Positions 1 through 64,000 of a stretch of DNA of 64,000 nucleotides are shown here, one piece after another. The stretch lies in assembly GCA_050184115.1 (NCBI GenBank), contig JBFXAQ010000001.1, forward strand, positions 1,002,304 to 1,066,303. The letters run 5' to 3'. The position numbers were made by a program, and so were the translations under genes. How positions within the stretch are numbered: the stretch's first letter is position 1; every line of letters begins with the position of its first letter. A model generated the notes under the pieces. That model was not told where the DNA came from and ran no database searches. It was given only the letters and a program-made list of their open reading frames with translations. The stretch comes from Gammaproteobacteria bacterium (GTDB lineage: Bacteria; Pseudomonadota; Gammaproteobacteria; Ga0077536).

Positions 1-1
1 C

Positions 2-709
2 GCCGTGCGTGGTCGTGACGCTGACGATTTCGACCAGGCCAACATTGCGGGGGTGGGGTGTTTCGCCCGCGCCGCGGTCGAGGTCATGTCGCGGCCGCGG
101 GTCGTACTGCTGTCATCGCTCGCCGCGAGCCGCCCCTGCCTCTCCGACTATGCTGCCAGTAAGCGCGCGGGTGAGGATGCACTCACCGCGGGTGCGGGGC
201 TGGAATGGGCGATCCTGCGCCCCCCCGCGGTCTATGGCCCCGGCGACCGCGAGATGCTGCCGCTGTTCACTGCCGTGCGGCACGGGCTGGCGCCGCGACT
301 CGGACCCCGAGGGCAACGCCTTGCGCTCCTGCACGTGGCCGATCTCGTCCGTGCCGTGCGGCTCGTGATCGAGCACTTCGAGGCTTGCCGCGGGCACACG
401 TTCGAGCTCGACGACGGTCATACCAAGGGCTACGACTGGAGCGAAATCGTCGCTCACGCGCGCGGTCGCCTGCCGGTTGCCCTGGTGCCCGTTCCGCGGC
501 TCGTGCTCGCCGCGATCGCGTGGGTCAACCTGCTGCTGGCGCGCGTGTTCGGTTACCTGCCCATGCTCACACCCGGCAAGGTCAACGAGCTTTCCGCTTC
601 CTGTTGGCTCTGCGATAATCAACCGCTCTCCGCGGCGACCGGTTGGCGCCCGCAAATCGCCCTGGGCGACGGCGTGAACGCCATGTTCGCGCCAACCACC
701 CACGAGTAG
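2..709 (+). CDS. NAD(P)-dependent epimerase/dehydratase, CerR-like ceramide reductase (5'-truncated at window edge)
   Basis: Frame open from position 2. Extended-SDR motifs YAASK (YxxxK) and ILRPPAVYGPGD, plus C-terminal PMLTPGKVNEL. Lies directly upstream of acp and spt, as CerR does in the Caulobacter ceramide locus. Confidence 0.75.
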   Translation, partial: AVRGRDADDFDQANIAGVGCFARAAVEVMSRPRVVLLSSLAASRPCLSDYAASKRAGEDALTAGAGLEWAILRPPAVYGPGDREMLPLFTAVRHGLAPRLGPRGQRLALLHVADLVRAVRLVIEHFEACRGHTFELDDGHTKGYDWSEIVAHARGRLPVALVPVPRLVLAAIAWVNLLLARVFGYLPMLTPGKVNELSASCWLCDNQPLSAATGWRPQIALGDGVNAMFAPTTHE

Positions 710-839
710 ACCGAGAGCCTGTGAAAAGAACTTCGCCACCGCTTCTCCCGCTATCGGGCGCCGGCAATGCCAGTAGCAGCGCGGGCGCCCGCGCGCGTCG
801 TCGGGTGTGGTGCCGGTCGGCCGCCGGGCAGACTCCCGC

Positions 840-1091
840 ATGGTGAAGCCGGCGCACGATGCCATCGTCAGGGACCTCGTCACGCTGCTGACGAAAACCC
901 TCGATCGACCGGCCCAGATGACCGCAGACACCGCCCTGATTGGCGATCTCGGACTCGAGTCGATCCAGGTGATCGAATACTTGTGTGAGGTCGAGGATCA
1001 CTTCGACCTCGCCATCGATGAAGACACCCTCGCCGACGTCAATACCGTCGGCGATCTCGCCGCGGTGGTCGCGCGCTTGCTTGCCGGGTGA
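840..1091 (+). CDS. Acyl carrier protein (83 aa), probably dedicated to Spt
   Basis: DLGLESIQVIE phosphopantetheine-serine motif, VEDHFDLAIDE and VNTVGDL; acidic and small. ATG at 840 preferred over the ORF-track start at 807. Confidence 0.9.
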   Translation: MVKPAHDAIVRDLVTLLTKTLDRPAQMTADTALIGDLGLESIQVIEYLCEVEDHFDLAIDEDTLADVNTVGDLAAVVARLLAG

Positions 1092-1352
1092 AACGCGGCG
1101 TCCACAGCAGCGGACGCGGATCGGGCATCAGGGACGAGCCTCCATGCGGCTGCGTCATCCGCTGGTGGCGCCGCGCGGCTTCTTCGCGCATGAACGGAGC
1201 GGCCCGCGCCGCGCACGTCCGGCCCGCCCGCGGTGGCGTTGTTCCACCGAACCCGACGAGAACCAGACCGTTTCGCGCGAGCGCTCGCATCGACGCTGCC
1301 GGCGCCGCGCGGCCATTTGCCCGCAGTCGAACGATTCCCAGGTGAAGCCGCC

Positions 1353-2552
1353 ATGAGCTTGTCCGAACGTTTCCGCTCCGCTGCCGCGACCCGCGACCTG
1401 CTCGCCGCGCTGCCGGTCAACCCCACCGATATCGTCATCGACGAGGTCCTGTCGGCGACCGAGGCGATGATCCGCGGTCGCCGTACCATCATGGCCGGGA
1501 CCAACAACTATCTCGGTCTGACTTTCGACGCGCAGTGCATCGAGGCCGGTCAACGGGCACTTGCCGAGTCCGGTACCGGCACCACGGGATCACGGATGGC
1601 CAATGGGACCTACCGTGCTCATCTCGAGCTCGAAGCCGAGCTCGCCGCGTTCTTCGGCATGCCTCACGCGATGGTCTTCTCGACCGGTTACGCCGCGAAC
1701 CTCGGCTCGCTGGTCGCACTGCTAGGTGAAGGCGACGCCGTATTGCTCGACTCCGAGGCCCATGCCAGCCTCTTCGACGGTTGCCGCATGAGCGGTGCTG
1801 ACATCTTCCGCTTCAAACACAACGACCCGGACGGACTGGCCAAGCGCCTGCGGCGCCTGGGCGAGCGTGCGCACGACGCCCTGATCGTGGTCGAGGGTTT
1901 GTACAGCATCCGCGGTGATTGCGCGCCGCTCACCGAGTACGCGGCGGTCAAAGCCGAACACGGCGGTTACCTGTTCGTCGACGAGGCACACTCGCTCGGC
2001 GTCTTCGGTGACGGGGGCCGCGGACTGGCCGAGGCCCAGGGTGTGCTCGAGCAGACCGACTTCGTGGTCGGCACGTTCAGCAAGAGCCTGGGTTCGATCG
2101 GCGGCTTCTGTGCCAGTCGCCACGCGGAACTCGGCCTGTTCCGTTACGCCAGTCGTCCCTACATCTTCACGGCTTCGCCCTGCCCGTCGGTCATCGCAAC
2201 CACGCGTGAGGCTCTGCGGCACGTTGCCAACCGTCCGGAACTGCGCACGCAGCTGTGGCGCAATGCGCAGCGTCTCTACGGCGCGCTCGAAGCGCTGGGA
2301 CTGCAGCTCGGCCCGCATGTCAGCCCGGTGGTCGGCGTCAGCTTTGCCGACCGCGCGATCGCCTTGCTCTGCTGGCAGAGCCTGCTCGACAGCGGCGTGT
2401 ACACCAACCTGATCCTGCCGCCGGCGGCGCCGGAGGGGGGCAGCCTCATTCGCGTCAGTGTCACCGCGGCGCACGACGATGCGCAGGTCGACGCCATCGT
2501 CGCCGCGTTCGACGACGCCGTACGTCGGCACCTGCCGGGCTGCGCGGCCTGA
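1353..2552 (+). CDS. spt: Serine palmitoyltransferase (PLP-dependent alpha-oxoamine synthase)
   Basis: GTNNYLGL, GSRMANGT, FSTGYAANLG, AHAS, DEAHS, GTFSKSLG (PLP lysine) and RPYIFTAS. Reads like Sphingomonas/Caulobacter Spt rather than BioF or Kbl. Adjacent to ACP and a CerR-like gene, with a bCerS-like gene in the locus. Confidence 0.85.
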   Translation: MSLSERFRSAAATRDLLAALPVNPTDIVIDEVLSATEAMIRGRRTIMAGTNNYLGLTFDAQCIEAGQRALAESGTGTTGSRMANGTYRAHLELEAELAAFFGMPHAMVFSTGYAANLGSLVALLGEGDAVLLDSEAHASLFDGCRMSGADIFRFKHNDPDGLAKRLRRLGERAHDALIVVEGLYSIRGDCAPLTEYAAVKAEHGGYLFVDEAHSLGVFGDGGRGLAEAQGVLEQTDFVVGTFSKSLGSIGGFCASRHAELGLFRYASRPYIFTASPCPSVIATTREALRHVANRPELRTQLWRNAQRLYGALEALGLQLGPHVSPVVGVSFADRAIALLCWQSLLDSGVYTNLILPPAAPEGGSLIRVSVTAAHDDAQVDAIVAAFDDAVRRHLPGCAA

Positions 2553-2553
2553 G

Positions 2554-3879
2554 TCATCCGCGCGTGTCGCGCCGCAGCGCGGCCCGCACCACCCACGCCG
2601 TCCCGCTCAGCATCACCAGGGACATCGTCAGCGCCGCGACGCCAGGACCGATGAGTCCCATCGACGGCGTCAACAGCACAAACAAGACGACGTAGAGCAG
2701 GGCCGCCAGCGCCTGCACACGCAGGCTGGCCCCGGCCCGCGAGAGGGTGTAGGCGGCCGGGCGCAGCGGCGCGGCGGCGAGTTCGACGGTGGCGGCGCCG
2801 ACCAGCCACGTCAGCAGTCCCGCGGCGGTGGCGTATTCCGCGCCGACGGTGACGCACAGGATGTCGGCGCCGAGCCAGGCCGCGAGGGCCGTGGCGAGCG
2901 CCGCCGGTAAGGCGAGGACGATGGCGACGGCCAGTGTCAGGCGTCCGAAACCGCGGTCGGCGCGGTGCTGTAAGCGTGCAAGGTCGGGGTAGATGGCCTG
3001 GCGTGCGAGCAGGGCGGGCTTGGCGACGACGTTGCCGAACTCGCGCGCGATGCGGAACAGCGCCGCGGCTTCCGCACCGAGCAGGCCACCCGCCAGGACC
3101 GTGCCCAGCGATTTCGGCACCACGTCGAGCGAGCTCTGCCAGTAGACGACGTGGAGGAAGCTCCAGATCCCGGGGTGGCGAGCGGCGGTGGCCCGCGGCG
3201 ACGCCCGGCCGCGCAGCAGTTCCCCACCGAGGCGGGACAGGGTGACCGACCAGCCGTAGCCCAGCATCATGACGTTCTGCAGAACCTGCGCGAGGGCCCA
3301 GACTGCCGCGATCGCCGGCACGGTGGGCGTGAACACCCAGGCGACCAGCGCCACGCCGACCAGTCGCGCACCGTTGCTCACGACCTGGGTCCGGGCGATC
3401 GCATCGAAGCGATCGAACACGCGCAAGGCGCCGCTCGCCGTACCCTGGCCGGAGGTCAGCAGCAGCAGGCTGTAGGCCATCGCGATCGGCGTGACCTCCG
3501 TCGACCACACACCGCACCAGGCCATCACCGGCGCACCTGCCACGCCGACCAGCGCACCCAGCAGGGCACTGCCGATATCGACCAGGGCGAGTGTGCGCAG
3601 GAGCTGCGCGAGGCCGCCGCGATCGCCATCGTCGTGGAGTGGCACGCCGTAGCGGATCACCGCTTCGAAGGGTTTGACGTTCATGACGCTGCGGATGATC
3701 AGCGTATACGCTTGGATCAGTGCCACTGTGCCGAAGTCGGCCGGGCCGAGCGCACGCGCGCTGAGCAGGGTGGCGGCGAGCGCCAGCACGCCGCCGGCGG
3801 CGCGCCCACCGAGCAGGGTCAGGAAGTTTCGCAACACGTTGCGCCACGCCGGCGTCGGCACGGGGACGGTCGCGTTCAT
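2554..3879 (-). CDS. Wzx/MATE-like flippase (polysaccharide biosynthesis protein family), about 441 aa
   Basis: Many hydrophobic segments; LSARALGPADFGTVAL N-terminal pattern; LLGAEAAALFRIA and IYPDLARL. ATG at 3879 overlaps the upstream stop (ATGA). Confidence 0.8.
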   Translation of the reverse strand: MNATVPVPTPAWRNVLRNFLTLLGGRAAGGVLALAATLLSARALGPADFGTVALIQAYTLIIRSVMNVKPFEAVIRYGVPLHDDGDRGGLAQLLRTLALVDIGSALLGALVGVAGAPVMAWCGVWSTEVTPIAMAYSLLLLTSGQGTASGALRVFDRFDAIARTQVVSNGARLVGVALVAWVFTPTVPAIAAVWALAQVLQNVMMLGYGWSVTLSRLGGELLRGRASPRATAARHPGIWSFLHVVYWQSSLDVVPKSLGTVLAGGLLGAEAAALFRIAREFGNVVAKPALLARQAIYPDLARLQHRADRGFGRLTLAVAIVLALPAALATALAAWLGADILCVTVGAEYATAAGLLTWLVGAATVELAAAPLRPAAYTLSRAGASLRVQALAALLYVVLFVLLTPSMGLIGPGVAALTMSLVMLSGTAWVVRAALRRDTRG

Positions 3880-4748
3880 CGAAATCCACCACGACGATAC
3901 AGGCGCCACAACACCGGCCAGCCGAACAGCAACGGGTGGCGGCGCTGCAGCGCGCTGGCCTCGACGCGTACGCCGCTGTGCCGCTCGACTTTCCACAGGA
4001 TGTAGTCGAGCGGCTCGTTGAAGGTGAAAGCGGCCTTGAACAGGCGGGCGACGGACAGCCACTTGCCGAGCGCGCGGCGCGCCCACCACGCACGCCGCGC
4101 CCGCGCGGGATCGGCCGCGCGGCGGCGCCAGTGCCCGGGCGTGGTTGCCGCGAGGCCGCACTCGGCGGCGAGCGCACCCGTCATGACCTCGAGCGCCGTG
4201 CCGTAGGCCGTCACGAGCTCGGCGCCGCGGGCGGGATCCTCGCTGCGCAACTCACAGCCATAGGTCAGAGTGAAGGCGGATCGCCACAGGTCCGTCGTCG
4301 TGAACGTCTCGCCGAGGAGCGGGACAGTTGCCTCGATCATGCGCCGCGCGGCGCTGCGCGCGGCAGCGTCGAGCCGGGTGCGCACACCATCGTCGCGCAC
4401 ATGCAGCACCATCACGGGTTGGGCGAAGCGCGCCCAGAAATAGGGATGGAAGCCGCGCGCGATGGCGCGTTCGAAGTGGCTCAAGGTGACGGTGGCGAAC
4501 TTCGCCGCTTCCGTACCGATGCCCGGGCCGGCGTGAAGGTGATAGACGTTCGGCGGCAGCAGGCGGTTGGCGATAGCCGCCAGCGGGGCGTGCAAGGCGG
4601 TGTAGTCGTCGAGCAGGACGTAGAAGTCGAGCACCGTGTCGCGCTTGCCACGCAGGTAGGAACCGTAGAGCACGACGGCGAGCACGCCGTCGCCGAAGCG
4701 CTCGCGGAGCAGGGTCGCGAAGCGTTGCGGCGCGTCGTCGTCAGCCAT
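3876..4748 (-). CDS. Nucleotidyltransferase-fold protein, Tam41/Mmp37-like putative (d)NMP-lipid transferase
   Basis: AVVLYGSYLRG...DFYVLLDD (GS plus DxD-type nucleotidyltransferase signature) and WARFAQP. Start overlaps the stop of the CDP-alcohol phosphotransferase by 8 nt. The specific family is inferred. Confidence 0.55.
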   Translation of the reverse strand: MADDDAPQRFATLLRERFGDGVLAVVLYGSYLRGKRDTVLDFYVLLDDYTALHAPLAAIANRLLPPNVYHLHAGPGIGTEAAKFATVTLSHFERAIARGFHPYFWARFAQPVMVLHVRDDGVRTRLDAAARSAARRMIEATVPLLGETFTTTDLWRSAFTLTYGCELRSEDPARGAELVTAYGTALEVMTGALAAECGLAATTPGHWRRRAADPARARRAWWARRALGKWLSVARLFKAAFTFNEPLDYILWKVERHSGVRVEASALQRRHPLLFGWPVLWRLYRRGGFR

Positions 4749-5925
4749 AGGCTTTGCGCGTGCCCGAGAAGCTGGCGTAGGCAGCGGGGTGGCGCGTCGC
4801 GGCATCGGGTTCGCTAAGCCACGATTCGAGGGGTGGTCCACCCAGGCGGACGAGTGCGGCCTGCGCCAGCCGTATGCCCATGATGGCCGTGCTGAGCGCG
4901 GTCCAACCTGCCACCGCGAGCAGGCCGAGGTCGGGACGGCCGACCATGGTCGGCAGGCTGAGCAGCACCAGGCAGGGATTGCGGCGCGCGGTGAACAAGC
5001 GGAAATAGGCGTCGAACGGCCGCCAGGCGAACAGGCTGCAGCGACCGAGGGCGTGGAACAGCGCTTCCAACAGGCGACCGCCGATGTAGCCGCCGACGAT
5101 CACCAGGTGCAGCACGGACAGCTCGATGCCGCCGACCGCCGGCAGACCCAGGCCCAGGCCCCACAACACGTACCAGTACGGTGGGTGGATGATGTCCATG
5201 CCGTGATCGAGGACGTGGCCGAGGGGGCTGCTCTGTACGGTGACACGCGCGAGCTTGCCGTCGACGGTGTCGAGCAGGGTCATGACCCAGCCGCTGAGCA
5301 GTCCTGCGACGTACTGCCCGTGATAGAACCAGGCGCACGAGCACAGCATGAGGACGACGCCGGTCAGGGTCACCATGTTGGGCGTCACGCCGGCCCGCGC
5401 GCACACGCCCACGAGATAGCGTGCCGGCCGCGGCCACCACCACTTGGTGACGAAATCGGTGATGCCCTTGTAGGCATTGCCGTACAGCAGTGATTCGAGT
5501 TCGTCACGGCGCGCGGCAGCGAGCGGTTCGAGCAGCGGTGGTGCGGTTTTGCGCAGGTGGCCGTCGAATGCTTCGAGCGCGGCCGGTTCCAGCAACACCA
5601 CGCCTGCCGGCAGTGTGTCGCTCGCCGGCCAGTTCGCCGCCACCACCTGCGCGGTCGCCGGTTCCAGCAGCGCTGCCGCAACCTGGCCGTCGGCGGGACA
5701 GGCCAGGGCCGCGCCGGGATGCGCGAGCAGGCCCTTGAACGTTCTGACTTCGAACAGGTAATCGGCGTGGATGAGCAGCACCTGGCTGGTGGTCGCGGGC
5801 AGTCTCGCGAGGTCGTCGAGGAGGGTGACACCGAGCCCACGAAGCTGGCGGGCGACACGCTCGCGCGCGTCCAGACCCCACAGTTCCAACGTGTTCGTAC
5901 CGATGATGCAGGCGGCGATCGTCAT
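4741..5925 (-). CDS. CDP-alcohol phosphatidyltransferase family protein with N-terminal soluble domain
   Basis: Complete signature DTVDGKLAR-x8-GHVLDHGMD (DxxDGxxAR...GxxxDxxxD), VTPNMVT, and membrane helices in the C-terminal half. Confidence 0.9.
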   Translation of the reverse strand: MTIAACIIGTNTLELWGLDARERVARQLRGLGVTLLDDLARLPATTSQVLLIHADYLFEVRTFKGLLAHPGAALACPADGQVAAALLEPATAQVVAANWPASDTLPAGVVLLEPAALEAFDGHLRKTAPPLLEPLAAARRDELESLLYGNAYKGITDFVTKWWWPRPARYLVGVCARAGVTPNMVTLTGVVLMLCSCAWFYHGQYVAGLLSGWVMTLLDTVDGKLARVTVQSSPLGHVLDHGMDIIHPPYWYVLWGLGLGLPAVGGIELSVLHLVIVGGYIGGRLLEALFHALGRCSLFAWRPFDAYFRLFTARRNPCLVLLSLPTMVGRPDLGLLAVAGWTALSTAIMGIRLAQAALVRLGGPPLESWLSEPDAATRHPAAYASFSGTRKAYG

Positions 5926-6010
5926 GCTATGCTGTTCGGCGTACAGGGTGAAAAAGCCAGCAATTATAGTGATTTAGTCGCGCCCGCGCCAAGCCGGCGC
6001 AGGGCACTCC

Positions 6011-6880
6011 ATGCGTTTCGTCCACTTGAGCGATCCCCATCTCAGCAGCCTCGCGGATTACCGTTACGCCGACGTTGCTGGCAAGCGCCGCCTCGGCATG
6101 CTGTCGTGGCATCGCCGCCGCCGCCGTCACCATCTGCGCGAGGTGCTCGACGCCCTGTGCGCCGCCGCGCTCGCCGAGCAGCCGGACCTCGTGCTCGTCA
6201 GCGGTGATTTCGTGCAGCTCGGCCTGGCCGGTGAGATCGCCGAGGCGCGGGCCTGGCTCGATGCCTTTGGTGCGGTGCCCGTGCGCATCGTGCCGGGCAA
6301 CCACGACTTCTACCAGCCGGACGCGCTCGCGCCCGCGTTGGCGGCCTGGGCGCCCTACCTCGGCCTCGCGGCGTCGGCCACGTCGGACGCCTTCCCGACC
6401 TGCCTCGAACGTGGTCCGTTGACGGTCATCGGGCTGTGCTCGGCGCAGCCGATGCCGTGGTGGTCCGCCGGCGGGGCGATCGGTGAGGCCCAGCTGCAAC
6501 GTCTCGACGGTCTGCTCGCGCGCAGTCGCGGCCGCTTGCGTTGCGTGATGCTGCACCACCCGCCGCAACCGGGGCAGTGCGCGCGGCGCAAGGCGCTCGC
6601 CGATGCGCACGTCCTCAGCCTGCTGCTCGAGCGCCACGCCGTTGAACTGGTCGTGCATGGTCACGTGCATCGTAACCGCGCCACCCGCCTCGGTCCGGTC
6701 ACGCGGGTCTTCGCGACAGCCTCCGCCTCCAATGCCGCGAGCCACGCACCCGCGTCCTACCGCGTGTTCGAATGCACGGCGGCGGGCGATGCGCGCTGGC
6801 AACTCGCCATGCGTCTGGTCTCCGTCGACCCCAGCGGCCGGGCGCGCGAAGTCGAGCGCGACAGTTGGACCGCGGGTTGA
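6011..6880 (+). CDS. Calcineurin-like metallophosphoesterase
   Basis: All five metal-binding motifs: SDPH, SGD, GNHD, LHHP, GHVH. No signal peptide evident. Confidence 0.9.
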   Translation: MRFVHLSDPHLSSLADYRYADVAGKRRLGMLSWHRRRRRHHLREVLDALCAAALAEQPDLVLVSGDFVQLGLAGEIAEARAWLDAFGAVPVRIVPGNHDFYQPDALAPALAAWAPYLGLAASATSDAFPTCLERGPLTVIGLCSAQPMPWWSAGGAIGEAQLQRLDGLLARSRGRLRCVMLHHPPQPGQCARRKALADAHVLSLLLERHAVELVVHGHVHRNRATRLGPVTRVFATASASNAASHAPASYRVFECTAAGDARWQLAMRLVSVDPSGRAREVERDSWTAG

Positions 6881-7939
6881 TCAGCCGAGACGTCGGATCG
6901 CGAGCACCGCCGCCGCCATCACCAGTATGGATGGCATGAGTGCTGTCAGCGCCGGGTCGAGCTGAAACAGCAGCGCGAGCTGCCCGGTGATGCGTTCGGC
7001 CAGGTAGAAGCCGATACCGATGACGCCGCCGACGACCGCGCGCAGCCCGGTCGAACGCGCGCGCACAGTCCCGGCAACCAGCGGCAGCCCGAGCAAGGCC
7101 ATGCCGAGCAGCGTCAGGGGCAGGCTCGCTTGTTGCCAGAAGCGCACCTCGTGCTCGCGGGTGTCGAGGCCCGCCCCGGCTGTTTCGTGCAGGTAGCGGT
7201 AGAGGTCGATCGGCGACAGGGCATGCGTCGGGCTGACCAGGGTCGAGATCTGATCGGGCGACAGGAAGCTCGCCCAGCGCAAGGTCTCGAGGTGACGGCC
7301 CGACACGGTCTCGCCGTCGATGATCCGTTCCTCGACGTCGTGCAACAACCAGGTGTGCGCGCCGAGGATGTCGGCGCGCACGGCAAGCAGCACGCGCGCG
7401 AGATGGTTGGCCTTGTCGACTTCGTAGATCTCGATGTCCGACGGGATGCGTCCGAACGCGACCTCGCCGACGCGAATGATGCGCTGGTCGCGCCGGCTCC
7501 AGAACTCCGCCCCGCCACGCGCCGTCTGTTCGAGCGTACGGGCGCGAAATTCCTGTGCCTGTCGTTCTGCCAGCGGGATGACGATGAACTGCAGGGTCAG
7601 GGCGAGCGCGACAAGGCCGCCGGCGATGGCGGCCAGGATGCCCCCGAGACGCCATCCCGACAGGCCGGCGGCCCGGATCGCCGTGAGCTCCTGGTGATTG
7701 GCGAGCAGGCCGAGCCCGAGCACCGAGCCGAGCAGCGTGCTGACGGGCAGCAGGTCGAGCAGGCGCGCCGGCGTCGTCAGGAGCATTACGGCGATGGCGT
7801 CGGCGGTGGTGAACGCGCCTTTGCCGACGTCCTCCAGTGCCTCGGCCAGGGCCAGGAAACTGAACAGGCTGAGCAGGATGGCCAGCGCGATGCCGGCGGC
7901 CTTGAGAAAATGCGCGGCAACGTAACGGGCAATCAGCAT
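6881..7939 (-). CDS. LptG-like (YjgP/YjgQ family) ABC permease paralogue
   Basis: MLIARYVAAHF start, PARLLDLLP, LANHQELTAIRAAGLS, a periplasmic beta-rich region, LSPIDLYRY and FWQQASLP. Start overlaps the lptF-like stop (TGATG). Confidence 0.85.
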   Translation of the reverse strand: MLIARYVAAHFLKAAGIALAILLSLFSFLALAEALEDVGKGAFTTADAIAVMLLTTPARLLDLLPVSTLLGSVLGLGLLANHQELTAIRAAGLSGWRLGGILAAIAGGLVALALTLQFIVIPLAERQAQEFRARTLEQTARGGAEFWSRRDQRIIRVGEVAFGRIPSDIEIYEVDKANHLARVLLAVRADILGAHTWLLHDVEERIIDGETVSGRHLETLRWASFLSPDQISTLVSPTHALSPIDLYRYLHETAGAGLDTREHEVRFWQQASLPLTLLGMALLGLPLVAGTVRARSTGLRAVVGGVIGIGFYLAERITGQLALLFQLDPALTALMPSILVMAAAVLAIRRLG

Positions 7940-8997
7940 CAGCGCAGACCGCCGCGTGCGCGTCGCCACCACGAGCCTAGAACGAGGGCGGCCGCCAGCA
8001 GGGCCGGCGCCCACCACAGGCCCGCCACCACCTGCTGTTCGACCCAGGTCCGATTGACGCCGAGCAGGTTGTAGTAGACCGCGTAGATGGCGACCGCCAG
8101 CGGCAGCCGCGCGAAGCGGCTCTCGCGTGGACGCTGATCGACCAGCATCAGCGCACAGGCAGCGAGCAACAGCGTCGACAAAGGCGTCGACAGGCGCCAG
8201 TGCAACTCGGCGCGATCGTCGTCATCGGGCGAGCCCAACAGTTGCAGCGTGGCGGCCGACTTGGTGCGATATTCGCGGTCGATAGGCCGTGTGGCGTCGA
8301 GCGACAAGGTCAGCTCGGCGAAGCGACCGAGCAGGTCGGGTGGGGCGTTGGCGACGAGAAACACGCTGGCCTCGTGCAGTATCAGGCGATGGGTGAGTGG
8401 TGTGGCGAAGGCGTCGAGCGTGGCGCGTGGGGCCGTGATGAGTTCGATGCCTTCAGACCCGCGGGTGCGAATGAACACGCCGCGCAGGGCGCCGCCATCA
8501 GCGCCGATGTGTTCGACGTAGACTGTACGAGCATCGTCTTCGTAGAGGTAGAAGCGCTGAGGCTTGATGCGATCGAGTTCGGATGCGCTCTCGGCTCGAT
8601 CCTTGAGCGCGAACAGGCGCTCGTAGGCCCACGGCCGGGCTTGCAGCGAGAGCACTGCGACCAGCGTCGCGAGCAGCGTACCGAGCAGCAGCAAGGGCCG
8701 GTGCAGGCGGCGGCGCGGTATGCCGCAGGCGCGCATGACGACCAGTTCGTTGTGCAGGTTGAGCCGCCCGCAACCGACGATGATGCCGAAGTAGAACGCC
8801 AGCGGCAGCAGGACTTCCAGCGCGATCACGGCCTTGTAGCCGGTCAGCTGCATGACCTCGGCAGCGTCGAGGAGCCCGCTGGCGGCGTCGGTGAGAAAGC
8901 GGGCCAGGTTGTAGGCGAGAAAGATCACCGTCAGTATGATGGCGACCGTCGCGGTGCTCGCGCCGATTTCGCGCATCAGGTATCGATCGATCAACAC
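7939..8997 (-). CDS. LptF-like (YjgP/YjgQ family) ABC permease paralogue
   Basis: GTG start giving (M)LIDRYLMREI; RLNLHNELVVMRACGI; AELHWRLSTPL; RPRESRF. Confidence 0.85.
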   Translation of the reverse strand: MLIDRYLMREIGASTATVAIILTVIFLAYNLARFLTDAASGLLDAAEVMQLTGYKAVIALEVLLPLAFYFGIIVGCGRLNLHNELVVMRACGIPRRRLHRPLLLLGTLLATLVAVLSLQARPWAYERLFALKDRAESASELDRIKPQRFYLYEDDARTVYVEHIGADGGALRGVFIRTRGSEGIELITAPRATLDAFATPLTHRLILHEASVFLVANAPPDLLGRFAELTLSLDATRPIDREYRTKSAATLQLLGSPDDDDRAELHWRLSTPLSTLLLAACALMLVDQRPRESRFARLPLAVAIYAVYYNLLGVNRTWVEQQVVAGLWWAPALLAAALVLGSWWRRARGGLR

Positions 8998-9030
8998 GGC
9001 AGAATGGCTGGCGATGAGGTGAGGGAGCCC

Positions 9031-9564
9031 GTGGGCAAAGCGTCCTATGATGGTCAGCGCACCCGTGCGGCGCAACTGCATGCGCGCCTCGTGCTGGCGC
9101 TCGTCGCGGCCCTGCTCGCACCGCGCGCCGGCGCCGCGGAGGCCGAGCCACCGCTGCGCGTGCGCGACGATACCGTGTTCATCCGCGCTCAACAGGCACG
9201 TCAGGCCGACGACGCATCAAGCCTGACCGTGAGCGGCGGGCTGTTCATGCGCAGCGGCGCGTGGACGGTGACCGCCGACCATGCCGTCATCAGCGGCCGC
9301 CTGCGCGACCCCGCGCGCATCGATGTCACCGGCGCGCCGGCGCGCATCCACGTCCAGGAAGGCGACGACGCCGAGGCATTCGAAGGCCAGAGCCAGCGTC
9401 TCGAGTTCGAACCGCGCGCCGAGGTCGTGCGCCTCGAGGGCGCGGCGCGCGTCGTCAAGGGCGGGCGCTCGGTCAGCAGCGAATCGATCAAGTACCTGCT
9501 CGATCGCGATACCTTTGCTGCCGGCACCGGCGGTCGCGTGCGGGTGGTGACGACGCCGCATTGA
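9031..9564 (+). CDS. LptA/OstA-like periplasmic beta-jellyroll protein
   Basis: C-terminal part of track ORF 8200..9564. GTG at 9031 follows a GAGG-GAG ribosome-binding sequence. Signal-peptide-like RLVLALVAALLAPRAGA; typical ITAD-like TVTADHAVI, LEGAARVVKGGRSVSSESIKYLLDRD and GRVRVV. Start is uncertain because it is only 33 nt from the divergent lptF-like start. Confidence 0.7.
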   Translation: MGKASYDGQRTRAAQLHARLVLALVAALLAPRAGAAEAEPPLRVRDDTVFIRAQQARQADDASSLTVSGGLFMRSGAWTVTADHAVISGRLRDPARIDVTGAPARIHVQEGDDAEAFEGQSQRLEFEPRAEVVRLEGAARVVKGGRSVSSESIKYLLDRDTFAAGTGGRVRVVTTPH

Positions 9565-9579
9565 GGCGTCGCGGCGGGC

Positions 9580-10338
9580 TCAGTTCGTGGCCGGTGTGCG
9601 TTGCCGCGCTGGTGGACACCAGCCGGCGACGATGCCGGCCGCGCGCTCGAGATCGGCGCGGTCGTCGATCTCGCCCCAACTGAGGCCGTCGATGGCGCAG
9701 GTGGTGACGATGTCCTCGCCTGCCAGGGTGTCGATTGCCGACAGGTACCACTGCTTGAGCCCACTGCCGTGGCGCATCATGAATTCGACCTGTTCGCGGA
9801 AGCGCTGCGCGCCATGGGCGTCGAAGTGCATCATGCCGATGGATTCGCCGGTGACGCGCTTGACGTCGAGTTGCTTGCCGACGCGGCGCAGGCGGCCATC
9901 CGCGACCACGACTTTCATGTCGTCCGCGTCGTAGCTCGGCTTGCTGTCGGTCACTAGCGTGATCGGCGCGCGCGCGCGGTCGTCGAGCAGGCGCTGCAGG
10001 ATCGCGGCCTCGAACAGCGTGTCGCCGTTGATGATGACGAAAGGCGCGGTCATCTCGTGGCGCGCGACCCAGCAGGTGCCGAGGTTGTCGCAGGCGGCGA
10101 AGAAGGGGTTGTAGAGCGCGCGGGCCGGTACGTCGTGCTGGCCCGCGACGATGGCATCGACGTAGTCGGCCCCGAAACCGGTCACCACCACCACCTCGTC
10201 GACCGCGCACTGGGCGATTTCGTGCAACTGCCATTCCAGCACCGCCCGTGCGCCCACCGCGAGCGCGGCCTTGGGGCGTTGTTCGGTCAAGGGCAATAGC
10301 CGCCGGCCCTGGCCGGCACTCAGGATGATTGCTTTCAT
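9580..10338 (-). CDS. Sugar-phosphate/phosphocholine-type cytidylyltransferase (NTP_transferase family)
   Basis: MKAIILSAGQGRRLLPLTEQRPK, INGDTLF, GESIG and WGEIDDRADL; LicC-like. In this locus it probably activates a head group. Confidence 0.8.
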   Translation of the reverse strand: MKAIILSAGQGRRLLPLTEQRPKAALAVGARAVLEWQLHEIAQCAVDEVVVVTGFGADYVDAIVAGQHDVPARALYNPFFAACDNLGTCWVARHEMTAPFVIINGDTLFEAAILQRLLDDRARAPITLVTDSKPSYDADDMKVVVADGRLRRVGKQLDVKRVTGESIGMMHFDAHGAQRFREQVEFMMRHGSGLKQWYLSAIDTLAGEDIVTTCAIDGLSWGEIDDRADLERAAGIVAGWCPPARQRTPATN

Positions 10339-10432
10339 GGTGGGGGACGGATTCCGCGAAAAAGCCGGCCCGGTGGCGCGGCGCGCGCGACTCTAACACG
10401 TTCGCGCGGGCGGTTCGACAGGTGGCGGTGAG

Positions 10433-11185
10433 TCACCGGCGCGCGGCGACCCGGCGGTTCCAGGCGGCGAGATTCTTCAGTGGGTCCTTGACGTAATGCG
10501 TCGCCTGCATGAGGCGCAGGATGCCGGCGTTGAACCAGGTGCCGACGGTGTCCATGGGGCGGTCGATGTCGATGAACAGTACGGCGCGGTACTCGGGCGT
10601 ATCGTTGCGCACCTCGTGTTCGTAGGTATCGTCGAAGATCACCGCCTCGCCTTCCCGCCAGTGGTAGATCTCGTCGTCGACGCGGATCCAGCAATGCTCG
10701 CGGTCGGCCGGGACGCGCAAGCCGAGGTGGCAACGGACCAGCGCGCGGGTCGGGCCGCGATGGGGCGGAATGTGATAGCCGGGCGCGAGGATCGAGAACC
10801 ACGCATTGAGCAGGCGCGGCAGGCTGGCGAGCAGGGCGGCGGTCTGGGGGCAGGCCGCGCAATTCTGCGCTACCGGCTGGCCGAAGATATAGAGCGCATA
10901 CGTCTTCCAGTGATCGCCCTTGGAGATCCGGTATTGGTCGGGCGAGATCTGGTGGAAGGCCGGGATGTCCTCGGGGTGAGTCCAGACCTGGTCGAACTCG
11001 CGACGTACACCCGGCCATGCCGCTTCGAGGCGCGGGACCCAGTCGAAGGTGTCGTTGGGCAGGACCGGGGCGGTGCCGATGAGCGAGTGGCGAGCCTGGA
11101 AATCGGTCACGGCGCGCAGGAACTGCTTGCCGGCGCGGTGAACCAGCGCGCGGCGCCAGCGGTAGAAAGCGGACGTGTCAGTCAT
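10433..11185 (-). CDS. Aspartyl/asparaginyl beta-hydroxylase family Fe(II)/2-oxoglutarate dioxygenase (LpxO-related)
   Basis: FSILAPGYHIPPHRGP, RCHLGL and FDDTYEHEVRN motifs. ATG at 11185 overlaps the upstream stop by 8 nt. Confidence 0.85.
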   Translation of the reverse strand: MTDTSAFYRWRRALVHRAGKQFLRAVTDFQARHSLIGTAPVLPNDTFDWVPRLEAAWPGVRREFDQVWTHPEDIPAFHQISPDQYRISKGDHWKTYALYIFGQPVAQNCAACPQTAALLASLPRLLNAWFSILAPGYHIPPHRGPTRALVRCHLGLRVPADREHCWIRVDDEIYHWREGEAVIFDDTYEHEVRNDTPEYRAVLFIDIDRPMDTVGTWFNAGILRLMQATHYVKDPLKNLAAWNRRVAARR

Positions 11186-11969
11186 GCGCCAGGATCCTCT
11201 CGGCAAGCGCGTGGTCGGCGGCCGAGTCGACGTCGACCGCGGCACGGGGTTCATCGATCGTGATGGCGGCGATCGCGGCGCCGGCGCGCGCCGACAGGCG
11301 GGCCAGGGCCTGCGCGCGGTCGAGGCGTCCGCCGAGGTAGCGCAGCAGGGTGCCGAAGCCGATCCCGTGCGCGATTCGCCAGGGTCGCTTGCGTTCGCGT
11401 TCGAGCGTGCGCCAGTAGGCGAGTGCGGTGAGCGCCCGCGGCGTGCGCAGCAGGAACAGGTTCGACCCGCAGCAGGCACCGTCGGCGAAGCGCAACAGGG
11501 TCCGTTGCGATTCCGGCCACGCCGCGTGGACGCGCGACCAGGGCACGAGGCCGATGACGACGTCCGCTGTGACCGCGGCCGCGCGCGTACAGAAGTCGTC
11601 GACGATGGCCGGGGTCAGCAGGGCGTGGTCGCCGGCGGTGAGCAACAGGGGAAAGCATTCGAGCGCGCTGGCGCCGACCATGGCGCTGGCCGAGGGACCG
11701 TCGGCGGGCGCCAGCCAGCGGTAATCGCCGGCCTCGAGCAGGCCACGCAGGCCGGCGTCGCCGGCGACGATGGCCGCCGCCGGCCCGACCACCACGCCGC
11801 CGGCGACGTGACGACTGGCGCGCAGCGCATCGAGCACCCTGGCCAGGCAGCTGCGGCCATGAACTTCCACCAGCACGCCGGCCGGCAGACCGTGGCTGCG
11901 CGCGAGTGCGTTACCGCCGGGACGCTCGCCGGCCAGGACCACCGCCCGCACCGATGGCGCGGCGCTCAT
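11178..11969 (-). CDS. MobA-like NTP transferase domain protein
   Basis: C-terminal part of track ORF 11178..13118: AVVLAGERPGG, LLTAGDHALL, GSNLF and AAVDVDSAADH. Confidence 0.75.
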   Translation of the reverse strand: MSAAPSVRAVVLAGERPGGNALARSHGLPAGVLVEVHGRSCLARVLDALRASRHVAGGVVVGPAAAIVAGDAGLRGLLEAGDYRWLAPADGPSASAMVGASALECFPLLLTAGDHALLTPAIVDDFCTRAAAVTADVVIGLVPWSRVHAAWPESQRTLLRFADGACCGSNLFLLRTPRALTALAYWRTLERERKRPWRIAHGIGFGTLLRYLGGRLDRAQALARLSARAGAAIAAITIDEPRAAVDVDSAADHALAERILAHD

Positions 11970-12055
11970 CCGTCGCCGTGCCGGCGGGGCGGTGCCGCGA
12001 CGGGAGCGTCGGGCAGGCCGGATCGGGAACGCGGGCACGAGCAGCGCACCGTCGT

Positions 12056-13198
12056 TCAGCCCAGGCTCTTGTCGTAGACCCGGTAGCGCTTGGTGACGTG
12101 GCCGCCGAGGGTCTCGATGATGTTCTTCATGGCCTCGTTCGATTCGAGGATCCACGACATCTCGACCTCTTCGAGGCCCTTGCGCAGGCCGGGGGCGCGC
12201 AGCGCCTCGACCACCGAGAGCGCGAGACCGGGTCCGTAGCGGGTGTTGTGCAGGCGGCGGCGCACACCCATCAGCGGGATGCGCGCGCTGCGCGGGTAAC
12301 CGAACTTGAGTCGCCGCAGGAGCTTGAGCCAGCCGCCGGGCCACAGTCGGCCGTCGAGATCGGCGATGCACTCGTTGACGTTCGGCAGCAGCACGATGAA
12401 GGCCACCGGTTCGCCCTTCATCTCCGCGATCTGGATGAAGTCGGGCGGGATGATCATCAGCATCTCGTGACCGATGGTGCGGAATTCGTGCGCGGTGAAT
12501 GGGACGAAGCCCCAGTTGTCGGCCCAGGCGTCGTTGAAGATGTCGCGCAGGATGTCGAGGTCGGCATCCTTGCGCCGCGGGTCCAGCGGGCGGATGGTGA
12601 CGTCGCGCTGCAGGCGTGCGTAGAGCGATCGCATCACCGGCGGCGGCTGGAAATCGGCCGGGATGAGGTAAGCGAACATGTCGGCGGCCTTGGTGTAGCC
12701 GAGCGTTTCGAGCGCCGGCCCGTAGAAGGGGCGCGCATGGGTCATCATGAAATACGGCGGCGTGTCGAAGCCCTCGACCAGCAGCCCCACTTCCTGGTTG
12801 ATGTTGAAGCCGAACGGTCCGCGCACGCGGCGCAAGCCGCGCGCGCGCAACCAATCCTCGGCGCTGCGTGTCAGCACGCCCAATACTTCGGCGTCGATAC
12901 CCTCGATGAAGCCGAAGAAACCGGTGTCGTCGGTGTGGCGTTCGAGGTGCAGGCGATCGACCTGGGCGGTGATGCGGCCGACCGCGCGGCCGTCGCGGTA
13001 GGCGACCCAGCCCTGCCAGTCGAGGTGCTCGAAGACCGGCTGCTTGGGTGCCAGGACCTCCTTCCGCTCCAGCAGCAGCGGCGGTACCCAGTGGGGATCG
13101 TCGCCGTAGATGGCCCACGGCACGCGCACGAAATCGTCGCGGGTACGGCGGTTGTCGACCGGGTGGAGGATGAGTCCGCCCGCGCGGTTCTGGGTCAT
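12056..13198 (-). CDS. GNAT-fold N-acyltransferase, bacterial ceramide synthase (bCerS)-like
   Basis: PWAIYGDDPHWVPPL, GFFGFIE, GLLVEGFDTPPYFMMTH, FNDAWADNWGFVPFT and EMSWILESN...KRYRVYDK match my recollection of the bCerS family. About 380 aa and in the spt locus. Confidence 0.8.
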   Translation of the reverse strand: MTQNRAGGLILHPVDNRRTRDDFVRVPWAIYGDDPHWVPPLLLERKEVLAPKQPVFEHLDWQGWVAYRDGRAVGRITAQVDRLHLERHTDDTGFFGFIEGIDAEVLGVLTRSAEDWLRARGLRRVRGPFGFNINQEVGLLVEGFDTPPYFMMTHARPFYGPALETLGYTKAADMFAYLIPADFQPPPVMRSLYARLQRDVTIRPLDPRRKDADLDILRDIFNDAWADNWGFVPFTAHEFRTIGHEMLMIIPPDFIQIAEMKGEPVAFIVLLPNVNECIADLDGRLWPGGWLKLLRRLKFGYPRSARIPLMGVRRRLHNTRYGPGLALSVVEALRAPGLRKGLEEVEMSWILESNEAMKNIIETLGGHVTKRYRVYDKSLG

Positions 13199-13325
13199 GG
13201 CGAGCCGTCCGGGGAGCCGGCAGCGGGCCGGCGAGGGCGCATGGTAGCCAACCGGCCGCGGCGAGGGAACCGCGTCACGGGCGGCTGACTTATACTGCGC
13301 GCACCATTCAAGCAGGGGAGTTGCG

Positions 13326-13772
13326 ATGAAGCCGAAAGTTGCGCAGGAATACGTCCAGGTGCAGGACCTCGAGTGGCAACCGTTCCCGGACGCCTTCTCC
13401 GAAGGTGGTATCCGCTGGAAGCTGCTGCACGTGTCGCCCGAGATGGGTGCGTGGACGGCTATCTTCGATTGCCCGGCGGGCTCGTCGTTCGCGCGGCACA
13501 TCCACGTAGGCCCTGGCGAGTACCTGCTGACCAAGGGCAAGATGGAGGTGCGCGGCGGTGTCGACGAGGGCGGCGCGACGGCGCTGGCGATGGGTTACGG
13601 CTACGAGTCCTGCAACGCCCGTCACGACAAGACCTACTTCCCCGTGCCGAGCGAGTTCTACATGACCTTCCTCGGCCCGCTGCAGTTCATCAACGAAGAC
13701 GGCAGCCCGGTAGCCGTGGTCGGCTGGGAACAGGCCCAGGACCTGTGGTCGGCACAAATCGGGGCGGCTTGA
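13326..13772 (+). CDS. dke1: Acetylacetone-cleaving beta-diketone dioxygenase (cupin)
   Basis: PFPDAFSEGGIRW, WTAIFDCPAGSSFARHIHVGPGEYLLTKGKMEVRGG and FYMTFLGPL closely resemble Acinetobacter Dke1 as I recall it. Three-His metal site (HIH plus RHD). Confidence 0.8.
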   Translation: MKPKVAQEYVQVQDLEWQPFPDAFSEGGIRWKLLHVSPEMGAWTAIFDCPAGSSFARHIHVGPGEYLLTKGKMEVRGGVDEGGATALAMGYGYESCNARHDKTYFPVPSEFYMTFLGPLQFINEDGSPVAVVGWEQAQDLWSAQIGAA

Positions 13773-13780
13773 ACGATGCG

Positions 13781-13804
13781 GCGCGCGATCCCGCGATCGC
13801 GCGC
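13781..13804. terminator. Hairpin between convergent dke1 and tRNA-Leu, possible bidirectional terminator
   Basis: Perfect 10-bp stem GCGCGCGATC-CCGC-GATCGCGCGC. No clear U-tract. Confidence 0.35.
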
Positions 13805-13916
13805 TGTAACCCGCCGTGCGGCACGCAGCACCGGGCATGCTGGAGGCGATCTTCACGCGCCGTCTGTGCGAGCGCGGTCGGCGCGCGGCAGCGGCAGGAA
13901 GTCATTCACGCAGTGG

Positions 13917-14003
<87 letters not shown>

Positions 14004-14042
14004 AAGAGGCGCGCAATCTACCCATTCGGCCTGAGCGAGTCA

Positions 14043-16238
14043 ATGCGTCGTAAACCACCCCGAACGCCCCGCGGCGAGGCGACCGAGTACGAGCACGTCG
14101 AGGACCTGCCCGGTCGCGACGACATCCTGCGCGCACTTGCCGCGTTGGCGGCGCCGAGCGATTTCGACGGCATTGCACGAGCGCTGGGTGTGACGCGCAA
14201 GGCGGCTCGCCGCGCACTGGAGCGGCGCATGGCCGCGATGACCCGGGATGGTCAGCTGGTGCGTACCCGCGGCGAACGTTACGGCCTGGCCGAGCGCATG
14301 GAACTGCTGCCGGGGCGCGTGCTCGCGCACCGCGACGGCTACGCCTTCGTACGCCCGGAAGCGGGCGGCGACGACATCTACCTCGCGCCGCGTGAAGCCT
14401 GCCGGACCCTGCACGGCGACAAGGTGCTGGTGCGTGTCGCGGGCTTCGATCGGCGCGACCGCCCCTATGGTCACCTGGTCGAGATCCTCGAACGTGCCCA
14501 CGAGCGGATCGTCGGGCGCTACTTCCGCGATCGCGGCTTCGGCCGGCTGGTGCCTGACAACCATCGTCTCAACCAGGACCTGATCATCCCGGCCGGTGCC
14601 GAGGGTGGTGCCCACGACGGCCAGATCGTCGTCGCCGTCATCGAACAGCAGCCCGAGCGCCACCAGCAGCCGGTCGGGCGCATTGTCGAGATCCTCGGCG
14701 AGCACATGGCGCCGGGCATGGAGATCGAGATCGCGCTGCGCAGCCATCACCTGCCGTGCGAATGGCCGGTCGAAACCGGGCGCGAGGCCGCACGCGTGAC
14801 ACAGCGTGTGTCTCCGGCGGAGCTGGCGCGGCGTCGCGATTTGCGCAGCCTCGCGTTGGTCACCATCGACGGCGCCGATGCCCGCGACTTCGACGACGCC
14901 GTGCACGCGCGGCGCACCGTCCACGGATTCGTCCTGACGGTGGCCATTGCCGATGTCGCGCACTATGTCCGCCCGGGGAGCGCGCTCGACGACGAAGCGC
15001 GGCGCCGCGGCACGTCGGTCTATTTCCCCGACCGCGTCATCCCCATGCTGCCCGAGGCGCTGTCGAACGGTATCTGCTCGCTGGTGCCGGACGAGGAACG
15101 CCTGGCGATGGTCTGCGAGCTGACCATCACCGGCACGGGCGAGGTCCGCCGCGCACGCTTCTTCGAGGCGGTGATCCGCTCGCATGCACGTCTCATCTAC
15201 ACCGACGTGCAGCGCTGGCGCGACGGCGATGCCGCCGCGCTGCCCGGGCTGGCGAGGGCAGTGGCCGACAACCTCGGCGTCCTCTACGACCTCTACGGAT
15301 GCTTGCGCGAAGCGCGCGAGGCACGCGGCGCGCTCGACATCGACACCGTTGAACCGCGCTTCCACTACGACGACGCCGGCAAGATCGCGCGCATCGAGGG
15401 CACGGTGCGCGTCGACGCCCACCGGCTGATCGAGGAATGCATGATCGCGGCGAACGTCGCCGCCGCGCGGCGCCTCGAGCGCAGCCGTGAACCCGCGCTG
15501 TACCGCGTGCACGACGTCCCGGCAGAGGACAAGGTCGAGGAACTCGGGCGCTTCCTCGGCGAACTCGGTCTCGGTGGCCACCTCGGCCAGGTGGCGACGC
15601 CGGAATCGTACGCGGCGGTGCTGGCGGTCGCCGCCGGTCGCGCCGATCAGCGCCTGGTCGAGACGGTCCTGCTGCGCAGCCTCAAACTGGCCGTCTACAG
15701 TCCGGACAACAGCGGGCACTTCGGCCTCGCGCTCGATGCATATACCCACTTCACCTCGCCCATCCGCCGCTATCCCGACCTCGTCGTCCATCGCGCATTG
15801 AAGGCGGTGCTTGGCGTCGGCGAGGGCGCCGAGCAGGCCCACATGGCCGAACTCGCCGAACATTGCTCGATGTGCGAGCGGCGTGCCGACGACGCGTCCC
15901 GCGACGTCATCGCCTGGCTCAAGTGCGAGTTCATGCAGGAGCGCATCGGTGAGACCTTCCCCGGCATCATTTCCGGAGTCGCGGAGTTCGGCGTGTTCGT
16001 CGAACTCGACGACATCTTCGTCGAGGGGCTCGTGCACGTCACCGAGCTACCCGGCGACTATTACCTCTACGATGCTGCGCGCCACGTGTTGCGCGGGCGG
16101 GCCAGCCACCGCGAGTTCCGTCTCGGCCAGGCGGTCGACGTCCGCCTGGCGCGGGTCGACCTCGACGAACGCAAGATCGATTTCACGCTCGCCGACGCCG
16201 CCGTGGAACGCGGTCGGCGCGGCCGTCGCCGGCGCTGA
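14043..16238 (+). CDS. rnr: Ribonuclease R
   Basis: HRDGYAF cold-shock domain, TIDGADARDFDDAV catalytic motif, HFTSPIRRYPDL and C-terminal S1 domain. Confidence 0.97.
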   Translation: MRRKPPRTPRGEATEYEHVEDLPGRDDILRALAALAAPSDFDGIARALGVTRKAARRALERRMAAMTRDGQLVRTRGERYGLAERMELLPGRVLAHRDGYAFVRPEAGGDDIYLAPREACRTLHGDKVLVRVAGFDRRDRPYGHLVEILERAHERIVGRYFRDRGFGRLVPDNHRLNQDLIIPAGAEGGAHDGQIVVAVIEQQPERHQQPVGRIVEILGEHMAPGMEIEIALRSHHLPCEWPVETGREAARVTQRVSPAELARRRDLRSLALVTIDGADARDFDDAVHARRTVHGFVLTVAIADVAHYVRPGSALDDEARRRGTSVYFPDRVIPMLPEALSNGICSLVPDEERLAMVCELTITGTGEVRRARFFEAVIRSHARLIYTDVQRWRDGDAAALPGLARAVADNLGVLYDLYGCLREAREARGALDIDTVEPRFHYDDAGKIARIEGTVRVDAHRLIEECMIAANVAAARRLERSREPALYRVHDVPAEDKVEELGRFLGELGLGGHLGQVATPESYAAVLAVAAGRADQRLVETVLLRSLKLAVYSPDNSGHFGLALDAYTHFTSPIRRYPDLVVHRALKAVLGVGEGAEQAHMAELAEHCSMCERRADDASRDVIAWLKCEFMQERIGETFPGIISGVAEFGVFVELDDIFVEGLVHVTELPGDYYLYDAARHVLRGRASHREFRLGQAVDVRLARVDLDERKIDFTLADAAVERGRRGRRRR

Positions 16239-17008
16239 TGGCCGAGCGTGACCTGGTCATCGGCGGCTGGCACGCCGTGCGCCTGGCCCTGGAACTCGCG
16301 CCGGACAGCGCGCTCGAGCTGTGGCTGCGTCAGGGCCACGAGGACGAGTCCGCTGACGCGCTGGCGGAGCAGGCACGGCGCTGTGGTGCTGCCGTGCAGC
16401 GCGTCGAGCCGCGCACGCTCGATCGCCTGTACGGCGACGAACGGCACCAGGGCGTGGTGCTGCGGCGGCGGCCGCCGGCGATGCACCCGCTCGACGACCT
16501 GCTGGCCCGGGGCTCGACCACGCCGCCTCTGCTGCTCGTGCTCGATGGGGTACAGGATCCGCGCAATTTCGGCGCCTGCCTGCGCGCCGCTGATGGCGCC
16601 GGCGTCGACGCGGTGATCTATCCGCGCGACAAGAGTGCGCCCCTGTCGAGCGTCGCCGCAAAGGCGGCGAGCGGCGCGCTCGACACCGTCGCGCTGGTGC
16701 CGGTGGCCAACCTCGCGCGCGCGCTCGATGCCGTGAAGACCGCCGGCGTGTGGGTGACCGGGACCGCCCACGATGCCGCACTCGATCTCTACGCCGCGGA
16801 GTTCACCGCACCGGCGGCGTTGGTGCTCGGTAACGAGGGCAGCGGGCTGCGTCGCCTGACCCGCGAGCGCTGCGATCATCTCGTCCGCATCCCGATGGCC
16901 GGCCGCGTACCCAGCCTGAACGTGGCCACGGCCGCCGCCGTCTGCCTGTTCGAGGTGCGACGGCAGCGACGGGTGGGAAGCGGCAGCGACCATCGACCGA
17001 GCGCGTAG
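16238..17008 (+). CDS. rlmB: 23S rRNA (guanosine-2251-2'-O)-methyltransferase RlmB
   Basis: HQGVV, LDGVQDPRNFGACLR, GNEGSG and SLNVA (SPOUT fold); follows rnr. Confidence 0.95.
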   Translation: MAERDLVIGGWHAVRLALELAPDSALELWLRQGHEDESADALAEQARRCGAAVQRVEPRTLDRLYGDERHQGVVLRRRPPAMHPLDDLLARGSTTPPLLLVLDGVQDPRNFGACLRAADGAGVDAVIYPRDKSAPLSSVAAKAASGALDTVALVPVANLARALDAVKTAGVWVTGTAHDAALDLYAAEFTAPAALVLGNEGSGLRRLTRERCDHLVRIPMAGRVPSLNVATAAAVCLFEVRRQRRVGSGSDHRPSA

Positions 17009-17143
17009 CGCGGTAGGTCCATGAATCAATGGGTTGCGGTTGACGGCACGGGCTCGCCCAGAACCCGCGCCGCGCCTCCGCCGCCGCCTTTGCACGGCGG
17101 GCGCCGGCAGCCTAGAATACGCGCCCCCGCAAGGGCCACAGAC

Positions 17144-17194
17144 CTCCTTGCTTCACCGCCAGGTCGGGAAGCTTCATATCCGTAAGGAGCGCCA
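17144..17194 (+). promoter_or_regulatory. rpsF leader, S6:S18-binding-type cis-regulatory RNA
   Basis: CTCCTTGC (17144-17151) can pair with GTAAGGAG (17182-17189), sequestering the Shine-Dalgarno. A CCG lies just 5' of the SD strand, as in known S6:S18 leaders. Candidate -10 TAGAAT at 17113-17118. Confidence 0.65.
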
Positions 17195-17656
17195 ATGAGG
17201 CACTATGAAATCGTGTTTCTGGTCCACCCTGACCAGAGCGAACAGGTCGGCGCGATGATCGAGCGCTACCGGTCGATGATCGAAGGCAGCAACGGCCAGA
17301 TCCACCGTCTCGAAGACTGGGGCCGGCGCCAGCTCGCCTACCCCATCAACAAGGTCCACAAGGCCCACTACGTACTCATGAACATCGAGTGCGACGCGGC
17401 CACCCTCAACGAACTGACCAGCGCGTTCCGTTTCAACGACGCCGTGCTGCGCAACCTCGTGGTCAAGCGGGAAGCGGCCGTCACCGAGCCGTCGCCGATC
17501 GCGCAGGCCAAGGACGAGCAGTCCGAGCGCGACGAGGAGCGCAATCGTCGCCAGCGCGAGCGTGACCGCGAACGCGGTTCGTCCGACTCCAACTCCGACA
17601 AGGCCGCCGACGGCGCCGCCGAGGCGGAAGACAAGACCGAAAGCGCGGAAGCGTAA
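17195..17656 (+). CDS. rpsF: 30S ribosomal protein S6
   Basis: [30 protein letters not shown]; charged C-terminal tail. Confidence 0.98.
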
Positions 17657-17680
17657 CGGCGTAACAGGAGAATCCAGAGC

Positions 17681-17905
17681 ATGGCCAAGTTTTTCCGGCG
17701 GCGTCGCTACTGCAAGTTCACGGCCGAGGGCGTCCAGGAGATCGACTACAAGGATCTCGCCACCCTCAAGGCCTACATCACCGAGAATGGGAAGGTCGTG
17801 CCGAGCCGCATCTCCGGCACCAAGGTGCGCTACCAGCGCCAGTTGGCGACGGCAGTGAAGCGGGCACGCTACCTGGCACTGCTGCCGTATTGCGATGCGC
17901 ACTAG
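17681..17905 (+). CDS. rpsR: 30S ribosomal protein S18
   Basis: [35 protein letters not shown]. Confidence 0.98.
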
Positions 17906-17924
17906 CCACTGACGGCGAATCGCC

Positions 17925-18839
17925 GTGCGCTTCCTCGCGCGGTTCGCCATGCGCGGGCCGTTCCAGGCGGCGGCGGTGGCGGCGGCGACCCTGCTCGGCG
18001 CCTTGTCGATCGGCATCCTGATCGTTCTCAGCGGGGCGACTGTCGGCCTCACGGCGCTGCGGCAGGGGTCGCGCGAAGGGCTGAAGATCATGGCGCTGGC
18101 GGCGAGTTTCATCGTCGCCGTGCGTTTCGGTCTCGGTTTGCCTGCGCAGCCGGTGCTGGTGCTCGGACTGGTGGTGTGGTTGCCGGCCTGGTTGATGGCG
18201 TTGAACCTGGCGCGCACGCAGCGCCAGGCCCTGCCGCTGATGATGATCGCGGCGCTGGTTGCGGCGTACGCCATCGCCATGCGACTCGGCGTCGGTGATG
18301 TCGACGCCTTCTGGGCTGCACGCCTGCGCGCCCTGTTCGACGCGTTGTCAGCCGAAGGCGGGCCGCGGCTGGGCACGGAGCAGGTCGCGATCATCGCCCA
18401 CCAGGTCCACCACTGGACCCTGGTCGCGATGTTCGCCCTGTTCGCCGCCACGATCCTGCTGGCGCGCTGGTGGCAGGGCGTGTTGTACAACCCCGGCGGT
18501 TTCGGCGCCGAGTTCCGCGAACTGCGCCTGCCCCGCCTGTTGCTGCCGCTGGCGGCGCTGAGCGGCGGCGGCATGCTGGCCGACCACGGTGGCATTGGCG
18601 GCTTCGCCATCGCCGGTGACGCTTTCGTGATCGTGGTGGTATTGTTCGCCTTCCAGGGTCTCGCGGTGATTCACCACCGTGCGCGCGTGGTGACGCTGGC
18701 CCGGGGCTGGTTGGTCGGGCTCTACGTGCTGCTCGCGCTGACGCCCCAGATCGTCGGCCCGGTGCTCGCCACTGCCGGCGTGGCCGACAGCGTCAGCGAC
18801 TTCCGCCGACTCGCGCCCCGCCGTGGAGGCGACGATTGA
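17925..18839 (+). CDS. DUF2232 (YybS-like) membrane protein
   Basis: Hydrophobic; LARWWQGVLYNPGGFGAEF motif; conserved position between rpsR and rplI. Confidence 0.8.
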   Translation: MRFLARFAMRGPFQAAAVAAATLLGALSIGILIVLSGATVGLTALRQGSREGLKIMALAASFIVAVRFGLGLPAQPVLVLGLVVWLPAWLMALNLARTQRQALPLMMIAALVAAYAIAMRLGVGDVDAFWAARLRALFDALSAEGGPRLGTEQVAIIAHQVHHWTLVAMFALFAATILLARWWQGVLYNPGGFGAEFRELRLPRLLLPLAALSGGGMLADHGGIGGFAIAGDAFVIVVVLFAFQGLAVIHHRARVVTLARGWLVGLYVLLALTPQIVGPVLATAGVADSVSDFRRLAPRRGGDD

Positions 18840-18947
18840 CGGGCTGCATCCCGCGACGACCCTGCGGAAGGCAGCCGTGAGAAGAATCCGGCACCGACGG
18901 CGGTGCCCTTGCTAACGCGCGGCCTTCCGCGCTCGAGGAAAGAAGCT

Positions 18948-19412
18948 ATGGACGTCATCCTGCTCGAAAAGATCCATCGTCTCGGTGCGCTCGGTGACCG
19001 CGTCACGGTCAGCGCCGGCTATGGCCGTAACTACCTCGTCCCGCAGCGCAAGGCGGTTCCGGCAACGCCGGACAACATCGCCCGCTTCGAGGAACAGCGC
19101 GCCGAACTCGAGCGCGCCCAGGCCGACGCCCTGGGGTCGGCGACCGCTCGTGCCGAAGCGCTCAAGGACATGGTCGTCACGGTGACCGCCAAGGCCGGCG
19201 CCGAAGGCAAGCTGTTCGGCTCGGTCGGCACCGCTGACATCGCCGACGCGGTGAATGCGGCCGGTGTGGCCATCGAGAAGCGTGAAGTACGCCTGCCCAA
19301 CGGCGCGCTGCGCGAGGTCGGCGACTTCGCCGTCGAAGTGCATCTGCATGCCGACGTCAATGCCGAGATCACCGTGCGCATCGTGGCCGAGGACGGCGTC
19401 GCCCAGGATTGA
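18948..19412 (+). CDS. rplI: 50S ribosomal protein L9
   Basis: [25 protein letters not shown]. Confidence 0.98.
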
Positions 19413-19541
19413 TGATGGTCTGGGCGCGCAGCCGCGACAGCGTGCCCGGAGCAGGGCATGCACGGCGTGCCGCGCGCCGCGCCGGTGTCGCGGCTCCCGC
19501 CGCGCCGCGCCTTCAATCTGCGGTCGCTCGCTGCTGAAGAC

Positions 19542-20936
19542 ATGGCACTCGACTCGCCCGCTCGTTTCGTTGCCGACCTCGCCACCGACGCGCTGAAGGT
19601 CCCGCCTCATTCCATCGAGGCCGAGCAGGCCGTGCTCGGCGGCCTGATGCTCGACAACGAGGCCTTCGTGCAGGTCTCGGAGAAGATCAGCGCCGACGAT
19701 TTCTACCGGCGTGATCACGGCAGCGTCTACAGCGCCGTGCAGCAGCTCGCCAATGACAACAAGCCGTTCGACGTCGTCACCGTCGCCGAGTGGCTGGACA
19801 GCCATGGCAGCCTCGCCGCGGTCGGCGGCATGAGCTACCTCGCGCAGCTCGCCGAGAACACGCCGAGTGCAGCCAACATCGCGGCCTACGCGGACATCGT
19901 GCGCCAGCGCGCGATCCTGCGCGAGCTGATCAGCGCCGGCACCCAGATCGCCGACAGCGCGTTTCGTCCCGAAGGGCGCAGCCCCGACGACCTGCTCGAC
20001 GCCGCCGAGAGCCTGGTGTTCGAGATCGCCGAGCGCGAGTCACGCGGACGGCGCGGGTTCCGTCCCATCAAGGAACTGCTGGTCGACGCCCTCGATCGCA
20101 TCGATTACCTGTTCCAGCGCGACAACCCGCTCACCGGGGTCGCCACCGGTTTCTACGATCTCGATCGCAAGACGGCCGGCCTGCAGAAGTCCGACCTCGT
20201 CATCATCGCCGGTCGGCCGTCGATGGGTAAAACGGCCTTCGCACTCAACCTCGCGCAGAACGCCGCCATCAAGGAAGAGTTGCCGGTCGCCATCTTCTCG
20301 ATGGAAATGCCGAGCGAGCAGCTCGCCATGCGCATGCTGTCCTCGCTCGGGCGCATCGATCAGCACAAGGTGCGCACCGGCAAGCTGTCGGACGACGACT
20401 GGCCGCGCCTGACCAGCTCGGTCGGCATGCTGAGCGAGGTCAAGCTGTTCATCGACGACACCCCGGCACTGAGTCCGGGCGACCTGCGCGCACGCTGCCG
20501 GCGGCTCGCCCGCGAACACGGGCTCGGCCTGATCGTCATCGACTACCTGCAGCTCATGCAGGTGGCCGGTACCAAGGAGAACCGTGCCACCGAGATTTCT
20601 GAGATCTCACGCTCGCTGAAAGCGCTGGCGAAGGAACTCGAGTGCCCGGTCATCGCGCTCTCACAGCTCAACCGCAGCCTCGAGCAACGTAACGACAAGC
20701 GCCCGGTGATGTCGGACCTGCGCGAATCCGGCGCCATCGAACAGGATGCCGACGTCATCATGTTCATCTACCGCGACGAGGTCTACAACGAGGACAGCAC
20801 CGACAAGGGCATCGCGGAGATCATCATCGGCAAGCAGCGCAACGGTCCCATCGGCACCTGCAAGCTGCGCTTCTTCGGCGAGTACACCCTGTTCGAGAAC
20901 CTCTCGCACGAGGGCTTCGGCGGGGACTACGAATGA
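19542..20936 (+). CDS. dnaB: Replicative DNA helicase
   Basis: PPHSIEAEQAVLG, AGRPSMGKT (Walker A), IDYLQL, QLNR and DLRESGAIEQDAD. No intein. Confidence 0.98.
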   Translation: MALDSPARFVADLATDALKVPPHSIEAEQAVLGGLMLDNEAFVQVSEKISADDFYRRDHGSVYSAVQQLANDNKPFDVVTVAEWLDSHGSLAAVGGMSYLAQLAENTPSAANIAAYADIVRQRAILRELISAGTQIADSAFRPEGRSPDDLLDAAESLVFEIAERESRGRRGFRPIKELLVDALDRIDYLFQRDNPLTGVATGFYDLDRKTAGLQKSDLVIIAGRPSMGKTAFALNLAQNAAIKEELPVAIFSMEMPSEQLAMRMLSSLGRIDQHKVRTGKLSDDDWPRLTSSVGMLSEVKLFIDDTPALSPGDLRARCRRLAREHGLGLIVIDYLQLMQVAGTKENRATEISEISRSLKALAKELECPVIALSQLNRSLEQRNDKRPVMSDLRESGAIEQDADVIMFIYRDEVYNEDSTDKGIAEIIIGKQRNGPIGTCKLRFFGEYTLFENLSHEGFGGDYE

Positions 20937-22000
20937 CGCGGCCCGCGCGGGCGATCATCGACCCGCAGGCCGCCCGCCACAACCTCGAGATCGTCCGCCG
21001 TCGCGCACCGGGCGCGCGCGTCATGGCCGTGATCAAGGCCGACGCCTACGGTCACGGCATTGCCCGCATGGCGCGCCTGTTCGGCGCTGCCGACGCATAC
21101 GCGGTGGCCTCGCTGGAGGAGGCGGTAGCCCTGCGCGAAGGCGGCGCGAGCAAATCCATCGTACTGCTCGAAGGGCCGTTCGAAGCTGCCGAGATTCCCA
21201 CCATCGTCGGCCTCGGCCTCGAGGTCGTGGTGCACACCGACGAACAGGTCGCGATGCTCAACGCAGCGCGTTGTCGCCTGCCGGTGTGGCTCAAGTTCGA
21301 CACCGGCATGCATCGCCTGGGTTTCGACCCGCGGCGCTTCGCCGAGGTGGTCGAGGCGGTACGCGATTGCGCTGCGCCGCTGCGCTTCATGACCCATTTC
21401 GCCAACGCGCATCGTCGTGGTGACGACAGCGTCGCCGCCCAGCACGCCCGCTTCGAGGCGATGCTCGGCGCCACGCCGGGTGAACGCAGCCTGGCGAATT
21501 CGGGCGCGCTGCTGACGCGTCCCGCCGCGCATGGTGACTGGGTGCGGCCCGGTCTCATGCTCTACGGCGTCTCGCCTCTCGACGACGTGCCGGCGGCGGA
21601 TCTCGATCTGCGCCCGGTCATGACGCTGCGCTCGCGCCTCATCGCCGTGCGCCGTGTGGCGGCCGGCGAGGCCGTCGGTTATGGCGGCGCCTTCGTGTGC
21701 CCGGAAGAGATGCCCGTGGGCGTGGTTGCCTACGGGTATGCCGACGGCTATCCGCGTCATGCGCGCACCGGTACCCCGGTGCTGGTGCGCGGCGTGCGCA
21801 CGCAGGTCATCGGTAATTGTTCGATGGACATGATGACCGTCGATCTGCGCCCGGTGCCGCAGGCTGTTTTCGGTGATCCGGTCACGCTATGGGGCGAGGG
21901 CCTTCCCGTCGAGGACGTCGCGCGCGCCTCGGACACCATTCCCTACGAACTCCTGTGCCGGGTACGCATGCGCGCCCATTACGCCGAGGGCACGCCTTGA
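20933..22000 (+). CDS. alr: Alanine racemase
   Basis: AVIKADAYGHG (PLP lysine), DTGMHRLG, VRPGLMLYG, GYADGYPR. Confidence 0.96.
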   Translation: MTRPARAIIDPQAARHNLEIVRRRAPGARVMAVIKADAYGHGIARMARLFGAADAYAVASLEEAVALREGGASKSIVLLEGPFEAAEIPTIVGLGLEVVVHTDEQVAMLNAARCRLPVWLKFDTGMHRLGFDPRRFAEVVEAVRDCAAPLRFMTHFANAHRRGDDSVAAQHARFEAMLGATPGERSLANSGALLTRPAAHGDWVRPGLMLYGVSPLDDVPAADLDLRPVMTLRSRLIAVRRVAAGEAVGYGGAFVCPEEMPVGVVAYGYADGYPRHARTGTPVLVRGVRTQVIGNCSMDMMTVDLRPVPQAVFGDPVTLWGEGLPVEDVARASDTIPYELLCRVRMRAHYAEGTP

Positions 22001-23361
22001 AAGCGAAGACCCAGTACCAGTGCCAGCAGTGCGGCGCGCTGGCGGCGAAATGGTCCGGCCAATGCGGCGAATGCGAGGCCTGGAACACGCTGGTGGAGAC
22101 GCGCGTCGAAGCGACGCCGGACAAGCGCCAGCGGTTCAGCGGCGGCGGTACGGCGCCCCGCGTGCAAACCCTGGGCGAGGTTGCCACCGAGGAGCAACCG
22201 CGCCTCGACACCGGGCTCGGCGAACTCAACCGCGTGCTCGGTGGCGGGCTGGTGGTCGGTTCGGTCGTCCTGCTCGGCGGTGATCCCGGCATCGGCAAGA
22301 CGACCCTGCTGCTGCAGAGCCTGGCGGCGACACGCGGCTTGAACGGTGTCGACGCGCTGTACGTCAGCGGCGAGGAATCGGCCGCGCAGATCGCGCTGCG
22401 CGCCGAGCGGCTCAAGCTGCCGGTGGCGGACCTCAAGCTTCTGACCGAAACCGATCTCGAACGCATCCTCGTTGAGGCCGCGCGGGTGAAGCCGGCGGTA
22501 CTCGTGATCGACTCGATCCAGACCGTCTACTCCGACGCGCTGCAATCACCGCCCGGCAGCGTCGGCCAGGTTCGCGAATGCGCCTCGCGACTGGTCGGTT
22601 TCGCCAAGAGCAGCGGCACCGCGCTGTATCTCATCGGGCATGTGACCAAGGACGGCAGCATCGCCGGCCCGCGCGTGCTCGAGCACATGGTCGACGCGAC
22701 GCTTTACTTCGAGGGCGACCCGGATGGTCGCTACCGCATGATCCGCGCGATCAAGAACCGCTTCGGCGCGGTCAACGAACTCGGTGTGTTCGCCATGAGC
22801 GACGCGGGCCTGCGTGAGATCGCCAACCCGAGTGCTATCCTGTTGTCCCGTCACGAAACCGCGGTGCCCGGCAGCGTGGTGATGGTCACGCGCGAGGGCA
22901 CGCGCCCGATGCTGGTCGAGGTCCAGGCCCTGGTCGACGAATCACAACTCGGCAACCCACGCCGCGTCACCGTCGGCCTGGACCAGAACCGCCTGTCGAT
23001 GCTGCTCGCCGTGCTCAACCGTCATGGCGGCGTGTCGACCGCGGGGTGCGACGTGTTCGCAAACATCGTCGGCGGTGTGCGGGTGACCGAGACCGGGGCC
23101 GATCTCGCGATCGTGCTCGCGGTGCTGTCCTCCCTGCGCGATCGGCCCTTGCCCAACGATCTCGTCGCTTTCGGCGAAATTGGCCTGGCCGGCGAGATCC
23201 GGCCCGTACCCGGCGGCCCGGAACGTCTGCGCGAAGCAGCCAAGCACGGCTTCCGCCGCGCTATCGTGCCGCGCGGCAACGTTCCCAAGCCCCTGCCCGA
23301 TGGCATCGAGGTAACCGTGGTGTCACGCCTCGGCGAAGCGTTGGAGGCGGCCCAGGGTTGA
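21997..23361 (+). CDS. radA: DNA repair protein RadA
   Basis: TTG start overlapping the alr stop; CQQC...CGEC zinc finger, GGDPGIGKT, KNRFG and Lon-like C-terminal domain. Confidence 0.97.
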   Translation: MKAKTQYQCQQCGALAAKWSGQCGECEAWNTLVETRVEATPDKRQRFSGGGTAPRVQTLGEVATEEQPRLDTGLGELNRVLGGGLVVGSVVLLGGDPGIGKTTLLLQSLAATRGLNGVDALYVSGEESAAQIALRAERLKLPVADLKLLTETDLERILVEAARVKPAVLVIDSIQTVYSDALQSPPGSVGQVRECASRLVGFAKSSGTALYLIGHVTKDGSIAGPRVLEHMVDATLYFEGDPDGRYRMIRAIKNRFGAVNELGVFAMSDAGLREIANPSAILLSRHETAVPGSVVMVTREGTRPMLVEVQALVDESQLGNPRRVTVGLDQNRLSMLLAVLNRHGGVSTAGCDVFANIVGGVRVTETGADLAIVLAVLSSLRDRPLPNDLVAFGEIGLAGEIRPVPGGPERLREAAKHGFRRAIVPRGNVPKPLPDGIEVTVVSRLGEALEAAQG

Positions 23362-23397
23362 GCGCGACCGGCGCGACCCTTCGTACCGCAGGTGCCC

Positions 23398-23429
23398 GAA
23401 ACGAAACGACCCCGCCGAGGCGGGGTCGT
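23398..23429 (-). terminator. Intrinsic terminator for the PEP-CTERM gene (possibly bidirectional with radA)
   Basis: 10-bp stem ACGACCCCGC-CGAG-GCGGGGTCGT (23406-23429), followed on the minus strand by TTCGTTT. Confidence 0.7.
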
Positions 23430-23459
23430 CATATCGCGATTGGCGAACGAGGTGTGCGA

Positions 23460-24335
23460 TCAGGCAGCCGCCGTGCTGCGGCGACGGCGCAGTCGTACGC
23501 CGACCAGGCCCAGTGCGACGATGGCCAGCGAGGCCGGCTCCGGCACGCTCTCGTTCGGCGGCGGCGGTGGGATGTCGGTGTAACAACCCGAGATCGAAGC
23601 GATCTTGAAGCGGTCGTTGCCGCCCGCAACCACGCCGTTGCCGTAGGTCGCTCCCATGTTGACGACTGCATCCATGACCGCGCCGACGGCCCAGAAGCTC
23701 GACGCGTAGTTGAGGATGTTGCCGTTGGTGACGGCCTCGAGGTCGAGGGAGCCGTTGACGTCGTTCTCGTCGTAGTCGAAGCTGCCGATGAGGTTCCAGC
23801 CGTTGGCGATCATGTTGGTGTAGGAGAAACCGTTGCTGCCCGGCGGGGTGTCGGGCCCCCACTCGGAGCCGGGCGGCACCGGCTCGAAAGCGAACAGCGA
23901 GAAGTCGGCATCGGTGCTCCACCAGCCCATCGAGATCTGGGAGATGGTGACCGGCGACTCGAACTCGAAGATCACGAGGTCGTAGCCACCCGAGTTGTCG
24001 AAGGCGTGGTAGGGCGAGCCTTCGCCACCGCTGCCCCAGTTGTTGTCGTAGTTGAGCGAGAGGTGATCCGCGCCGTAAATGGTCAGCGGCCGCGCGATGA
24101 AATTGCTGTAGTCGGTGTTCTGGTGATAACCCGTGGCGTCGACCGCGATGCCGGGCGGATTGGAATCCGGGTCGGTACTGGTGAAGTTCCAGTCGTAGCT
24201 CGTGCAGGTGGCGCCGCCACCGCCGCCGCCGCCGCCGCCATCACCGCAGTTGTTGTAGTTGTACCAGGCGTAGGAATTCGCAGCGAAAGCGAGGCAGAGC
24301 GCGCCGAGCGCGGATACCGTGATTTTCTTGTTCAT
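23460..24335 (-). CDS. PEP-CTERM exosortase-sorted surface protein (resembles the XDP1-type family)
   Basis: Signal peptide MNKKITVSALGALCLAFAANSYA; C-terminal VPEPASLAIVALGLVGVRLRRRR; core PYHAFDN...DLVIFEF...MGW...DADFS motif. Alternative start at 24344. Confidence 0.9.
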   Translation of the reverse strand: MNKKITVSALGALCLAFAANSYAWYNYNNCGDGGGGGGGGGATCTSYDWNFTSTDPDSNPPGIAVDATGYHQNTDYSNFIARPLTIYGADHLSLNYDNNWGSGGEGSPYHAFDNSGGYDLVIFEFESPVTISQISMGWWSTDADFSLFAFEPVPPGSEWGPDTPPGSNGFSYTNMIANGWNLIGSFDYDENDVNGSLDLEAVTNGNILNYASSFWAVGAVMDAVVNMGATYGNGVVAGGNDRFKIASISGCYTDIPPPPPNESVPEPASLAIVALGLVGVRLRRRRSTAAA

Positions 24336-24408
24336 GGATTTCATCCCATCGTCGAATCTGGTGCCGCCGGGCCCCGAGGGGGTATCCAGCGGGCATTGCG
24401 TTCTTGTG

Positions 24409-24424
24409 TGCAAAATCTGGGCCG
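24409..24424 (-). promoter_or_regulatory. sigma54 (-24/-12) promoter of the PEP-CTERM gene
   Basis: Minus strand reads CGGCCCAGATTTTGCA: GG-N10-GC with TTTTGCA, about 65-75 nt upstream of the start. An A/T tract (24426-24450) lies immediately upstream. Confidence 0.7.
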
Positions 24425-24498
24425 GAATATTTTTATTTTTGAATTTCATTCGGTTACGGAAATCGCTCTGTCTGCTGCAGACCCTCGTGCCCACGATC

Positions 24499-24515
24499 TG
24501 TAAATTCCATTGACA
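24499..24515. promoter_or_regulatory. Putative enhancer-binding-protein site (PEP-CTERM-box-like), copy 1
   Basis: TGTAAATTCCATTGACA, i.e. TGT-N11-ACA, about 75 nt upstream of the -24 element. Confidence 0.6.
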
Positions 24516-24854
24516 CCCTGTAGCTCGACAAAGCGTCGCGGGCCATGGCTGGCGACGACGCGAATCTTAGCCGGCGTGGGACCACCCAACCACCGAGCAG
24601 CCGACATTCGAGCCTCTTGTAACCAATCTTCACACCTCGTCCGCCCAGCGCATCTCGTTGCAAGCGCCCCGGATGGCTCCGCGAACGAAGACAACTCCTT
24701 GTTCCGGAACGTTTTATATCCACGTGACCGGGCGGGAATCGGGTACGGGACGAGATCGCCCGCCGCCAATCCCAGCCGCCTCCCGGGCCGGTACCGGAGC
24801 GCCACCGAGCCGTCCGTGGGCCGGTATTCCACGCGGCGCGCGCCGGTTCGCGCG

Positions 24855-24871
24855 TGTAAAGAATCCTGACA
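24855..24871. promoter_or_regulatory. Putative enhancer-binding-protein site, copy 2
   Basis: TGTAAAGAATCCTGACA: same TGTAAA-N6-TGACA pattern and orientation as copy 1, 356 nt away. Confidence 0.5.
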
Positions 24872-24882
24872 CCGGGAGTGGG

Positions 24883-27705
24883 TCAGGGGGCGCCGGCTGC
24901 GAGGTTGTCGCGTAGCGCGAGGGCTTGGGTGCGACTGGCGAAGGCGCGGCCGTTGGCCAGCGCATGCTCGACTTCCTGGCGCGCCTCGCCGGCGCGTCCG
25001 AGCTTGTCGAGGACGACGGCGAGGTGGTAGCGGATCTCGTTGTCGGCCGCGCGGCGCGCGACCGCCTCACGCAGGTATTTCAAGGCTTCTTCATGCGCGC
25101 CAGTCTGCGCGAGGATCCAGCCCAGCGTGTCGTTCAGGACCGGGTCCTGCGGGGCGATGCCGTAGCCTGAACGCGCGATTTCGAGCGCCTGTGCCGGGTC
25201 ACCGAGTTCGAGGTTCAGCAGGGCGAAATTGTTGAGCAGGGCGGCGTCCTTTGGGCGGGTCGCGACGAGTTCGGCGTAGAGCGCGCGGGCTTGCGCCAGG
25301 TCGCCCGCCTGGATCAGGTGCTCGCCGAGCGCGGCCTTGACCGAGATGTCGTCCGGATGCTGTTCGAGCCACCGTTCGAGGCGCTGGCGTGCTTCGTCCT
25401 GGCGCCCGGCAGCGGCGAGTGCGCGGTAGCCGCCGAGTGTGCCCTCGGTGGTCGGGCGGTGCGCGTTGGCCTGGTCGTAGTCGTCGAGCGCGGCAGCGTA
25501 ATCCTTCAGGCCGAGCGCGGCCTGGGCGCGAAACACGAAAGCCATTGCGAGGTCGGGATGCTCGGTTATCAGGGCCGAGGCGCGCTCGCGGGCTTGCGCG
25601 AAATCGCGCTTGGCCAGCGAGACCTCGACCTGTGCCAGCCGTACGCCAGTGTGCTCGGGGTTCTCTTGCAGCGCCTTGAACAGCGAGTACTCGGCGTCGG
25701 CGAATTGCCGGATGCGGATCTGGAAGGACGCCGTGCGCAATTGTCTGCCAGGGTCGAAGCCGGCCACCTGGGACATGTTCTTGAGCGCTGCGCGTGCGTC
25801 CTCGCGGCGGTCGAGACGCACCAGGACCGTGGCGAGCCGTTCCAGCACCTCGAAGTTGGTTTCGGCGCGGGCCTTCGCGCGCAGGGCGAGATCATAGGCT
25901 TTGTCGAGCTTGTTGTCGGCGAGGTAGAGGTCGTAGAGGTGGAACAGGGCGTCGAGCCCGGCCTTGCGCGGCCGTGCGGCGTCTTCGGCCAGTCGCAGGC
26001 CTTCGCGCTGGTCGCCCGCCGCCAGCGCGACACGGGACAGTTCCAGGATGACCTTGGAGTCGTCGGGCTTGACCGCGAGCAGCTGCTCCAAGCGCGCGCG
26101 GGCCGCATCGAGATTGCCGGTGCGCAGGTCGAGCTTGGCGAGGTTGATCGCGGCAGGGCGGAAATCAGGCTTTTCGGTGAGGATGCGCTCGAACACCGCG
26201 CGCGCCTCGGTCATCTCGTCGGCAGAGAACAAGGCGATGCCGAGCAGGTTGCCGAACACCGCGTTCGCGGGGTCGGTGGCAGCGAGTACGCGCGCCGCCT
26301 TGACCGCTTCATCGAGGCGATTCTGGCGCAGGTAGGTCACCACCAGGCCGATGCCGCCCTGGGCATCGGACGGATCCTCGGCGAAGGCCGCAGCGAGGTT
26401 GGACAGACCTTGTTCGACGCGACCGGCGCCGATGTTCAGCATCGCGAGGCGACCGCGCGCGGCCGCGGCGCTGTGTTTCTGTCCGGTGACGTCCTGGAGC
26501 AGGCTCGTGGCCTTGGTCTCGTAACCGCTGATGGCATAGGCCGTGGCCAGGAGCAGGCGCGCGCGGCCGTCGTTGGGCGCCAGGCTCGTCAGCGGTTCGA
26601 GCACCGGGATGGCCCGGCGCGCCGCGCCGAGCCGCAACAGGATGTCGCCGAGCGCCTTGCGTGCACCGACGTCGTTCGGCTGCTTGGCGATGTAGGCTTG
26701 CAGCGGCGCGGCCGCGGCCTCGTAACGCTGCAGGCCGTAGTTGGCCATGCCGAGGATGAGTTGCAGCGCCGGGTCGTCGCGAAATGCTTCCTCGTCGAGT
26801 GGCGTCAGTGCGGTGATCGCGACTTCCAGCGCGGCCCCGGCAGCCTCGAGATCGCCCGCGCGGGCGGCGATGACCGAGCGCAGGTAGGCCGCGCGCGGTT
26901 CCTGCGGAAATTCTTCGTCCAGGTAATCGAGATCGGGCATCGCGTCCGCGTCGCGGGCAAGGTCGATGAGCAGGCCGATGCGGGCGATGCGGACGTCGAG
27001 GTTGCGCGGTGTGAGTTCGAGTGCCTTGCCGTAGGCGTCGAGCGCGGCGGACGGTTCGCGCAAGGCATGCAGGACCGCGCCGTAGAGGCTCCAGGCCTGG
27101 CTGCTCTTGGGATGGCGGGTGACGGCATCGGCAACGATTTCACGCGCGGCGCGCGGCTCGTTCTCGTGCATCTCGAGGGTCGCGCGCGCCAGGCGTGCTT
27201 CCAGCAAATCGGGAACGCGGGCCTCCGCGCGTTCGATTTCCTCCTCCGCCTCGGCGGTATCGTGGCGCAGGAGATGGGCCTGGGCGCGCAACGCGTGCAC
27301 GTGGGCGGCGGTGGCATCGGCGAGGCCGTCCGGCTTGAGTTCCACGAGGACCCGCGCGGCCTTGCGCTGCAACAGCAGGGCATCGCCGAGCAGCGGCAGC
27401 ACCAGCCCGCGATCGGCGCCGGCGGCGAGTGCCGTGCGCAGCGAGTCTTCCGCGGCGAGTCCGAGCGACTGTTCGAGGTAGATGCGACCGGCCAGGATCA
27501 GCGACGGCAGGTGATTGGGGTCGGCCTGCAGGGCGTTCTTGAGTTCGATGATCGCTTCGAGCGCCTGATCCTGGGCTTCGTACTGGATGGCTTTCTCGTG
27601 GAACCCGGCGGCGCTGTCCGGCGCGAGCGCGGCGTGGGCCGCGAACGGCACGCCGCAGCTCAGCGCGCCGAAGAGTAGCAACCATGTGGCGGTACGGTTG
27701 GACAT
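24883..27705 (-). CDS. PEP-CTERM system TPR-repeat protein, PrsT-like (940 aa)
   Basis: Signal peptide; AIIELKNALQADP N-terminal motif; TPR-like helices throughout; LNDTLGWIL near the C-terminus; adjacent to a PEP-CTERM gene. Confidence 0.8.
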   Translation of the reverse strand: MSNRTATWLLLFGALSCGVPFAAHAALAPDSAAGFHEKAIQYEAQDQALEAIIELKNALQADPNHLPSLILAGRIYLEQSLGLAAEDSLRTALAAGADRGLVLPLLGDALLLQRKAARVLVELKPDGLADATAAHVHALRAQAHLLRHDTAEAEEEIERAEARVPDLLEARLARATLEMHENEPRAAREIVADAVTRHPKSSQAWSLYGAVLHALREPSAALDAYGKALELTPRNLDVRIARIGLLIDLARDADAMPDLDYLDEEFPQEPRAAYLRSVIAARAGDLEAAGAALEVAITALTPLDEEAFRDDPALQLILGMANYGLQRYEAAAAPLQAYIAKQPNDVGARKALGDILLRLGAARRAIPVLEPLTSLAPNDGRARLLLATAYAISGYETKATSLLQDVTGQKHSAAAARGRLAMLNIGAGRVEQGLSNLAAAFAEDPSDAQGGIGLVVTYLRQNRLDEAVKAARVLAATDPANAVFGNLLGIALFSADEMTEARAVFERILTEKPDFRPAAINLAKLDLRTGNLDAARARLEQLLAVKPDDSKVILELSRVALAAGDQREGLRLAEDAARPRKAGLDALFHLYDLYLADNKLDKAYDLALRAKARAETNFEVLERLATVLVRLDRREDARAALKNMSQVAGFDPGRQLRTASFQIRIRQFADAEYSLFKALQENPEHTGVRLAQVEVSLAKRDFAQARERASALITEHPDLAMAFVFRAQAALGLKDYAAALDDYDQANAHRPTTEGTLGGYRALAAAGRQDEARQRLERWLEQHPDDISVKAALGEHLIQAGDLAQARALYAELVATRPKDAALLNNFALLNLELGDPAQALEIARSGYGIAPQDPVLNDTLGWILAQTGAHEEALKYLREAVARRAADNEIRYHLAVVLDKLGRAGEARQEVEHALANGRAFASRTQALALRDNLAAGAP

Positions 27706-27828
27706 CGTGTACCTAGCGGCAGTCGTGGAGGAGCACTTTACCAGACCGCTTGAGACGCTCGTGACGCGGGGTTGTTCCGCAGCGCGCATTGACCATCGTT
27801 CACGATCACGCGGGACGTGCGCACGAGG

Positions 27829-29121
27829 TCACTGGTCGGCGTCGGCCTGCGTCGCGGCGCCACGCTCGCCGAGCAGCGTCAGGCGCGCCGTCTTCACCGA
27901 CTTCTCCAGCGTCTGCACGATCTCGATGGTCATGTCACCGATGCGGAACGTGGTGCCGGTAATCGGGATGTCCTCGAGGGTCTCCAGGATCAGACCGTTG
28001 ATGGTCTTCGGCCCGTCACTCGGCAGATCGAAGCCGTAGGCGCGGTTGATCTCTCGGATATTGGCGCTGCCGTCGACGAGGAAGCTGCCGTCGGCCTGTG
28101 GGTAGACGTCGCGCACGTAGAGCTGGGGATCGGTGGTGAACTCGCCGATGACCTCCTCCAGCAGGTCTTCGAGCGTAACAAGACCGACGAAATCCCCGTA
28201 CTCGTCGACGACGAAGGCGATGCGCTGACGTGCCTTCTGAAAATTGAGGAGCTGAACGTAGAGATCGGTCGTCATCGGCACGAAATACGGCTCGAGCAGG
28301 ATGCCGCGAAGATCGTCGAGGTCGAATTCGTCCGAGCGCAGCAGCCGGGCCACGCGCCGCATGTGCAGAACTCCGACGACGTTGTCGAGGTTGCCCTCGT
28401 AACACGGCACCCGCGTGTGATGGCAGGTCACGAGCTGCTCGAGGATGTCGCTCCACTCGTCTTCGAGGTTGATACCGTAGACCTCGCCGCGCGGCACCAT
28501 GATGTCCTCGACCGTCACGTTCTCGAGGTCGAGGATGCCGAACAGCATCTCGCGGTGCTTGTGCGGGATCATCGCACCGGCTTCCTTGACCACCGTGCGC
28601 AGTTCCTCGCGGCTCAGCGCGTCGACCGCGCCGCCCTGGGGATTGATGCCGAACAGCGACAGGGTGCCGTTCGAGATCTGGTTGAGCAGCCAGACCAGCG
28701 GGTAGAGCAGCCACATCAGCAGGCCGAGCAAGCGCGAGGAAGGGAAGGCGATGCGTTCGGGGTGCAGGGCGGCGAGGGTCTTGGGCAGGACTTCGGCGAA
28801 CACCAGCACCACGGCGGTCAGGAGCAGGGTCGAGGCGATGAGGCCGCTCTCGCCCACCAGGTGCAAGGTCAGCAGCGTGCAGATCTGCGCCGCCAGGATG
28901 TTGACGAAGTTGTTGCCGAGCAGGATGAGACCGATCAGGCGATCCGGGCGCTCGAGCAGCGCCAGCGCGCGCCGTGCGCCGCCGTGCTCGCGCTCGGCGA
29001 GATGCTTCAGGCGATAGCGGTTGAGCGCCATCATCGCCGTCTCCGAGCTGGAGAAATAAGCCGAGGCCCCGATCAGGGCGAACAGCGCGGCGAACAGGGC
29101 GAGAACGGGAAAGTCGTCCAT
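27829..29121 (-). CDS. HlyC/CorC (CNNM) family membrane protein, YfjD-like
   Basis: FSSSETAMM, LILLGNNFVNI, FAEVLPKT (DUF21), tandem CBS domains (VVDEYGDFVGLVTLEDLLEE) and CorC_HlyC C-terminus. Confidence 0.92.
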   Translation of the reverse strand: MDDFPVLALFAALFALIGASAYFSSSETAMMALNRYRLKHLAEREHGGARRALALLERPDRLIGLILLGNNFVNILAAQICTLLTLHLVGESGLIASTLLLTAVVLVFAEVLPKTLAALHPERIAFPSSRLLGLLMWLLYPLVWLLNQISNGTLSLFGINPQGGAVDALSREELRTVVKEAGAMIPHKHREMLFGILDLENVTVEDIMVPRGEVYGINLEDEWSDILEQLVTCHHTRVPCYEGNLDNVVGVLHMRRVARLLRSDEFDLDDLRGILLEPYFVPMTTDLYVQLLNFQKARQRIAFVVDEYGDFVGLVTLEDLLEEVIGEFTTDPQLYVRDVYPQADGSFLVDGSANIREINRAYGFDLPSDGPKTINGLILETLEDIPITGTTFRIGDMTIEIVQTLEKSVKTARLTLLGERGAATQADADQ

Positions 29122-29130
29122 GGGCCGCGC

Positions 29131-29931
29131 TCAGGCGCGGTTGAGGATCAACTCGAGGGCGATCTTCGAGCCGAAGAAGCCGAGTGCCAGGAGGCAGGTG
29201 CCGCCGATGACGTACTTGACGGCATGGCGGCCGCGCCAGCGCCGCCAGCGGCGACCGGCGAGCAGCACCGCGAAGGTCAGCCAGGCAAGGCCCGAGAAGA
29301 CGATCTTGTGGGCGAGATGCTGGCCGCGAACGTCCTCGATGTAGAACACGCCGAGCGCGAGGCCCACGCTGAGCAGCACGAAGGCGATGCCGGTGAGTTG
29401 GAACATGGTCTGCTCCATCACGGTCAGCGGCGGCAGGAAGTTCATCACCGGGTGATGGGACTTGAGACGGTGCTCGGCGACTGCGTAGTAAAGCGCTTGC
29501 ACGGCGGCGATGGCGAACAGGGCGTAGGCGACCAGCGACAAGGCGATATGCAGCGCGATGCCGGGGGCGTGTTCCTGGATGATATGCGGGTGCGAGAAGG
29601 CCAGCGACAGCGCCACGACCACCGCGGCAAAGGGCAGGATGACGACGGCGAGACTGGCCACCGGCCGTCGCGTCGTGGCGAGGACGGTGATGACCGCGAT
29701 CAGCCACGCGACCAGCGAAGCCGCGGTGAAGATGCCGAAGTTGAAACCCTGCGCGGTGAACGTCATCGGGTAGAGCGCGAGCGCGTGGGCGGCGAGCGCG
29801 CCGAAGGCGAGGAAGACGGTCGGTGAGCGCAGGGTGTTGCCGCCCGCAGCGGCGAGGGTCCCGGTCGACGAGCGGAGCGCGACCGTGACATAGAGCACGA
29901 TGGCGACGAGCCCGAACAGGACGATGTTCAT
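29131..29931 (-). CDS. Cytochrome c assembly (CcsA/YpjD-like) inner membrane protein
   Basis: Multiple TM helices; LHIALSLVAY, LPPLTVME, HKIVFS, GFFGSK; divergent from ffh as in enterobacteria. Confidence 0.85.
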   Translation of the reverse strand: MNIVLFGLVAIVLYVTVALRSSTGTLAAAGGNTLRSPTVFLAFGALAAHALALYPMTFTAQGFNFGIFTAASLVAWLIAVITVLATTRRPVASLAVVILPFAAVVVALSLAFSHPHIIQEHAPGIALHIALSLVAYALFAIAAVQALYYAVAEHRLKSHHPVMNFLPPLTVMEQTMFQLTGIAFVLLSVGLALGVFYIEDVRGQHLAHKIVFSGLAWLTFAVLLAGRRWRRWRGRHAVKYVIGGTCLLALGFFGSKIALELILNRA

Positions 29932-30048
29932 GAAGGCGCGGGGGCAACCATGGGAGGCGAGATGATGGCATAATTGCTGCCCCTTATGAAGCGCGCGGCA
30001 GTCCGCGGCGCGCTCGGCTCAAATGCGGTTAATCCGAGCAAATTCAGC

Positions 30049-31413
30049 ATGTTCCAGAATCTCACCCAGCGCCTAGGCGAGGTCGTCAAGAATCTCTCGG
30101 GGCGCGCGCGCCTGACCGAGGAGAACATCGACGAGACGCTGCGCGAGGTGCGTGTCGCGCTGCTCGAGGCTGACGTCGGTCTCGACGTCATCAAGGACTT
30201 TCTCGCCGCCGTGCGTGAGCGCGCCATCGGCCAGGAAGTGATTGGTACGCTGACGCCCGGCCAGGCCTTCATCCGCGTCGTGCGCGACGAGCTGACGGCC
30301 TTGATGGGCACGGCCAACAGCGCGTTGGATCTCGCCGCACAGCCACCGGTGGTGGTGCTGATGGCCGGCCTGCAGGGCTCGGGTAAGACGACCACGGCGG
30401 CCAAGCTCGCGCGGCGCCTGATGAGCGCCGAGGGCAAGCAGGTCGGCGTGGTCAGCTGCGACGTGCATCGACCCGCCGCCATCGAGCAGCTGCGGGTGCT
30501 CGCTGCCGAGATCGGCGCCAATCACTACCCCAGCGACACCAGCAAGCGCGTCGAGGACATCGCCACCGCCGCACTGACTGCGGCGCGGCGCGCGCAGGAC
30601 GACGTCCTCATCGTCGACACCGCCGGGCGTCTCGCCATCGACGGCGAGATGATGGACGAGATCAAACGCCTGCACGCTGCGGTCAACCCGCACGAAACGC
30701 TGTTCGTCATCGACAGCATGATGGGCCAGGACGCCGTCGCGACGGCGCGCGCCTTCAACGAGGCGTTGCCGTTGACCGGGGTCGTGCTGACCAAGAGTGA
30801 CGGCGACGCCCGTGGCGGCGCCGCGCTGTCGGTGCGCCGGATCACGGGCAAACCGATCAAGTTCCTCGGTACAGGCGAGAAGACCGACGCGCTGGAGCCT
30901 TTCCATCCCGACCGCATGGCTTCGCGTATCCTCGGCATGGGCGACGTGCTGTCGCTGATCGAGGAAGTCGAGCAGAAGGTCGACCAGGACAAGGCGCTCA
31001 AGGTCGCCGAGAAGCTCAAGAAGGGTAAGGGCTTCGATTTGCAGGACTTCCGCGACCAGCTCGACCAGATGGCCAACATGGGCGGCATGCAGGCCCTGCT
31101 CGGCAAGCTGCCGGGCATGAGCGGGTTGCCCGACAACGTCAAGAGCCAGGTCAACGACGGCGAACTCAAGCGCCTCGGCGCCATCATCGACTCCATGACG
31201 CCGCACGAGCGCCAGTTCCCGGCCGTCATCAAGGCTTCGCGCAAGCGCCGCATCGCGGCCGGCTCCGGCACCCAGGTGCAGGACGTCAACCGCCTGCTCA
31301 AGCAGTTCGACCAGATGCAGAAGATGATGAAGAAGCTGTCGAAGAAGGGCGCGCTGAAGAACATGATGCGCGGCATGCGCGGGCAGCTGCCGCCCGGTTT
31401 TCCCATGCAATGA
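30049..31413 (+). CDS. ffh: Signal recognition particle protein
   Basis: MFQNLTQRL, GLQGSGKTTT, DTAGR, TKSDGDARGGAALS and Met-rich M domain. Confidence 0.98.
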   Translation: MFQNLTQRLGEVVKNLSGRARLTEENIDETLREVRVALLEADVGLDVIKDFLAAVRERAIGQEVIGTLTPGQAFIRVVRDELTALMGTANSALDLAAQPPVVVLMAGLQGSGKTTTAAKLARRLMSAEGKQVGVVSCDVHRPAAIEQLRVLAAEIGANHYPSDTSKRVEDIATAALTAARRAQDDVLIVDTAGRLAIDGEMMDEIKRLHAAVNPHETLFVIDSMMGQDAVATARAFNEALPLTGVVLTKSDGDARGGAALSVRRITGKPIKFLGTGEKTDALEPFHPDRMASRILGMGDVLSLIEEVEQKVDQDKALKVAEKLKKGKGFDLQDFRDQLDQMANMGGMQALLGKLPGMSGLPDNVKSQVNDGELKRLGAIIDSMTPHERQFPAVIKASRKRRIAAGSGTQVQDVNRLLKQFDQMQKMMKKLSKKGALKNMMRGMRGQLPPGFPMQ

Positions 31414-31444
31414 CCCGCCGCGCAGGGCCGGGTGAGGATTCGCC

Positions 31445-33739
31445 ATGACCACTGCTGACGACAACCTGTCCCGCCGCGCGCTCGAATACCACCAGCTGCC
31501 GCGCCCCGGCAAGGTCGAGATCGCGCCGACCAAGCCGCTCGCCAACCAGAACGATCTCGCGCTGGCCTACTCGCCGGGCGTCGCCGCGCCGTGCGAGGCC
31601 ATCGCCGCCGACGCCAACGCGGCGCCGCTCTACACCAACCGCGGCAACCTCGTCGCCGTCATCACCAACGGCACGGCGGTGCTCGGGCTCGGCCCCATCG
31701 GCCCGCTGGCGGCGAAGCCCGTGATGGAAGGCAAGGCGGTCCTGTTCAAGAAGTTCGCCGGCATCGACGTCTTCGACATCGAGATCAACGAGACCGATCC
31801 GGACGCACTGGTCGACATCATCGCCAGCCTCGAGCCGAGCTTCGGCGGTATCAACCTCGAGGACATCAAGGCACCGGAATGCTTCTTCGTCGAGCAGAAG
31901 CTCAAGGACCGCGTGCAGATCCCGGTCTTCCACGACGACCAGCACGGCACCGCGATCATCGCCGCCGCCGCCATCCTCAACTGGCTGGAACTGGCCGGGC
32001 GGCGCATCGAGGAGGTACGCCTGGTGGCTTCCGGTGCCGGTGCCGCCGCCATCGCCTGCCTGCGCCTGCTCGACAGCCTGGGCCTGCCGCGTGACAACAT
32101 CATCGTCAGCGATCGCGCCGGGGTGATCTACGAAGGCCGCGTCGAGGAGATGGACGAGCACAAGGCCTTCTTCGCCCGCACCACGCCGCACCGGACGCTC
32201 GCCGAGGCCATCGTCGGCGCCGACATCTTTCTCGGGCTCTCGGCTGGCGGCGTGCTCACGGGCGAGATGGTGGCGACGATGGCCGACAAGCCGCTCATCC
32301 TGGCGCTGGCCAACCCAACGCCCGAGATCATGCCGGAGCTGGCGCGCGCGGCGCAGCCGGACGCCGTCATCGCCACCGGGCGCTCCGACTATCCCAACCA
32401 GGTCAACAACGTCCTCTGCTTCCCCTACCTCTTCCGCGGTGCGCTCGACGTGGGCGCCACCACCATCACCGAGGAGATGAAGCTGGCCTGCGTCCAGGCG
32501 CTGGCGCGCCTGACCCGCCAGGAAGCCTCGGACGTGGTGGTCGCGGCCTATGGCGGCGAGGAACTGCGCTTCGGTCCCGACTACCTGATTCCGAAGCCCT
32601 TCGACCCGCGGCTCATCACCGAGCTCGCGCCGGCGGTGGCCGAGGCGGCGATGCGCTCCGGCGTGGCGACGCGTCCGATCGAGAACCTGCGCGAGTACCG
32701 CGACCAGCTGTCGAAGTTCGTCTTCCAGTCGGTGCTGTTGATGCGACCGCTGTACGCCCGGGCCAAGGCCGAGCGCAAGCGCCTCGCCTACGCCGACGGC
32801 GAAGACCCGACCGTGCTGCGCGCGGTGCAGACGGTGGTCGACGACGGCCTCGCCCTGCCCATCCTGATCGGGCGGCCGCGGGTCATCGGCAAGCGCGTCC
32901 GCGAACTCGGCTTGCGCATGAAGGCGGGCGTCGACTTCGAGGTCGTCAACACCGAGTCCGATCGCCGTTACCGCGAATACGCCGAGGCCTACCACGGCAT
33001 CATGGGGCGCCGCGGCGTGTCCTTGCAGGACGCGCGCGACGTCATGCGCTCGAACACCACCGTGATCGCCTCGATGATGGTGCGACGGGGCGCCGCCGAC
33101 GCCATGCTGTGCGGCATGGTCGGCGAGTACCACGACCACCTCGTGCACGTGCGCCAGCTCCTCGGCGCACGCGACCCGCGTCTCGACATGGCGTCGATGA
33201 ACGTGCTGGTGCTGCGCAAGGGCACCTATTTCCTCTGTGACGCCTACGTCCACGACCAGCCCGACGCCACGCAGATCGCGCACATGACCCTGCTCGCCGC
33301 CGAGCAGGTGCGGCGCTTCGGGCTCGCTCCCAAGGTCGCGCTGTTGTCGCATTCCAATTTCGGCACCACCAACGCGCCGAGCGCGGTGCGCATGCGCGAG
33401 GCGCTCGGGCTGATCCGCGAACTCGCGCCGGAGCTCGAAATCGACGGCGAGATGCAGGCCGATGCCGCGCTCGTCCCCGCCATCCGCGACAAGGCACTGG
33501 CCGATTGCCGTCTCGACGGCCAGGCCAACCTGCTGGTGATGCCGAGCATGGATGCGGCGAACATCACGCTCAACCTGCTGACGGTGCTCGGCGAGGGGGT
33601 CGCGGTCGGCCCGATCCTGCTCGGCTGTCGTTACCCGGCACACATCCTTACGCCCTCGGCGACGGTGCGGCGGGTGATCAATCTCAGCGCGCTGGCGGTG
33701 GTCGACGCGCAGATCGCGGCGACCGCGGAAGTGTCCTGA
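31445..33739 (+). CDS. maeB: NADP-dependent malic enzyme with phosphotransacetylase-like domain
   Basis: [46 protein letters not shown] and C-terminal PTA-like domain (DGEMQADAA). Confidence 0.96.
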
Positions 33740-33751
33740 CCAGAGAGGCTT

Positions 33752-34300
33752 TCAGTCCTGCGCGGCCAGCGGGCGACCGGCGTTGTCGCGGCCGTGGGCG
33801 TTGACGAAGGCGTCGAGCAGGGTGTCGACGTAGCCGTAGACGGCTTTCAGATCGGATGGGTTGAGGATGCCGTGCTGGCCTTCCGACCACACCTCGCTCG
33901 AAGCGTAGCTGCTGCCAGTGGCATCGAGCGGGACCTTGCGCTTGAGTCGCAGCGACACGGCGTAGAAATACATCGAGTACTGGTCGCGGTTGGTGGTCAG
34001 CTTGACCAGCAGCTGGGCGGCATCGGGCTGCGTGCGCGCGGTGGTGGCGTCGACCACGGGCAGGCCGTAAGCGGCGAGCCGCGCCTCGACGCGCTGGCGC
34101 ATCTCCTCGGTGGTCAGGCCGTAACGGGCGAACTCGTCGGCGATCCCTTCGACGGCGACCTGGACCCGCCCGATTCCGGCCAGGGCGTTGGCGCTGAACT
34201 CGTCCGCCGCCCGTGCGGTCACGACCGTGACGAGCAGCAGCACCAGTGCGAGCGTGCGCGACGCGTGCAGGAACACGGCGGGGGACTTGCGATCGTTCAT
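33752..34300 (-). CDS. Exported hypothetical protein (182 aa)
   Basis: C-terminal part of track ORF 33752..34711. ATG at 34300 overlaps the dsbB stop (ATGA); signal peptide LALVLLLVTVVTARA. Confidence 0.7.
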   Translation of the reverse strand: MNDRKSPAVFLHASRTLALVLLLVTVVTARAADEFSANALAGIGRVQVAVEGIADEFARYGLTTEEMRQRVEARLAAYGLPVVDATTARTQPDAAQLLVKLTTNRDQYSMYFYAVSLRLKRKVPLDATGSSYASSEVWSEGQHGILNPSDLKAVYGYVDTLLDAFVNAHGRDNAGRPLAAQD

Positions 34301-34830
34301 GGTGAATCTCCTCGGAGCGCGCCCGGCGGCCTGCGCAGGCGGTGGACGATGGCGGCGAGATGCATCGCGAGCAGGCCGGCGAAGCAGGCCAGCGACCATT
34401 CCGCGATCGAGCCACCGAGGAAGGTCCAGTCGACGCTGGCGCACTCGCCGGTGCCGCGCAGCGCCTTCTTGATGACCTCCGCGAGCGGCCACATCTCGAG
34501 CATGTATTCGAGCCCGGGGCCGCAGGCCGGGACCTGGTCCTCCGGCAGGTGTTGCAGCCACACCTGGCGCGCGGCGATGGCGCCGCCGACGGTGGCGGCC
34601 ACGGCGGCGAGCGTGCCGTAGGCGATCGCGCCGCGATCCCGCGGACCATGCAGTGCGCCGAGCAGCGCGACCAGCCCGACGGCCATGAAACACAGGCGCT
34701 GGAAGATGCACATCGGGCAGGGTTCGAGACCGTCGTGGAATTGCAGGTAGTAGCCGAAGCCGAGCAGGCCGGCGCAGGTCAGCGCGGTGGCGGCGAACAG
34801 CAGGCGGGGGTTGAACAGGGTCGTCAGCAC
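34297..34830 (-). CDS. dsbB: Disulfide bond formation protein B
   Basis: LEPCPMCIFQR (CxxC), ARQVWLQHLP, PACGPG...GECA second Cys pair; four TM helices. Confidence 0.93.
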   Translation of the reverse strand: MLTTLFNPRLLFAATALTCAGLLGFGYYLQFHDGLEPCPMCIFQRLCFMAVGLVALLGALHGPRDRGAIAYGTLAAVAATVGGAIAARQVWLQHLPEDQVPACGPGLEYMLEMWPLAEVIKKALRGTGECASVDWTFLGGSIAEWSLACFAGLLAMHLAAIVHRLRRPPGALRGDSP

Positions 34831-34848
34831 GGCCGGCTTCCAGGGCGG

Positions 34849-35892
34849 TCAGGGTGTCGCATTGTACTCGTCGACGTCGTTACCGGCCCGCATGTGCCCG
34901 GCGACGCCGCGCAGGAAGGCGACCAGGCGTGGCTCACACCAGTAATCGTGACGCCACGGCGACGCGCCGCCGATGAAGGCGACGTGACCGCCGCCGCGGG
35001 TGAGTTCGAGGGTGACCGGCGGGCCGAGCTCGTTGGCACGCGGGATCGCGCTCGCTGGGACGAAAGGATCGTCCTCGGCCTGCACGACGAGCGTCGGTAC
35101 GCGGATCGCGTGCAGGAAGGACCGGCAGCTCGAGCGCGCGTAGTAGTCGTGGACATCGCGGAAGCCGTGCAGCGGCGCTGTCACGGCGTCGTCCCAGGTC
35201 CAGAACGTGGCGTGGCGGGGGACATCGGCCGGTCGCAGCGGACCCTCACCATCACTGAACTTGGCGCGGTACTTGCGCTGCATGCTGGTGACGAGCTGGC
35301 GCTGGTAGAGGCGCGAGAAGCCGCGCCCGAGGCGATCGGCGCAGGCGGCGAGGTCGAAGGGCACCGAGACCGCGGCCGCCGCGCGCAGGGGCGCGGTCGT
35401 ACCGAGTTCGCCCAGCCACTTGAGCAGGACGTTACCGCCGAGCGAGTAGCCGATGGCGGCGAAGGGTGGTGTGCCCATGCGCTGCGTGAGGGTGTCGACC
35501 AAATGGGCGAGGTCACCGGTATCACCGGAGTGGTAGCTGCGCGCGAGGCGGTTCGGCATGCTGCCGCAGCCACGGAATTGCATCAGGACGCCGCGGAATC
35601 CGCCGCGCTCGAGCAATGCCAGCACCGCACGAGCATAGCGCGAGGTATGGCTGCCCTCGAGGCCGTGCAGCACGATCACCAGTGGCGCGTCGCGCGGCGG
35701 CGTCCAGGCGAGGTCGACGAAGTCGCCGTCCGGCAATTCGAGGCGCTCGAAGGCGAGTTCGAGCGGCGGGACACGTCGCCACAGGCTGGCCCAGATCGTC
35801 GGCAGGTGGGGCCCGGGCAGCCAGCGCGAGGACGCAAAATCGTCGCGGCGGACGACCCGTCCGTGCGCGGGCGACGAAGCGTCAGTCGACAA
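34849..35892 (-). CDS. YheT family alpha/beta hydrolase
   Basis: VLHGLEGS, FRGCG, SYHSGDTGD, GYSLGG nucleophile elbow, EDDPF, GGHVAF. The TTG start at 35892 is uncertain. Confidence 0.88.
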   Translation of the reverse strand: MSTDASSPAHGRVVRRDDFASSRWLPGPHLPTIWASLWRRVPPLELAFERLELPDGDFVDLAWTPPRDAPLVIVLHGLEGSHTSRYARAVLALLERGGFRGVLMQFRGCGSMPNRLARSYHSGDTGDLAHLVDTLTQRMGTPPFAAIGYSLGGNVLLKWLGELGTTAPLRAAAAVSVPFDLAACADRLGRGFSRLYQRQLVTSMQRKYRAKFSDGEGPLRPADVPRHATFWTWDDAVTAPLHGFRDVHDYYARSSCRSFLHAIRVPTLVVQAEDDPFVPASAIPRANELGPPVTLELTRGGGHVAFIGGASPWRHDYWCEPRLVAFLRGVAGHMRAGNDVDEYNATP

Positions 35893-36799
35893 CCGCGGTC
35901 GGCGCCCGCTCGAGGATGCGGCAGGCCAGGTCCGGGCGCGTGGCGGGCGCGACCAGAGTGGCGTCGACATCGAGCACCGCGAGGGCTTCCCAGGTACCGG
36001 CCAGCGCTACCGCGTCCACCACGGTGGCGCGCGGGGCGTCACCGTCGGCGTCGACCAGGCGATCGCCCGGCGCGAGCGCCTGTGCGCTGGCGAGCCGGGC
36101 CAGTCGTCGCTTGACGCTGCCGCGATAGCGCACCCGCGCGACGATCTCCTGGCCGGGATAGCAACCCTTGTCGAAGCTCACACCGCGCCCGCGGTCGAGA
36201 TCGAGTTCCTGCGGCAGGAACTGGTCGGCGGTCGCAGGGCCAAGGCGCGGCCGTCCGCGCCGGATGGCGTCGAGTCGTGCCGTGGCGGGCCCGACGGCAG
36301 CGGCCGGCAGGGTCGGCCAGCAGTCGGTGATCGCCTGCTGCGGGCCGAGGTACCAGCACAGTTCGCCTTCGCGGGCGACCACGAGGCCGGTTGCCGCCGC
36401 GGGTGCGAGCCCGCTCGTGCGGATGCCGGCCCAACTCGCGCCGAGATCCTCGACCTCGACCTGCGAACGCAGCACGTACATGCGCAGCCGGCGCACGAGG
36501 TCGTCGGCCTGGGCCGGGTCGACGAGCAGGACGAAGCCGTCGTCGACCGCGAGCACCGTGGGCGCGAACAGCACGCGGCCTTTGGGCGAACACCATGCGG
36601 TCAGCACGGCGTCGCCTGAGGACAGGGTGCGCAGATCGGCGGCGAACTGGGCGTGGAGGAAGGCACGCGCATCGGCGCCGCGCACGGCGACGATGGCGAG
36701 ATCGAGCGGGCTTTTCAGTGCATCGCCGGGCGCGGTGTCGGCGGTGGCCTCGCACCACGTGTCGCCGGCGAGTTGGCGCCAGAAGTCGTCCGCGTTCAT
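35882..36799 (-). CDS. ygfZ: Folate-binding Fe-S cluster repair protein YgfZ
   Basis: GADARAFLHAQ, PKGRVL, LRMYVLRSQV and signature FDKGCYPGQEIVAR. Confidence 0.92.
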   Translation of the reverse strand: MNADDFWRQLAGDTWCEATADTAPGDALKSPLDLAIVAVRGADARAFLHAQFAADLRTLSSGDAVLTAWCSPKGRVLFAPTVLAVDDGFVLLVDPAQADDLVRRLRMYVLRSQVEVEDLGASWAGIRTSGLAPAAATGLVVAREGELCWYLGPQQAITDCWPTLPAAAVGPATARLDAIRRGRPRLGPATADQFLPQELDLDRGRGVSFDKGCYPGQEIVARVRYRGSVKRRLARLASAQALAPGDRLVDADGDAPRATVVDAVALAGTWEALAVLDVDATLVAPATRPDLACRILERAPTAVVD

Positions 36800-37047
36800 C
36801 GCGACGCGCGGCTGTCAGCGAGGATGCGCTCGACCCAGGCGGCGAGCACGCCGTCGTCGGGCAGGCCACGCCCGGTGAACCAGGCGTAGAGGTCCATGTC
36901 GCTCGAATCGAGGAAGCGTTCGAAGCTGCTGAGTTCGGCGTCGTCGAGCCCGCCGGCATGCTGCGCGACCCAGGGTTCGAGCAGCATGTCGAGCTCGCGC
37001 ATGCCGCGGCGGCAGCGCCAGCGCAGGCGGTTACGACGCGCGCTCAC
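36796..37047 (-). CDS. sdhE: Succinate dehydrogenase flavinylation factor SdhE
   Basis: LRWRCRRGMRELDMLL (RGxxE motif), DLYAWF. Confidence 0.93.
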   Translation of the reverse strand: MSARRNRLRWRCRRGMRELDMLLEPWVAQHAGGLDDAELSSFERFLDSSDMDLYAWFTGRGLPDDGVLAAWVERILADSRASR

Positions 37048-37050
37048 CGC

Positions 37051-37833
37051 TCACAGGGCGCGCGCGACCATCATCTTCTTGATCTCGGCGATGGCCTTGG
37101 CGGGATTGAGACCCTTGGGGCAGGTCTTCGCGCAGTTCATGATGGTGTGGCAGCGGTAGAGACGGAACGGGTCCTCGAGTTCGTCGAGGCGTTCACCGGT
37201 GGCCTCGTCGCGGCTGTCGACCAGCCAGCGGTAGGCCTGCAGCAGGATGGCGGGACCGAGGTAGCGCTCACCGTTCCACCAGTAGCTCGGGCAGCTGGTC
37301 GAGCAGCAGGCGCACAGGATGCATTCGTAGAGCCCGTCGAGCTTCTCGCGTTCCTCGACCGACTGCAGTCGCTCCTTGTCCGGTGGCGCCGGCGTCTGCG
37401 ACTGCAGCCACGGCTTGATCGAGGCGTACTGGGCATAGAAGTGCGTGAGATCCGGCACGAGATCCTTGAGCACGCTCATGTGCGGCAACGGGTAGATCTT
37501 GACGTCGCCGTCGATGTCCTCGATGGCCTTGGTACAGGCCAGCGTGTTGGTGCCGTCGATGTTCATCGCGCACGAACCGCAGATGCCCTCGCGGCACGAG
37601 CGCCGGAAGGTCACCGTGGGGTCGATCTCGTTCTTGATGTAGATGATGGCGTCGAGCACCATCGGCCCGCACTTGTCGAGATCGATGCGGTAGTGGTCGA
37701 CGCGCGGGTTCTCGCCGCTGTCCGGGTCCCAGCGATAGACCGAGAAGGTGCGCGAGCGCTTGGCGCCCTGGGCATGGTCGTAGGCCTTGCCCTGGCCGAT
37801 GGTCGAGTTCTTGGGGAGGGAAAAGTTCGCCAT
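37051..37833 (-). CDS. sdhB: Succinate dehydrogenase iron-sulfur subunit
   Basis: [39 protein letters not shown]. Confidence 0.98.
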
Positions 37834-37851
37834 GGGTCGTACTCGTCCGGC

Positions 37852-39642
37852 TTAGTAAACGCGTTTCTTCGGCGGCACGACGTCGACGTCGTCGCTCAAG
37901 GTGTACATGTGCACCGGGCGGTAGTCGAACTTGACCGCACCGTCTTCGCCGAGCCACGTGAGGGTGTGTTTCATCCAGTTCTCGTCGTCGCGATCCGGGT
38001 AGTCCTCGCGCGCGTGCGCGCCGCGACTCTCGGTGCGGTTGGCGGCAGCAGCAATGCTGACCATGGCGCAGCCGAGCAGGTTGTCGAGTTCGAGCGTCTC
38101 GAGCAGGTCGGTGTTCCACTTCAGCGAGCGATCGCTGACCTTGACCTTGGGGAAGGCGGCGAAGGTCTCGGCGAGTTTGACCTTGCCTTCCTCGAGCACG
38201 TCGCCGGTGCGGAACACCGCGGCATAGTTCTGCATGGTGCGCTGCATGTCGAGGCGCAGCTTCGCAGTCGGTTCGCTGCCGTCGGCATGGCGCAGCTTGT
38301 CCAGGCGTGAGAGCACGCGGTCGACGGCGTCGTTGTCGAGCGTCGGGTGGGACTGGTTGCGGACGATCTCGGCCGAGCAGCGCTTGGCCGCGGCACGGCC
38401 GAAGACGACGAGGTCGAGCAGGGAGTTCGAGCCGAGGCGGTTGGCGCCGTGTACCGACACGCAGGCGGCTTCGCCGATGGCCATGAGTCCCGGCACCACG
38501 GCATCGGGGTTGCCGTCCTTCAACGTCACCACTTCACCGTGGTAGTTGGTCGGGATACCGCCCATGTTGTAGTGCACGGTCGGCAGCACCGGGATGGGCT
38601 CCTTGGTGACGTCGACACCGGCGAAGATCGCGGCCGACTCGGCGATGCCGGGCAGGCGCTTGTTGATGACATCGGCGCCGAGGTGCTCGAGATGCAGGTG
38701 GATGTGATCCTGCATGGTGCCGACACCGCGACCCTCGCGGATTTCGATCGTCATCGAGCGCGAGACGACGTCGCGCGAAGCGAGGTCCTTGGCGTTCGGC
38801 GCGTAGCGCTCCATGAAGCGTTCGCCGTTGGAATTGGTCAGGTAGCCGCCCTCGCCACGCACACCCTCGGTGATGAGGCAGCCGGCGCCGTAGATGCCGG
38901 TGGGATGGAACTGGATGAATTCCATGTCCTGCAGCGGCAGGCCGGCGCGCAGCACCATGCCGTTGCCGTCGCCGGTGCAGGTGTGGGCCGAAGTGCAGGA
39001 GAAATAGCTGCGGCCGTAGCCGCCGGTGGCGAGCACCACGCTGTGGGCGCGGAACAGGTGCAGCGTGCCGTCCTCGAGATTCCAGGCGATGACGCCGCGG
39101 CACACGCCGTCCTTGTCCATCACGAGGTCGACGGCGAAGTACTCGATGAAGAACTCGGCGTCGTGCTTGAGCGACTGCTGGTAGAGCGTGTGCAGGATGG
39201 CGTGGCCGGTACGGTCGGCAGCCGCGCAGGTGCGCTGGGCGATGCCTTCGCCGAAGTTGGTGGTCATGCCGCCGAACGGACGCTGGTAGATCTTGCCGGC
39301 CTCGGTGCGCGAGAACGGCACACCGTAGTGTTCGAGCTCGATCACGGCGGGAATGGCCTCGCGGCACATGTACTCGATGGCGTCCTGGTCGCCGAGCCAG
39401 TCGGAGCCCTTGACGGTGTCGTACATGTGCCAGCGCCAGTCGTCCGGCCCCATGTTGCCGAGCGCGGCGCTCATGCCGCCCTGGGCGGCGACCGTGTGAC
39501 TGCGGGTCGGGAACACTTTGGTGATGCAGGCCGTGGCGAGGCCTTCCGCCGCCATGCCGAAGGTCGCGCGCAGGCCGGCGCCGCCGGCGCCGACGACGAC
39601 GACGTCGTACTTGTGTTCGATGAGGTTGTATTCAGCAGGCAT
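37852..39642 (-). CDS. sdhA: Succinate dehydrogenase flavoprotein subunit
   Basis: [16 protein letters not shown] (FAD histidine), [26 protein letters not shown]. Confidence 0.98.
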
Positions 39643-39654
39643 GGAGGGTTCCCG

Positions 39655-40038
39655 TCACGCGGATCCGAAGGAAATCTTGAGCACGGCGACGACGCCGAGC
39701 AGGGCGCCGAAGGCGAGACCGAGCTTCATCGCGACGAGCAGCGCCACCTTGACCAGGTCGTCGTGGAAGTAGTCTTCGATGACGACCTGGAGCCCGAGCT
39801 TGGCGTGGTAGAAGACGGCGACGAGCAGCGCGATCAGCAGTGCGGCGACCAGCGGCGAGCCGATCCAGGCAACCAGCGTGGCGTGGTCGTCGTGCATGTG
39901 GGTGAGCAGCGCGTTCACGAACCACAGGGACAGCGGCACGATGGCGATGGCGGTGAGGCGCTGGTGCAACCAGTGATGGGCACCGCTCTTGGCGGAGCCG
40001 AGGCCGCGCACGCGGCCGAGCGGGCTGCGCAGGCTCAT
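39655..40038 (-). CDS. sdhD: Succinate dehydrogenase membrane anchor subunit D
   Basis: GLGSAKSGAHHWLHQRLTA, HAKLGLQVVIEDY. Start overlaps the sdhC stop. Confidence 0.95.
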   Translation of the reverse strand: MSLRSPLGRVRGLGSAKSGAHHWLHQRLTAIAIVPLSLWFVNALLTHMHDDHATLVAWIGSPLVAALLIALLVAVFYHAKLGLQVVIEDYFHDDLVKVALLVAMKLGLAFGALLGVVAVLKISFGSA

Positions 40039-40424
40039 GCGGCACCTCCCTGCGCGATCACGCAGGCCCAGGTCAGGAGCGTGAGGACGACGGCCGCGGC
40101 GATGACGGCGTAGCCGGTCTTGTAGACGGTGTCGAGGTCGAAGCCCCGGCCGGTGTCCCACAGCAGGTGACGAAGGCCGTTGGCGAGGTGGTAATAGAAA
40201 GCGAAGGTCCAGCCGAACAGCACGATTTGCGTTGGCAACGCGCCGAGGCAGCGCTGCGCTTCGGCATAGGCGACCGGACCGCCGGCCGCTGCCACCAGCC
40301 AGTACAGGATCATCACCGTGCCGACGGCGAGGAACACGCCGCTGATGCGGTGGGAGATGGAGAGCACCGAGGTCAGCTGCGGGCGGTACACCTGCAGATG
40401 CGGTGACAAGGGATTGTTGGCCAT
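40035..40424 (-). CDS. sdhC: Succinate dehydrogenase cytochrome b556 subunit C
   Basis: NPLSPHLQVY, SISHRISG, HLANGLRHLLWD. Confidence 0.95.
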   Translation of the reverse strand: MANNPLSPHLQVYRPQLTSVLSISHRISGVFLAVGTVMILYWLVAAAGGPVAYAEAQRCLGALPTQIVLFGWTFAFYYHLANGLRHLLWDTGRGFDLDTVYKTGYAVIAAAVVLTLLTWACVIAQGGAA

Positions 40425-40497
40425 AGGCGTGTCGTTCGCTGTCAAGAATTGCTCAGGCGATGCGCCGCCGACCCGCCGTGCGGGCATCCGCGGGGCA

Positions 40498-40674
40498 TCA
40501 GAAGTCGATGCACCGACCCTTGCGCTCCCAGTCGCCGTAGCGGGTCGGTTCGAGACCCTTGGGGCCGCCGATTTCGCGCGGTCGTGGCGGCTCGTCCGGC
40601 GGTGTCGCCGGCGCTGCTGCGGAATCGTCGGCCGCCGGGCCCTGCTGGTCCGTTCGCTGGTCTTTCGAGTTCAT
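40498..40674 (-). CDS. DUF1674 / SDHAF4 (Sdh8)-like small protein, 58 aa; not in the ORF track
   Basis: Hand translation: MNSKDQRTDQQGPAADDSAAAPATPPDEPPRPREIGGPKGLEPTRYGDWERKGRCIDF. The C-terminal EIGGPKGLEPTRYGDWERKGRCIDF is the family signature. Immediately upstream of sdhC. Confidence 0.9.
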   Translation of the reverse strand: MNSKDQRTDQQGPAADDSAAAPATPPDEPPRPREIGGPKGLEPTRYGDWERKGRCIDF

Positions 40675-40722
40675 AGGGGGCGTGGTTGCGGCGGGCCCAC
40701 GGACGCCGCCGTATGGGCGGGT

Positions 40723-40751
40723 AGTATCTTTTCGCGGCGTGGGAATTTCAA
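40723..40751 (-). promoter_or_regulatory. sigma70-type promoter for DUF1674-sdhCDAB
   Basis: Minus strand TTGAAA-N17-GATACT. Confidence 0.55.
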
Positions 40752-40808
40752 GCGCACGCCGGTGCCGTTATCCTCCCCAGCTCGCTGCCTCGCGCCAGGG
40801 AAGGACAC

Positions 40809-41267
40809 GTGGCCGGATTCGACAGTCCTGTTCATCTCGCGTTTTCTACGTCGCGCCGCTGGGCGCGGATCGTCCTGCTCGCGCACGTGCTCGTGCTCGG
40901 TCTGGCCTGGCTCGCCCTGCCGGCGGCGGATGCACGGCTGGCGGCGAGCGTACTCGTCTGCGCGAACCTCGGTGCCGGCGTGTATCGACGACGCGTGCCA
41001 GCGGCACGGGACGCGGTCGCCGTGCTGCGTACCCGCGACGGCCGCTGGCGGGTGACCCGTCGCAACGGCCAGGTCATCGGCGCGTCGCTCGTCGGCGTAC
41101 CGTTCGTGCAAGCCTGGTTGACGGTGTTCCGCCTGCGCGCCGAGGACGGTGCGGTGCATGCTGTCGTCCTGCTCGACGACAACGCCCCGGCCGCGCCCTG
41201 GCGCCGCCTGCGCGTGCACCTGCGCTTGCCGCGCGACGACGGCACCGCGCTCGGCCGCGACACATGA
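40809..41267 (+). CDS. YgfX/CptA-like inner membrane protein
   Basis: Two N-terminal TM helices and a beta-rich C-terminus ending VLLDDNA...WRRLRVHLR; AAGGA ribosome-binding site; close to sdhE and ygfZ. Confidence 0.6.
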   Translation: MAGFDSPVHLAFSTSRRWARIVLLAHVLVLGLAWLALPAADARLAASVLVCANLGAGVYRRRVPAARDAVAVLRTRDGRWRVTRRNGQVIGASLVGVPFVQAWLTVFRLRAEDGAVHAVVLLDDNAPAAPWRRLRVHLRLPRDDGTALGRDT

Positions 41268-41336
41268 CGGTACTCCGGCAGCGCCGGTCGGCATCGCGGG
41301 CCGCGTGATCGCGCACCGTCGCGGGCGGGCGCCAGG

Positions 41337-42173
41337 TCAACCGACGTAACGCGTACGCCAGGCGATGAAGAGCTTGTCCACCGGGGTTGCCTCGACCCGC
41401 CGTTCGAGCACTGCGGCACCGTCGGCCAGGGTCAGGGCGGTGGCGCGCAGCACGAGGCGCGCACCCGTCACCGCCAGGCGGGCGTGGCGGCGCTGGTGGC
41501 GCGGCAGCGCGGCGATGGCGGCGACGAGTCGATCGCGGCGCGTGGTGAGCGTGTCGCTGACGAGTGCGCCCAGCGCCGTCGTCCGCCGCGCATCGCGTAC
41601 CTGGCCGGCGCTCAGGCCATGACGCGCGAGCGTGGCGTGATCGAAAGGGAGTGGGCCGGCCTGGCGCTGTGCGCGCAGTTCGAGGACGGCGCGCAGCAGC
41701 TCGGTATCGACCGCGATCGCCCGCACCGTCGCATCGGCGAGGGCGAGACGCGGCGTGGCGAGGCGCGCCAGCCGTTGGGCGAAATCGCCGTGCAGGGCGT
41801 CGAACCACGCGCGCAGGGCATCCTCGTCGCCACGTTCCGTTGCCGACAACGCGTCGTTCAAGCGTTCGACGAGGCCGAGGCAGGTCTCGCGCCACGCCGG
41901 TTCACGCGCGAACAGCGGCTGCAGCGCCTGCGTCAGTACGTGGCGCGGCGCGCTGCCGTCGGCGCGCGCGAGCTCGTCATGCCACCAGGCCAGCTTGACG
42001 TGGGCCACGCCGCGATCGCTGCAGCTCGCCGGGATCGCCAGCAGTTCAGCGCGCAGGGCTGCCGCCGCGCGCAAGGTCTCGCGCAGCGCGGGCCGGTGAT
42101 AGAGGCTCGCGTAGTAGAAATCGCTGCCTGGTGCGCGCGCCGGGTGGAGGGTGTCGGCGGCGGCCGTGCTCAC
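41337..42173 (-). CDS. Squalene/phytoene synthase-fold protein lacking DDxxD motifs
   Basis: GSDFYYASL, ALRAEL, VAHVKLAWWHDEL, KLFIAW. GTG start overlaps the gph stop. Confidence 0.7.
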   Translation of the reverse strand: MSTAAADTLHPARAPGSDFYYASLYHRPALRETLRAAAALRAELLAIPASCSDRGVAHVKLAWWHDELARADGSAPRHVLTQALQPLFAREPAWRETCLGLVERLNDALSATERGDEDALRAWFDALHGDFAQRLARLATPRLALADATVRAIAVDTELLRAVLELRAQRQAGPLPFDHATLARHGLSAGQVRDARRTTALGALVSDTLTTRRDRLVAAIAALPRHQRRHARLAVTGARLVLRATALTLADGAAVLERRVEATPVDKLFIAWRTRYVG

Positions 42174-42826
42174 AGCCACGCGAGAACATCCGCGACCTGT
42201 TCGATGCACGCCGTCGCGCCCCAGCGCGCGGGTTCGTCACCCGGCGCGAGGTAGCCGTAGAGGGCAACCAGCACCGCCATGCCGGCGGCCCGCGCGGCGA
42301 TGACGTCGCGTTCGGCGTCACCGACGTAGAGGCACGCCGCGGCCGGCACGCCAAGGGCCTCGGCTGCCGCCAGCAGCGGGTCGGGGTGCGGCTTGGCGCG
42401 CGGCGTGGTGTCGCCGCTGACGACACAGGCCGCGCGGCGATCGAGCGCGAGCGCGGCGAGCAGCGGCGTGGTCAGCCAGCCGGGCTTGTTGGTCACGATG
42501 CCCCACGCCAGGCCGCGCGCCTCGAGGGTGTCGAGCACCGCGGCCATGCCCGGGAACAGGCGCGACTCGACGGCGACTTCGGCGTGGTAGGCGTCCAGCA
42601 GGCGCTGGCGACGGGCTTCGAACTCCGCCGAGCCGGGTGCGTAGGCGTAGCCGAGCCGGACCAGCGCCGTGCTGCCGTGGGAGACGTGCGGACGGATGGT
42701 GGCGAAGGGCAGCGGAGCGAGGCCGTCGTCGGCGAGCACGCGGTTGAGGGCTCGGGCGAGGTCCGGCGCGGTATCGAGCAGGGTACCGTCGAGGTCGAAC
42801 AGGACCGCGCGGGACGAGGTCGTCAT
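42170..42826 (-). CDS. gph: Phosphoglycolate phosphatase (HAD family)
   Basis: LFDLDGTLLDT, VTNKP, KPHPDP, YVGDAERDV; coupled to ubiG. Confidence 0.88.
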   Translation of the reverse strand: MTTSSRAVLFDLDGTLLDTAPDLARALNRVLADDGLAPLPFATIRPHVSHGSTALVRLGYAYAPGSAEFEARRQRLLDAYHAEVAVESRLFPGMAAVLDTLEARGLAWGIVTNKPGWLTTPLLAALALDRRAACVVSGDTTPRAKPHPDPLLAAAEALGVPAAACLYVGDAERDVIAARAAGMAVLVALYGYLAPGDEPARWGATACIEQVADVLAWL

Positions 42827-43536
42827 GGCGCCGCGTCGCGGCGCAGGTGGACGAGGTAGTTGACGCCGGGTTCGCGGACCACGCGCGCACGCCGCGTGAA
42901 CGGGTTGTAGAGCATGCCGCTGACGTCGAGCACGGCAAGCCCGCGCCGGCGCGCGGCGGCGGCCAGTTCCGAAGGCCGCACGAAACGGTTGTAGTCGTGG
43001 GTGCCGCGCGGCACCAGGCCGAGCACGTATTCCGCCGCGACGACGCCGAGTGCATAGGCGCGCGCCGTGCGGTTCAAGGTCGACACGAACAGGCTGCCGC
43101 CGGGCGCCAGCAGCGCGGCGCAGTCGGCGAGCAGGGCGTCGGCGTCGGGGACGTGCTCGACCAGTTCCATGCAGGTGACGACGTCGAAGCGGCCCGCTGC
43201 CTCCTGCGCAAGGTCGGCCGAGAGCAGCACGCGGTAATCGATGACGAGGCCGCCCTGCGCGGCGTGCTCGCGGGCGACCGTGATCAATTCGGGGCTGGCA
43301 TCGATGGCCGTCACCTGCGCGCCGGCACGCGCCAGCGCTTCGCTGAGCAGGCCGCCGCCGCAGCCGATGTCGGCAACGCGGGCGCCGGCGAGAGTGACGC
43401 GGTCGCCCACGTAACGGAGGCGACAGGGGTTGATGTCGTGAAGGGTGCGACTGGCGCCGTCCGGCTCCCACCAACAAGCCGCCAGGGCGGCGAAGTTGTC
43501 ACGTTCGGACGGATCGAGATTGACCTGGAGCGGCAT
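42823..43536 (-). CDS. ubiG: Ubiquinone biosynthesis O-methyltransferase
   Basis: WWEPDG..TLHDINP, DIGCGGGLLSE, TCMELVEHVPD, LVPRGTHDY. Confidence 0.96.
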   Translation of the reverse strand: MPLQVNLDPSERDNFAALAACWWEPDGASRTLHDINPCRLRYVGDRVTLAGARVADIGCGGGLLSEALARAGAQVTAIDASPELITVAREHAAQGGLVIDYRVLLSADLAQEAAGRFDVVTCMELVEHVPDADALLADCAALLAPGGSLFVSTLNRTARAYALGVVAAEYVLGLVPRGTHDYNRFVRPSELAAAARRRGLAVLDVSGMLYNPFTRRARVVREPGVNYLVHLRRDAAP

Positions 43537-43581
43537 GGCGCGGATGTTACCGGCCCGCCGCGCGGACGCAAGCCGGGGACT

Positions 43582-45252
43582 TCAGTTGGCCAGGACGCGT
43601 AGGACCCGGAAGCCGGTGTAGGCGTCGGCGGTGTCGGCGGCGAGCGCCGCGCGCGCGGCCGAACGGAGCGCACCGGCGTCGTCGGCGTAGGAGCCGCCGC
43701 GCACCACGCGCAGGGCGCCCTCGCCGCGGCGTACGCTGCCGTCGGCAGGCGCGCCGGCATGGTCGTCGAACCAACTGTCGGCGACCCATTCACGCACGTT
43801 GCCGGCCATGTGATAGAGACGAAAAGCGTTGCCGTCCAGGCTGCGGTCGTTCGCCGCGAGCGGGCGCCCGTTCGCCCCACCGTGGCCGAAACGGGCGTCG
43901 TCGGGTGCGAGCTGGTCGCGTCCGGAGGGATAGGCCGCCGTCGATCCCGCGCGCGCGGCGAACTCCCACTCCGCTTCGCTCGGCAGGCGATACTCCGCGC
44001 CGGTGAGTTCAGACAACCACGCGGCGTAGTCGCGGGCCAGGTACCAGTTGACGTTGACCGCCGGCAGCGCCGGTTCCGGCCAGGGTTGTACCGGGCAGTT
44101 GCGGCCGGTGTCCGCGCAGTAGCGCGCGAGTTCGGCCGCGCTGATCTCGAACATGCTGAGCGCGAAGGGGTCGCTGATGTCGACGGCATGACGCGGGGTT
44201 TCGTGTGCGCCTTCGCCGCCCATGTCGAACTGCCCGGCCGCGACGACCACGAGCGCCGGGCCACGGAAGGCATCGCCGACGACGTCGATACAGAACGGGA
44301 GGGCGGCGCCGACCAGGTCCCGGCTGCAATTGCTGCGCGCGGGTACCGACGACGGCGTGGTTGCCGGCGACGCATCCACGGGCGTTGGCGCGGCCAGTGC
44401 GCGCCGCGGTTCCAGCGGCAACGGACGGGCGGCCACCGCACCGGGCTCCGCGGGCGCCGGCAGGGCGGCGCCTTCGGGCGCGGCGCTCGGCACGTCGGTG
44501 TCGCGCGCCGTATCGTCGGCGGCAGGCGTCTCCAGCGGGTCGCCGTCCGGCTGCCGGCTGCGCGCTTCGTGCCATTCGCGTCGCGCGCGCTCGAGGCGGG
44601 CATCGTCGATGGCGAGACGGTCGGCGAAGTCGAGCAGGCGCTCCTGGGCATCGAGGGCGTCGCGTGGATCACCGAGATCCATCAACGCCGTTTCGCCCGC
44701 GATCTGCGCGAGGACGGCATCACCGAGACGGCGCAGCGCGCCGTGTTCGACCAGTTCGGCCCGCGCCGCAGCATCGAGGTCCTGCCACTCGGCGACGAAG
44801 CCGTTCAAGCTGTCCAGGTTCCACACGTTGACGGCGAGGAAACGTGCCACAGGGTCGGGTGCCGGGGCCGTCTCGTGCTGGGCAGCGGCGGGTGAAGCGG
44901 CCGGTGCGGGCGCGGCCGCCGGCCGCCACAGCCACCAGCCGATGCCGATGGCGGCGCAGAGCGCGACGATCACCACGGCGAGCAGCGGGCCGCGTCCGCC
45001 CGCGGCGGCGTTGGTCCCTAGATCGGCGGCAACCGCGGGGATGATTTCCTGGGTGGTGTCGCCCTCGTCGTCCTCGTAGGGAAACACCGTTGGTGATTCG
45101 GGCGCCGGCGCGGAGAAAGGCACGAGTTCACGCTCGCCGGCCACGACGGCGCCGATCAGCTCGCGCCGTTGCAGGCGATAGGCCTCGCGGTCGATGTCGC
45201 CGACCGCGTAGCCACGCGACAGGCCGCGCAACGTGTCCTTGCTCTGCGCCAC
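43582..45252 (-). CDS. Single-pass membrane protein with C-terminal FGE-sulfatase/SUMF1-like domain (556 aa)
   Basis: TM LLAVVIVALCAAIGIGWWLW; GPALVVVAAGQFDMG, YRLPSEAEWEFAARAG, YHMAGNVREWVAD, VVRGGSY, GFRV. No FGE catalytic Cys motif. Confidence 0.88.
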   Translation of the reverse strand: MAQSKDTLRGLSRGYAVGDIDREAYRLQRRELIGAVVAGERELVPFSAPAPESPTVFPYEDDEGDTTQEIIPAVAADLGTNAAAGGRGPLLAVVIVALCAAIGIGWWLWRPAAAPAPAASPAAAQHETAPAPDPVARFLAVNVWNLDSLNGFVAEWQDLDAAARAELVEHGALRRLGDAVLAQIAGETALMDLGDPRDALDAQERLLDFADRLAIDDARLERARREWHEARSRQPDGDPLETPAADDTARDTDVPSAAPEGAALPAPAEPGAVAARPLPLEPRRALAAPTPVDASPATTPSSVPARSNCSRDLVGAALPFCIDVVGDAFRGPALVVVAAGQFDMGGEGAHETPRHAVDISDPFALSMFEISAAELARYCADTGRNCPVQPWPEPALPAVNVNWYLARDYAAWLSELTGAEYRLPSEAEWEFAARAGSTAAYPSGRDQLAPDDARFGHGGANGRPLAANDRSLDGNAFRLYHMAGNVREWVADSWFDDHAGAPADGSVRRGEGALRVVRGGSYADDAGALRSAARAALAADTADAYTGFRVLRVLAN

Positions 45253-45303
45253 GCTAGCCTTGCTCCACGTACATGGTTCGCGGTGTTCCGGCGTACACGC
45301 TCA

Positions 45304-48300
45304 TCAGCTGAGGTCCATGACGACGCGGAAGCCGGTTGCCTCGTCGGCCTGGCCGTCGTGGTTCTTCTCCAGCGTGATGTCGCACTTGCTGAAGGTGTCC
45401 TCGAAGGCGCCGCCGCGGGCGACGACGCCGCTGCCGGAGGTCACCCATTCCTGGACGTTACCGACGTAGTTGTACAGGCCCCAGCCGTTCGGCTTGCCGG
45501 TGTTGACGCCCATCGTGCCCTGGCCCTTGAGCAATTGGCCGTTCTGTTCGAGGCGGCAGTTGTAGTCCTTCTTCGGCTGATCGCCGGCGGCCTCGGCAGC
45601 GTAGGTCCACTCGGCGATGGTGGGCAGGCGGAACTTCTCTCCGGTGCGTTCGGACAGCCACGCGACGTAGGCCTGGGCTTCCTCGACCGAAATGCCGGTG
45701 ATCGGCTGGCGTGCTTCCACGCCGCGGCGCGGTTCACAGCTCTTGCTCAGCACGCAGTAGCGGTTGTAATCGCCCACCGCGACCTCGAATTTGCCGATGG
45801 CGAAGGCCTTGTCGACGCCACTGCCCTTGGGCACGACCACCATGGTCGGGCCGCGCTGGTTGCCCGACACGAAGTAGAAACAGGTGCCCTTCTGGCGTTT
45901 GCCGTGCCCGGCGAGACGGGCCTCGCACGGGTCGGTAGCCGGCAGCGGCGGCGCGATCGGCCGGTCTCCGGTGTCGGTTGCGGTCCCGCCGGTGTCCGTC
46001 GGATGGAGCTTGGCCACCACGCGCGCGTGCTCCTTGCGGAACGTGCCGCTGTCCGCCCATACCGACAGGGCCTTCTCCATCGTCGCCAGAGCATCCTCGT
46101 AGGCGCCGGCCGTGTATTGCTTCTTGTAGGTGTCGAACAATTCCTTGGCGTCGCCGACGCGGGCGTTGAAAGTCGCCTTGAGGCGCACGATGTCCGGATG
46201 CTCGGCCTCGGACTCGTTGGCCTTCTTGAGCAGCTCGCGCGCCTCGCCGAGCATGGCCTTGTCCATGGCCGCGTTGACCTCGGCGGCGTAGCGCGATGGC
46301 GGCACTTCGAGCTTGACCAGTTCGATGGCGGCGATGAGCTGGTTGCCGGCGAACAACTCCTTCGCCTGCTCGATGACCGAGTTGGCGCCGGTGCCGGCGG
46401 ATTCCTTGAGGCCTTCGAGGCGCTGGCCCAGCGCTTGTGCCCACTGGCCCTCCGAGCGGCTGAAGACGCCCGGGTCGAGGACCTGGACTTCGGAGATCTT
46501 CGACATCACCTCGCCGAGGTCGAAGTTGCCGCCGCGCGCGAAGATCTTCTCGAGATCCTGCTTGTTGCCGTCGACGGTGTAGTCGCGCACGGCGTTCTTG
46601 CAGTCGAGCCGCTCCGGCTGCAGCTCGGCGCAGGCCTTGGCGAAACGCAGCGCGGCCGCGAAATCGGTCGCGGCGGCGCGTTGCGTGGCGAGCTTGTAGT
46701 AGGCCGCCGCGAGCATGCGTGGCGCCTCCTTCTCGACGAACGCGTCCTGCGTGTCACCCAACTCGACGCGCAGCGCGTCGAGGGTCTTCTGCGCGGCGAC
46801 GACGTCGTTGGCGCGGGCCTGGGTCTGGAAGGTCTCCTTGAGGCCGTCGACACGCGCGAGGCGCGCCTGTTCGGCCTGCTCACGCTCGAACGCCTCGGTC
46901 GCCGCGGCCAGGGCCGCGCGTTCGTCGGCGAGACCGGGCGCATCGGGTGCGAAGCGTTCGGCGTCGGCGAGCAGGTTGGCGCCCTCCGCGAAACGCTGTT
47001 CGCCGCGCATGGCGGTCGCGCGTTCGATGTAGGTCTGTGCGATGCGCCGACCGTTTTCGGCCAGCCACGGGTCGCCCGGCTCACCGAGCGCGATGATGTC
47101 CTCCATCTTCTGGCGCACGCTGGCACGCCAGTCGCGGTCGGCGGTCGGTTCCTGCAGCAGCTGCTCGATGTCGCGCTTGGCGTCGGCGACGAGCTTCTTC
47201 TCCTGTTCGACGACGAACTGCCGGCGGGAGTCCTCGAGCGACGCCAGGCTTGTCGCGAGCTCGTTCGCCCCGGGCAGGTCGATCAGGGCACGACGGGTGA
47301 CGTCCACGGCATCGTCCCACCGGTCGGCTTCGCCCATGCGGCGCGCGCCGTCGTTGATCGCCTGCGCCAGTGTGCCGCGCAACTCGTCGATGGCGGCGCT
47401 GCCCGGATTGAGCGCGGCGAGTTCTTCGAGGCCGGCCAGGGCCTGGTCGTAGGCGGCCGGTTCGAGTCCGAGGGTGCCGATCTGGGCGCGCACTTCGGCG
47501 AGGCGTTGGTCGAAGCGCGACTGGCGCTGCGCCCGCGCCGCCGTCCGCGCGGCGTCGTCGAGACCGCGCTCGGCCGCGACCCGGGCCTGTTCGGCGCCGA
47601 CGAGCGCGGTGACGTTGTCGCGCGGGGCGACCGCGACAGCCGCCGCCAAGGCCTGGTCGGCGGCGTCATAGCGGCCATCGTCGCGCGCCCCGTAGGCGCG
47701 TTGCAGCAGGGCCATCGCGACCTGGTCGCGCGCGTTCTGGGTGCGCACGTTGCGCGGCGCGATGGCGGCCAGGCGCTGGAGTGCCTGTTCGGCCTGCGGC
47801 GTGACTTCGCCACTGGCCACCGCCGCGGTGACGGCATTGCGCTCCGTGCTCACGGTGCCGTCGAACTGGACGCCGAGCGCGGCGGCGCGGGCGTTGAGTT
47901 CGTGCAGGCCGAGGCCACGCAGCAGGGACTTGAAGTCGCCACCCATCAGGGCGCTCTTGCCCCAGGCCTTGCTGCTCTCGAGTGCGGCGAGGTCCTTGAC
48001 CGCGAGCGGTTGCACCGTCGTGCGCAACTTCTCCAGCAACTCGTTGCCGGGATCGGCGCGGGCGAGATCGGCGATGGCACCGGCGACATCGACGTAGGCC
48101 GCGAGGCCTTCGTCCGAGTCCTCGGCCTGCTGGATGGCGGCAATCGCGGTCAGGATGCGCGCACGGGTCTGCGCGCGGTCGCGGGCGCCCGCAATCTTGT
48201 CGGTGAGGTTGGCGAGGTTGGCACTGTCGGGGATCAGGCCTAGACCGATCTGGCCGAGTTCGTCGGCGTAATCGTAGTCCTCGTTCTCGAGCGCGGTGTT

Positions 48301-50256
48301 GATGGCCGTGGCGTAGGCGCCGGGAATGCGGCGGTCGGTCAGCATGGCGTGCTTCGGATCGACCTGGCGCACCACGTTCATCGCGTCGAAGATGTCGTCT
48401 TCGCCGTCGACCGCGAGCAGGGCGCCATTCTCCAACGCCGTGTTGAACTTCTCGAACTGCTCGTTGAACAGCCGGTTCTCCGACTCCTGGATGTCGCGCT
48501 CGAGATCGGCGAGCACGCTCGAGTCCTTGTACACCGCCGACAATGCCTTGGCCTGTTCGACCGTCCGGCGTGCGCCGGTGAAGTCGAACTGTCCCTTGTC
48601 GACGGCGAACTGGGCGCGCGCGCGCCCTTCGAAGTAGCCGATGATCTCGTCCTTGGCCGCGGTGAAGATGCGGTCGCGCTTGTCCGCCGCGATGTCGTCG
48701 GTGGTGAGGTTGCCCAGCATGGTCTCGATCTGCGCCGCATCGCCCGATTTCGCCATCGCGATGCGGGCTTCGATGTCGCGGTTCTCGAGGTAGTTCTTGG
48801 CCGGGAAGAAACCCGCGATGATGACCAGGGCGGTGATCGCCGGCACCATGACGAAGGGGTTCTTCCACGGCGAGGTCGCGCCCTCGAATTCCTCGAGGAA
48901 CTGCCCGGTGCTCTGGCTGCGTCCTGCGCGCTCGAATGCCAGGCCGCGCTGCAGGCCCCGCCACTGCTTGCGCGTGAGGCCCTTGACCGGTTCTGGCGAG
49001 AGGCCGGCGTCACGCGCCTTGTTGGCCGGGATCTTGTTGAACGGGTGCTTGCCCGTGAGCAGTTCGTAGGCGACGCAGGCCAGCGCGTAGATGTCGTCGC
49101 GCGGATCGGGTTCCTCGCCCTCCAGCATCTCGAGACTGGCATAGGCCGGGGTCAGCGCGCCGAGTTTGCCTGGATCGAAGATGGTCGTCTCGCCCTCGGC
49201 CGCGCCCGGCGCCTTGACCGCGCGTGCGATGCCGAAATCGAGCACCTTCATCTGACCTTCCTTGGTGATGAAGCAGTTGCCGGGCTTGAAGTCCGAATGG
49301 ACGATGCTGCGGTCGTGGGCGTAGACGAGCGCGTTGCCAAGGCCCTGGACCATCGGGAACGCTTCGGCGAAGGGCAGCCCGCCCTTGGGCTTGACGACCT
49401 TCTTGATGAAGTCGTTCAGGGGCTCACCGTCGAGCACTTCCATGACGAGGAAAGCGAGGCCGTCCTCGGTCTGGTCGAAGTCATAGACGGTCGCGATGTT
49501 GGGGTGGGCGAGCTTCTGCTGGCGGCTCGCTTCGCGCTGCAGGGCGATGAAGGAATCGGGATGCTGCTTGAAATCCTCGTTGAGGACTTTCAGTGCGACT
49601 TCCGGTTTCTTGTCCTTGGCCCGGACCTTGATGAGATCCCTGCCGAGGTAGACCGCGCCCATGCCGCCCTGGCCGAGCACCTTGGTCAGTTCGAAACGGC
49701 CGCGCAGCACGCCGCCCGGTCCGAGGCGCGTAGTTGCCGCACCGGGCTCGGGTTTTGCCCAGTCGGTGCCGGTCTGGCCGGTATCGGTGCCACCGCTCGG
49801 CCACGACGAGCCGGTCTGGGTGCCGCTGTCCGAGCCGAGGTCGAAATCGATGCCGGTGGTGTGGCCGGACATCGGCGTCGCGGCAGCGGTGCCGTCGACG
49901 ATCTCGGTGGCGTCGTCGCCGGGCGGGGCGGTGCGTTCGACCCGCGTTGCGTCGTAGTTGTTGCCGGAGGTGATGTCGAGGATGCCGGTGTCGTCGCCGT
50001 CGCCCGCGTACTGCGTGCGTTCGTCGTCCTGGCCGCCGAGCGGCGCGGCTTCCACGTGACGCGCGACGCAGGCCCGCAAGCGCGCGTAGGTTTCGGTGTC
50101 GATGACGTCCTCGGTGACCGCCTGCTTGAGCTGGTCCATGATGGCGACCGCGGCCTGTGGCTTCTTGCGCAGCAGCTTGTCGATGTTCCCGGCGACCGAA
50201 TCGAACTCGATTTCGCGGCGCGACAGGCGCTCCAGTGTGGTCTTGAAATCAGCCAT
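45304..50256 (-). CDS. Membrane Ser/Thr (Hanks-type) protein kinase with long extracytoplasmic helical region and C-terminal FGE/SUMF1-like domain (1650 aa)
   Basis: LGQGGMGAVY, VALKVL, HSDFKPGN, KVLDFGIAR, DDIYALAC; one TM (FVMVPAITALVIIAGFF, about 48800-48860); C-terminal FRLPTIAEW, YVGNVQEWV, RGGAF, GFRV. Confidence 0.92.
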   Translation of the reverse strand: MADFKTTLERLSRREIEFDSVAGNIDKLLRKKPQAAVAIMDQLKQAVTEDVIDTETYARLRACVARHVEAAPLGGQDDERTQYAGDGDDTGILDITSGNNYDATRVERTAPPGDDATEIVDGTAAATPMSGHTTGIDFDLGSDSGTQTGSSWPSGGTDTGQTGTDWAKPEPGAATTRLGPGGVLRGRFELTKVLGQGGMGAVYLGRDLIKVRAKDKKPEVALKVLNEDFKQHPDSFIALQREASRQQKLAHPNIATVYDFDQTEDGLAFLVMEVLDGEPLNDFIKKVVKPKGGLPFAEAFPMVQGLGNALVYAHDRSIVHSDFKPGNCFITKEGQMKVLDFGIARAVKAPGAAEGETTIFDPGKLGALTPAYASLEMLEGEEPDPRDDIYALACVAYELLTGKHPFNKIPANKARDAGLSPEPVKGLTRKQWRGLQRGLAFERAGRSQSTGQFLEEFEGATSPWKNPFVMVPAITALVIIAGFFPAKNYLENRDIEARIAMAKSGDAAQIETMLGNLTTDDIAADKRDRIFTAAKDEIIGYFEGRARAQFAVDKGQFDFTGARRTVEQAKALSAVYKDSSVLADLERDIQESENRLFNEQFEKFNTALENGALLAVDGEDDIFDAMNVVRQVDPKHAMLTDRRIPGAYATAINTALENEDYDYADELGQIGLGLIPDSANLANLTDKIAGARDRAQTRARILTAIAAIQQAEDSDEGLAAYVDVAGAIADLARADPGNELLEKLRTTVQPLAVKDLAALESSKAWGKSALMGGDFKSLLRGLGLHELNARAAALGVQFDGTVSTERNAVTAAVASGEVTPQAEQALQRLAAIAPRNVRTQNARDQVAMALLQRAYGARDDGRYDAADQALAAAVAVAPRDNVTALVGAEQARVAAERGLDDAARTAARAQRQSRFDQRLAEVRAQIGTLGLEPAAYDQALAGLEELAALNPGSAAIDELRGTLAQAINDGARRMGEADRWDDAVDVTRRALIDLPGANELATSLASLEDSRRQFVVEQEKKLVADAKRDIEQLLQEPTADRDWRASVRQKMEDIIALGEPGDPWLAENGRRIAQTYIERATAMRGEQRFAEGANLLADAERFAPDAPGLADERAALAAATEAFEREQAEQARLARVDGLKETFQTQARANDVVAAQKTLDALRVELGDTQDAFVEKEAPRMLAAAYYKLATQRAAATDFAAALRFAKACAELQPERLDCKNAVRDYTVDGNKQDLEKIFARGGNFDLGEVMSKISEVQVLDPGVFSRSEGQWAQALGQRLEGLKESAGTGANSVIEQAKELFAGNQLIAAIELVKLEVPPSRYAAEVNAAMDKAMLGEARELLKKANESEAEHPDIVRLKATFNARVGDAKELFDTYKKQYTAGAYEDALATMEKALSVWADSGTFRKEHARVVAKLHPTDTGGTATDTGDRPIAPPLPATDPCEARLAGHGKRQKGTCFYFVSGNQRGPTMVVVPKGSGVDKAFAIGKFEVAVGDYNRYCVLSKSCEPRRGVEARQPITGISVEEAQAYVAWLSERTGEKFRLPTIAEWTYAAEAAGDQPKKDYNCRLEQNGQLLKGQGTMGVNTGKPNGWGLYNYVGNVQEWVTSGSGVVARGGAFEDTFSKCDITLEKNHDGQADEATGFRVVMDLS

Positions 50257-50364
50257 GAATTCCGTCTCCGCGCACGTCGTGGTGCGCCAGGTAAGCGTCG
50301 CCGCTGCGAGCGGCCGTGATGCCCGGGCCGCCGGTGACGGCCATGCTGATGCCTGTCTGCGTGC

Positions 50365-51093
50365 TCATGCCGCGGCGACCTCCACGACGCAGACCGTCAC
50401 ATTGTCGATGGCGCCCCGTTCGAGGGTCAGGTCGACCAGCGCACGCGCCGCTTCGGCCGGGGTGCCAGAGGCGAGCAGGCGCGCGATCTCGGGGTCCTTG
50501 ACGTGCTTGTCGAGACCGTCCGAACACAGCAGGAAACGGTCGCCGCCGGCCAGCTCGTACATGTCCATTTCCATTGCCAGCGAGTCGGTGACGCCGACCG
50601 CGCGCGTCACCATGTTGCCCGACGGGTGTCCCTCCGCCTCGCTGCGATCGATCAACCCCTTCTCGATGTAGGCCTCGATCTGCGTGTGGTCGGTGGTCAG
50701 CTGGTTGAACTCGCCGTCCCGCAGGCGATAGAGGCGGCTGTCGCCGGCCCACATCGTCACGGCATGGCGCCCGCGCATGAGCAGGATCACGACGGTGCTG
50801 CCACTGGTCTGGTTGTGCGCGTTGGCGACCTCGAACAGCCGCGCATTGACGTGCATGACGGCGTCTTCGACCTGGTCGACCAGCGGGGCCAGATCGTCCC
50901 CCAGGGTCAGCTTGCCGAGCGAATTGACGATGAGCTGGCTGGCGAGGTCGCCCGCCGAGTGGCCGCCCATGCCGTCGGCGACCACCCACAGGCCGTCGCC
51001 GCAGCGCTCCAGGCCGGAGTCCTCGTTCAGCTTGCGGACCTTGCCGACGTCGGAAATCAATGCCGACGTCCAGCTGAAGGGCTTGTCGCTCAT
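50365..51093 (-). CDS. PP2C-family Ser/Thr phosphatase (Stp1/PppA-like)
   Basis: DVGKVRKLNED, VADGMGGH, WAGDSRLY, LCSDGL, DNVT. ATG at 51093. Confidence 0.93.
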   Translation of the reverse strand: MSDKPFSWTSALISDVGKVRKLNEDSGLERCGDGLWVVADGMGGHSAGDLASQLIVNSLGKLTLGDDLAPLVDQVEDAVMHVNARLFEVANAHNQTSGSTVVILLMRGRHAVTMWAGDSRLYRLRDGEFNQLTTDHTQIEAYIEKGLIDRSEAEGHPSGNMVTRAVGVTDSLAMEMDMYELAGGDRFLLCSDGLDKHVKDPEIARLLASGTPAEAARALVDLTLERGAIDNVTVCVVEVAAA

Positions 51094-51187
51094 AACGTCC
51101 AGTCTTGCAGTCACTTCGGTTCGCGGTGCCCGCTCGCCGGACCGTACGCGGCGGCGCGGAAAGCTCCCTGGCCCGGCAGGTCGTGCA

Positions 51188-52087
51188 TCACCCGTCCGTC
51201 TTGAAATGCACGATTTCCTGCGGGTTCTCCGCGAACGAACGGCCGAGGCTGATCTTGCCGCTGCCGGTGAGGGGCATCTCCTCACGGCGCAGGAAGGCCT
51301 CGCTGCCATCGCAGAAGACATACGTGCCGTTGGTGCTCTGATCGATGATGAAGAACTTGCCCCGGCGGTGTTCGACGCGCACGTGCTGGCGCGAGGCGAG
51401 GGCTTCGGCCACGGCGATGTCGGCGGTCTTGCTGCGCCCCAGCACGACCTGGCTGCGTTCGGCGTCGACGGTAACGCGGTCATCGTGGTAGCGCAGGTCG
51501 AGCTGCGCGCGGTTGATCGGTTCGGGGATGACCCCGGTCGACATGCGCGTGACGTCTTCCTGCTGCCACAGCACTTCGAAGATGTCCATCGTCTCTTTCT
51601 TGCCCTTGACGGGCGCCCGGTCGATGAAGCGCGAGCTGGCCTTGAGGATCGGCGGCAGCTCGTCGATGGTCGACTGGGTGGTGATGATCTGGCCGGCCTT
51701 GGCCATCGAGGCCATGCGCGCGGCGACGTTGACCGCATCGCCGAAGACGTCACCCGCCTCCAGGATGGCCGGACCGTGATGGAGGCCGATACGGATGGCG
51801 AGCGAGATCTGACCGGCCGAGGGGCTTTCGACCACCTCGTCCTCCAGCATCTCGTGCATCTCGCAGGCGGCCGAGACCGCGCTCTCGGCGGTCGGGAAGG
51901 TGCACATGAGCTCGTCGCCGATGGTCTTGATGACCGAGCCGCCGTGGCGCTTGGTGACGTCCGTCAGCACCTGCAGGCAACTCGCCACCTGGGCCCGCGC
52001 CGGCCCATCGCCCAGGACCTCGTACAGGCGCGTACTGCCGCTGATGTCCGCGAACACGATGGTCAGGTGGGTCGTTTTGGGGGCCAT
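51188..52087 (-). CDS. Class III adenylate cyclase fused to a C-terminal FHA domain
   Basis: VFADISGST, IKTIGDELM, RIGLHHG, GDVFGDAVNVAARM: metal Asp pair, ATP-specifying Lys/Asp and Asn/Arg all present. FHA motifs LGRS, SRQH, STNGTYV. Confidence 0.92.
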   Translation of the reverse strand: MAPKTTHLTIVFADISGSTRLYEVLGDGPARAQVASCLQVLTDVTKRHGGSVIKTIGDELMCTFPTAESAVSAACEMHEMLEDEVVESPSAGQISLAIRIGLHHGPAILEAGDVFGDAVNVAARMASMAKAGQIITTQSTIDELPPILKASSRFIDRAPVKGKKETMDIFEVLWQQEDVTRMSTGVIPEPINRAQLDLRYHDDRVTVDAERSQVVLGRSKTADIAVAEALASRQHVRVEHRRGKFFIIDQSTNGTYVFCDGSEAFLRREEMPLTGSGKISLGRSFAENPQEIVHFKTDG

Positions 52088-52190
52088 GCAGAAACCCGGT
52101 CGCGTCCTCGGGATGATCGGTCAGCTGGGTGCTCGAGCGGCCGCGCGAGGGACGCGGTCGACAGGGGCGGCCAAGGTCGGCGTGCGCTGA

Positions 52191-52219
52191 AGTTTATGGA
52201 ACAAGTCTCTATACATCAA
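52191..52219 (-). promoter_or_regulatory. sigma70-type promoter for the cyclase-phosphatase-kinase-FGE operon
   Basis: Minus strand TTGATG-N17-TAAACT within an A/T-rich patch about 100 nt upstream of the cyclase ATG. Confidence 0.55.
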
Positions 52220-52355
52220 CACGTTTCTGGCCGCGACGGCGAAGGGCGGGCGACCGGATCGGAACGTTCGCGCGGCGCCGCGCGCGATGTGCGCGAGTGT
52301 CCGGGCGCGTTACACTGCGCGCCGCCGGCGATGGACCAACAGAAGGAATTCGAAC

Positions 52356-53366
52356 ATGCGGTTGATACCTGTGCTCGGGGCGGTGGCGCTCGGCGCTCTG
52401 CTGATTCTCATCGGTGCGTTCGGTGCCCGTTGGTTGGGCCCGTCCGACGCCGAGGGCACGGTCGAACTCGTCGACAAGCCGGCAGCGCCGGCGCCGACGA
52501 CGGCTTTCGAGGCCCATATCGACGTCGACGCATTGCGCGAGCTGCTGGCCGTGCTGCCGGCGCAACAGCGCGCCCAGATCCTCGATGACGCCGATAACTT
52601 CGCCAAGTTCGTCGAGCAGGAGACGGTCAACCAGGCGGTCCTGGCGGCGGCCTACGCCAACGGCGCGGATCGCAACGAGGCTATCCAGGTACTGATGCAT
52701 CGCGCTGGCCAGCGGGTGCTGGCGGAGGCCTATCTCAACCAGGTGGTGCGCGGCAATCTCGACCCGGCGTTCCCGTCGGACGAGCAGGTGCGCGAAGCCT
52801 ACGACAAGAACCCGGACGCCTTCCGCGTGCCGCGACGCATGCACATCTGGCAGATCTTCCTGCCCTATGGCGATGGCGAAGACGCGGCCAAGCGCAAGCA
52901 GGCCAGCGAACTCGCCAAGCGGCTCGTCGCCGACCTGCGCGCCGGCAAGACCACCTTCGAAGCGGCGGCGAAGCAATATTCCGGGCACCAGCAGAGCCGC
53001 CTCAACGAGGGCTACATGGGGCTGATCCGGGTCGACGAAATGTTGCCGGCAGTGGCGGGTACGGCGGAGGCCTTGCCGGTCGACGGCATCAGCGATCCCA
53101 TCGAAACCGCCGACGGACTCCATATCATCAAGCGCGGACAGGCCATCGAATCCGAGATGCTGGCCTTCGAGGCCATCGAACCGCAGGTCCGCGAGCGTCT
53201 GCGCCGTGAGGCCGCGCTGAAAATCCGCCAGGCGGCGTTGGAGAAGATTGCCGCGGAGTTTCCCGTCGACCGCGGCGACGGCGACGCGGCGGCCTGGCGA
53301 GCGGCCCTCGAGGACCAGCCGGCCGCAACGGCCGCGAACCCCGCTGCTCCCGCAAGCGAGCCGTAG
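52356..53366 (+). CDS. Parvulin/PpiC-type peptidyl-prolyl isomerase (PrsA/SurA-like foldase), N-terminally anchored
   Basis: Hydrophobic N-terminus; EQVREAYDKNPDAF, HIWQIFL, FEAAAKQYS, GYMG, ISDPIETADGLHIIK; AAGGA ribosome-binding site. Confidence 0.85.
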   Translation: MRLIPVLGAVALGALLILIGAFGARWLGPSDAEGTVELVDKPAAPAPTTAFEAHIDVDALRELLAVLPAQQRAQILDDADNFAKFVEQETVNQAVLAAAYANGADRNEAIQVLMHRAGQRVLAEAYLNQVVRGNLDPAFPSDEQVREAYDKNPDAFRVPRRMHIWQIFLPYGDGEDAAKRKQASELAKRLVADLRAGKTTFEAAAKQYSGHQQSRLNEGYMGLIRVDEMLPAVAGTAEALPVDGISDPIETADGLHIIKRGQAIESEMLAFEAIEPQVRERLRREAALKIRQAALEKIAAEFPVDRGDGDAAAWRAALEDQPAATAANPAAPASEP

Positions 53367-53462
53367 CACGACTGCACCACCACGGTGCGGCAAGCCGTGC
53401 GCGCGGTTCGGGCGGTCAAGTTTGTTGCGCTGCGGAGTTCGCGGGCAGGGGCAATTTCGCGT

Positions 53463-53492
53463 TTGCTGGCAAGGCGTTTGCGTGGGTATACT
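53463..53492 (+). promoter_or_regulatory. Candidate tpsB promoter (overlapping sigma54-like and sigma70-like readings)
   Basis: TGGCAAGGCGTTTGC (53467-53481) is GG-N10-GC. TTGCTG-N18-TATACT (53463-53492) overlaps it. Confidence 0.45.
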
Positions 53493-53572
53493 CCGCCGCT
53501 GAGGGCGGATAGCTCTTGGACCGGATGGGTTCCAGGGGATTCAGGGAGTTAGGGGGACAACGTAGATTGCTC

Positions 53573-55549
53573 ATGCGAATCGGAGCCACCTACCGCTGGG
53601 CGCGTGATCGCCATCGTCCCGGATGCCTGAGCGCCGTCCTGCTGCTCGCCGCCACGACCACGAGCCATGCCGCCTTCATCGAGGCACCGGACGCGGTGCG
53701 GCCGGGTGCCGTCCGCCCCGGTACGGGCAACGCCGTGCAGATCGCCGATCGCTCCGCCCTGCCGATTCCGTCGCGCCCCGGTGCCCTGCGCCCCGGCGAC
53801 GGCGCCGATTTCGAAGTCAACGACACCTCGCTCGCACAGCTGGCGGACCTGCCGGACGCGGCGCGCCCCGGTGCCATCCGGCCAGGCGAGGACCGCAAGC
53901 TGATCCCGCCGGAACCGCCCGCGGAACCCTTGTTCGAAGTGCCGCCCGTGGCCGATCGCCCGTTGGAGATCGACGAGGGCGAGCTCATCGAGGTATCCAG
54001 TTTCGTGCTCACCGGCGCGCAGGATCGGCCGGAATTCGATATCGAGCTCAGCGCCGTGCAGGGCATCGTCGACGCCGCGTTGGCCGATCGGCCCGACGGC
54101 TTCACCGTCGGCCGCCTGCAGGAAGTCGCTGACGAGGTCACCAAGTATTACCGCGAGCACGGTCTGATCCTGGCCCAGGCTTTCGTGCCCGTGCAGACAG
54201 TGGAAGACGGCGCGGTCAAGTTGCAGGTCATGGAAGGCCTGCTCGGGCGGGTCGTCACCGAGGGCAACGAACTCTACAGCGCGGAAGTGCTCGAAGCGCC
54301 GTTCCGCTCACTCGTCGGACAACCGATCACCAAGGACGCAACCGAGTCGGCCCTGCTGCGGGTTTCGGACCTGCCGGGCCAGTCGTCATTCGGCGTGTTC
54401 CAGCCGGGTATCGAGGTCGGCACCGCCGACATGGTCGTCAAGGTGCAGGACGAGGACCGCCTGGAGCTGGCCTTGCGCGCGGACAACCACGGCATCAGCG
54501 AGACCGGTCAGAACCGCTACCTCGGCAAGGTGACCTGGAACAATCCGCTCGGCCAGGGCGATCGTCTCGATGTCACCGCGCAGCACACCGCGGTCCCGGA
54601 CAACACGTTCTTCTACGCCGTCGACTACGAAGTGCCGGTGACGGGTCTCTACGACAGCGTCTTCAACATCGGCATCAGCCGCAACCAGTTCGACGTCGGC
54701 GGGCAGTTCCGCGACTCCGACATCTACAGTGATATCCGCAACTATTACGTCGCGCTCAGCAACGACCTCATCCGCGGCCGCCTGATGAATCTCAGCGTCG
54801 GTGCGCGCTTGTCGAAGAAGCGCAGCGGCACCAAGTCCTTCGGCCGCGGCGTCAGCATCGACAGCCTCACGGTTGCCGCGTTCGAACTCAACTTCGACAA
54901 CGTCGACGCCCGCTTCGGCGGCCTCAACGCGGCCTATTTCGAGATCGCGCACGGCTTCAACGATTTCCTCGGCGCCATGGGCAAGACGCCGGCGTCGATC
55001 CAACCGTCGCGCCAGAGCGGCACTGGCGAGTTCGCCGTGGGTGAATTCAACAAGGTGTTCCTCAGTGCGTCGCGGTTCCAGTCGCTGACGCCGCTGTGGG
55101 AGAAACTCGACAACCACAACCTGCTGCTCACCTTCGAAGCGATGTGGTCACCCGACCTCCTCGTGCCGCTCGAGCAGTACAGCGTCGGCGGTCCGAACAA
55201 CGTGCGCGGTTATCGTCCGACCGAGCAATTGTTCGACCGCGCCCTGTTCGCCTCCCTCGAATGGATCATCAATGCCCCGTTCATCGCCGATGCGCCGGCT
55301 TTCGGCAATCGCACCTGGGGTGAATTGATGCAGTTTTCAATCTTTTACGATTGGTCCACGGGCCAGTTGAACAGTGCGCTGCCGACGGAGAAGCAATCCG
55401 AACGCTTCAACGCCATCGGTTTTGCCCTCTCGTTCAACAACCCGAAGGTCTTTTCGAGCAAGCTCACGATCGCCACGCCGGTGGGCAGCCCACGCCCGGA
55501 GAACGACAAACGACCGCAATACTGGGTCGATTTGAACTTCTTCTTCTGA
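53573..55549 (+). CDS. ShlB/FhaC/HecB family two-partner secretion transporter (TpsB)
   Basis: Signal peptide; POTRA (LQEVADEVTKYYREHGLILAQAFVPVQ); ADNHG, NNPLGQGD, GGPNNVRGY (VRGY motif); C-terminal Phe. Confidence 0.93.
   Translation: MRIGATYRWARDRHRPGCLSAVLLLAATTTSHAAFIEAPDAVRPGAVRPGTGNAVQIADRSALPIPSRPGALRPGDGADFEVNDTSLAQLADLPDAARPGAIRPGEDRKLIPPEPPAEPLFEVPPVADRPLEIDEGELIEVSSFVLTGAQDRPEFDIELSAVQGIVDAALADRPDGFTVGRLQEVADEVTKYYREHGLILAQAFVPVQTVEDGAVKLQVMEGLLGRVVTEGNELYSAEVLEAPFRSLVGQPITKDATESALLRVSDLPGQSSFGVFQPGIEVGTADMVVKVQDEDRLELALRADNHGISETGQNRYLGKVTWNNPLGQGDRLDVTAQHTAVPDNTFFYAVDYEVPVTGLYDSVFNIGISRNQFDVGGQFRDSDIYSDIRNYYVALSNDLIRGRLMNLSVGARLSKKRSGTKSFGRGVSIDSLTVAAFELNFDNVDARFGGLNAAYFEIAHGFNDFLGAMGKTPASIQPSRQSGTGEFAVGEFNKVFLSASRFQSLTPLWEKLDNHNLLLTFEAMWSPDLLVPLEQYSVGGPNNVRGYRPTEQLFDRALFASLEWIINAPFIADAPAFGNRTWGELMQFSIFYDWSTGQLNSALPTEKQSERFNAIGFALSFNNPKVFSSKLTIATPVGSPRPENDKRPQYWVDLNFFF
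53687..53887 (+). repeat. Three imperfect RPGA[V/L/I]RPG peptide repeats in the TpsB N-terminus
   Basis: PDAVRPGAVRPG (53687-53722), PSRPGALRPG (53768-53797), PDAARPGAIRPG (53852-53887). Confidence 0.9.
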
Positions 55550-55571
55550 GCGGGCACTCGACCCGTCGGCG

Positions 55572-55599
55572 GGGTGCACGGTTGCTGGGCCGTGCACCC
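55572..55599 (+). terminator. Hairpin after tpsB (terminator or processing site)
   Basis: Perfect 10-bp stem GGGTGCACGG-N8-CCGTGCACCC, 22 nt after the stop. No U-tract. Confidence 0.4.
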
Positions 55600-55670
55600 G
55601 CATGGTCACCGGGTGGTGCGTAGCACCGCTTTCGCAGGCGCGTGACATTCGCGAGGTAGTGGAAATCCGG

Positions 55671-55714
55671 TGTGAAGTGATTCACGGACCCGCCAACTAC
55701 CTGATAACTAAACT
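55671..55714 (+). promoter_or_regulatory. CRP-family binding site plus -10 element (class II CRP-type promoter) upstream of tpsA
   Basis: TGTGA-AGTGAT-TCACG (55671-55686) matches TGTGA-N6-TCACA at 9 of 10 positions. TAAACT at 55709-55714 puts the site centre at about -42. GGAGG ribosome-binding site at 55761-55765. Confidence 0.7.
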
Positions 55715-55776
55715 GGCCCGACTTCAGAAACGGGCGCGCGGCGCATCGAGTGCGCCAGCCGGAGGGTGTTGACGTC

Positions 55777-58700
55777 ATGAGCAGCCGTCATTTCGAGCCG
55801 AACGCGGCAGGGACGAATGGGCCCGCCAGTTCACTGAACCCGCTGTCACGCGCAGTCCGTCTCGCCCTTGTGCCGGGCGTGGTCCTGGGCCTCGGACCGC
55901 AAGCGGTCGTCGCCGGGCCGACCGGTGGCCAGGTGCGCGCCGGCCAGGCGGCCATCACCCAGAGCGGGCCGGTCACCACCATCTCCCAGCAGTCCGCGAG
56001 GGCTGCACTCGACTGGCAGAGCTTCAACGTCGCCAAGCACGAGACCGTCCAGTTCCAGCAACCCAGCGCACGCGCCGCCACCCTCAACCGCATCTTCGAC
56101 CAGAACCCGAGCGAGATCTTCGGCCAGGTCAAGGCCAACGGCCGCGTCGTGTTGATGAATCCCAATGGGGTGTTCTTCAAGCCCGGCGCGCGGGTCAACG
56201 TCGGCAGCCTGGTGGCCGGCGCCATGCAGGTCGGCATCGACGACTTCATGCGCGGCAGCTACAGCCTGGAGGCGTTGAAGAACGCCGGCGGGCGGGTCGT
56301 CAACCAGGGCACCATCGAAGCCACCGACGGCGACGTCGCCCTGGTCGGCACCAGCGTTGCCAACGAGGGCGTCATCGTCGCCACCGCCGGGCGCGTGCAG
56401 CTCGCCGCCGGTGAGAAGGTCACGGTCGACTTCGACGGGGACGGCTTGCTGCGTTTCACCGTCGACGAGGCGGTGCTCGAAAATGCCAAGGCGATTGACG
56501 ACCAGGTTGCCAACACCGGGCAGATCGTCGCCGAGGGTGGCGACGTGCTCATCACCGCCAGCGCCGCCGACGGCGTGTTCAAGAACGCCATCAACAACAG
56601 CGGTGTCATCCGCGCCGGGCGGGTGGAGAACCGCGGTGGCAAGGTCATGCTGGTCGGCATGGGGCCGGGGGCGTCGGTGCTCAACACCGGGCAGATCGAT
56701 GCTTCCGCGGCCGACGCCATGAGCAGTGGCGGCGCGGTGCGAGTGAGCGCGGCGAACATCTCCAATGTCGGCGACATGCGTGCCGACGCGGTTGGTGGCG
56801 AAGGCGGCTCCGTGCACCTCCTGTCGACGAATACCACGCTCAACAGCGGCACGATTTCGGCCACCAGCGCGAGCGGTCACGGTGGCGAGGCACGGGTCCT
56901 CGGCGACAAGGTCGGCGTGGTCGGCGAGGCGGTGGTCGACGTCAGTGGCGCCACCGGCGGCGGCGAAGCGCTGATCGGCGGTGACTACCAGGGCAGCAAT
57001 CCGGACATCGCCAACGCACGGGTGACCGTCGTCGGCGCACAGGCCCGCATCGACGCCAGCGCCACAGGCGACGGCGACGGCGGCAAGGTCATCGTGTGGG
57101 CGGATGGCACCACGCGTTATGCAGGCACGATCGAGGCGCGCGGCGGCGCCGACGGCGGCGATGGTGGGTTCGCCGAGGTATCGGGCAAGAATCACCTGGA
57201 TTTCGAGGGTGACGCCGATCTCTCCGCGCCGCAAGGCGCGACTGGCCGCCTGCTGCTCGATCCGAAGGATATCCTCGTCGCGGATGTCGACCCGGGTCCG
57301 GCCGACAACACGATCGTCGACGCCACGGACCTCGCGGACTTCGGCGATCAATTCACCGATGTGCCGGACGAGAGCAGCTTCATTTCGACAGCGAACCTCG
57401 TCACCCTGCTCGACAGCGCCGATGTCATTCTGAAGGCGAACAACGACATCACCATCGACGACGCCGTCGACGCATCGGGCAATGGCAACGACCATGGTCT
57501 CGACCTCGCGGCCGGCCGCAGCATCGCCGTCAATGCCGATGTCACGCTGCGCGGCGGATTCAGCGCCACCGCCAATTCGGACGACGCCGCGGTCGTCACC
57601 GCCCAGCGAGACGCCGGCGCCGGCGCCTTCACCATGGCCGATGGCGTGACCATCGATACGACCGCCGGAGCCGCGCCCGGTAATATCGACATCACGGTCG
57701 CCGCCGGTGCCGGTGGCGGGCAGACATCCGGCGACATCACCCTCGCCAACCTCGATGCCGGTACCGCCACGGTCACCATTGCGCAGGATGGCAAGACCGA
57801 CGGCAGCGACATCGTTCGCACGGCCACGTCACAGATCACCGCAGATACGCTCGCTCTCAGCGTCAGCGATGCGCTCAACGCTTCGGGCGCCATCGGCGCC
57901 ACGGGTGTCGGCAACGCCATCGCGACTGACGTCGCCACGCTCACCGCATCGACCGTGCAGGGCGGAATCTACGTCACCGAGGCGAATGACCTGGCGGTCG
58001 GCGCCGCCGGCGTGACGACGGGCGGTACCGCGGCGGGCGAAATCGTGTTGACCGCGGGCGGTACGCTCACCCTCGGCGGCGACATCGATTCCACGGACGC
58101 GCCGATCACGCTGACCGCGGGCAATCTCGTGAACGCCGCGAATGCCATCGATGCTGGTACGAACACGGTCAAGCTCGTCGCCAACAGTGGCAACGCGATG
58201 AGCATCAACGGCGCCAGCGCGTTCGACGTCTCGACGGCCGAGGTCGCGGCCATCACGGCCGGCACGTTGCACTTCCAGACGCTGGGCGCGACGGACGACA
58301 TCTCGATCGAGAACACGAATTTCGGCGTCAGAAACGTGAAGCTCGAGAGCGCGCGGGACATTCTCGACGAAACGCCTGGCGACGACACCACGGACGCGAC
58401 CCAGGTTACGACCACGGGCACCCTGACGCTCGATGCCGGCCGCAATATCGGCAGCGGTACGGATGGCCTGGCCGACCTCGACATCGCCGGGGCTACCGCC
58501 GTCACCATCCTCGCCGGCGGCAGTGTCGATCTGAACACCTCCACGGCGTTCAACAGCTTCTCGGGAACGTTCAGCCCGGTGGCAGATGCGGTCGACGTGA
58601 ATATCACCGGTAGTACGATTATCGATATCGACGAGACCGGCAATCAGCTGCAGATCAACAGCATCAACGATGCCGCGCTCACCGTCCAAATCGCATCGTT

Positions 58701-61700
58701 GGACAGCGGTATCGTGCTGAACAATGCCGCCACGGACGCCGTCGTCGCCGCGGGAGTCACGCTGATCGCAGGTAACGGCGCGATCGTCGATACCGCCGAC
58801 ACGACCAACGGCGTCGCCATCTTGACCGATGGGCCGGTGCTGCTCAGCGGGACGTCAATCGGTGTCAACGACACGGATCAGCTCGATCTCTCAGCACCCA
58901 CCGGCCCGGTGCTCTTGCAAACCTCGACCTCCGGCGACCAGTTCATCAGCAGCGGCAACGGCCTGACGACAACCGGAGCGGGTGTCTCGGGTGGCGCTAC
59001 CGGTAATGTCAGCCTGACGACCACGGCAGGTGACATCACGCTTACTAATGGCGTCAACGTTGCGGTCAAGGGTGCAACGGTCACGCTGGACTCCGCGGGG
59101 GCGATCGCCGATTCAGACAGCGCGTTCGCTGCGATCGAGACCGACGGACAGATACTGCTCAAGGCAGGCGGCAACGTCGGTGCGAACGGTGGGAACCCCC
59201 TGAACATCGCGTCGACCAACCCCGGCACAACGACGGCCCTGCTGGACGTCGACAACGCCGGCAGCGGCGACGTCTTCGTCGCGAGCAGTGGGGCTTTGAA
59301 CCTGGTCGACGGCGATGCGGATACCGTGGCGCTGGCGACCGGCGGTGGCGCCATCAGCGCGAGCAGTCCCCTGACAATCAGCAACACGGTCAATCTGACT
59401 GCGGGGACGACCTTCACGGCCGGCAACAGCGGCACTGCGGGTGACGATCTCACCATCAACGCTGCAGTTACGCTCGATAACGATGTCGATGGCGAACTTC
59501 TCACGTTCGTCGCCGGCGAGAACATCGTCTTCGGCGCGACGGGTTCGATCGATACCACGCTCGGCGCGGCCAGGCATGCGGTCACGTTGACGGCCGACAA
59601 CGAGGGTGCGAAGACCGGAACCATCGGCGAATCGGTTGCCGACGCGCATACCCTGGTCACGACCGGTGCATTGACCATGACTGCGGGGAGCATCGGCGCA
59701 GCAGGTGCGAACCCCGCCATCGACATCGACGCCACCAGTCTCGCCGCCTCGGCCACCGGCGGCGGGATTTTCGTCATCGAAACTGACGCCGGCGGTGACG
59801 GGCTGGACATCGCCGGTACCGGCCTCGCTACCGCGGGCGGTGATATCGAACTGACCGTGCAGGGTGGTGGACTTACCGACTCGGCGGGCATCGAGACTTT
59901 CAACGCGGGTAGCGACGGCGGCGACGTCACGCTGAACGTCATCGGTGTAATCGATCTCAGCGAGACGATCGATGCCCGTGGCGCGCCGAGCATCGACGTC
60001 GATGCGTCCGCCGGTGGCAATGTCTCGGTGACTGGTTCGTTGACCGTCACCTTGGGGCAGATTTTTACCGATGGCGGTACCGCGATCGATATCACGGGTG
60101 ATACCAACGCATCGGCGGGTGGTAATGCCGGCAACGTGACCATCGTTGCGGCGAGCGACCTCGTGACCGGCACGATCAGCGCCGTTGGCGGTAACGCGGC
60201 CGCCGCGGCAGGCGACCTGGCGGACGGGGCGGTGGGTGGGGCCGGCGGCAACGTCAGCCTGACCGCGACCGATGGCAGCATCGTGGTCGCCGGCATCAAT
60301 GCCTCGGCGGGTGCCAGTGCGAGCGCCACCGGCGCCGCGGCCGGTGCCAACGCTGGTACGGTCACCGTGCTGGTGGACAACGCGGATGCCGACCGCGACA
60401 TCACCCTGAACGGCGCCGTCAATGCCGTTGGCGGAACGGCTGTGCGCGCCGCCACCGGCGGTACGGGTGGCAACGTCGTCTTGCGTGTCGAGGATGACGA
60501 GGCCAATGGCAGCGGTTCGGTCGCCATTGTCTCGGTCAACGCTGCCGGTGGTGCGGCCACTACCGCGGCCGGCACCGGCGGCGCGGCCGGCGACGTCGAG
60601 CTGACCTCGCTCGGCGGCGCGAACGCGATCACATTGAACGGTCTTGTTTCCGCGCTCGGCGGCTCGAATACCGCGGCCCGGGGCGCCGACGGCACCGTCA
60701 CGCTGACGGCCGATGGCATCGTCGATGTCGGGGCGGACGGCGCCACGAAAGTCGCGGCTGGCACACTCGTTCTCAGCGCCGCCCAGTTCGGGACGGCAAC
60801 GGGCAATTCCGCTGCGCACATCGACGTCACCAACCTCGATCTCACGACCCAGACAGCGGATTCGTTCATTACCGAAGTCGACACCGTCACGCTCGACGGC
60901 CTCAACCTGCAGAGCAATTTCCAAAGCGACGGCGGCAATCTCACGCTGACCGTGCAGACGGGCAATCTGACCAGCGATACGAACGTGGAAACCCAGGGTG
61001 CAGTCGACGGCGGCGATCTCGCGATCACCGTTCAGGCCGGCAATATCGATCTGGCCGCGCGTACGCTCTTGACCGCAGGTACAGCGGCCGTAGGCGATGC
61101 CAACGGGGGTAACGCCGGTTCGATCAACCTCGTCGCCAGTGGTTCCGTGGCCGTCGATGAACTCGACGCCAGCGGCGGTGATGGCCTCGATGGGGCCAAC
61201 GACGGCACGGCGCGGGCCGGCGGCAGCGGCAACAGCGTCACGGTCAATGCCGGCACCACGATCGCGGTGACGACCGTGAATACTTTCGGCGGCGGCGCCG
61301 ACGTAACCCCGGGAGACGGCGTCGGGGCAGCCGGCGGCGCCGGTGGTAGCGCCACTCTCAGTGCGACAAACGGGGCGATCACCGTAACCTCGGTGACCAC
61401 CTCGGCCGGCGCCAGTGCGGCCGACGGCGTCGACATAGACGGTAGCGACGCTGGCGATATCGTCCTCTCGATCACGGGCGCGAACGCCGGCGGGCGCAAT
61501 ATCAGCGTCGGTGGTGCGCTCACCGCGGTCGGCGGCGCGGCCGCCGGTGGCGGCGGCGAAACCGGTGGCGACGGCGGCAGCGTGTCCGTCAGCGTCGCGG
61601 GCGCCGGTGGTGGCGCCGGCTCGGTCAGTGTCGCCAACGTCACCACCGACGGTGGTGCGGGCGCGACTGCCGGCACTGCCGCGCCCATCGCGCTTACGGC

Positions 61701-64000
61701 GCTGGGGGCCACCGGTAACGTCAACCTGGCCAGCAACCTGTCGGCACTCGGCGCCAGCAGCCCGCTCGGCACGATCACCCTGACCGCCGGCACCGGCGGC
61801 GGTGCCATCAACGTCGGCGGGTCGGTGGCCAGTATCGAGACCAGCGATGCGAACGTCGATTTCGTCGGGCCGGTCTTCTTGAACAACACCGGTACGCTGA
61901 CCGTGAATACGGGAACGGGCGCCGGCGATATCACGTTCTCCGATACGCTGACCGGAGGATCCGCCAACCGCAACCTGACGCTCACTGCTGGCACGGGCAA
62001 TATCCATTTCACAGGCCAGCTGACCGGCGGCGCGAACAAGATTCGCGCGCTGACCATCTCGTCGGCACGCAATGTAACGGCCGATGCTGACATCAATGTG
62101 CGCAGCTTCACGCAGACCACGGGTACCGGGACCACGTTGCTGACCGGGGCACTCGTCGCCCAGGCCCGAGACGGCGCGGCACCGACCGGAGTGTCGATCA
62201 CCAACACCGCGATCGACGTGCAGAACGGCATCGACACTGCCGGCGCAGCCAGCGACACCCTCAACAACCGTACGGGCGGCAATATCACCCTCAATGCAAC
62301 GGCGACCACACTGACCATCGCCGGCGCGGTCAACTCGGCCGGTGCGGCCGCGGTGACGAGTGGCGCCGGAGGTGCAGGGGGCACGGTCAACCTGACGGCG
62401 AACACCTCCTTCGCCAGCAGCGGGACCATCACGACTACCGGCGGTGGTGGGCGTACGGCGACAGGAGGCATCGGCGGCAACGTCACGATCAACGCCAACG
62501 GCCTCACCGTGGGCGCCGGGGTGACCAGCAGTGGCGGCAACAACCTGAGCGGCAATGGCGACGGCGGCGCCGCAGGCACCATCACGCTCAATGGCGGCAC
62601 CGGCGCAGTCAATCTCAACGCGGCCCTGGTCGCGGCGGGCGGCAATTCCTCGACCACCGGCGGTACCGACGATGGTAACGGCGGCACTGTTTCGATTACC
62701 GCTGGTACCTCTATCGTCGTCGACACCACGGCGGCTGCGATCACGACCACGGGAGGGAGCGGCAACGACGCGGCGGACGGCGGGGCCGTGAATTTCGTCA
62801 GCCCGGTGGTACTCGCCGGCGACGGTACCTTCACGATCAACACTTCGGGCGACGCGGCCAGCGCGGTGGGTTCAGTCGCGTTCCAGTCCACGCTCGACGG
62901 CGATGGTGCCGGCGCGGCCGAAGCATTGACGATTACGGCCGGCGGCGGCGATGTTCAGTTCCTGAGGAACGTCGGCAATGGAAATGTGCTCGGCGCAGTA
63001 CTGATCAACAGCGCACGGAATGTGACCTTCGGCGATCCGGTCAACCCGGGCGCGGAGACATTCAAGGTCGGGTCACTCACACAGCTGGCCGGAACCGGCA
63101 CCACGCGGTTCGACGGTCGCACTGGGTTCACGTCGACTGATAACAATGCCCCGACGCTGGGTTTGTTCAACGTGGTGATCGGCAATGGACTGAGCATTAC
63201 GGCAGATAGCATAGAGATCAACGACAGCATCCGTGTCGATACCGGCGATATCGTGCTTGTTTCCGCGAACGACGTGGTTGTTTCGACTGCAGGGATGACG
63301 CCCGGTGGTGCTTCCAGCGTGCGTAATCGCGACGTCTACGCGGTCGACGGTAACATCACCACTGACGTGGCCAATGGCTCTGGCGACACGACTCTGCAAG
63401 ACTCCGGCACGGACCCGGTTAATCCAGATAATGGGTTGAATACACGTTTGGTCGCGGGAGGTTCGGGAGGAGCGATTTCCGCGGACAATGCCGATCTGGG
63501 GACGAATTTGAATGACGTGACTTGGCCGCATCTGGTCGGCGCTCTCGTCGAACTCCTCTACCACCAGACTCTCTATTTGGGTAGTGACACCGCTGGACTG
63601 GGTGGCGACGTATTCCCCGTAACGTTCCACCTTGACGACCAAGGGCTCCGCGACAGCATCAATGCGAATGGCCTGTCCGTGTTCCGCACCGATACCGGTG
63701 ACATCGTCCTCGACATGGCGAGCGATTTCGACCTGGATTTCGGCGGGACCGCAACCCTGCGGCTCATCGCGGACAACGGAAACATCCTCGACAACAGCGA
63801 TGACGTCGCGGTAACGGGCAGCGGCGACGGTATCGCGTTTCACGCCGGTTTCGACGGCACGTTGCTCGATCTGTTCGCGCCGAATGGAACGATAGGCCTT
63901 GCGACGGGAACGCTCGATCATCTGGCCGCTACCCTGAACAACACGACTCCGACCTTGACGGTCGACGCTACCGACATCGCGGTGTCCACTGCGAGTGCGG
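55777..64000 (+). CDS. Giant filamentous haemagglutinin-like TpsA exoprotein (>2740 aa, 3'-truncated at window edge); not in the ORF track
   Basis: ATG at 55777 after GGAGG. Hand translation gives a signal peptide, then GPTGGQV, LDWQSFNV, LNRI, NGRVVLMNPNGV (TPS domain), GGFAEVSGK...LLLDP (about 57170-57265) and Gly/Ala/Thr/Asn-rich beta-helix repeats. The same frame still reads as coding at 63601-63840, and no terminated ORF from this start is listed in the track. Confidence 0.93.
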   Translation, partial: MSSRHFEPNAAGTNGPASSLNPLSRAVRLALVPGVVLGLGPQAVVAGPTGGQVRAGQAAITQSGPVTTISQQSARAALDWQSFNVAKHETVQFQQPSARAATLNRIFDQNPSEIFGQVKANGRVVLMNPNGVFFKPGARVNVGSLVAGAMQVGIDDFMRGSYSLEALKNAGGRVVNQGTIEATDGDVALVGTSVANEGVIVATAGRVQLAAGEKVTVDFDGDGLLRFTVDEAVLENAKAIDDQVANTGQIVAEGGDVLITASAADGVFKNAINNSGVIRAGRVENRGGKVMLVGMGPGASVLNTGQIDASAADAMSSGGAVRVSAANISNVGDMRADAVGGEGGSVHLLSTNTTLNSGTISATSASGHGGEARVLGDKVGVVGEAVVDVSGATGGGEALIGGDYQGSNPDIANARVTVVGAQARIDASATGDGDGGKVIVWADGTTRYAGTIEARGGADGGDGGFAEVSGKNHLDFEGDADLSAPQGATGRLLLDPKDILVADVDPGPADNTIVDATDLADFGDQFTDVPDESSFISTANLVTLLDSADVILKANNDITIDDAVDASGNGNDHGLDLAAGRSIAVNADVTLRGGFSATANSDDAAVVTAQRDAGAGAFTMADGVTIDTTAGAAPGNIDITVAAGAGGGQTSGDITLANLDAGTATVTIAQDGKTDGSDIVRTATSQITADTLALSVSDALNASGAIGATGVGNAIATDVATLTASTVQGGIYVTEANDLAVGAAGVTTGGTAAGEIVLTAGGTLTLGGDIDSTDAPITLTAGNLVNAANAIDAGTNTVKLVANSGNAMSINGASAFDVSTAEVAAITAGTLHFQTLGATDDISIENTNFGVRNVKLESARDILDETPGDDTTDATQVTTTGTLTLDAGRNIGSGTDGLADLDIAGATAVTILAGGSVDLNTSTAFNSFSGTFSPVADAVDVNITGSTIIDIDETGNQLQINSINDAALTVQIASLDSGIVLNNAATDAVVAAGVTLIAGNGAIVDTADTTNGVAILTDGPVLLSGTSIGVNDTDQLDLSAPTGPVLLQTSTSGDQFISSGNGLTTTGAGVSGGATGNVSLTTTAGDITLTNGVNVAVKGATVTLDSAGAIADSDSAFAAIETDGQILLKAGGNVGANGGNPLNIASTNPGTTTALLDVDNAGSGDVFVASSGALNLVDGDADTVALATGGGAISASSPLTISNTVNLTAGTTFTAGNSGTAGDDLTINAAVTLDNDVDGELLTFVAGENIVFGATGSIDTTLGAARHAVTLTADNEGAKTGTIGESVADAHTLVTTGALTMTAGSIGAAGANPAIDIDATSLAASATGGGIFVIETDAGGDGLDIAGTGLATAGGDIELTVQGGGLTDSAGIETFNAGSDGGDVTLNVIGVIDLSETIDARGAPSIDVDASAGGNVSVTGSLTVTLGQIFTDGGTAIDITGDTNASAGGNAGNVTIVAASDLVTGTISAVGGNAAAAAGDLADGAVGGAGGNVSLTATDGSIVVAGINASAGASASATGAAAGANAGTVTVLVDNADADRDITLNGAVNAVGGTAVRAATGGTGGNVVLRVEDDEANGSGSVAIVSVNAAGGAATTAAGTGGAAGDVELTSLGGANAITLNGLVSALGGSNTAARGADGTVTLTADGIVDVGADGATKVAAGTLVLSAAQFGTATGNSAAHIDVTNLDLTTQTADSFITEVDTVTLDGLNLQSNFQSDGGNLTLTVQTGNLTSDTNVETQGAVDGGDLAITVQAGNIDLAARTLLTAGTAAVGDANGGNAGSINLVASGSVAVDELDASGGDGLDGANDGTARAGGSGNSVTVNAGTTIAVTTVNTFGGGADVTPGDGVGAAGGAGGSATLSATNGAITVTSVTTSAGASAADGVDIDGSDAGDIVLSITGANAGGRNISVGGALTAVGGAAAGGGGETGGDGGSVSVSVAGAGGGAGSVSVANVTTDGGAGATAGTAAPIALTALGATGNVNLASNLSALGASSPLGTITLTAGTGGGAINVGGSVASIETSDANVDFVGPVFLNNTGTLTVNTGTGAGDITFSDTLTGGSANRNLTLTAGTGNIHFTGQLTGGANKIRALTISSARNVTADADINVRSFTQTTGTGTTLLTGALVAQARDGAAPTGVSITNTAIDVQNGIDTAGAASDTLNNRTGGNITLNATATTLTIAGAVNSAGAAAVTSGAGGAGGTVNLTANTSFASSGTITTTGGGGRTATGGIGGNVTINANGLTVGAGVTSSGGNNLSGNGDGGAAGTITLNGGTGAVNLNAALVAAGGNSSTTGGTDDGNGGTVSITAGTSIVVDTTAAAITTTGGSGNDAADGGAVNFVSPVVLAGDGTFTINTSGDAASAVGSVAFQSTLDGDGAGAAEALTITAGGGDVQFLRNVGNGNVLGAVLINSARNVTFGDPVNPGAETFKVGSLTQLAGTGTTRFDGRTGFTSTDNNAPTLGLFNVVIGNGLSITADSIEINDSIRVDTGDIVLVSANDVVVSTAGMTPGGASSVRNRDVYAVDGNITTDVANGSGDTTLQDSGTDPVNPDNGLNTRLVAGGSGGAISADNADLGTNLNDVTWPHLVGALVELLYHQTLYLGSDTAGLGGDVFPVTFHLDDQGLRDSINANGLSVFRTDTGDIVLDMASDFDLDFGGTATLRLIADNGNILDNSDDVAVTGSGDGIAFHAGFDGTLLDLFAPNGTIGLATGTLDHLAATLNNTTPTLTVDATDIAVSTASA

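Follow-up and report, generated by a model that had tools for sequence, protein, structure and literature searches.

A gammaproteobacterial gene cluster with a probable role in making, phospho-decorating and exporting a ceramide-based lipid

Does the gene cluster at the start of this stretch of DNA encode a route from fatty acid and serine to a sphingolipid in the outer membrane, and which lipid would it produce? An earlier note on the 64,000-nt stretch that was analyzed (hereafter the window) described positions 2-13198 as a sphingolipid synthesis, decoration and export locus. Every gene that it listed was found, with third-codon-position GC frame analysis, Pfam, NCBIfam, and the gene calls of the public record all in agreement. 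By their coordinates and in the public record, neighboring genes overlap at their start and stop codons, which indicates operons. The same genes recur in the same order and orientation in dozens of genomes, which excludes chance assembly, and 39 related loci span the entire cluster with order and orientation conserved. A gene cluster for making, phospho-decorating and exporting a ceramide-based lipid to the outer membrane is real. The closest genome, whose proteins in the locus and flanking regions are 69-96% identical, is labeled ‘Gammaproteobacteria bacterium’, in support of the gammaproteobacterial host that had been proposed. Judged from sequence, the locus is probably the gammaproteobacterial equivalent of the anionic sphingolipid locus known from Caulobacter, including the scheme of synthesis, head-group attachment and export set out below.

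The genes for the ceramide backbone begin outside the window, with aasR and 241 nt at the 5′ end of cerR located upstream (L001, 6666-9357). The 582-aa acyl-AMP ligase AasR (AMP-binding; 743 bits on NF006624, cut-off 600) is encoded directly upstream of cerR with an 8-nt overlap. The 3′ part of cerR occupies positions 2-709 (plus strand), and the complete gene encodes a 316-aa NAD-dependent epimerase/SDR protein (PF01370) that is a candidate ceramide reductase. It is followed on the same strand by acpR (840-1091), for a specialized acyl carrier protein of 83 aa (PF00550, 43.6 bits) with Ser41 in an ESI motif as the candidate site of phosphopantetheine attachment, and spt (1353-2552), for a 399-aa serine palmitoyltransferase with the PLP-lysine motif GTFSKS at residues 240-245. 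The bCerS-like N-acyltransferase of the GNAT fold (12056-13198, minus strand, 380 aa) opens the operon bCerS-nucleotidyltransferase-hydroxylase-cpgD. Its Pfam GNAT match is weak, and it matches E. coli YghO, listed as the CC_1154 ortholog, over its full length (48% identity, E = 3e-130). Overall, the five core proteins are 37-55% identical to their counterparts in the E. coli locus (CerR and AcpR 37%, AasR 44%, Spt 55%), of which Spt, AasR and AcpR have been biochemically tested. By orthology to tested enzymes, AasR would charge the dedicated carrier AcpR with a fatty acid, Spt would join acyl-AcpR and serine to form 3-oxosphinganine, bCerS would N-acylate this product, and CerR would reduce its 3-keto group to give dihydroceramide.

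Spt belongs to a family that also includes BioF, Kbl, HemA, and CqsA, all of which give significant scores, and an alpha-oxoamine synthase could in principle serve a pathway other than sphingolipid synthesis, yielding, for example, an intermediate of the biotin or threonine pathway, a sulfonolipid or a signaling ketone. We consider this extremely improbable. The NCBI serine palmitoyltransferase model NF047599 (577 bits, cut-off 500) is the only NCBIfam model that the aminotransferase passes; its score on the bioF model is below the cut-off (316 bits versus 426) and it fails the Kbl model as well. In the PDB, it best matches Sphingomonas SPTs (389-397 bits), ahead of every other family by ~180 bits or more (Kbl 210, BioF 172). 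In addition, the locus has a dedicated acyl carrier protein, an acyl-AMP ligase, a reductase, and a YghO-type acyltransferase, all of them syntenic. Tested against BioF and Kbl, the enzyme thus sides with SPT, and ceramide synthesis by Spt, bCerS and CerR, with a phosphate-linked head group and Lpt-like export, is the best-supported reading of the locus.

The head-group genes belong to the same five families as in Caulobacter: CpgA, CpgC, CpgD, CC_1153, and CC_1158. The Caulobacter CC_1152-CC_1168 locus leads to ceramide (di)phosphoglycerate, with published genetics for both CPG and CPG2, and every head-group and transport family found here has a match in the Caulobacter list of Olea-Ozuna 2024 (S1 Text). 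The counterpart of CpgC/CC_1161 is a Tam41-like nucleotidyltransferase of 290 aa (3876-4748, minus strand). This protein has no Pfam match of its own, while its homologs carry PF09139; its AlphaFold2 model (pLDDT 88) retrieves Tam41 structures as the top five Foldseek matches over the full length (E = 6e-8 to 6.5e-7, TM 0.51-0.63), so that the predicted structure confirms the Tam41 fold. The CpgA/CC_1159 counterpart is a CDP-alcohol phosphotransferase of 394 aa (4741-5925, minus strand; PF01066) with a soluble N-terminal part of ~170 aa and an exact D-x2-DG-x2-AR-x8-G-x3-D-x3-D motif at residues 219-244. The CpgD/CC_1152 counterpart is a COG1213/LicC-IMPCT-type cytidylyltransferase of 252 aa (9580-10338, minus strand; PF12804, PF00483) with PKAA and INGD motifs. 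A MobA/CofC-like nucleotidyltransferase of 263 aa (11178-11969, minus strand; PF12804), which matches PDB 2DPW with E = 5e-14, corresponds to CC_1153 and occurs in 38 of the 39 full related loci, and a calcineurin-type metallophosphoesterase of 289 aa (6011-6880, plus strand; PF00149, 67 bits) corresponds to CC_1158 and occurs in 36 of them. Family identity, shared context, and the published identities of 30-54% between gammaproteobacterial and Caulobacter head-group enzymes all suggest that these proteins are orthologous to those of Caulobacter.

From Caulobacter genetics, ceramide would be phosphorylated by a kinase encoded outside the locus, and the Tam41-like enzyme would convert ceramide-1-phosphate to ceramide phosphoglycerate. 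Caulobacter CpgD has been shown experimentally to be a CTP:phosphoglycerate cytidylyltransferase, and by analogy the LicC/IMPCT-type enzyme would produce CDP-glycerate, from which the CDP-alcohol phosphotransferase would add a second phosphoglycerate. The MobA-like transferase and the metallophosphoesterase may assist these steps. The phosphoglycerate-type substrate of the cytidylyltransferase is suggested by Caulobacter genetics and CpgD biochemistry and is not readable from the sequence itself. The same backbone could instead carry another head group if the cytidylyltransferase activated, for example, inositol phosphate, phosphocholine, phosphoethanolamine or a phosphonate, which the CDP-alcohol phosphotransferase would then place on ceramide or ceramide phosphate. 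The nearest characterized relatives of the cytidylyltransferase do use inositol-1-phosphate, phosphocholine or aminoethylphosphonate: it matches the NCBIfam inositol-1-phosphate cytidylyltransferase model over its full length, and in PDB it is most similar to PntC-type and LicC enzymes. Similarly, the best matches of the transferase in PDB and NCBIfam are choline/ethanolamine phosphotransferases and inositol-phosphate synthases (PIP synthases in PDB), and the missing ceramide kinase would suit direct transfer onto the ceramide hydroxyl. However, CpgD of Caulobacter, which shows this same family profile and whose top structural match is IMPCT, makes CDP-glycerate nonetheless. All five families are found together, as they are in Caulobacter. 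Counterparts published from gammaproteobacteria share 50-54% identity with CpgD and 40-41% with CpgA, and inositol-phosphate synthase and choline-related genes are absent from the locus. Furthermore, the cytidylyltransferase and CDP-alcohol phosphotransferase are 48% and 44% identical, respectively, to their counterparts on plasmid pPNP1 (L083, Pseudomonas sp. JS425), where the sphingolipid cluster includes a CpgB-like kinase. A different head group, as suggested in the earlier note, is thus unlikely and lacks support from the gene families, and a phosphoglycerate-type head group is the preferred reading.

In Caulobacter, a ceramide kinase starts head-group synthesis and is needed for every phosphorylated product. 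In contrast, no CpgB-type (DAGK_cat/LCB5) ceramide kinase was found in the locus, the rest of the window or 8.6 kb upstream, 72.6 kb in total; six-frame tblastn also covered a 1687-aa ORF (45304-50364) and an open-ended ORF from 55708, both of which the Pfam search skipped. With this kinase absent and aasR beyond the window edge, ‘complete-looking’ is not an apt description of the locus. The first phosphorylation may proceed without a CpgB-type kinase, through housekeeping DgkA acting on ceramide or through an entry that bypasses free ceramide-1-phosphate, although we find this doubtful. A CpgB-like gene is present in just 3 of the 39 full related loci, none from the clade of the window, and dgkA lies 4.5 kb upstream of aasR, a linkage kept in 15 of the 39. 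The classic ceramide assay relies on the in vitro phosphorylation of ceramide by E. coli DgkA. However, a conserved lexA-imuA-imuB cassette sits between dgkA and the locus, and the whole block is merely syntenic in one clade. A cpgB-type gene may also be located elsewhere in the genome, beyond the 72.6 kb examined, and the Caulobacter locus is itself divided among several operons. A kinase encoded outside the locus is the reading that we retain.

Between the nucleotidyltransferase and cytidylyltransferase genes lies a gene for an Fe(II)/2-oxoglutarate-type lipid acyl hydroxylase of the LpxO/OlsC family (Asp/Arg-type; 10433-11185, minus strand, 250 aa), which overlaps its upstream gene by 8 nt. 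The protein matches PF05118 over its full length (174.5 bits) and scores 212 bits on the OlsC and 125 bits on the LpxO models of NCBIfam, both under cut-off. It is a recurrent accessory gene of such loci, found in 26 of the 39 full ones and on pPNP1 (46% identity). With an OlsC/LpxO-family gene inside the operon, the earlier suggestion of an extra hydroxylation is reasonable; the dioxygenase would hydroxylate an acyl chain, most likely at C2 of the amide-linked fatty acid.

For export, the locus encodes a Wzx/MOP-type flippase of 441 aa (2554-3879, minus strand), the counterpart of CC_1166 and E. coli YghQ, with at least six hydrophobic segments. Its PF01943 score is barely over the cut-off (29.1 versus 28.2 bits), and it is 26% identical to the flippase of the E. 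coli locus over 418 aa. Two permeases of 352 aa each, LptG2-like (6881-7939, minus strand; PF03739, 207 bits) and LptF2-like (7939-8997, minus strand; PF03739, 206 bits), are encoded by genes that overlap by 1 nt and are 30% and 29% identical, respectively, to LptG and LptF of the E. coli locus. In Caulobacter, sphingolipid transport depends on LptF2 and LptG2, which bind LptB. By analogy, the Wzx-type protein would flip the lipid across the inner membrane, and LptF2 and LptG2 would extract it with housekeeping LptB as the power source. Alternatively, the lptF, lptG and LptA-like genes could be ordinary LPS export genes around which sphingolipid genes have gathered, with no dedicated exporter. 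Both permeases exceed the NCBIfam equivalog cut-offs (LptG TIGR04408, 294 bits versus 240; LptF TIGR04407, 277 versus 230), LptF is about equally similar to P. aeruginosa LptF (140 bits) and the E. coli locus copy (136 bits), and the genome of S. wittichii has no pair other than the locus-linked one. Bit scores do not split an F2/G2 clade from canonical LptF/LptG, and a score above the cut-off does not identify a copy as housekeeping, because NCBI's Prokaryotic Genome Annotation Pipeline (PGAP) gives the second E. coli copies the same names. The pair and the LptA-like gene are jointly absent from some otherwise intact clusters (L069, L074), variation that is not expected of an essential LPS exporter, and the cluster on IncP plasmid pPNP1 is accompanied by a pair. 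The usual gammaproteobacterial arrangement, pepA-lptF-lptG, is absent here, and the LptA-like protein is under the LptA cut-off, with its gene adjoining neither lptC nor lptB. We therefore judge ordinary LPS export distinctly improbable and favor a dedicated sphingolipid exporter.

This exporter would include an LptA-like periplasmic β-jellyroll protein of 177 aa, here called LptA2 (9031-9564, plus strand; PF03968), encoded divergently from lptF. It scores 57 bits on TIGR03002, below the cut-off of 71.7, and has no match to the NCBIfam LptC model; its top 19 Foldseek matches are all LptA or LptH, with LptC first appearing near E = 1e-3. The N termini of its homologs resemble signal peptides, and the secreted protein may pass the lipid along a periplasmic Lpt bridge to the outer membrane. 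The gene lies beside lptF, in divergent orientation, in 52 of 57 related loci, whereas a 2026 preprint reported no such LptA duplicate in any sphingolipid locus. A signal-peptide-bearing LptA-like protein divergent from lptF in sphingolipid loci therefore appears to be a new point.

The locus is not new in kind. Caulobacter-type CC_1152-CC_1168 loci have already been reported in beta- and gammaproteobacteria, the Tam41-like gene is carried by at least 585 species genomes, and 39 full loci were found. A cultured relative, Elongatibacter sediminis CH-27 (L063), has the locus as well. Orthologous clusters have been described in the literature for N. eutropha, A. vinelandii, and P. luteola, and an annotated spt locus with second copies of lptF and lptG is present in 2493 of 5426 complete E. 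coli genomes, so that the rarity outside Alphaproteobacteria and Bacteroidota implied earlier was overstated. Ceramide synthesis, a phosphate-linked head group and Lpt-like export remain the best-supported parts of the earlier interpretation, whereas completeness, a different head group and rarity do not hold. The cluster is mostly ordinary, of a kind known from Caulobacter, E. coli, and other proteobacteria, except for the extra LptA-like periplasmic protein.

The sphingolipid locus begins outside the window and continues to window position 13198. The G+C content of the window DNA is ~69%, so that raw ORF lists are full of false frames; genes were called from third-codon-position GC bias and the calls were cross-checked against those of the public record. 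Fourteen genes lie at window 2-13198, with every assignment backed by Pfam and NCBIfam, and the gene list drawn up in the earlier note proved correct. Reading 8.6 kb beyond the window start (record L001, with 72.6 kb in view) adds a 582-aa fatty acyl-AMP ligase (NF006624, 743 bits; cut-off 600) that overlaps the start of cerR and occupies the AasR position of the published aasR-cerR-acpR-spt operon. The locus is a single compact block of ~15 kb, and overlapping start and stop codons at the flippase/Tam41-like, Tam41-like/CDP-alcohol transferase, lptF/lptG, and hydroxylase/MobA-like junctions indicate that its genes are arranged in operons. Searched against Rfam, the locus gave no match to a regulatory RNA.

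The ceramide module starts with the 3' part of cerR (2-709, + strand; NAD(P)-dependent SDR/epimerase, PF01370), followed by acpR (840-1091, +), which encodes an acyl carrier protein directly upstream of spt (1353-2552, +). The aminotransferase encoded by spt matches NF047599, the NCBI equivalog for serine palmitoyltransferase (SPT), at 577.3 bits (cut-off 500), and fails the models for BioF (315.6 bits; cut-off 426) and Kbl (285 bits; cut-off 460). Its best matches in the PDB are the SPTs of S. wittichii (397 bits), S. paucimobilis (389 bits), and Sphingobacterium (263 bits), ahead of Kbl (210 bits) and BioF (172 bits), and it carries the PLP-lysine motif GTFSKS at 240-245. Membership in the BioF/Kbl families, which the earlier note had named as one outcome that would overturn its assignment, did not materialize, and the protein is predicted to be a bacterial SPT of the Rhodobacteria type that groups apart from BioF, Kbl, HemA, and CqsA. 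A weak DNA match led to the related locus in E. coli, with which the window proteins share 48% (YghO), 44% (AasR), 37% (CerR), 37% (ACP), and 55% (Spt) identity, over the full length except for ACP. As in its E. coli counterpart, cerR sits between aasR and acpR. The 380-aa acyltransferase at the far end of the locus (12056-13198, - strand) aligns with E. coli YghO over 371 of its 380 residues (48% identity, E 3e-130), and these E. coli genes were identified as orthologs of CC_1154 and CC_1165-CC_1162 of Caulobacter, YghO being the CC_1154 ortholog (Padilla-Gomez et al, 2022). A sequence-only search of the PDB with this bCerS-like protein returned nothing useful; its gene is present in 39 of the 39 related loci that span aasR to bCerS (hereafter full loci), a count that follows from how those loci were selected. 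E. coli Spt, AasR, and AcpR have been tested biochemically (Padilla-Gomez et al, 2022), and the E. coli enzyme is the closest tested homolog of the window Spt, at 55% identity. The assignment of a ceramide pathway to this locus is therefore well supported by homology.

Five further genes in the locus are predicted to build the head group. The Tam41-like protein (3876-4748, -) has no Pfam match of its own, and many of its homologs carry PF09139. Its AlphaFold2 model (pLDDT 88) finds Tam41 structures as its five best Foldseek matches, with E values from 6e-8 to 6.5e-7 and TM scores of 0.51-0.63 over the full length (263-273 columns), and aminoglycoside nucleotidyltransferases trail far behind. 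The CDP-alcohol phosphotransferase (4741-5925, -; PF01066) has the exact catalytic motif at 219-244, preceded by a soluble, non-membrane N-terminal part of ~170 residues. A metallophosphoesterase (6011-6880, +), a 252-aa nucleotidyltransferase of the LicC/IMPCT group (9580-10338, -), and a MobA-like nucleotidyltransferase (11178-11969, -) complete the set. The family and motifs of the 252-aa protein fit the COG1213-type enzyme CpgD, with which it has an IMPCT-like profile in common, although its specificity is not readable from sequence. NCBIfam has no model that matches the bCerS-like protein, the Tam41-like protein, the flippase, or the MobA-like transferase. The same five families correspond to CC_1161, CC_1159, CC_1152, CC_1153, and CC_1158 of Caulobacter (Olea-Ozuna, 2024; PMC11324152), where genetics has shown them to be needed for ceramide phosphoglycerate (CPG) and ceramide diphosphoglycerate (CPG2), and where CC_1152 (CpgD), whose closest structure is IMPCT, makes CDP-glycerate from CTP and phosphoglycerate. 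E. coli, plasmid pPNP1 of a Pseudomonas strain, and published identity tables served as bridges to the Caulobacter proteins, so the probable orthology of the head-group genes rests on family identity, shared context, and published gammaproteobacterial-to-Caulobacter identities of 30-54%. With the same five families as in Caulobacter, nothing points to the different head group that had been suggested for this organism, although sequence alone does not reveal the substrate.

The kinase that would supply these enzymes is missing from the locus. Caulobacter forms ceramide-1-phosphate with CpgB, a kinase of the DAGK type, on which every phosphorylated product depends. A search with two CpgB-like proteins taken from related loci found no match (DAGK_cat/LCB5) in the window or in L001, and neither the Pfam scans nor the record's gene calls contain a DAGK_cat domain. 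CpgB-like genes occur in four related loci (L046, L069, L072, and L074) and in only three of the 39 full loci. The description of the locus as complete-looking is thus incorrect, as aasR and the start of cerR lie beyond the window edge and no CpgB kinase is encoded in the 72.6 kb. A ceramide kinase may be encoded elsewhere in the genome, or another kinase, such as DgkA, may serve in place of CpgB. Members of the window's clade do retain dgkA at 3.4-4.8 kb from aasR, but as part of a syntenic dgkA-lexA-imuA-imuB block within that one clade; the linkage carries little weight, and dgkA was set aside as a locus-linked ceramide kinase.

The gene for an Asp/Arg-type hydroxylase (10433-11185, -) overlaps the gene upstream of it by 8 nt. 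The protein matches PF05118 over its full length at 174.5 bits, and scores 212 bits against OlsC (cut-off 450) and 125 bits against LpxO (cut-off 500). OlsC is an ornithine-lipid acyl 2-hydroxylase and LpxO a lipid A 2-hydroxylase. The window protein resembles both in having the Asp/Arg beta-hydroxylase domain at full length and in being encoded inside a membrane-lipid operon, but it falls well below both equivalog cut-offs and is, by these scores, a family member that belongs to neither named subfamily. The hydroxylase is found in 26 of the 39 full loci and, at 46% identity, on plasmid pPNP1. From this context, a role as a ceramide acyl 2-hydroxylase is a reasonable prediction; in Caulobacter, acyl hydroxylation depends on the unlinked DesA-type CC_0202. 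A GMC-family FAD oxidoreductase of 530-570 aa is encoded in 12 of the 39 full loci (for example, L069 4736-6334, L073 2071-3786, and L035 3379-4962), nine of them without the hydroxylase and three with both; most loci without the hydroxylase have it.

The locus also encodes a Wzx-type flippase (2554-3879, -) and two Lpt permeases, lptG-like (6881-7939, -) and lptF-like (7939-8997, -). Both permeases match PF03739 over their full length and pass their equivalog cut-offs (LptF, TIGR04407, 277 bits; LptG, TIGR04408, 294 bits). Because the second copies in E. coli are likewise named LptF and LptG by NCBI PGAP, passing these cut-offs is no sign of a housekeeping copy. Bit scores for LptF were 153 with the pPNP1 copy, 140 with P. 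aeruginosa LptF, 136 with the E. coli locus copy, and 71 with E. coli LptF, and those for LptG were 148, 127.5, 136, and 121.5 with the corresponding proteins (E. coli LptG being the last); they do not separate canonical from locus-linked copies. The lptF-lptG pair is missing from some otherwise intact clusters (L069 and L074) and travels with the cluster on the IncP plasmid pPNP1, which suggests that it is an accessory module. Neither lptB nor any other ABC ATPase gene is present in the locus. Caulobacter cells that make sphingolipid need the sphingolipid-linked permeases LptF2 and LptG2, both of which bind the only LptB.

Next to lptF lies a gene (9031-9564, +) whose product has the LptA fold. 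PF03968 is found in 11 of 11 database homologs of this protein, which itself scores 57.4 bits against TIGR03002, below the cut-off of 71.7, and matches no LptC model, PF06835 included. Its AlphaFold2 model has a core pLDDT of 85-93, and the first 19 Foldseek matches are LptA or LptH, with LptC appearing only near an E value of 1e-3. Having the fold but scoring below the TIGR03002 cut-off, the protein is best called LptA-like rather than a standard LptA. Its N terminus has a hydrophobic stretch of 12 residues followed by an Ala-rich, cleavage-like site, and homologs in related loci start with typical cleavable signal peptides, such as MNKLFVILLTGILLVPQLALA followed by EDK. It does not qualify as a membrane-anchored protein of the type of LptC2 (CC_1168). 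Among 57 loci with lptF and sufficient flanking DNA, 52 have the gene in divergent orientation to lptF, with a median of 126 bp separating the two hits; loci that lack lptF and lptG lack it too.

The linked LptA-like gene is the one point here that appears to be new. LptC2 seems to be restricted to Caulobacter, and no organism was found to have a second copy of LptA or LptD/E in its sphingolipid locus (Uchendu, 2026, preprint); beta- and gammaproteobacteria were reported to have no counterpart of CC_1168 (Olea-Ozuna, 2024; PMC11324152). Our literature search found no description of an LptA-like gene in sphingolipid loci. We tentatively propose, at slightly less than even confidence, that this gene encodes a dedicated periplasmic carrier, 'LptA2', that could act with LptF2, LptG2, and the housekeeping LptB, and with no LptC, to move anionic sphingolipids through the periplasm. 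The periplasmic carrier step is one that work in Caulobacter names as unknown. As a secondary point, most gammaproteobacterial loci of this type would start head-group synthesis without a locus-encoded CpgB kinase. In Azotobacter vinelandii DJ, the gene Avin_44320, left out of the published S2 Table, is flanked by Avin_44310, the CpgD ortholog, and Avin_44330, the LptF2 ortholog; in the window, the LptA-like gene occupies this place, which makes Avin_44320 a positional candidate. At the same position in the E. coli locus L082 is a YtfJ-family gene.

Among the closest known relatives of the locus is CC_1152-CC_1168 (CCNA_01210-01226) of Caulobacter, which makes CPG and CPG2 (Zik, 2022, PMC9393093; Olea-Ozuna, 2024, PMC11324152; Dhakephalkar, 2025, PMC12275187; Uchendu, 2026, preprint). 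Compared by families and context, the two loci have in common AasR, CerR, AcpR, Spt, bCerS, the Tam41-like CpgC, the CDP-alcohol transferase CpgA, the cytidylyltransferase CpgD, the MobA/CofC-like CC_1153, the metallophosphoesterase CC_1158, the flippase CC_1166, LptF2, and LptG2, and both are without lptB. The window locus does not have Caulobacter's CpgB kinase, HIT protein (CC_1157), CC_1167, or membrane-anchored LptC2, and it encodes two proteins that the Caulobacter locus does not, a secreted LptA-like protein and a hydroxylase of the OlsC/LpxO type. Of the 39 full loci, 16 have a HIT-family gene corresponding to CC_1157.

Gamma- and betaproteobacterial versions of the same cluster have been published for Azotobacter vinelandii DJ, Pseudomonas luteola, and Nitrosomonas eutropha, with 24-57% identity to Caulobacter (Fig 7 and S2 Table in Olea-Ozuna, 2024; PMC11324152). 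Those clusters have the kinase and were reported to be without the flippase, the metallophosphoesterase, and an LptC counterpart, whereas the window locus has the flippase and metallophosphoesterase but not the kinase. Four loci from Pseudomonadales metagenome-assembled genomes (MAGs), L046, L069, L072, and L074, are probably of this published type. Another relative is the yghO-aasR-cerR-acpR-spt-lptG-lptF-...-yghQ locus of E. coli, which is found in BL21, UTI89, and ~46% of complete genomes: annotated spt is present in 2493 of 5426, between glcC/yghO and pitB and with a second lptF and lptG (for example L082, NZ_OW967178.1, 768460-796713). It resembles the window locus in its five core ceramide genes, second lptF-lptG pair, and Wzx-type flippase (26-55% identity), but does not have the Tam41-like, CDP-alcohol transferase, cytidylyltransferase, phosphoesterase, hydroxylase, or LptA-like genes, and instead has YtfJ-family, YghR, YghS, and YghT genes. 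The canonical lipopolysaccharide export system (LptB2FGC-LptA-LptDE) has the LptF/LptG permease fold family and the LptA beta-jellyroll in common with the locus, which differs in being without LptB, LptC, LptD, and LptE. The presumed cargo also differs, being a two-chain anionic sphingolipid in place of lipid A.

The inference that this organism makes and exports a sphingolipid remains the best reading of the locus on homology and context. Loci of this kind have been described before, gammaproteobacterial ones among them; the window locus is a variant without the linked kinase, HIT protein, and LptC2 that has an LptA-like protein linked to it as well as an OlsC/LpxO-type hydroxylase. In a pattern scan with one genome for each species, at least 585 genomes encoded the Tam41-like protein, and the best 80 of these matches are all gammaproteobacterial and almost all uncultured, including Lysobacterales, Wenzhouxiangellaceae, Steroidobacteraceae, and Pseudomonadales. 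Also among the best 80 is the cultured Elongatibacter sediminis CH-27 (L063), whose locus is the same except that the hydroxylase is missing. Related loci keep the gene order and orientation. The nearest genome is a MAG labelled Gammaproteobacteria bacterium, whose proteins in the locus and the flanking regions are 69-96% identical to their counterparts here, in agreement with the gammaproteobacterial origin proposed before any search was made.

Upstream of aasR are imuB, imuA, lexA, an isocitrate-dehydrogenase-family gene, and dgkA, in a block (L001 1749-6297) that adjoins aasR. Downstream of the acyltransferase are a ChrR-type cupin, a tRNA-Leu, and the genes for RNase R, rlmB, rpsF, and dnaB. 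The cupin gene (13326-13772, +; 148 aa, PF12973) is divergent from bCerS, and its product is 77-96% identical in relatives whose locus proteins share only 45-80%; it is far better conserved than the locus and is confined to the clade that shares both flanks. The tRNA-Leu(CAG) gene (13917-14003, -) separates the cupin gene from that for RNase R, ~0.7 kb beyond the point where the locus ends. A recent island inserted at this tRNA was considered and rejected, with GC uniform and the same flanking genes present in related genomes. The other window genes scanned are housekeeping genes and a two-partner secretion system (53513-63999, +), in which a ShlB/FhaC-type transporter (53513-55549) is followed by an ORF that is still open at the end of the window after more than 2760 codons. 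At 42823-50364 (-), a SAM methyltransferase directly follows a 572-aa FGE-sulfatase-domain protein, an arrangement that recalls ovothiol or ergothioneine synthases; a 1687-aa ORF precedes the two genes.

A near-complete sphingolipid cluster is also carried by pPNP1, an IncP plasmid of Pseudomonas sp. JS425 (L083, NZ_CP073662.1, 60820-85668), where it adjoins a class 1 integron with sul1. The plasmid cluster contains spt, acp, cerR, aasR, lptF, lptG, a CpgB-like kinase gene, and genes for Tam41-like, phosphoesterase, hydroxylase, CDP-alcohol transferase, and LicC-like transferase proteins, with the bCerS gene split by an IS5 element. Further matches to the Tam41-like protein were found on a second Pseudomonas plasmid, a Diaphorobacter plasmid, a Qipengyuania plasmid, and 13 Roseomonas replicons.

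Together, these loci indicate that uncultured Gammaproteobacteria of soil, sludge, and marine habitats commonly have an anionic sphingolipid pathway of the Caulobacter type, inherited as a compact block, and the missing kinase and the OlsC/LpxO-type hydroxylase point to variation in the pathway. This distribution widens the range of bacteria expected to have anionic outer-membrane lipids other than lipopolysaccharide, which bears on polymyxin sensitivity and envelope robustness, and the LptA-like gene provides a concrete candidate for the periplasmic step of bacterial sphingolipid export.

Follow-up and report, generated by a model that had tools for sequence, protein, structure and literature searches.

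Linked lptF-, lptG- and lptA-like genes inside a gammaproteobacterial ceramide cluster: a candidate locus-encoded part of a sphingolipid export route

The window analysed here is a 64,000-nucleotide stretch of DNA from an uncultured landfill gammaproteobacterium, known as a MAG. It carries a complete ceramide cluster of 16 genes (aas-cerR-acp-spt ... bCerS), which encloses lptG2, lptF2 and lptA2 and is flanked by rnr and, at the opposite end, by imuB/lexA; aas (AMP-binding) lies just beyond the window edge. The GC content of the cluster equals that of its flanks, and its chromosomal position beside rnr-rpsF is stable in relatives of 60-82% identity. The features of the cluster are as follows.

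5-2552, plus strand: cerR-like epimerase/reductase (truncated by the window edge), ACP and serine palmitoyltransferase (Spt); PF01370, PF00550, PF00155
2554-3879, minus strand: MOP/Wzx-type flippase-like membrane protein, 441 aa; PF01943
3876-4748, minus strand: unknown or Tam41-like protein, grouped with the head-group genes; weak Tam41 match on a relative's orthologue
4741-5925, minus strand: CDP-alcohol phosphatidyltransferase, a head-group gene; PF01066
6011-6880, plus strand: metallophosphoesterase, a head-group gene; PF00149
6881-7939, minus strand: lptG2, LptG-type permease, 352 aa; PF03739 at 4.8e-61, TIGR04408
7939-8997, minus strand: lptF2, LptF-type permease, 352 aa, GTG start; PF03739 at 1.4e-60, TIGR04407
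9004/9031-9564, plus strand: lptA2, secreted LptA-like beta-jellyroll protein, divergent from lptF2; PF03968
9580-10338, minus strand: NTP transferase; PF12804/PF00483
10433-11185, minus strand: OlsC/LpxO-type acyl hydroxylase; PF05118, with NF052565 (OlsC) at 211 bits, below cutoff
11178-11969, minus strand: second NTP transferase; PF12804/PF00483
12056-13198, minus strand: bCerS, a YghO-type bacterial ceramide synthase homologue, 380 aa; YghO match and weak GNAT match

The sequence-only reading had placed three Lpt-like genes at 6881-9564 among sphingolipid genes, and this holds, with cerR/ACP/Spt at 5-2552 and bCerS at 12056-13198. The window Spt shares 54% identity with the product of the gene annotated as spt in E. 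coli, and the window bCerS is 48% identical to E. coli YghO over 371 aa (370 bits). GC3 frame bias backs lptG2, lptF2 and lptA2 as genes. The lptF2 stop and the lptG2 ATG overlap by 1 nt, and the public assembly annotates the same 352-aa lptG2 call. The lptA2 start is uncertain: ATG 9004 gives 186 aa, whereas GTG 9031, the public assembly call, gives 177 aa. An earlier span of 8200-9564 for the lptA-like gene was a long spurious upstream ORF extension. A promoter and terminator scan of the divergent region 8850-9250 found nothing.

Both permeases match PF03739, the LptF/LptG family of type VI ABC transporter membrane domains, far above its cutoff of 27.9 (207 and 206 bits, covering profile positions 1-353 and 1-348). 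LptF2 scores 276 bits against the LptF model TIGR04407 (cutoff 230). The LptG2 assignment rests on its profile match, which is full length to PF03739 and reaches 293 bits against the LptG model TIGR04408 (cutoff 240); against P. aeruginosa LptG it scores 127 bits. The AF2 model of LptF2 (pLDDT 87) has six TM helices (2-39, 45-81, 95-142, 259-286, 298-320 and 329-349), a beta-jellyroll between TM3 and TM4 with strands at 149-234, and a coupling helix at 84-90. In a Foldseek search with this model, the best nine matches were LptF chains (E 2e-20). In canonical systems, the conserved coupling-helix glutamate docks LptB (E. coli LptF E84, LptG E88). E84 is invariant across 31 LptF2 homologues, and the corresponding glutamate column is invariant in all 41 canonical and sphingolipid-linked sequences, window LptF2 and LptG2 included.

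The usual contexts of these genes, pepA-lptFG and lptC-lptA-lptB, were seen in E. coli K-12 as the sequence-only reading had given them. Its statement that the window holds no ATPase or LptC was also borne out: no ABC_tran or LptC Pfam match was found in any sizeable window ORF, and tblastn with E. coli LptB and LptC gave no match. A total of 725 kb of related loci likewise yielded neither an ABC ATPase nor LptC, and LptB, LptC, LptD and LptE are absent both from the window and from 41 related loci. An spt/bCerS cluster surrounds the LptF/LptG pair here and in more than 40 related loci, and LptF/G lie beside bCerS in 54 of the 80 bCerS loci surveyed across phyla.

The third protein, LptA2, matches PF03968, the OstA/LptD_N superfamily, with 35.6 bits (cutoff 20.4). 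It scores 57.7 bits against the LptA model TIGR03002 (cutoff 71.7) and 26 bits against NF008143 (cutoff 234), both below cutoff, and we therefore file it as an LptA-like paralogue family and not as LptA. Three comparisons uphold the initial naming of the gene after LptA rather than LptC. A profile search against the PDB recovered LptA at 7.5e-10, with LptC absent at E<=1. Foldseek with the AF2 model, whose confidence is moderate (pLDDT 67.8), returned LptA/LptH as its best 19 matches (LptA E 3.6e-8, TM 0.65-0.76 on target). With hhalign, LptA2 reached 95.8% to LptA versus 1.3% to E. coli LptC; PF06835 (LptC) gave no match. The C-terminal strand region of LptA2 can be aligned with its counterpart in E. 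coli LptA, which it resembles. This region of LptA serves the head-to-tail jellyroll contacts in the Lpt bridge.

By a heuristic on the hydrophobic stretch and an AxA-like site, LptA2 is predicted to be a soluble periplasmic protein with a cleavable Sec-type signal peptide. Of 141 Met-starting family members, 132 have a run of 8 or more hydrophobic residues (median 17) at the N-terminus, and most of 60 family N-termini have an AxA-like site followed by acidic residues. An LptC-like anchored protein was considered and rejected by the profile, fold and signal-peptide evidence. That idea originated in an N-terminal helix at 18-38 of the LptA2 AF2 model and in a long N-terminal extension common to close relatives.

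We examined the grouping of the permeases with neighbour-joining trees, each with 3-4 canonical references, all gammaproteobacterial. In the LptF tree, all 19 sphingolipid-linked LptF sequences from outside the Alphaproteobacteria (Gamma, Beta, Desulfobacterota, Nitrospirota and Rokubacteria) form one clade with 100% bootstrap; the canonical LptF sequences, taken from E. coli, Vibrio, Pseudomonas and Acinetobacter, lie outside it. The alphaproteobacterial spt-linked LptF/G of the survey are very divergent and fall outside this LptF clade. In the LptG tree, a single sphingolipid-linked clade has 32% support. The LptA2-bearing subclade is supported at 96% for F and 99% for G. The grouping with other sphingolipid-linked copies, apart from the canonical gammaproteobacterial ones, thus holds for LptF, and the LptG grouping does not reach comparable support. 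Pairwise similarity had spoken against a shared LptF2 lineage, with window LptF2 scoring higher against P. aeruginosa LptF (140 bits) than against E. coli LptF2 (103 bits); this was overturned by the bootstrapped trees with more taxa.

Compared with the canonical LptB2FGC-LptA-LptDE bridge (structures from E. coli, P. aeruginosa, V. cholerae and A. baylyi), the window proteins share the LptF and LptA folds, the coupling-helix glutamate, the jellyroll between TM3 and TM4 and the LptA C-terminal strand region. They differ in sequence (21-29% identity to canonical proteins), in a context that is neither pepA nor lptCAB, in the sub-cutoff LptA score, in the separate LptF clade and in presumed cargo, a two-chain sphingolipid versus hexa-acyl lipid A.

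The window genes could instead be the only lptF, lptG and lptA of the genome, a housekeeping set lying beside or captured by the sphingolipid cluster, whose cargo would be LPS, both lipids, or sphingolipid alone in an LPS-less cell. Both permeases exceed the curated equivalog cutoffs and are named LptF/LptG by PGAP, and public annotation calls those of relatives 'LPS export ABC transporter permease LptF'. However, we rejected the NCBIfam equivalog cutoffs as a means of telling canonical from paralogous copies because the extra spt-linked copies of E. coli pass them too and are also named lptF/lptG; these occur in 886 of 5426 E. coli genomes, always as an extra copy, and the canonical pair is present in 5426 of 5426. 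The stable position by rnr-rpsF and the unremarkable GC would also suit a housekeeping set, as would Sphingomonas wittichii, which is reported to have the spt-linked lptFG as sole copies and no LPS (bioRxiv 10.64898/2026.04.12.717747). By that preprint's description, the S. wittichii LptF/G resemble the window pair in adjoining sphingolipid genes and in being presumed sphingolipid carriers, and would differ in being sole copies within a single full Lpt set.

Against a housekeeping set stands the LptF tree, in which window LptF2 groups with spt-linked LptF of other phyla and outside the canonical gammaproteobacterial clade, and the copies of Halieaceae, of an order related to Pseudomonas, also group with spt-linked LptF. 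LptA2, moreover, does not reach the LptA cutoff, and its gene stands apart from lptC and lptB: lptA2 is divergent from lptF2 with no lptC/lptB nearby, whereas a canonical lptA recovered by the same profile search sits in kdsD-kdsC-lptC-lptA-lptB-rpoN. Sole copies would need lptC and lptB to lie alone elsewhere without lptA. We consider a housekeeping set unlikely, and we infer that window lptF2, lptG2 and lptA2 are extra copies beside canonical lptFG and lptCAB.

The linkage of lptA2 to the permease genes is tight. In each of the 36 related loci of sufficient length to assess, it adjoins lptF2. The lptA2 <> lptF2-lptG2 order persists down to 37-42% LptF2 identity, and many of these 36 loci show synteny of the whole cluster. 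The LptA2 family, set apart from canonical LptA by context, comprises at least 137 clusters at 50% identity. Among the 80 bCerS loci from many phyla, LptA2 is confined to a gammaproteobacterial subclade, and an HMM search (--max, hits up to E = 10) found nothing in the 74 other bCerS loci. LptA2 is missing in 48 of the 54 bCerS loci with LptF/G, so that it cannot be a general requirement.

The Caulobacter proteins received the names LptF2/LptG2 in 2024, when a sphingolipid route borrowing LptB was proposed (PMC11324152). In Caulobacter crescentus, LptF2 is CCNA_01214, LptG2 is CCNA_01213 and LptC2 is CCNA_01226 (PMC11324152; bioRxiv 10.64898/2026.04.12.717747). The 2026 Caulobacter study is the only experimental work on export. 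In that study, LptF2/G2 are required when the anionic sphingolipid is made and deletable only if it is not made; they form a complex and pull down housekeeping LptB, and LptC2 did not co-purify with them (bioRxiv 10.64898/2026.04.12.717747). The same preprint identifies the inner-membrane step, describes both the periplasmic and the outer-membrane step as unknown, and reports no LptA, LptD or LptE duplicate in any sphingolipid locus (bioRxiv 10.64898/2026.04.12.717747). Within the literature searched, we found no earlier description of an LptA paralogue from a sphingolipid locus. The LptF/LptG part is thus already published and lptA2 is new; the sequence-only reading, which had called the novelty partial, was right for LptF/G and undervalued the LptA-like gene, absent from the literature.

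By published description rather than by direct orthology, the Caulobacter locus resembles the window in having an LptF/LptG pair inside an spt/bCerS locus, no linked ATPase and a flippase-like gene, and in the proposed job, the export of an anionic phosphosphingolipid with LptB from the LPS system. The two differ in the accessory protein: the window has a secreted LptA-like protein and no LptC2, whereas the Caulobacter locus encodes an LptC-like protein but lacks an LptA duplicate. Different head-group genes are present as well (cpgABC in Caulobacter; the CDP-alcohol transferase and NTP transferases in the window).

We propose as the probable reading that lptF2, lptG2 and lptA2 supply the locus-encoded components of an export route dedicated to the anionic sphingolipid of the cluster. 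The ceramide would be built by aas, cerR, ACP, Spt and bCerS, and the phospho-head group would be added by the CDP-alcohol transferase, the two NTP transferases and the phosphoesterase. The lipid would then be flipped at the inner membrane, probably by the Wzx-like protein, a candidate inner-membrane flippase of the same export module. The gene for this protein is kept in window-type, Halieaceae-type and E. coli spt loci; its PF01943 match is at the gathering score (28.2 bits, taken on the long ORF 2554-4161 with the start later refined) and is marked as weak in the public record.

LptF2-LptG2 would form the membrane half of an LptB2FG-type extractor, whose ATPase, not being encoded in the locus, would have to come in trans, most likely as housekeeping LptB. 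The lipid may be passed from the LptF2 jellyroll to the secreted, LptA-fold LptA2, which would carry or bridge it toward the outer membrane, and the last step most likely belongs to housekeeping LptD/E, or to LptA and then LptD/E. The parallel Lpt-like sphingolipid route of the sequence-only reading is thus consistent with the ceramide locus, the retained coupling glutamate, the missing linked ATPase and the LptF grouping; its LptB motor and cargo we infer, together with every step of transport in this organism and the part played by LptA2.

At a distinctly more tentative level, LptA2 may be the first lipid-class-specific periplasmic Lpt bridge, docking LptF2/G2 without LptC, in a sphingolipid lane that has nothing but LptB and LptD/E in common with the LPS machine. 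The Lpt bridge would in that case be modular, two cargo-specific bridges could operate with common end components, and there would be a named candidate for the periplasmic step still missing from the picture of sphingolipid export in bacteria.

LptF2G2 could also export sphingolipid with LptA2 acting not as a bridge but as a substitute for LptC (the first acceptor), or as a soluble periplasmic chaperone or shuttle to an LptD/E-independent pathway. These loci lack LptC2, yet canonical LptB2FG needs LptC; lptA2 lies back to back with lptF2; and in the E. coli spt loci the corresponding position is taken by an unrelated periplasmic protein of the YtfJ family. This suggests an exchangeable periplasmic acceptor and not a fixed bridge. 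However, LptA2 has a predicted cleavable signal peptide in place of a membrane anchor, its profile is not similar to that of LptC, and its C-terminal strand region resembles the head-to-tail contact region of E. coli LptA. Weighing these points, we regard a non-bridge role as rather improbable. A different cargo (a hydroxylated aminolipid, another glycolipid, or LPS modified by the linked hydroxylase) is highly improbable: the cluster does hold an OlsC/LpxO-type hydroxylase and a Wzx-like protein, and in Halieaceae loci flippase-lptA2-lptF2G2 persists although spt is absent from the surrounding 10 kb, but the same Halieaceae loci have YghS/YghT-type kinases about 50% identical to E. coli spt-locus genes, LptF/G accompany bCerS across phyla as counted above, and Caulobacter genetics link LptF2/G2 lethality to anionic ceramide synthesis.

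The sequence was present in three DNA metagenome runs and in zero RNA runs. For the proposed sphingolipid route, the window and about 40 related loci show that a large group of uncultured Gammaproteobacteria encode an LptA duplicate tightly linked to lptF2G2, and lptA2 offers a concrete, testable candidate for the periplasmic step. The roughly 41 carriers in this analysis are all MAGs. There is also a lesson for annotation: the NCBI LptF/LptG equivalog models label sphingolipid-linked copies as LPS transporter.

The E. coli yghT-yghO locus, an accessory one alongside canonical lptFG, shares with the window spt, acp, cerR, an acyl-AMP ligase, yghO (bCerS), a Wzx-like gene and an extra lptF-lptG pair. 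It differs in its head-group genes, which are the P-loop kinases YghS/YghT, in an LptF2 that is 27-29% identical to that of the window, and in the YtfJ-family periplasmic protein encoded immediately upstream of lptF, where the window has LptA2. Clusters bearing LptA2, clusters bearing YtfJ and clusters with neither thus form a natural contrast.

The lptG-like, lptF-like and LptA-like genes sit mid-way in a complete ceramide cluster. As the window has a GC content of about 68-70%, genes were called by third-position GC bias with subsequent start refinement, and the calls match those of the public record. The sequence belongs to a MAG from a landfill metagenome (GCA_050248045.1, contig JBFWTC010000001.1).

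Genes of the ceramide cluster, with coordinates in the window
Just beyond the window edge: aas, ceramide cluster member
5-2552, + strand: cerR, ACP and serine palmitoyltransferase (Spt)
2554-3879, - strand: Wzx-like flippase
3876-4748, - strand: unknown or Tam41-like protein
4741-5925, - strand: CDP-alcohol phosphatidyltransferase
6011-6880, + strand: metallophosphoesterase
6881-7939, - strand: lptG-like, 352 aa; PF03739 4.8e-61, full length; TIGR04408 LptG 293 bits (cutoff 240)
7939-8997, - strand: lptF-like, 352 aa, GTG start; PF03739 1.4e-60; TIGR04407 LptF 276 bits (cutoff 230)
ATG 9004 or GTG 9031 to 9564, + strand: LptA-like gene; PF03968 35.6 bits; TIGR03002 LptA 57.7 bits, under the cutoff of 71.7
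9580-10338, - strand: NTP transferase (first)
10433-11185, - strand: OlsC/LpxO-type hydroxylase
11178-11969, - strand: NTP transferase (second)
12056-13198, - strand: bacterial ceramide synthase (bCerS), 48% identical to E. coli YghO

The lptF stop and the lptG ATG overlap by 1 base; therefore, the two genes form an operon. Profiles, gene calls and ceramide genes on both sides bear out the sequence-only reading in placing three Lpt-like genes within 6881-9564 among sphingolipid genes. Its left limit of 8200 for the LptA ORF was an artefact of reading that frame too far upstream; the true start is uncertain, with candidates at 9004, 9031 or 9091. The reported lack of an ATPase and of LptC was confirmed: none of the sizeable ORFs of the 64-kb window encodes an ABC ATPase or LptC domain, and tblastn searches of it with the LptB and LptC of E. 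coli gave no match. The same search of 41 related loci (725 kb total) gave a single weak generic ABC match, distant from the cluster.

Cupin_7 and RNase R flank the cluster at one end, and an imuB/lexA-type cassette flanks it at the opposite end. In five relatives with LptF2 59-82% identical (L001, L007, L009, L011 and L012, compared with window 12056-17656), RNase R and rpsF remain cluster neighbours and the cluster has the GC of its flanks, which argues for an old resident of the lineage rather than a recent island.

The permease half of this system is already published. For the sphingolipid cluster of Caulobacter, a 2024 study (PMC11324152) named a second LptC, LptF and LptG (CC_1168, CC_1156, CC_1155), suggested that these export phosphosphingolipid, and noted the absence of an LptC2 orthologue from the gammaproteobacterial clusters that it examined. 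A preprint of April 2026 (10.64898/2026.04.12.717747) reported that deletion of lptF2, lptG2 and lptC2 is tolerated only with spt or cpgB off, that LptF2 co-purifies with LptG2, and that both pull down the single LptB. It also found lptF2G2 in numerous sphingolipid loci of Alpha- and Gammaproteobacteria, E. coli UTI89 among them, and lptC2 seemingly confined to Caulobacter. The LptF/LptG half and the borrowing of LptB are thus known from the Caulobacter work; the LptA-like gene is the unpublished half, and our literature search found no other report of such a gene in sphingolipid loci.

The product of this gene, LptA2, resembles LptA at the levels of sequence and fold. Against the PDB, its family profile matched E. 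coli LptA (7.5e-10) and P. aeruginosa LptH (0.005), with no match to LptC or LptD at E<=1, and hhalign gave a 95.8% probability for E. coli LptA over 127 columns and 1.3% for LptC. The AF2 model was of moderate quality (pLDDT 67.8 overall; about 80-90 in core residues 60-150). Its 19 best Foldseek matches were LptA or LptH (E 3.6e-8; TM on target 0.65-0.76), followed by LptC and the LptD N-terminus at about 3e-4. The family N-termini are Sec-like, with a short basic stretch, a hydrophobic core, an AxA-like site and then acidic residues, so LptA2 is predicted to be a soluble periplasmic protein, as LptA is, and to lack the membrane anchor of LptC.

When 1.84 billion representatives were searched exhaustively with the profile, 140 matched at E<=1e-10. 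By single linkage, 137 of 155 sequences (147 representatives and eight close homologues found earlier) joined members verified as adjoining lptF2. A member at E 2e-15 still lay in a sphingolipid context, and a match at 5e-11 was a canonical lptA in the order kdsD-kdsC-lptC-lptA-lptB-rpoN, which puts the family border at about that value. In all 36 related loci long enough to judge, lptA2 was directly upstream of and divergent from lptF2-lptG2, an arrangement kept down to 37-42% LptF2 identity. We also sampled 80 bCerS loci from Gamma-, Beta- and Alphaproteobacteria, Desulfobacterota, Nitrospirota, Acidobacteriota and Rokubacteria. LptF/G adjoined bCerS in 54 of them and LptA2 was present in six, all gammaproteobacterial MAGs; HMMER with speed filters off (--max; matches listed to E = 10) revealed no hidden copies in the rest. 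LptA2 is a putative dedicated LptA paralogue, lineage-restricted but widespread, a duplicate that the literature states had not been found. It puts a name to a candidate for the periplasmic step in the export of sphingolipids.

Only 4-76 bp separate the start codons of lptA2 and lptF2, which are arranged back to back. An in-frame motif, Y-[DH]-G-[QE]-x (DNA TATGAT/TATCAT), recurs among close relatives upstream of the LptA2 signal peptide (window 9004-9075; equivalent in L001, L006-L009, L011-L013, L031 and L033). This motif could represent an extended, conserved n-region or else a -10-like/regulatory element of a shared divergent control region.

At the position equivalent to LptA2, the enterobacterial loci (E. 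coli, Citrobacter and Rosenbergiella) encode an unrelated YtfJ-family periplasmic protein. It has 186 aa and a signal peptide, lies directly upstream of the extra lptF (11811-12371 in L039, E. coli NZ_CP029164.1; also L083, L086, L087 and L103), and could be an analogous partner. Halieaceae/Pseudomonadales MAG loci (L015-L018, L020-L023, L026 and L030) keep the flippase-lptA2 pair divergent from lptF2-lptG2, but neither spt nor bCerS lies within 10 kb. In their place are three P-loop 'dTMP-kinase-like' genes whose products share about 50% identity with YghS, YghT and the adjoining hypothetical protein of the E. coli spt locus.

Names do not tell whether the window permeases are the sole, housekeeping copies of the genome. 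Canonical pepA-linked lptFG occur in 5426 of 5426 E. coli genomes and the spt-linked pair in only 886, and because the latter are also annotated lptF and lptG, the equivalog cutoffs are not discriminating. TIGR04407/TIGR04408, and hence PGAP, label the copies in sphingolipid loci as 'LPS export ABC transporter permease LptF/LptG' (window 6881-8997; L039 12401-14547), so automated annotation cannot separate the two systems. We relied on bootstrapped NJ trees, a simple method, with about 340 trimmed columns and gammaproteobacterial canonical references only. Canonical LptF (E. coli, Vibrio, Pseudomonas, Acinetobacter) grouped at 88-98% and canonical LptG at 100%; window-type F2 and G2 reached 100% and 99%. 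With further sphingolipid-linked sequences included, all 19 non-alphaproteobacterial sphingolipid-linked LptF, from five phyla/classes, formed one clade at 100%, with the canonical gammaproteobacterial clade outside; the LptA2-bearing subclade then had 96% (F) and 99% (G). A gammaproteobacterial housekeeping LptF, above all from Halieaceae, should not cluster with Nitrospirota and Desulfobacterota against Pseudomonas and Vibrio, and it is improbable that the window pair are sole, housekeeping copies. The grouping across phyla suggests instead that the LptF lineage travels with the lipid locus. The single sphingolipid-linked LptG clade had only 32% support, and alphaproteobacterial copies were highly divergent.

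For these presumably paralogous permeases, the LptF2 model (pLDDT 87) shows every element of the LptF architecture, including a coupling helix (residues 84-90). The glutamate matching E. coli LptF E84/LptG E88, which we take from established LptB2FG work to dock in the LptB groove, is the same in each of the 41 sequences aligned, canonical and sphingolipid-linked alike. No linked ATPase was found in more than 40 loci, so a trans-encoded LptB would be the simplest motor; this partnership was shown in Caulobacter, whereas here it is proposed. ABC ATPases do lie close to a small number of bCerS loci from other phyla: two ORFs (L082 ~19657, - strand; L110 ~319, - strand) reach 278 and 232 bits against E. 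coli LptB, and in Desulfobulbaceae loci (L049, L064, L082) spt is immediately followed by a generic ABC ATPase (~90-105 bits); in some lineages the motor may be linked to the locus.

In the export route that we propose, ceramide would be made and receive its phospho-head group at the cytoplasmic face of the inner membrane, then be flipped by the conserved Wzx-like protein, whose gene is common to window-type, Halieaceae-type and E. coli loci. LptB2-LptF2-LptG2 would extract it and hand it over on the periplasmic side to LptA2, and onward probably to LptD/E, directly or via LptA. Because there is no LptC2, LptA2 itself may act as first acceptor; alternatively, the housekeeping LptC may fill this role.

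The head-group genes, which differ from Caulobacter cpgABC, encode a CDP-alcohol phosphatidyltransferase, two MobA-like NTP transferases, a metallophosphoesterase and a 290-aa protein (window 3876-6880, 9580-10338, 11178-11969). Together with a weak Tam41 (CDP-DAG synthase-like) match of the 290-aa protein's orthologue in a marine relative (L043 2872-3750), this set suggests that a phosphosphingolipid of unspecified head group is made by a CDP-activated route.

Elsewhere in the window, a PEP-CTERM-sorted protein (23460-24566) adjoins a 981-aa multi-TPR protein (23460-27828 in all), reminiscent of an exopolysaccharide/PEP-CTERM-like arrangement. The region 42823-50364 encodes a 1686-aa protein that combines a Ser/Thr kinase domain towards the N-terminus (residues 225-450) with an FGE-sulfatase (formylglycine-generating-enzyme-like) domain at the C-terminus. 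Its neighbours are another protein with an FGE-sulfatase domain (43582-45300) and a SAM methyltransferase (42823-43581). A two-partner secretion pair (53513-63999) comprises a ShlB/FhaC-type transporter (53513-55549) and a giant TPS-domain exoprotein of >2764 aa that runs past the window end.

Follow-up and report, generated by a model that had tools for sequence, protein, structure and literature searches.

The window, that is, the whole stretch of 64,000 nucleotides that was analysed, was found to contain a sphingolipid gene cluster in which a gene for an OlsC/LpxO-family Fe(II)/2-oxoglutarate hydroxylase was embedded (Table 1). The minus-strand genes around it were found in the order bCerS-like gene, MobA-like gene, hydroxylase gene and second nucleotidyltransferase gene, and no terminator-like or promoter-like sites were predicted in the region 9000-14000. 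The true start of the MobA-like gene may lie slightly upstream of the tabulated one, near 11969. The serine palmitoyltransferase (Spt) was assigned by the equivalog model NF047599 (cut-off 500), which it matched with 576.6 bits. The composition of the cluster was compared with that of the Caulobacter cluster (PMC11324152), and the hydroxylase gene was found to be an accessory member of a Caulobacter-type (CC_1152-CC_1168) phosphosphingolipid operon together with Spt, ACP, CerR, bCerS, the CPG-type head-group genes and LptF2/G2. In Caulobacter, the nucleotidyltransferases CC_1153 and CC_1152 have head-group roles (CPG to CPG2; PMC11324152), and LptF2/G2 are sphingolipid-type Lpt paralogues (PMC11324152; bioRxiv 10.64898/2026.04.12.717747).

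Table 1. Genes of the sphingolipid cluster and of the embedded hydroxylase, in window coordinates.
Feature	Coordinates	Strand	Remarks
Epimerase/dehydratase-family reductase, CerR-like, C-terminal part	2..709	+	PF01370; cut by the window edge
Dedicated acyl carrier protein (ACP)	777..1091	+	PF00550; ACP models
Serine palmitoyltransferase (Spt)	1194..2552	+	Open frame given; profile match from residue 54
321-aa gene of the sphingolipid cluster	3876-4841		
CDP-alcohol phosphatidyltransferase-domain protein (CC_1159-like head-group enzyme)	4741..5925	-	
Calcineurin-like phosphoesterase (CC_1158-like)	6011..6880	+	
LptG2 paralogue	6881..8017	-	Presumed sphingolipid export permease; downstream of the hydroxylase, same orientation
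LptF2 paralogue	7939..9192	-	Presumed sphingolipid export permease; downstream of the hydroxylase, same orientation
Second nucleotidyltransferase (CC_1152-like)	9580..10338	-	Follows the hydroxylase stop after 94 nt
OlsC/LpxO-family Fe(II)/2-oxoglutarate hydroxylase	10433..11185	-	250 aa, soluble
MobA-like NTP transferase (CC_1153 counterpart)	11178..11930	-	Its last 8 nt are shared with the hydroxylase gene
bCerS-like GNAT acyltransferase, candidate ceramide synthase	12056..13198	-	Weak GNAT match; first gene of the minus-strand operon

The hydroxylase gene was found to start with ATG at position 11185 and, as had been claimed from the letters of the sequence, to be translationally coupled to the MobA-like gene. 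The MobA-like frame ends with ...CAT GAC TGA and the hydroxylase frame begins with ATG ACT GAC, ATGACTGA being the shared 8 nt, and this start/stop overlap sets the hydroxylase gene between the CC_1153-like and the CC_1152-like genes. A Shine-Dalgarno-like motif, GAGAGGA, was found 9 nt upstream of the start codon. The GC content of the hydroxylase frame by codon position was 0.67/0.47/0.87, which is typical of coding sequence in the DNA of 69% GC found here. A longer frame from GTG at 11479 (348 aa) was rejected, since its added part had a non-coding pattern (0.59/0.89/0.74) and runs into the MobA-like gene in a different reading frame from it, and since the homologues begin at the methionine of ATG-11185. 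The plus-strand and other-frame ORFs across 10335-11263 were ruled out by GC3. The gene was confirmed as real, and its product as a full-length member of the AspH/LpxO family.

The PF05118 (Asp_Arg_Hydrox) profile was matched over its full length, positions 1-157 of 157, with 174.5 bits (cut-off 22.6), and to this extent the LpxO/AspH-family call of the original prediction stood; its nearest characterised relative, however, was found to be OlsC, which that prediction had missed. The OlsC model NF052565 was the best-scoring curated NCBIfam model, with 212.3 bits, less than half of its equivalog cut-off of 450, and the LpxO model NF033391 gave 125.1 bits, below its equivalog cut-off of 500. For reference, a true OlsC equivalog from the phylum sample scored 513.6 bits and true LpxO sequences scored 502-540 bits. 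The identity was 40% to the true OlsC equivalog (L085) and about 32% to LpxO. Judged by these scores, the hydroxylase is nearer to OlsC than to LpxO and is an equivalog of neither.

The residues H142 and H190 were predicted as Fe ligands and R200 and S131 as 2-oxoglutarate contacts. They were found to align to the AspH motifs HxxPH, EHEV, R-x-(I/V)-x-F and (Y/F)S-I, at H679, H725, R735 and S668 in AspH numbering (for H142, H190, R200 and S131), and all four were invariant in the 49-sequence alignment. H142, H190 and R200 were kept across all five groups, LpxO, OlsC and the clade of the hydroxylase among them. The AlphaFold model (pLDDT 93.8) had a double-stranded beta-helix fold, and its top 11 Foldseek matches in the PDB were all AspH (E about 1e-15). 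Among solved structures, the oxygenase domain of human AspH came closest (phmmer 1e-22; Foldseek 1e-15, TM 0.61). It shares with the hydroxylase the 2-oxoglutarate-binding Arg and Ser and an unusual 2-His iron site that lacks a carboxylate ligand. AspH hydroxylates EGF-domain proteins and contains a TPR domain and a membrane anchor, whereas the hydroxylase was found to be a bare catalytic domain with additional amphipathic terminal helices.

These additional helices were an N-terminal one (6-33), which is basic and amphipathic, and the C-terminal helices (213-249). No transmembrane helix was found in the hydroxylase by a 19-residue Kyte-Doolittle scan, in which the highest mean (1.42) falls in a core segment that aligns with the catalytic domain of AspH. 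True LpxO sequences, which are integral membrane proteins of about 300 aa, contained a hydrophobic C-terminal helix (KD19 mean 1.3-2.1) that was absent from the hydroxylase, and the earlier remark that the protein has no obvious transmembrane helices, unlike LpxO, was borne out by this comparison.

In the phylogeny, all linked copies (those near sphingolipid genes, see below), the unlinked copies from bCerS genomes and a Sphingomonadaceae group were found to form one clade with moderate support (UFBoot 93, SH-aLRT 79). True OlsC and LpxO fell outside this clade, OlsC in both trees, and LpxO formed a separate clade with 100/100 support. This topology bears on an LpxO-like role, in which the enzyme would place a 2-hydroxyl on a secondary acyl chain of lipid A, as LpxO does in Salmonella and Pseudomonas, and would adjoin the Lpt paralogues since both lipids share the outer leaflet. 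Such a role agrees with the common family (125 bits), with its use of Fe2+, O2 and 2-oxoglutarate at C-2 of a lipid-bound acyl chain (PMC12971839), with the LptF/LptG-type genes in the operon and with the presence of LpxC in the source genome, which therefore makes lipid A. It is nevertheless regarded as highly improbable, given the score below the cut-off of 500, the missing C-terminal membrane helix, the separate and fully supported LpxO clade and the finding of LpxC in none of the four tested Sphingomonadaceae genomes with the sister subclade; moreover, the Lpt genes of the operon correspond to LptF2/G2, the paralogues of sphingolipid type known from Caulobacter.

The original prediction had taken homologues not enriched near spt as an outcome that would refute a ceramide hydroxylase, and the prediction withstood this check. 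When the 80 closest homologues from other species (45-93% identity) were examined, 64 were found to have sphingolipid-cluster genes within 10 kb and 48 to have Spt or bCerS itself within this distance, related genomes being non-independent observations in these and in the following co-occurrence counts. Where at least 8 kb was present on both flanks, cluster genes were found in 40 of 49 loci. The linkage was found to hold in several gene orders across Gamma- and Alphaproteobacteria; the bCerS-like gene was a conserved neighbour in the homologous loci, and in other lineages the homologue adjoined LptG2, the 321-aa gene or bCerS and not the nucleotidyltransferase genes. The homologues outside the 80 closest (at most 41% identity, true OlsC included) were found to have no sphingolipid neighbours.

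Sixteen copies were unlinked, and all five of those tested came from genomes that contained bCerS elsewhere. Their neighbours were DUF2855, PAPS reductase, EPSP synthase, EamA and MFS genes, which gave no lipid clue. The sister group in Sphingomonadaceae was accompanied by bCerS in 4/4 tested genomes. As background, 31 of the 400 Pseudomonadota genomes sampled were found to contain full-length bCerS homologues, all four tested Sphingomonadaceae included. Most of the bCerS genomes of this phylum sample did not contain a clade member, and the hydroxylase gene is therefore an accessory one. No close orthologue above 41% identity was found in the even 400-genome Pseudomonadota sample, and, Sphingomonadaceae aside, the clade was distributed almost solely among MAG-only lineages.

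The same counts weigh on a non-lipid substrate, either an Asp or Asn residue of a protein, as for AspH, or a small molecule, with the gene hitch-hiking in lipid loci. Both the AspH protein hydroxylase structures that are closest to the model and one clade-edge sequence (L089), found in a genome (G274) with LpxC and in which no bCerS was found, point in this direction. However, the linkage to sphingolipid genes was conserved over many lineages and several gene orders, bCerS co-occurred in every tested core-clade genome, and the hydroxylase was found to contain no TPR or other protein-recognition domain, so that a non-lipid substrate appears scarcely probable.

The source organism belongs to an uncultured MAG lineage. 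The hydroxylase was found to be the only PF05118 gene of its genome. An OlsF-like aminolipid synthase of 616 aa was found on another contig (NF052615, 389 bits, below its cut-off), with an OlsE-like hydroxylase gene upstream of it. With the OlsF-like gene and LpxC both encoded, the organism may make the two lipids on which the family classically acts, and the attempt to rule out ornithine lipid or lipid A by absence of the substrate failed. The genome also contained 7 FA_desaturase (PF00487), 2 FA_hydroxylase and 22 P450 genes; ruling out other hydroxylases failed likewise, as the products of these genes could hydroxylate ceramide instead.

The OlsF-like gene also gives room for a functional OlsC. 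The OlsF-like enzyme would then supply an acyloxyacyl aminolipid, of the ornithine type or another, whose ester-linked acyl chain the hydroxylase would 2-hydroxylate, and the operon position would only reflect co-regulation of outer-membrane lipids. With OlsC of Rhizobium tropici, which 2-hydroxylates the ester-linked acyl chain of ornithine lipid, the hydroxylase shares the Pfam domain, a length of about 250-260 aa, the lack of a transmembrane helix and the catalytic H/H/R residues, and OlsC is its best NCBIfam model and its relative at 40% identity. Against this, the score was far under the cut-off of 450 and true OlsC fell outside the clade; an OlsF-like gene was found within 10 kb of the homologue in 0/80 loci, and the OlsF-like gene of the source genome has its own OlsE-like hydroxylase upstream. 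OlsC loci had no sphingolipid neighbours, and no bCerS was found in the true-OlsC genome tested. Furthermore, a PF13444 (OlsB/OlsF-type) gene was absent from 4/5 complete Pseudomonadales genomes and from 3/4 Sphingomonadaceae genomes with a clade member, the GH3-type OlsH route lying outside this search. The OlsC function is accordingly considered very unlikely.

The finding of an OlsC/LpxO-related protein within a sphingolipid operon, together with the frequent linkage of its homologues to sphingolipid genes in other bacteria, points to a ceramide hydroxylase. The hydroxylase is likely to be an Fe(II)/2-oxoglutarate/O2-dependent lipid hydroxylase dedicated to the sphingolipid of this operon, which would do the job of Caulobacter CC_0202 by a different chemistry, and it is best read as probably a sphingolipid N-acyl 2-hydroxylase, a function drawn from context. 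The proposal of the original prediction, a candidate ceramide hydroxylase of the Fe/2-oxoglutarate and not of the di-iron type, thus gained support at the level of gene content, from the linked majority of loci and from the five unlinked-copy genomes with bCerS. Both the substrate and the position hydroxylated are what we infer. The enzyme would be cytoplasmic and peripheral on the inner membrane, where it may associate through its amphipathic helices, and hydroxylation would presumably precede export of the lipid by LptF2/LptG2. Catalysis would proceed at the 2-His iron site (H142, H190), with 2-oxoglutarate bound by R200. The Caulobacter CerR was reported to be periplasmic, which bears on the intermediate that a cytoplasmic hydroxylase would meet and was counted against this reading.

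The linkage evidence applies equally to a hydroxylase of the same pathway whose target is not C-2 of the N-acyl group but the long-chain base (phytoceramide-type C-4), the acyl donor before bCerS, or a glycerate-type or other head group. The acyl-ACP and head-group options of the original prediction look the same at the sequence level as action on the ceramide acyl chain. Such a site is also suggested by the position of the gene, which is wedged here between two nucleotidyltransferase genes whose counterparts act on the head group in Caulobacter, and by AspH, which hydroxylates the beta carbon of a polar residue. On the other hand, each of the characterised bacterial members, LpxO, OlsC and OlsD, places its hydroxyl group on C-2 of an acyl chain that is already attached to a lipid (PMC12971839), the homologues elsewhere do not adjoin the nucleotidyltransferases, and in the sphingolipids of Caulobacter the additional hydroxyl is located in the lipid part, presumably on the acyl chain (PMC11324152). 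Another site is therefore thought unlikely, although less so than an aminolipid substrate. For the preferred N-acyl 2-hydroxylase, OlsD of Burkholderia cenocepacia, compared here by its published description, gives the family precedent, as it acts on an amide-linked acyl chain, the geometry expected for ceramide (PMC12971839); the substrate of OlsD, however, is an aminolipid.

The earlier statement that the characterised ceramide acyl hydroxylase is of the di-iron DesA type (Caulobacter CC_0202) was found to agree with PMC11324152. In that paper, CC_0202 (CCNA_00202) of Caulobacter crescentus is reported to hydroxylate the amide-linked acyl chain of sphingolipids. The role proposed for the hydroxylase, in forming hydroxy-ceramide and hydroxy-CPG, would be the same, and the sphingolipid cluster is of the same type; CC_0202, however, is a DesA-family membrane di-iron desaturase/hydroxylase, unrelated in fold and cofactor to the soluble 2-His Fe/2-oxoglutarate hydroxylase, and it is unlinked to the sphingolipid cluster, whereas the hydroxylase gene was embedded in it. 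This DesA-type enzyme was the sole bacterial ceramide acyl hydroxylase reported in the literature searched. The search (LpxO/OlsC-type hydroxylases against ceramide, sphingolipid, bCerS and Sphingomonas) yielded no paper proposing the Fe/2-oxoglutarate enzyme type for sphingolipids. The hydroxylase is thus probably a so far undescribed type of bacterial ceramide hydroxylase. Other routes to sphingolipid 2-hydroxy acyl chains are FA2H, Scs7 and Fah (eukaryotic and myxobacterial), which are membrane di-iron fatty acid 2-hydroxylases, and Sphingomonas P450SPalpha (CYP152B1), a haem peroxygenase that acts on free fatty acids; both belong to enzyme families unrelated to the hydroxylase.

A wider reading extends the same function to the whole soluble OlsC-like clade, which would then 2-hydroxylate the N-acyl chain of sphingolipids in many Gamma- and Alphaproteobacteria, Sphingomonadaceae included. 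It would be the source of the 2-hydroxymyristate of Sphingomonas glycosphingolipids and, next to the di-iron and P450 enzymes, a third and convergent way of making hydroxy-ceramides. This extension is tentative, and we hold it with somewhat less than even confidence. The 2-hydroxymyristate of Sphingomonas is a classical chemotaxonomic marker.

Acyl hydroxylation alters the packing and binding of sphingolipids, and in Caulobacter the anionic sphingolipid makes the cells sensitive to polymyxin only when it carries the hydroxyl group (PMC11324152). If the proposed function is true, a soluble Fe/2-oxoglutarate enzyme would have been recruited convergently, the LpxO/OlsC/OlsD family would extend to a fourth class of outer-membrane lipid, and sphingolipid decoration would be tied to the availability of oxygen, iron and 2-oxoglutarate. 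The gene would also be an easy genomic marker of hydroxylated sphingolipids in uncultured Gammaproteobacteria, and cultured species of Sphingomonas, in which the sister subclade is found, would make the system tractable.

The hydroxylase gene was found to be translationally coupled to the MobA-like gene and to lie downstream of bCerS (bacterial ceramide synthase), as had been noted in the original prediction. The MobA-like frame ended in CAT GAC TGA and the hydroxylase frame started with ATG ACT GAC, giving an 8-nt overlap (ATGACTGA) preceded by GAGAGGA. The GC content by codon position (0.67/0.47/0.87) was the usual coding signature of this DNA, the window having a GC content of about 69%. 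A longer frame from a GTG at 11479 was rejected, as its extra part showed a non-coding pattern and overlay the end of the preceding gene. No terminator-like or sigma-70-like sites were found within window positions 9000-14000.

The hydroxylase was found to cover the Pfam profile PF05118 (Asp_Arg_Hydrox) completely (174.5 bits), and among the NCBIfam models OlsC (NF052565, 212 bits) scored above LpxO (NF033391, 125 bits). Both scores were under the equivalog cut-offs (450 and 500, respectively); by profile score the protein is therefore a family member that is the equivalog of neither, and is closer to OlsC. The predicted LpxO/AspH family assignment thus held over the full length, but LpxO was displaced by OlsC as the nearest named relative.

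Genes of the sphingolipid locus and related features of the same genome
Feature	Position	Strand	Remarks
CerR-like reductase fragment	2-709	+	family match
Acyl carrier protein (ACP)	777-1091	+	family match
Serine palmitoyltransferase (Spt)	1194-2552	+	576.6 bits, above the NCBIfam equivalog cut-off of 500
Wzx-like flippase	2554-4161	-	
321-aa protein, no family	3876-4841	-	no Pfam or NCBIfam match
CDP-alcohol phosphatidyltransferase, 394 aa	4741-5925	-	
Calcineurin-like phosphoesterase	6011-6880	+	
LptG paralogue	6881-8017	-	
LptF paralogue	7939-9192	-	
Nucleotidyltransferase (CC_1152-like)	9580-10338	-	
Hydroxylase	10433-11185	-	250 aa, ATG at 11185
MobA-like nucleotidyltransferase (CC_1153-like)	11178-11930	-	
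bCerS-like GNAT protein	12056-13198	-	
ChrR-type cupin	13326-13772	+	PF12973, 105 bits; divergent from bCerS
OlsE-like and OlsF-like pair	contig C6, ~150.7-154.5 kb (L110:1120-2043, L082:454-2304)		own-genome loci

The locus was found to contain the same gene set as the phosphosphingolipid cluster CC_1152-CC_1168 of Caulobacter crescentus, in which CC_1152 and CC_1153 are nucleotidyltransferases, CC_1154 the ceramide synthase, CC_1155 LptG2, CC_1156 LptF2, CC_1158 a phosphoesterase and CC_1159 a CDP-alcohol transferase (PMC11324152). The window differed by one extra gene, that of the hydroxylase, with the CC_1153-like gene on one side and the CC_1152-like gene on the other. Both hydroxylated and non-hydroxylated forms of the lipids occur in Caulobacter (PMC11324152); this source, citing Stankeviciute et al. 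2022, credits the hydroxylation to an unlinked DesA-family gene, CC_0202, and links the loss of the hydroxyl group to polymyxin resistance. No gene for a ceramide kinase (CC_1160-like) was recognised within the window. The transferase domain of the 394-aa CDP-alcohol phosphatidyltransferase spanned residues 181-246 only, and its N-terminal 170 residues were unexplained by the domain match. The cupin gene was kept beside bCerS in the closest 14 loci (L001-L014, except L006 and L009) at 82-97% identity, far above that of the neighbouring genes; it may share its regulation with the lipid operon.

A phmmer search of PDB sequences found human AspH as the sole match to the hydroxylase (1e-22). Residues H142, H190, R200 and S131 aligned onto the AspH motifs for iron ligands (H679 and H725) and 2-oxoglutarate contacts (R735 and S668), and all four were invariant in a 49-sequence alignment. 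H142, H190 and R200 were kept in all five groups compared, namely the present clade, the Sphingomonadaceae group, true OlsC, true LpxO and a 228-aa group. The AlphaFold model built on the 49-sequence alignment (pLDDT 93.8, pTM 0.89) combined a double-stranded beta-helix core with a long helix at the N-terminus (6-33) and two helices at the C-terminus (213-227 and 230-249), and its top eleven Foldseek PDB matches were AspH oxygenase domains (E ~1e-15, TM 0.61). W129 and Y137, which flank S131 and H142, were among the residues conserved in the clade yet different in OlsC/LpxO, and are candidate specificity determinants.

The expected lack of transmembrane helices, unlike LpxO, was confirmed: the top 19-residue hydrophobic window (1.42) was a core segment aligning with the AspH catalytic domain, and the C-terminal membrane helix found in true LpxO of other genomes was missing. 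The N-terminal helix contained seven Lys/Arg against one acidic residue as well as the highest hydrophobic moment of the protein (0.67 over 18 residues), and is a putative peripheral membrane anchor. The N-terminus contained no signal-peptide hydrophobic core, so the enzyme should act in the cytoplasm.

The 80 closest homologue loci at species level showed 45-93% identity and came almost entirely from gamma- and alphaproteobacterial MAGs; their fetched flanks were searched by tblastn with the cluster proteins of the window. The original prediction implied enrichment of homologues near spt and survived this comparison: at least one cluster gene was found in 64/80 loci and Spt or bCerS in 48/80, counts whose statistical weight is overstated, as are the co-occurrence counts below, because kinship makes the genomes non-independent. 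Where the flanks reached 8 kb or more in both directions (49 loci), cluster genes were present in 40 and Spt or bCerS in 35. An OlsF-like gene was found in none of the 80 loci.

The gene order varied among the loci. The window order bCerS-MobA-hydroxylase-CC_1152-like nucleotidyltransferase-Lpt was found in L001-L015, the same order interrupted by ~1.6 kb after the hydroxylase in others (e.g. L020, L026, L033), and a mini-cluster of the first four genes in L029-L032 and L038-L042. In L058, L061, L066 and L068, LptF2-LptG2-hydroxylase was followed by the 321-aa gene, ACP and CerR on the opposite strand, and in L051, L069 and L071 the hydroxylase was followed by the 321-aa gene, phosphoesterase, LptG2 and LptF2; looser arrangements were found in Alphaproteobacteria (L070, L072-L079). 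Linkage that persists through such rearrangement is a usual sign of a shared pathway. The hydroxylase-to-nucleotidyltransferase gap was 94 nt in the window's lineage; in many Pseudomonadales MAG loci (L020, L022, L026-L028, L033-L036 and others) the ~1.6 kb there contained at least one gene.

No cluster gene was in reach in 16/80 loci, several of them short contigs. In all five genomes checked with an unlinked copy, a bCerS homologue of full length (46-54% identity) was found at another site, the hydroxylase gene being surrounded by unrelated genes.

Two trees, a rapid one of 101 sequences and a more thorough IQ-TREE one of 69 (LG+C20+F+G4), gave the same picture. LpxO formed a clade of its own (support 100/100) and true OlsC a separate long branch, and one clade (UFBoot 93, SH-aLRT 79) brought together every locus-linked copy, the unlinked copies of bCerS genomes and a tight group (f49). 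A second scan with a member of this group as query placed it in Sphingomonadaceae, where many cultured species of Sphingomonas, Stakelama, Hephaestia and Sphingosinithalassobacter carry it. The four f49 genomes sampled all contained bCerS; LpxC was found in none of them and a PF13444 (OlsB/OlsF-type) gene was not found in three. Of the three lipid classes that the family may plausibly modify, this would leave sphingolipid alone in these genomes. Amide-linked 2-hydroxymyristate is a known trait of Sphingomonas glycosphingolipids; if so, the predicted enzyme chemistry exists in organisms carrying the sister group. Of five complete Pseudomonadales chromosomes that carried a clade member, four were likewise without a PF13444 gene and one had only a marginal match. 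L089, a long branch at the clade edge, came from a 2.8-Mb gammaproteobacterial genome in which LpxC was found and bCerS was not; the co-occurrence thus fails here, or else the substrate has changed.

Of 400 evenly sampled Pseudomonadota genomes, 31 gave a bCerS match and 65 gave AspH-family matches, the latter never above 41% identity to the query. Most of the bCerS-containing genomes were without a member of the hydroxylase clade, which fits an optional decoration and weakens any claim of generality. Twenty outlying homologues were fetched and ten of these were classified by NCBIfam: L085 was a true OlsC (513.6 bits), tightly paired with L086 (genome G168) in both trees, and L094 and L096 were true LpxO (502 and 540 bits). 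No sphingolipid genes were found near the eleven fetched with ~10-kb flanks, and bCerS was not found in the genome of L085 (G377). Five bCerS-containing genomes (G044, G320, G371, G380 and G383; families f49 and f51) contained other AspH-domain matches (70-97 bits with the query) in open frames of ~370-450 aa, possibly a further AspH-type subfamily of greater length among sphingolipid producers.

For the alternative, non-di-iron ceramide hydroxylase of the original prediction, the following mechanism is proposed. The cytoplasmic Fe(II)/2-oxoglutarate oxygenase would dock on the inner leaflet through basic amphipathic helices and 2-hydroxylate ceramide or one of its precursors on the amide-linked acyl chain, before the head group is completed and the lipid is exported by LptF2/G2. 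The precursor could be ceramide phosphate or, since a periplasmic location is reported for CerR of Caulobacter, the 3-keto ceramide made by bCerS. Both the substrate and the position, C-2 of the attached acyl chain, are predicted by analogy with LpxO, OlsC and OlsD, the substrate chain of OlsD being amide-linked (PMC12971839). No LpxO/OlsC/AspH-type enzyme assigned to bacterial sphingolipids was found in the literature searched, which took in the principal papers on the Caulobacter cluster and a survey of marine sphingolipids. From sequence, it is plausible that a known lipid-hydroxylase family acts here on a new lipid class in place of a non-homologous enzyme, an idea that is directly testable, with cultured Sphingomonas strains as a route.

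The window's genome (5.7 Mb, 99% complete) contained the hydroxylase as its only PF05118 gene. LpxC and, on another contig, an OlsF-like gene (616 aa; NF052615, 389 bits, under the cut-off of 620) were also present, so both classical substrates are possible in this organism. An OlsE-like di-iron hydroxylase gene (NF052566, 305 bits, under cut-off) was found ~1 kb upstream of the OlsF-like gene, and the pair is probably a hydroxylated ornithine-type aminolipid locus, OlsF being a bifunctional aminolipid synthase; the aminolipid locus would thus have its own linked hydroxylase, the OlsC-like gene lying in the sphingolipid operon. The genome further contained 7 PF00487 (desaturase-family), 2 PF04116 and 22 P450 genes, which count against the proposed role in that any of them might hydroxylate the ceramide instead; this oxygenase richness also hints at hydrocarbon or lipid oxidation.
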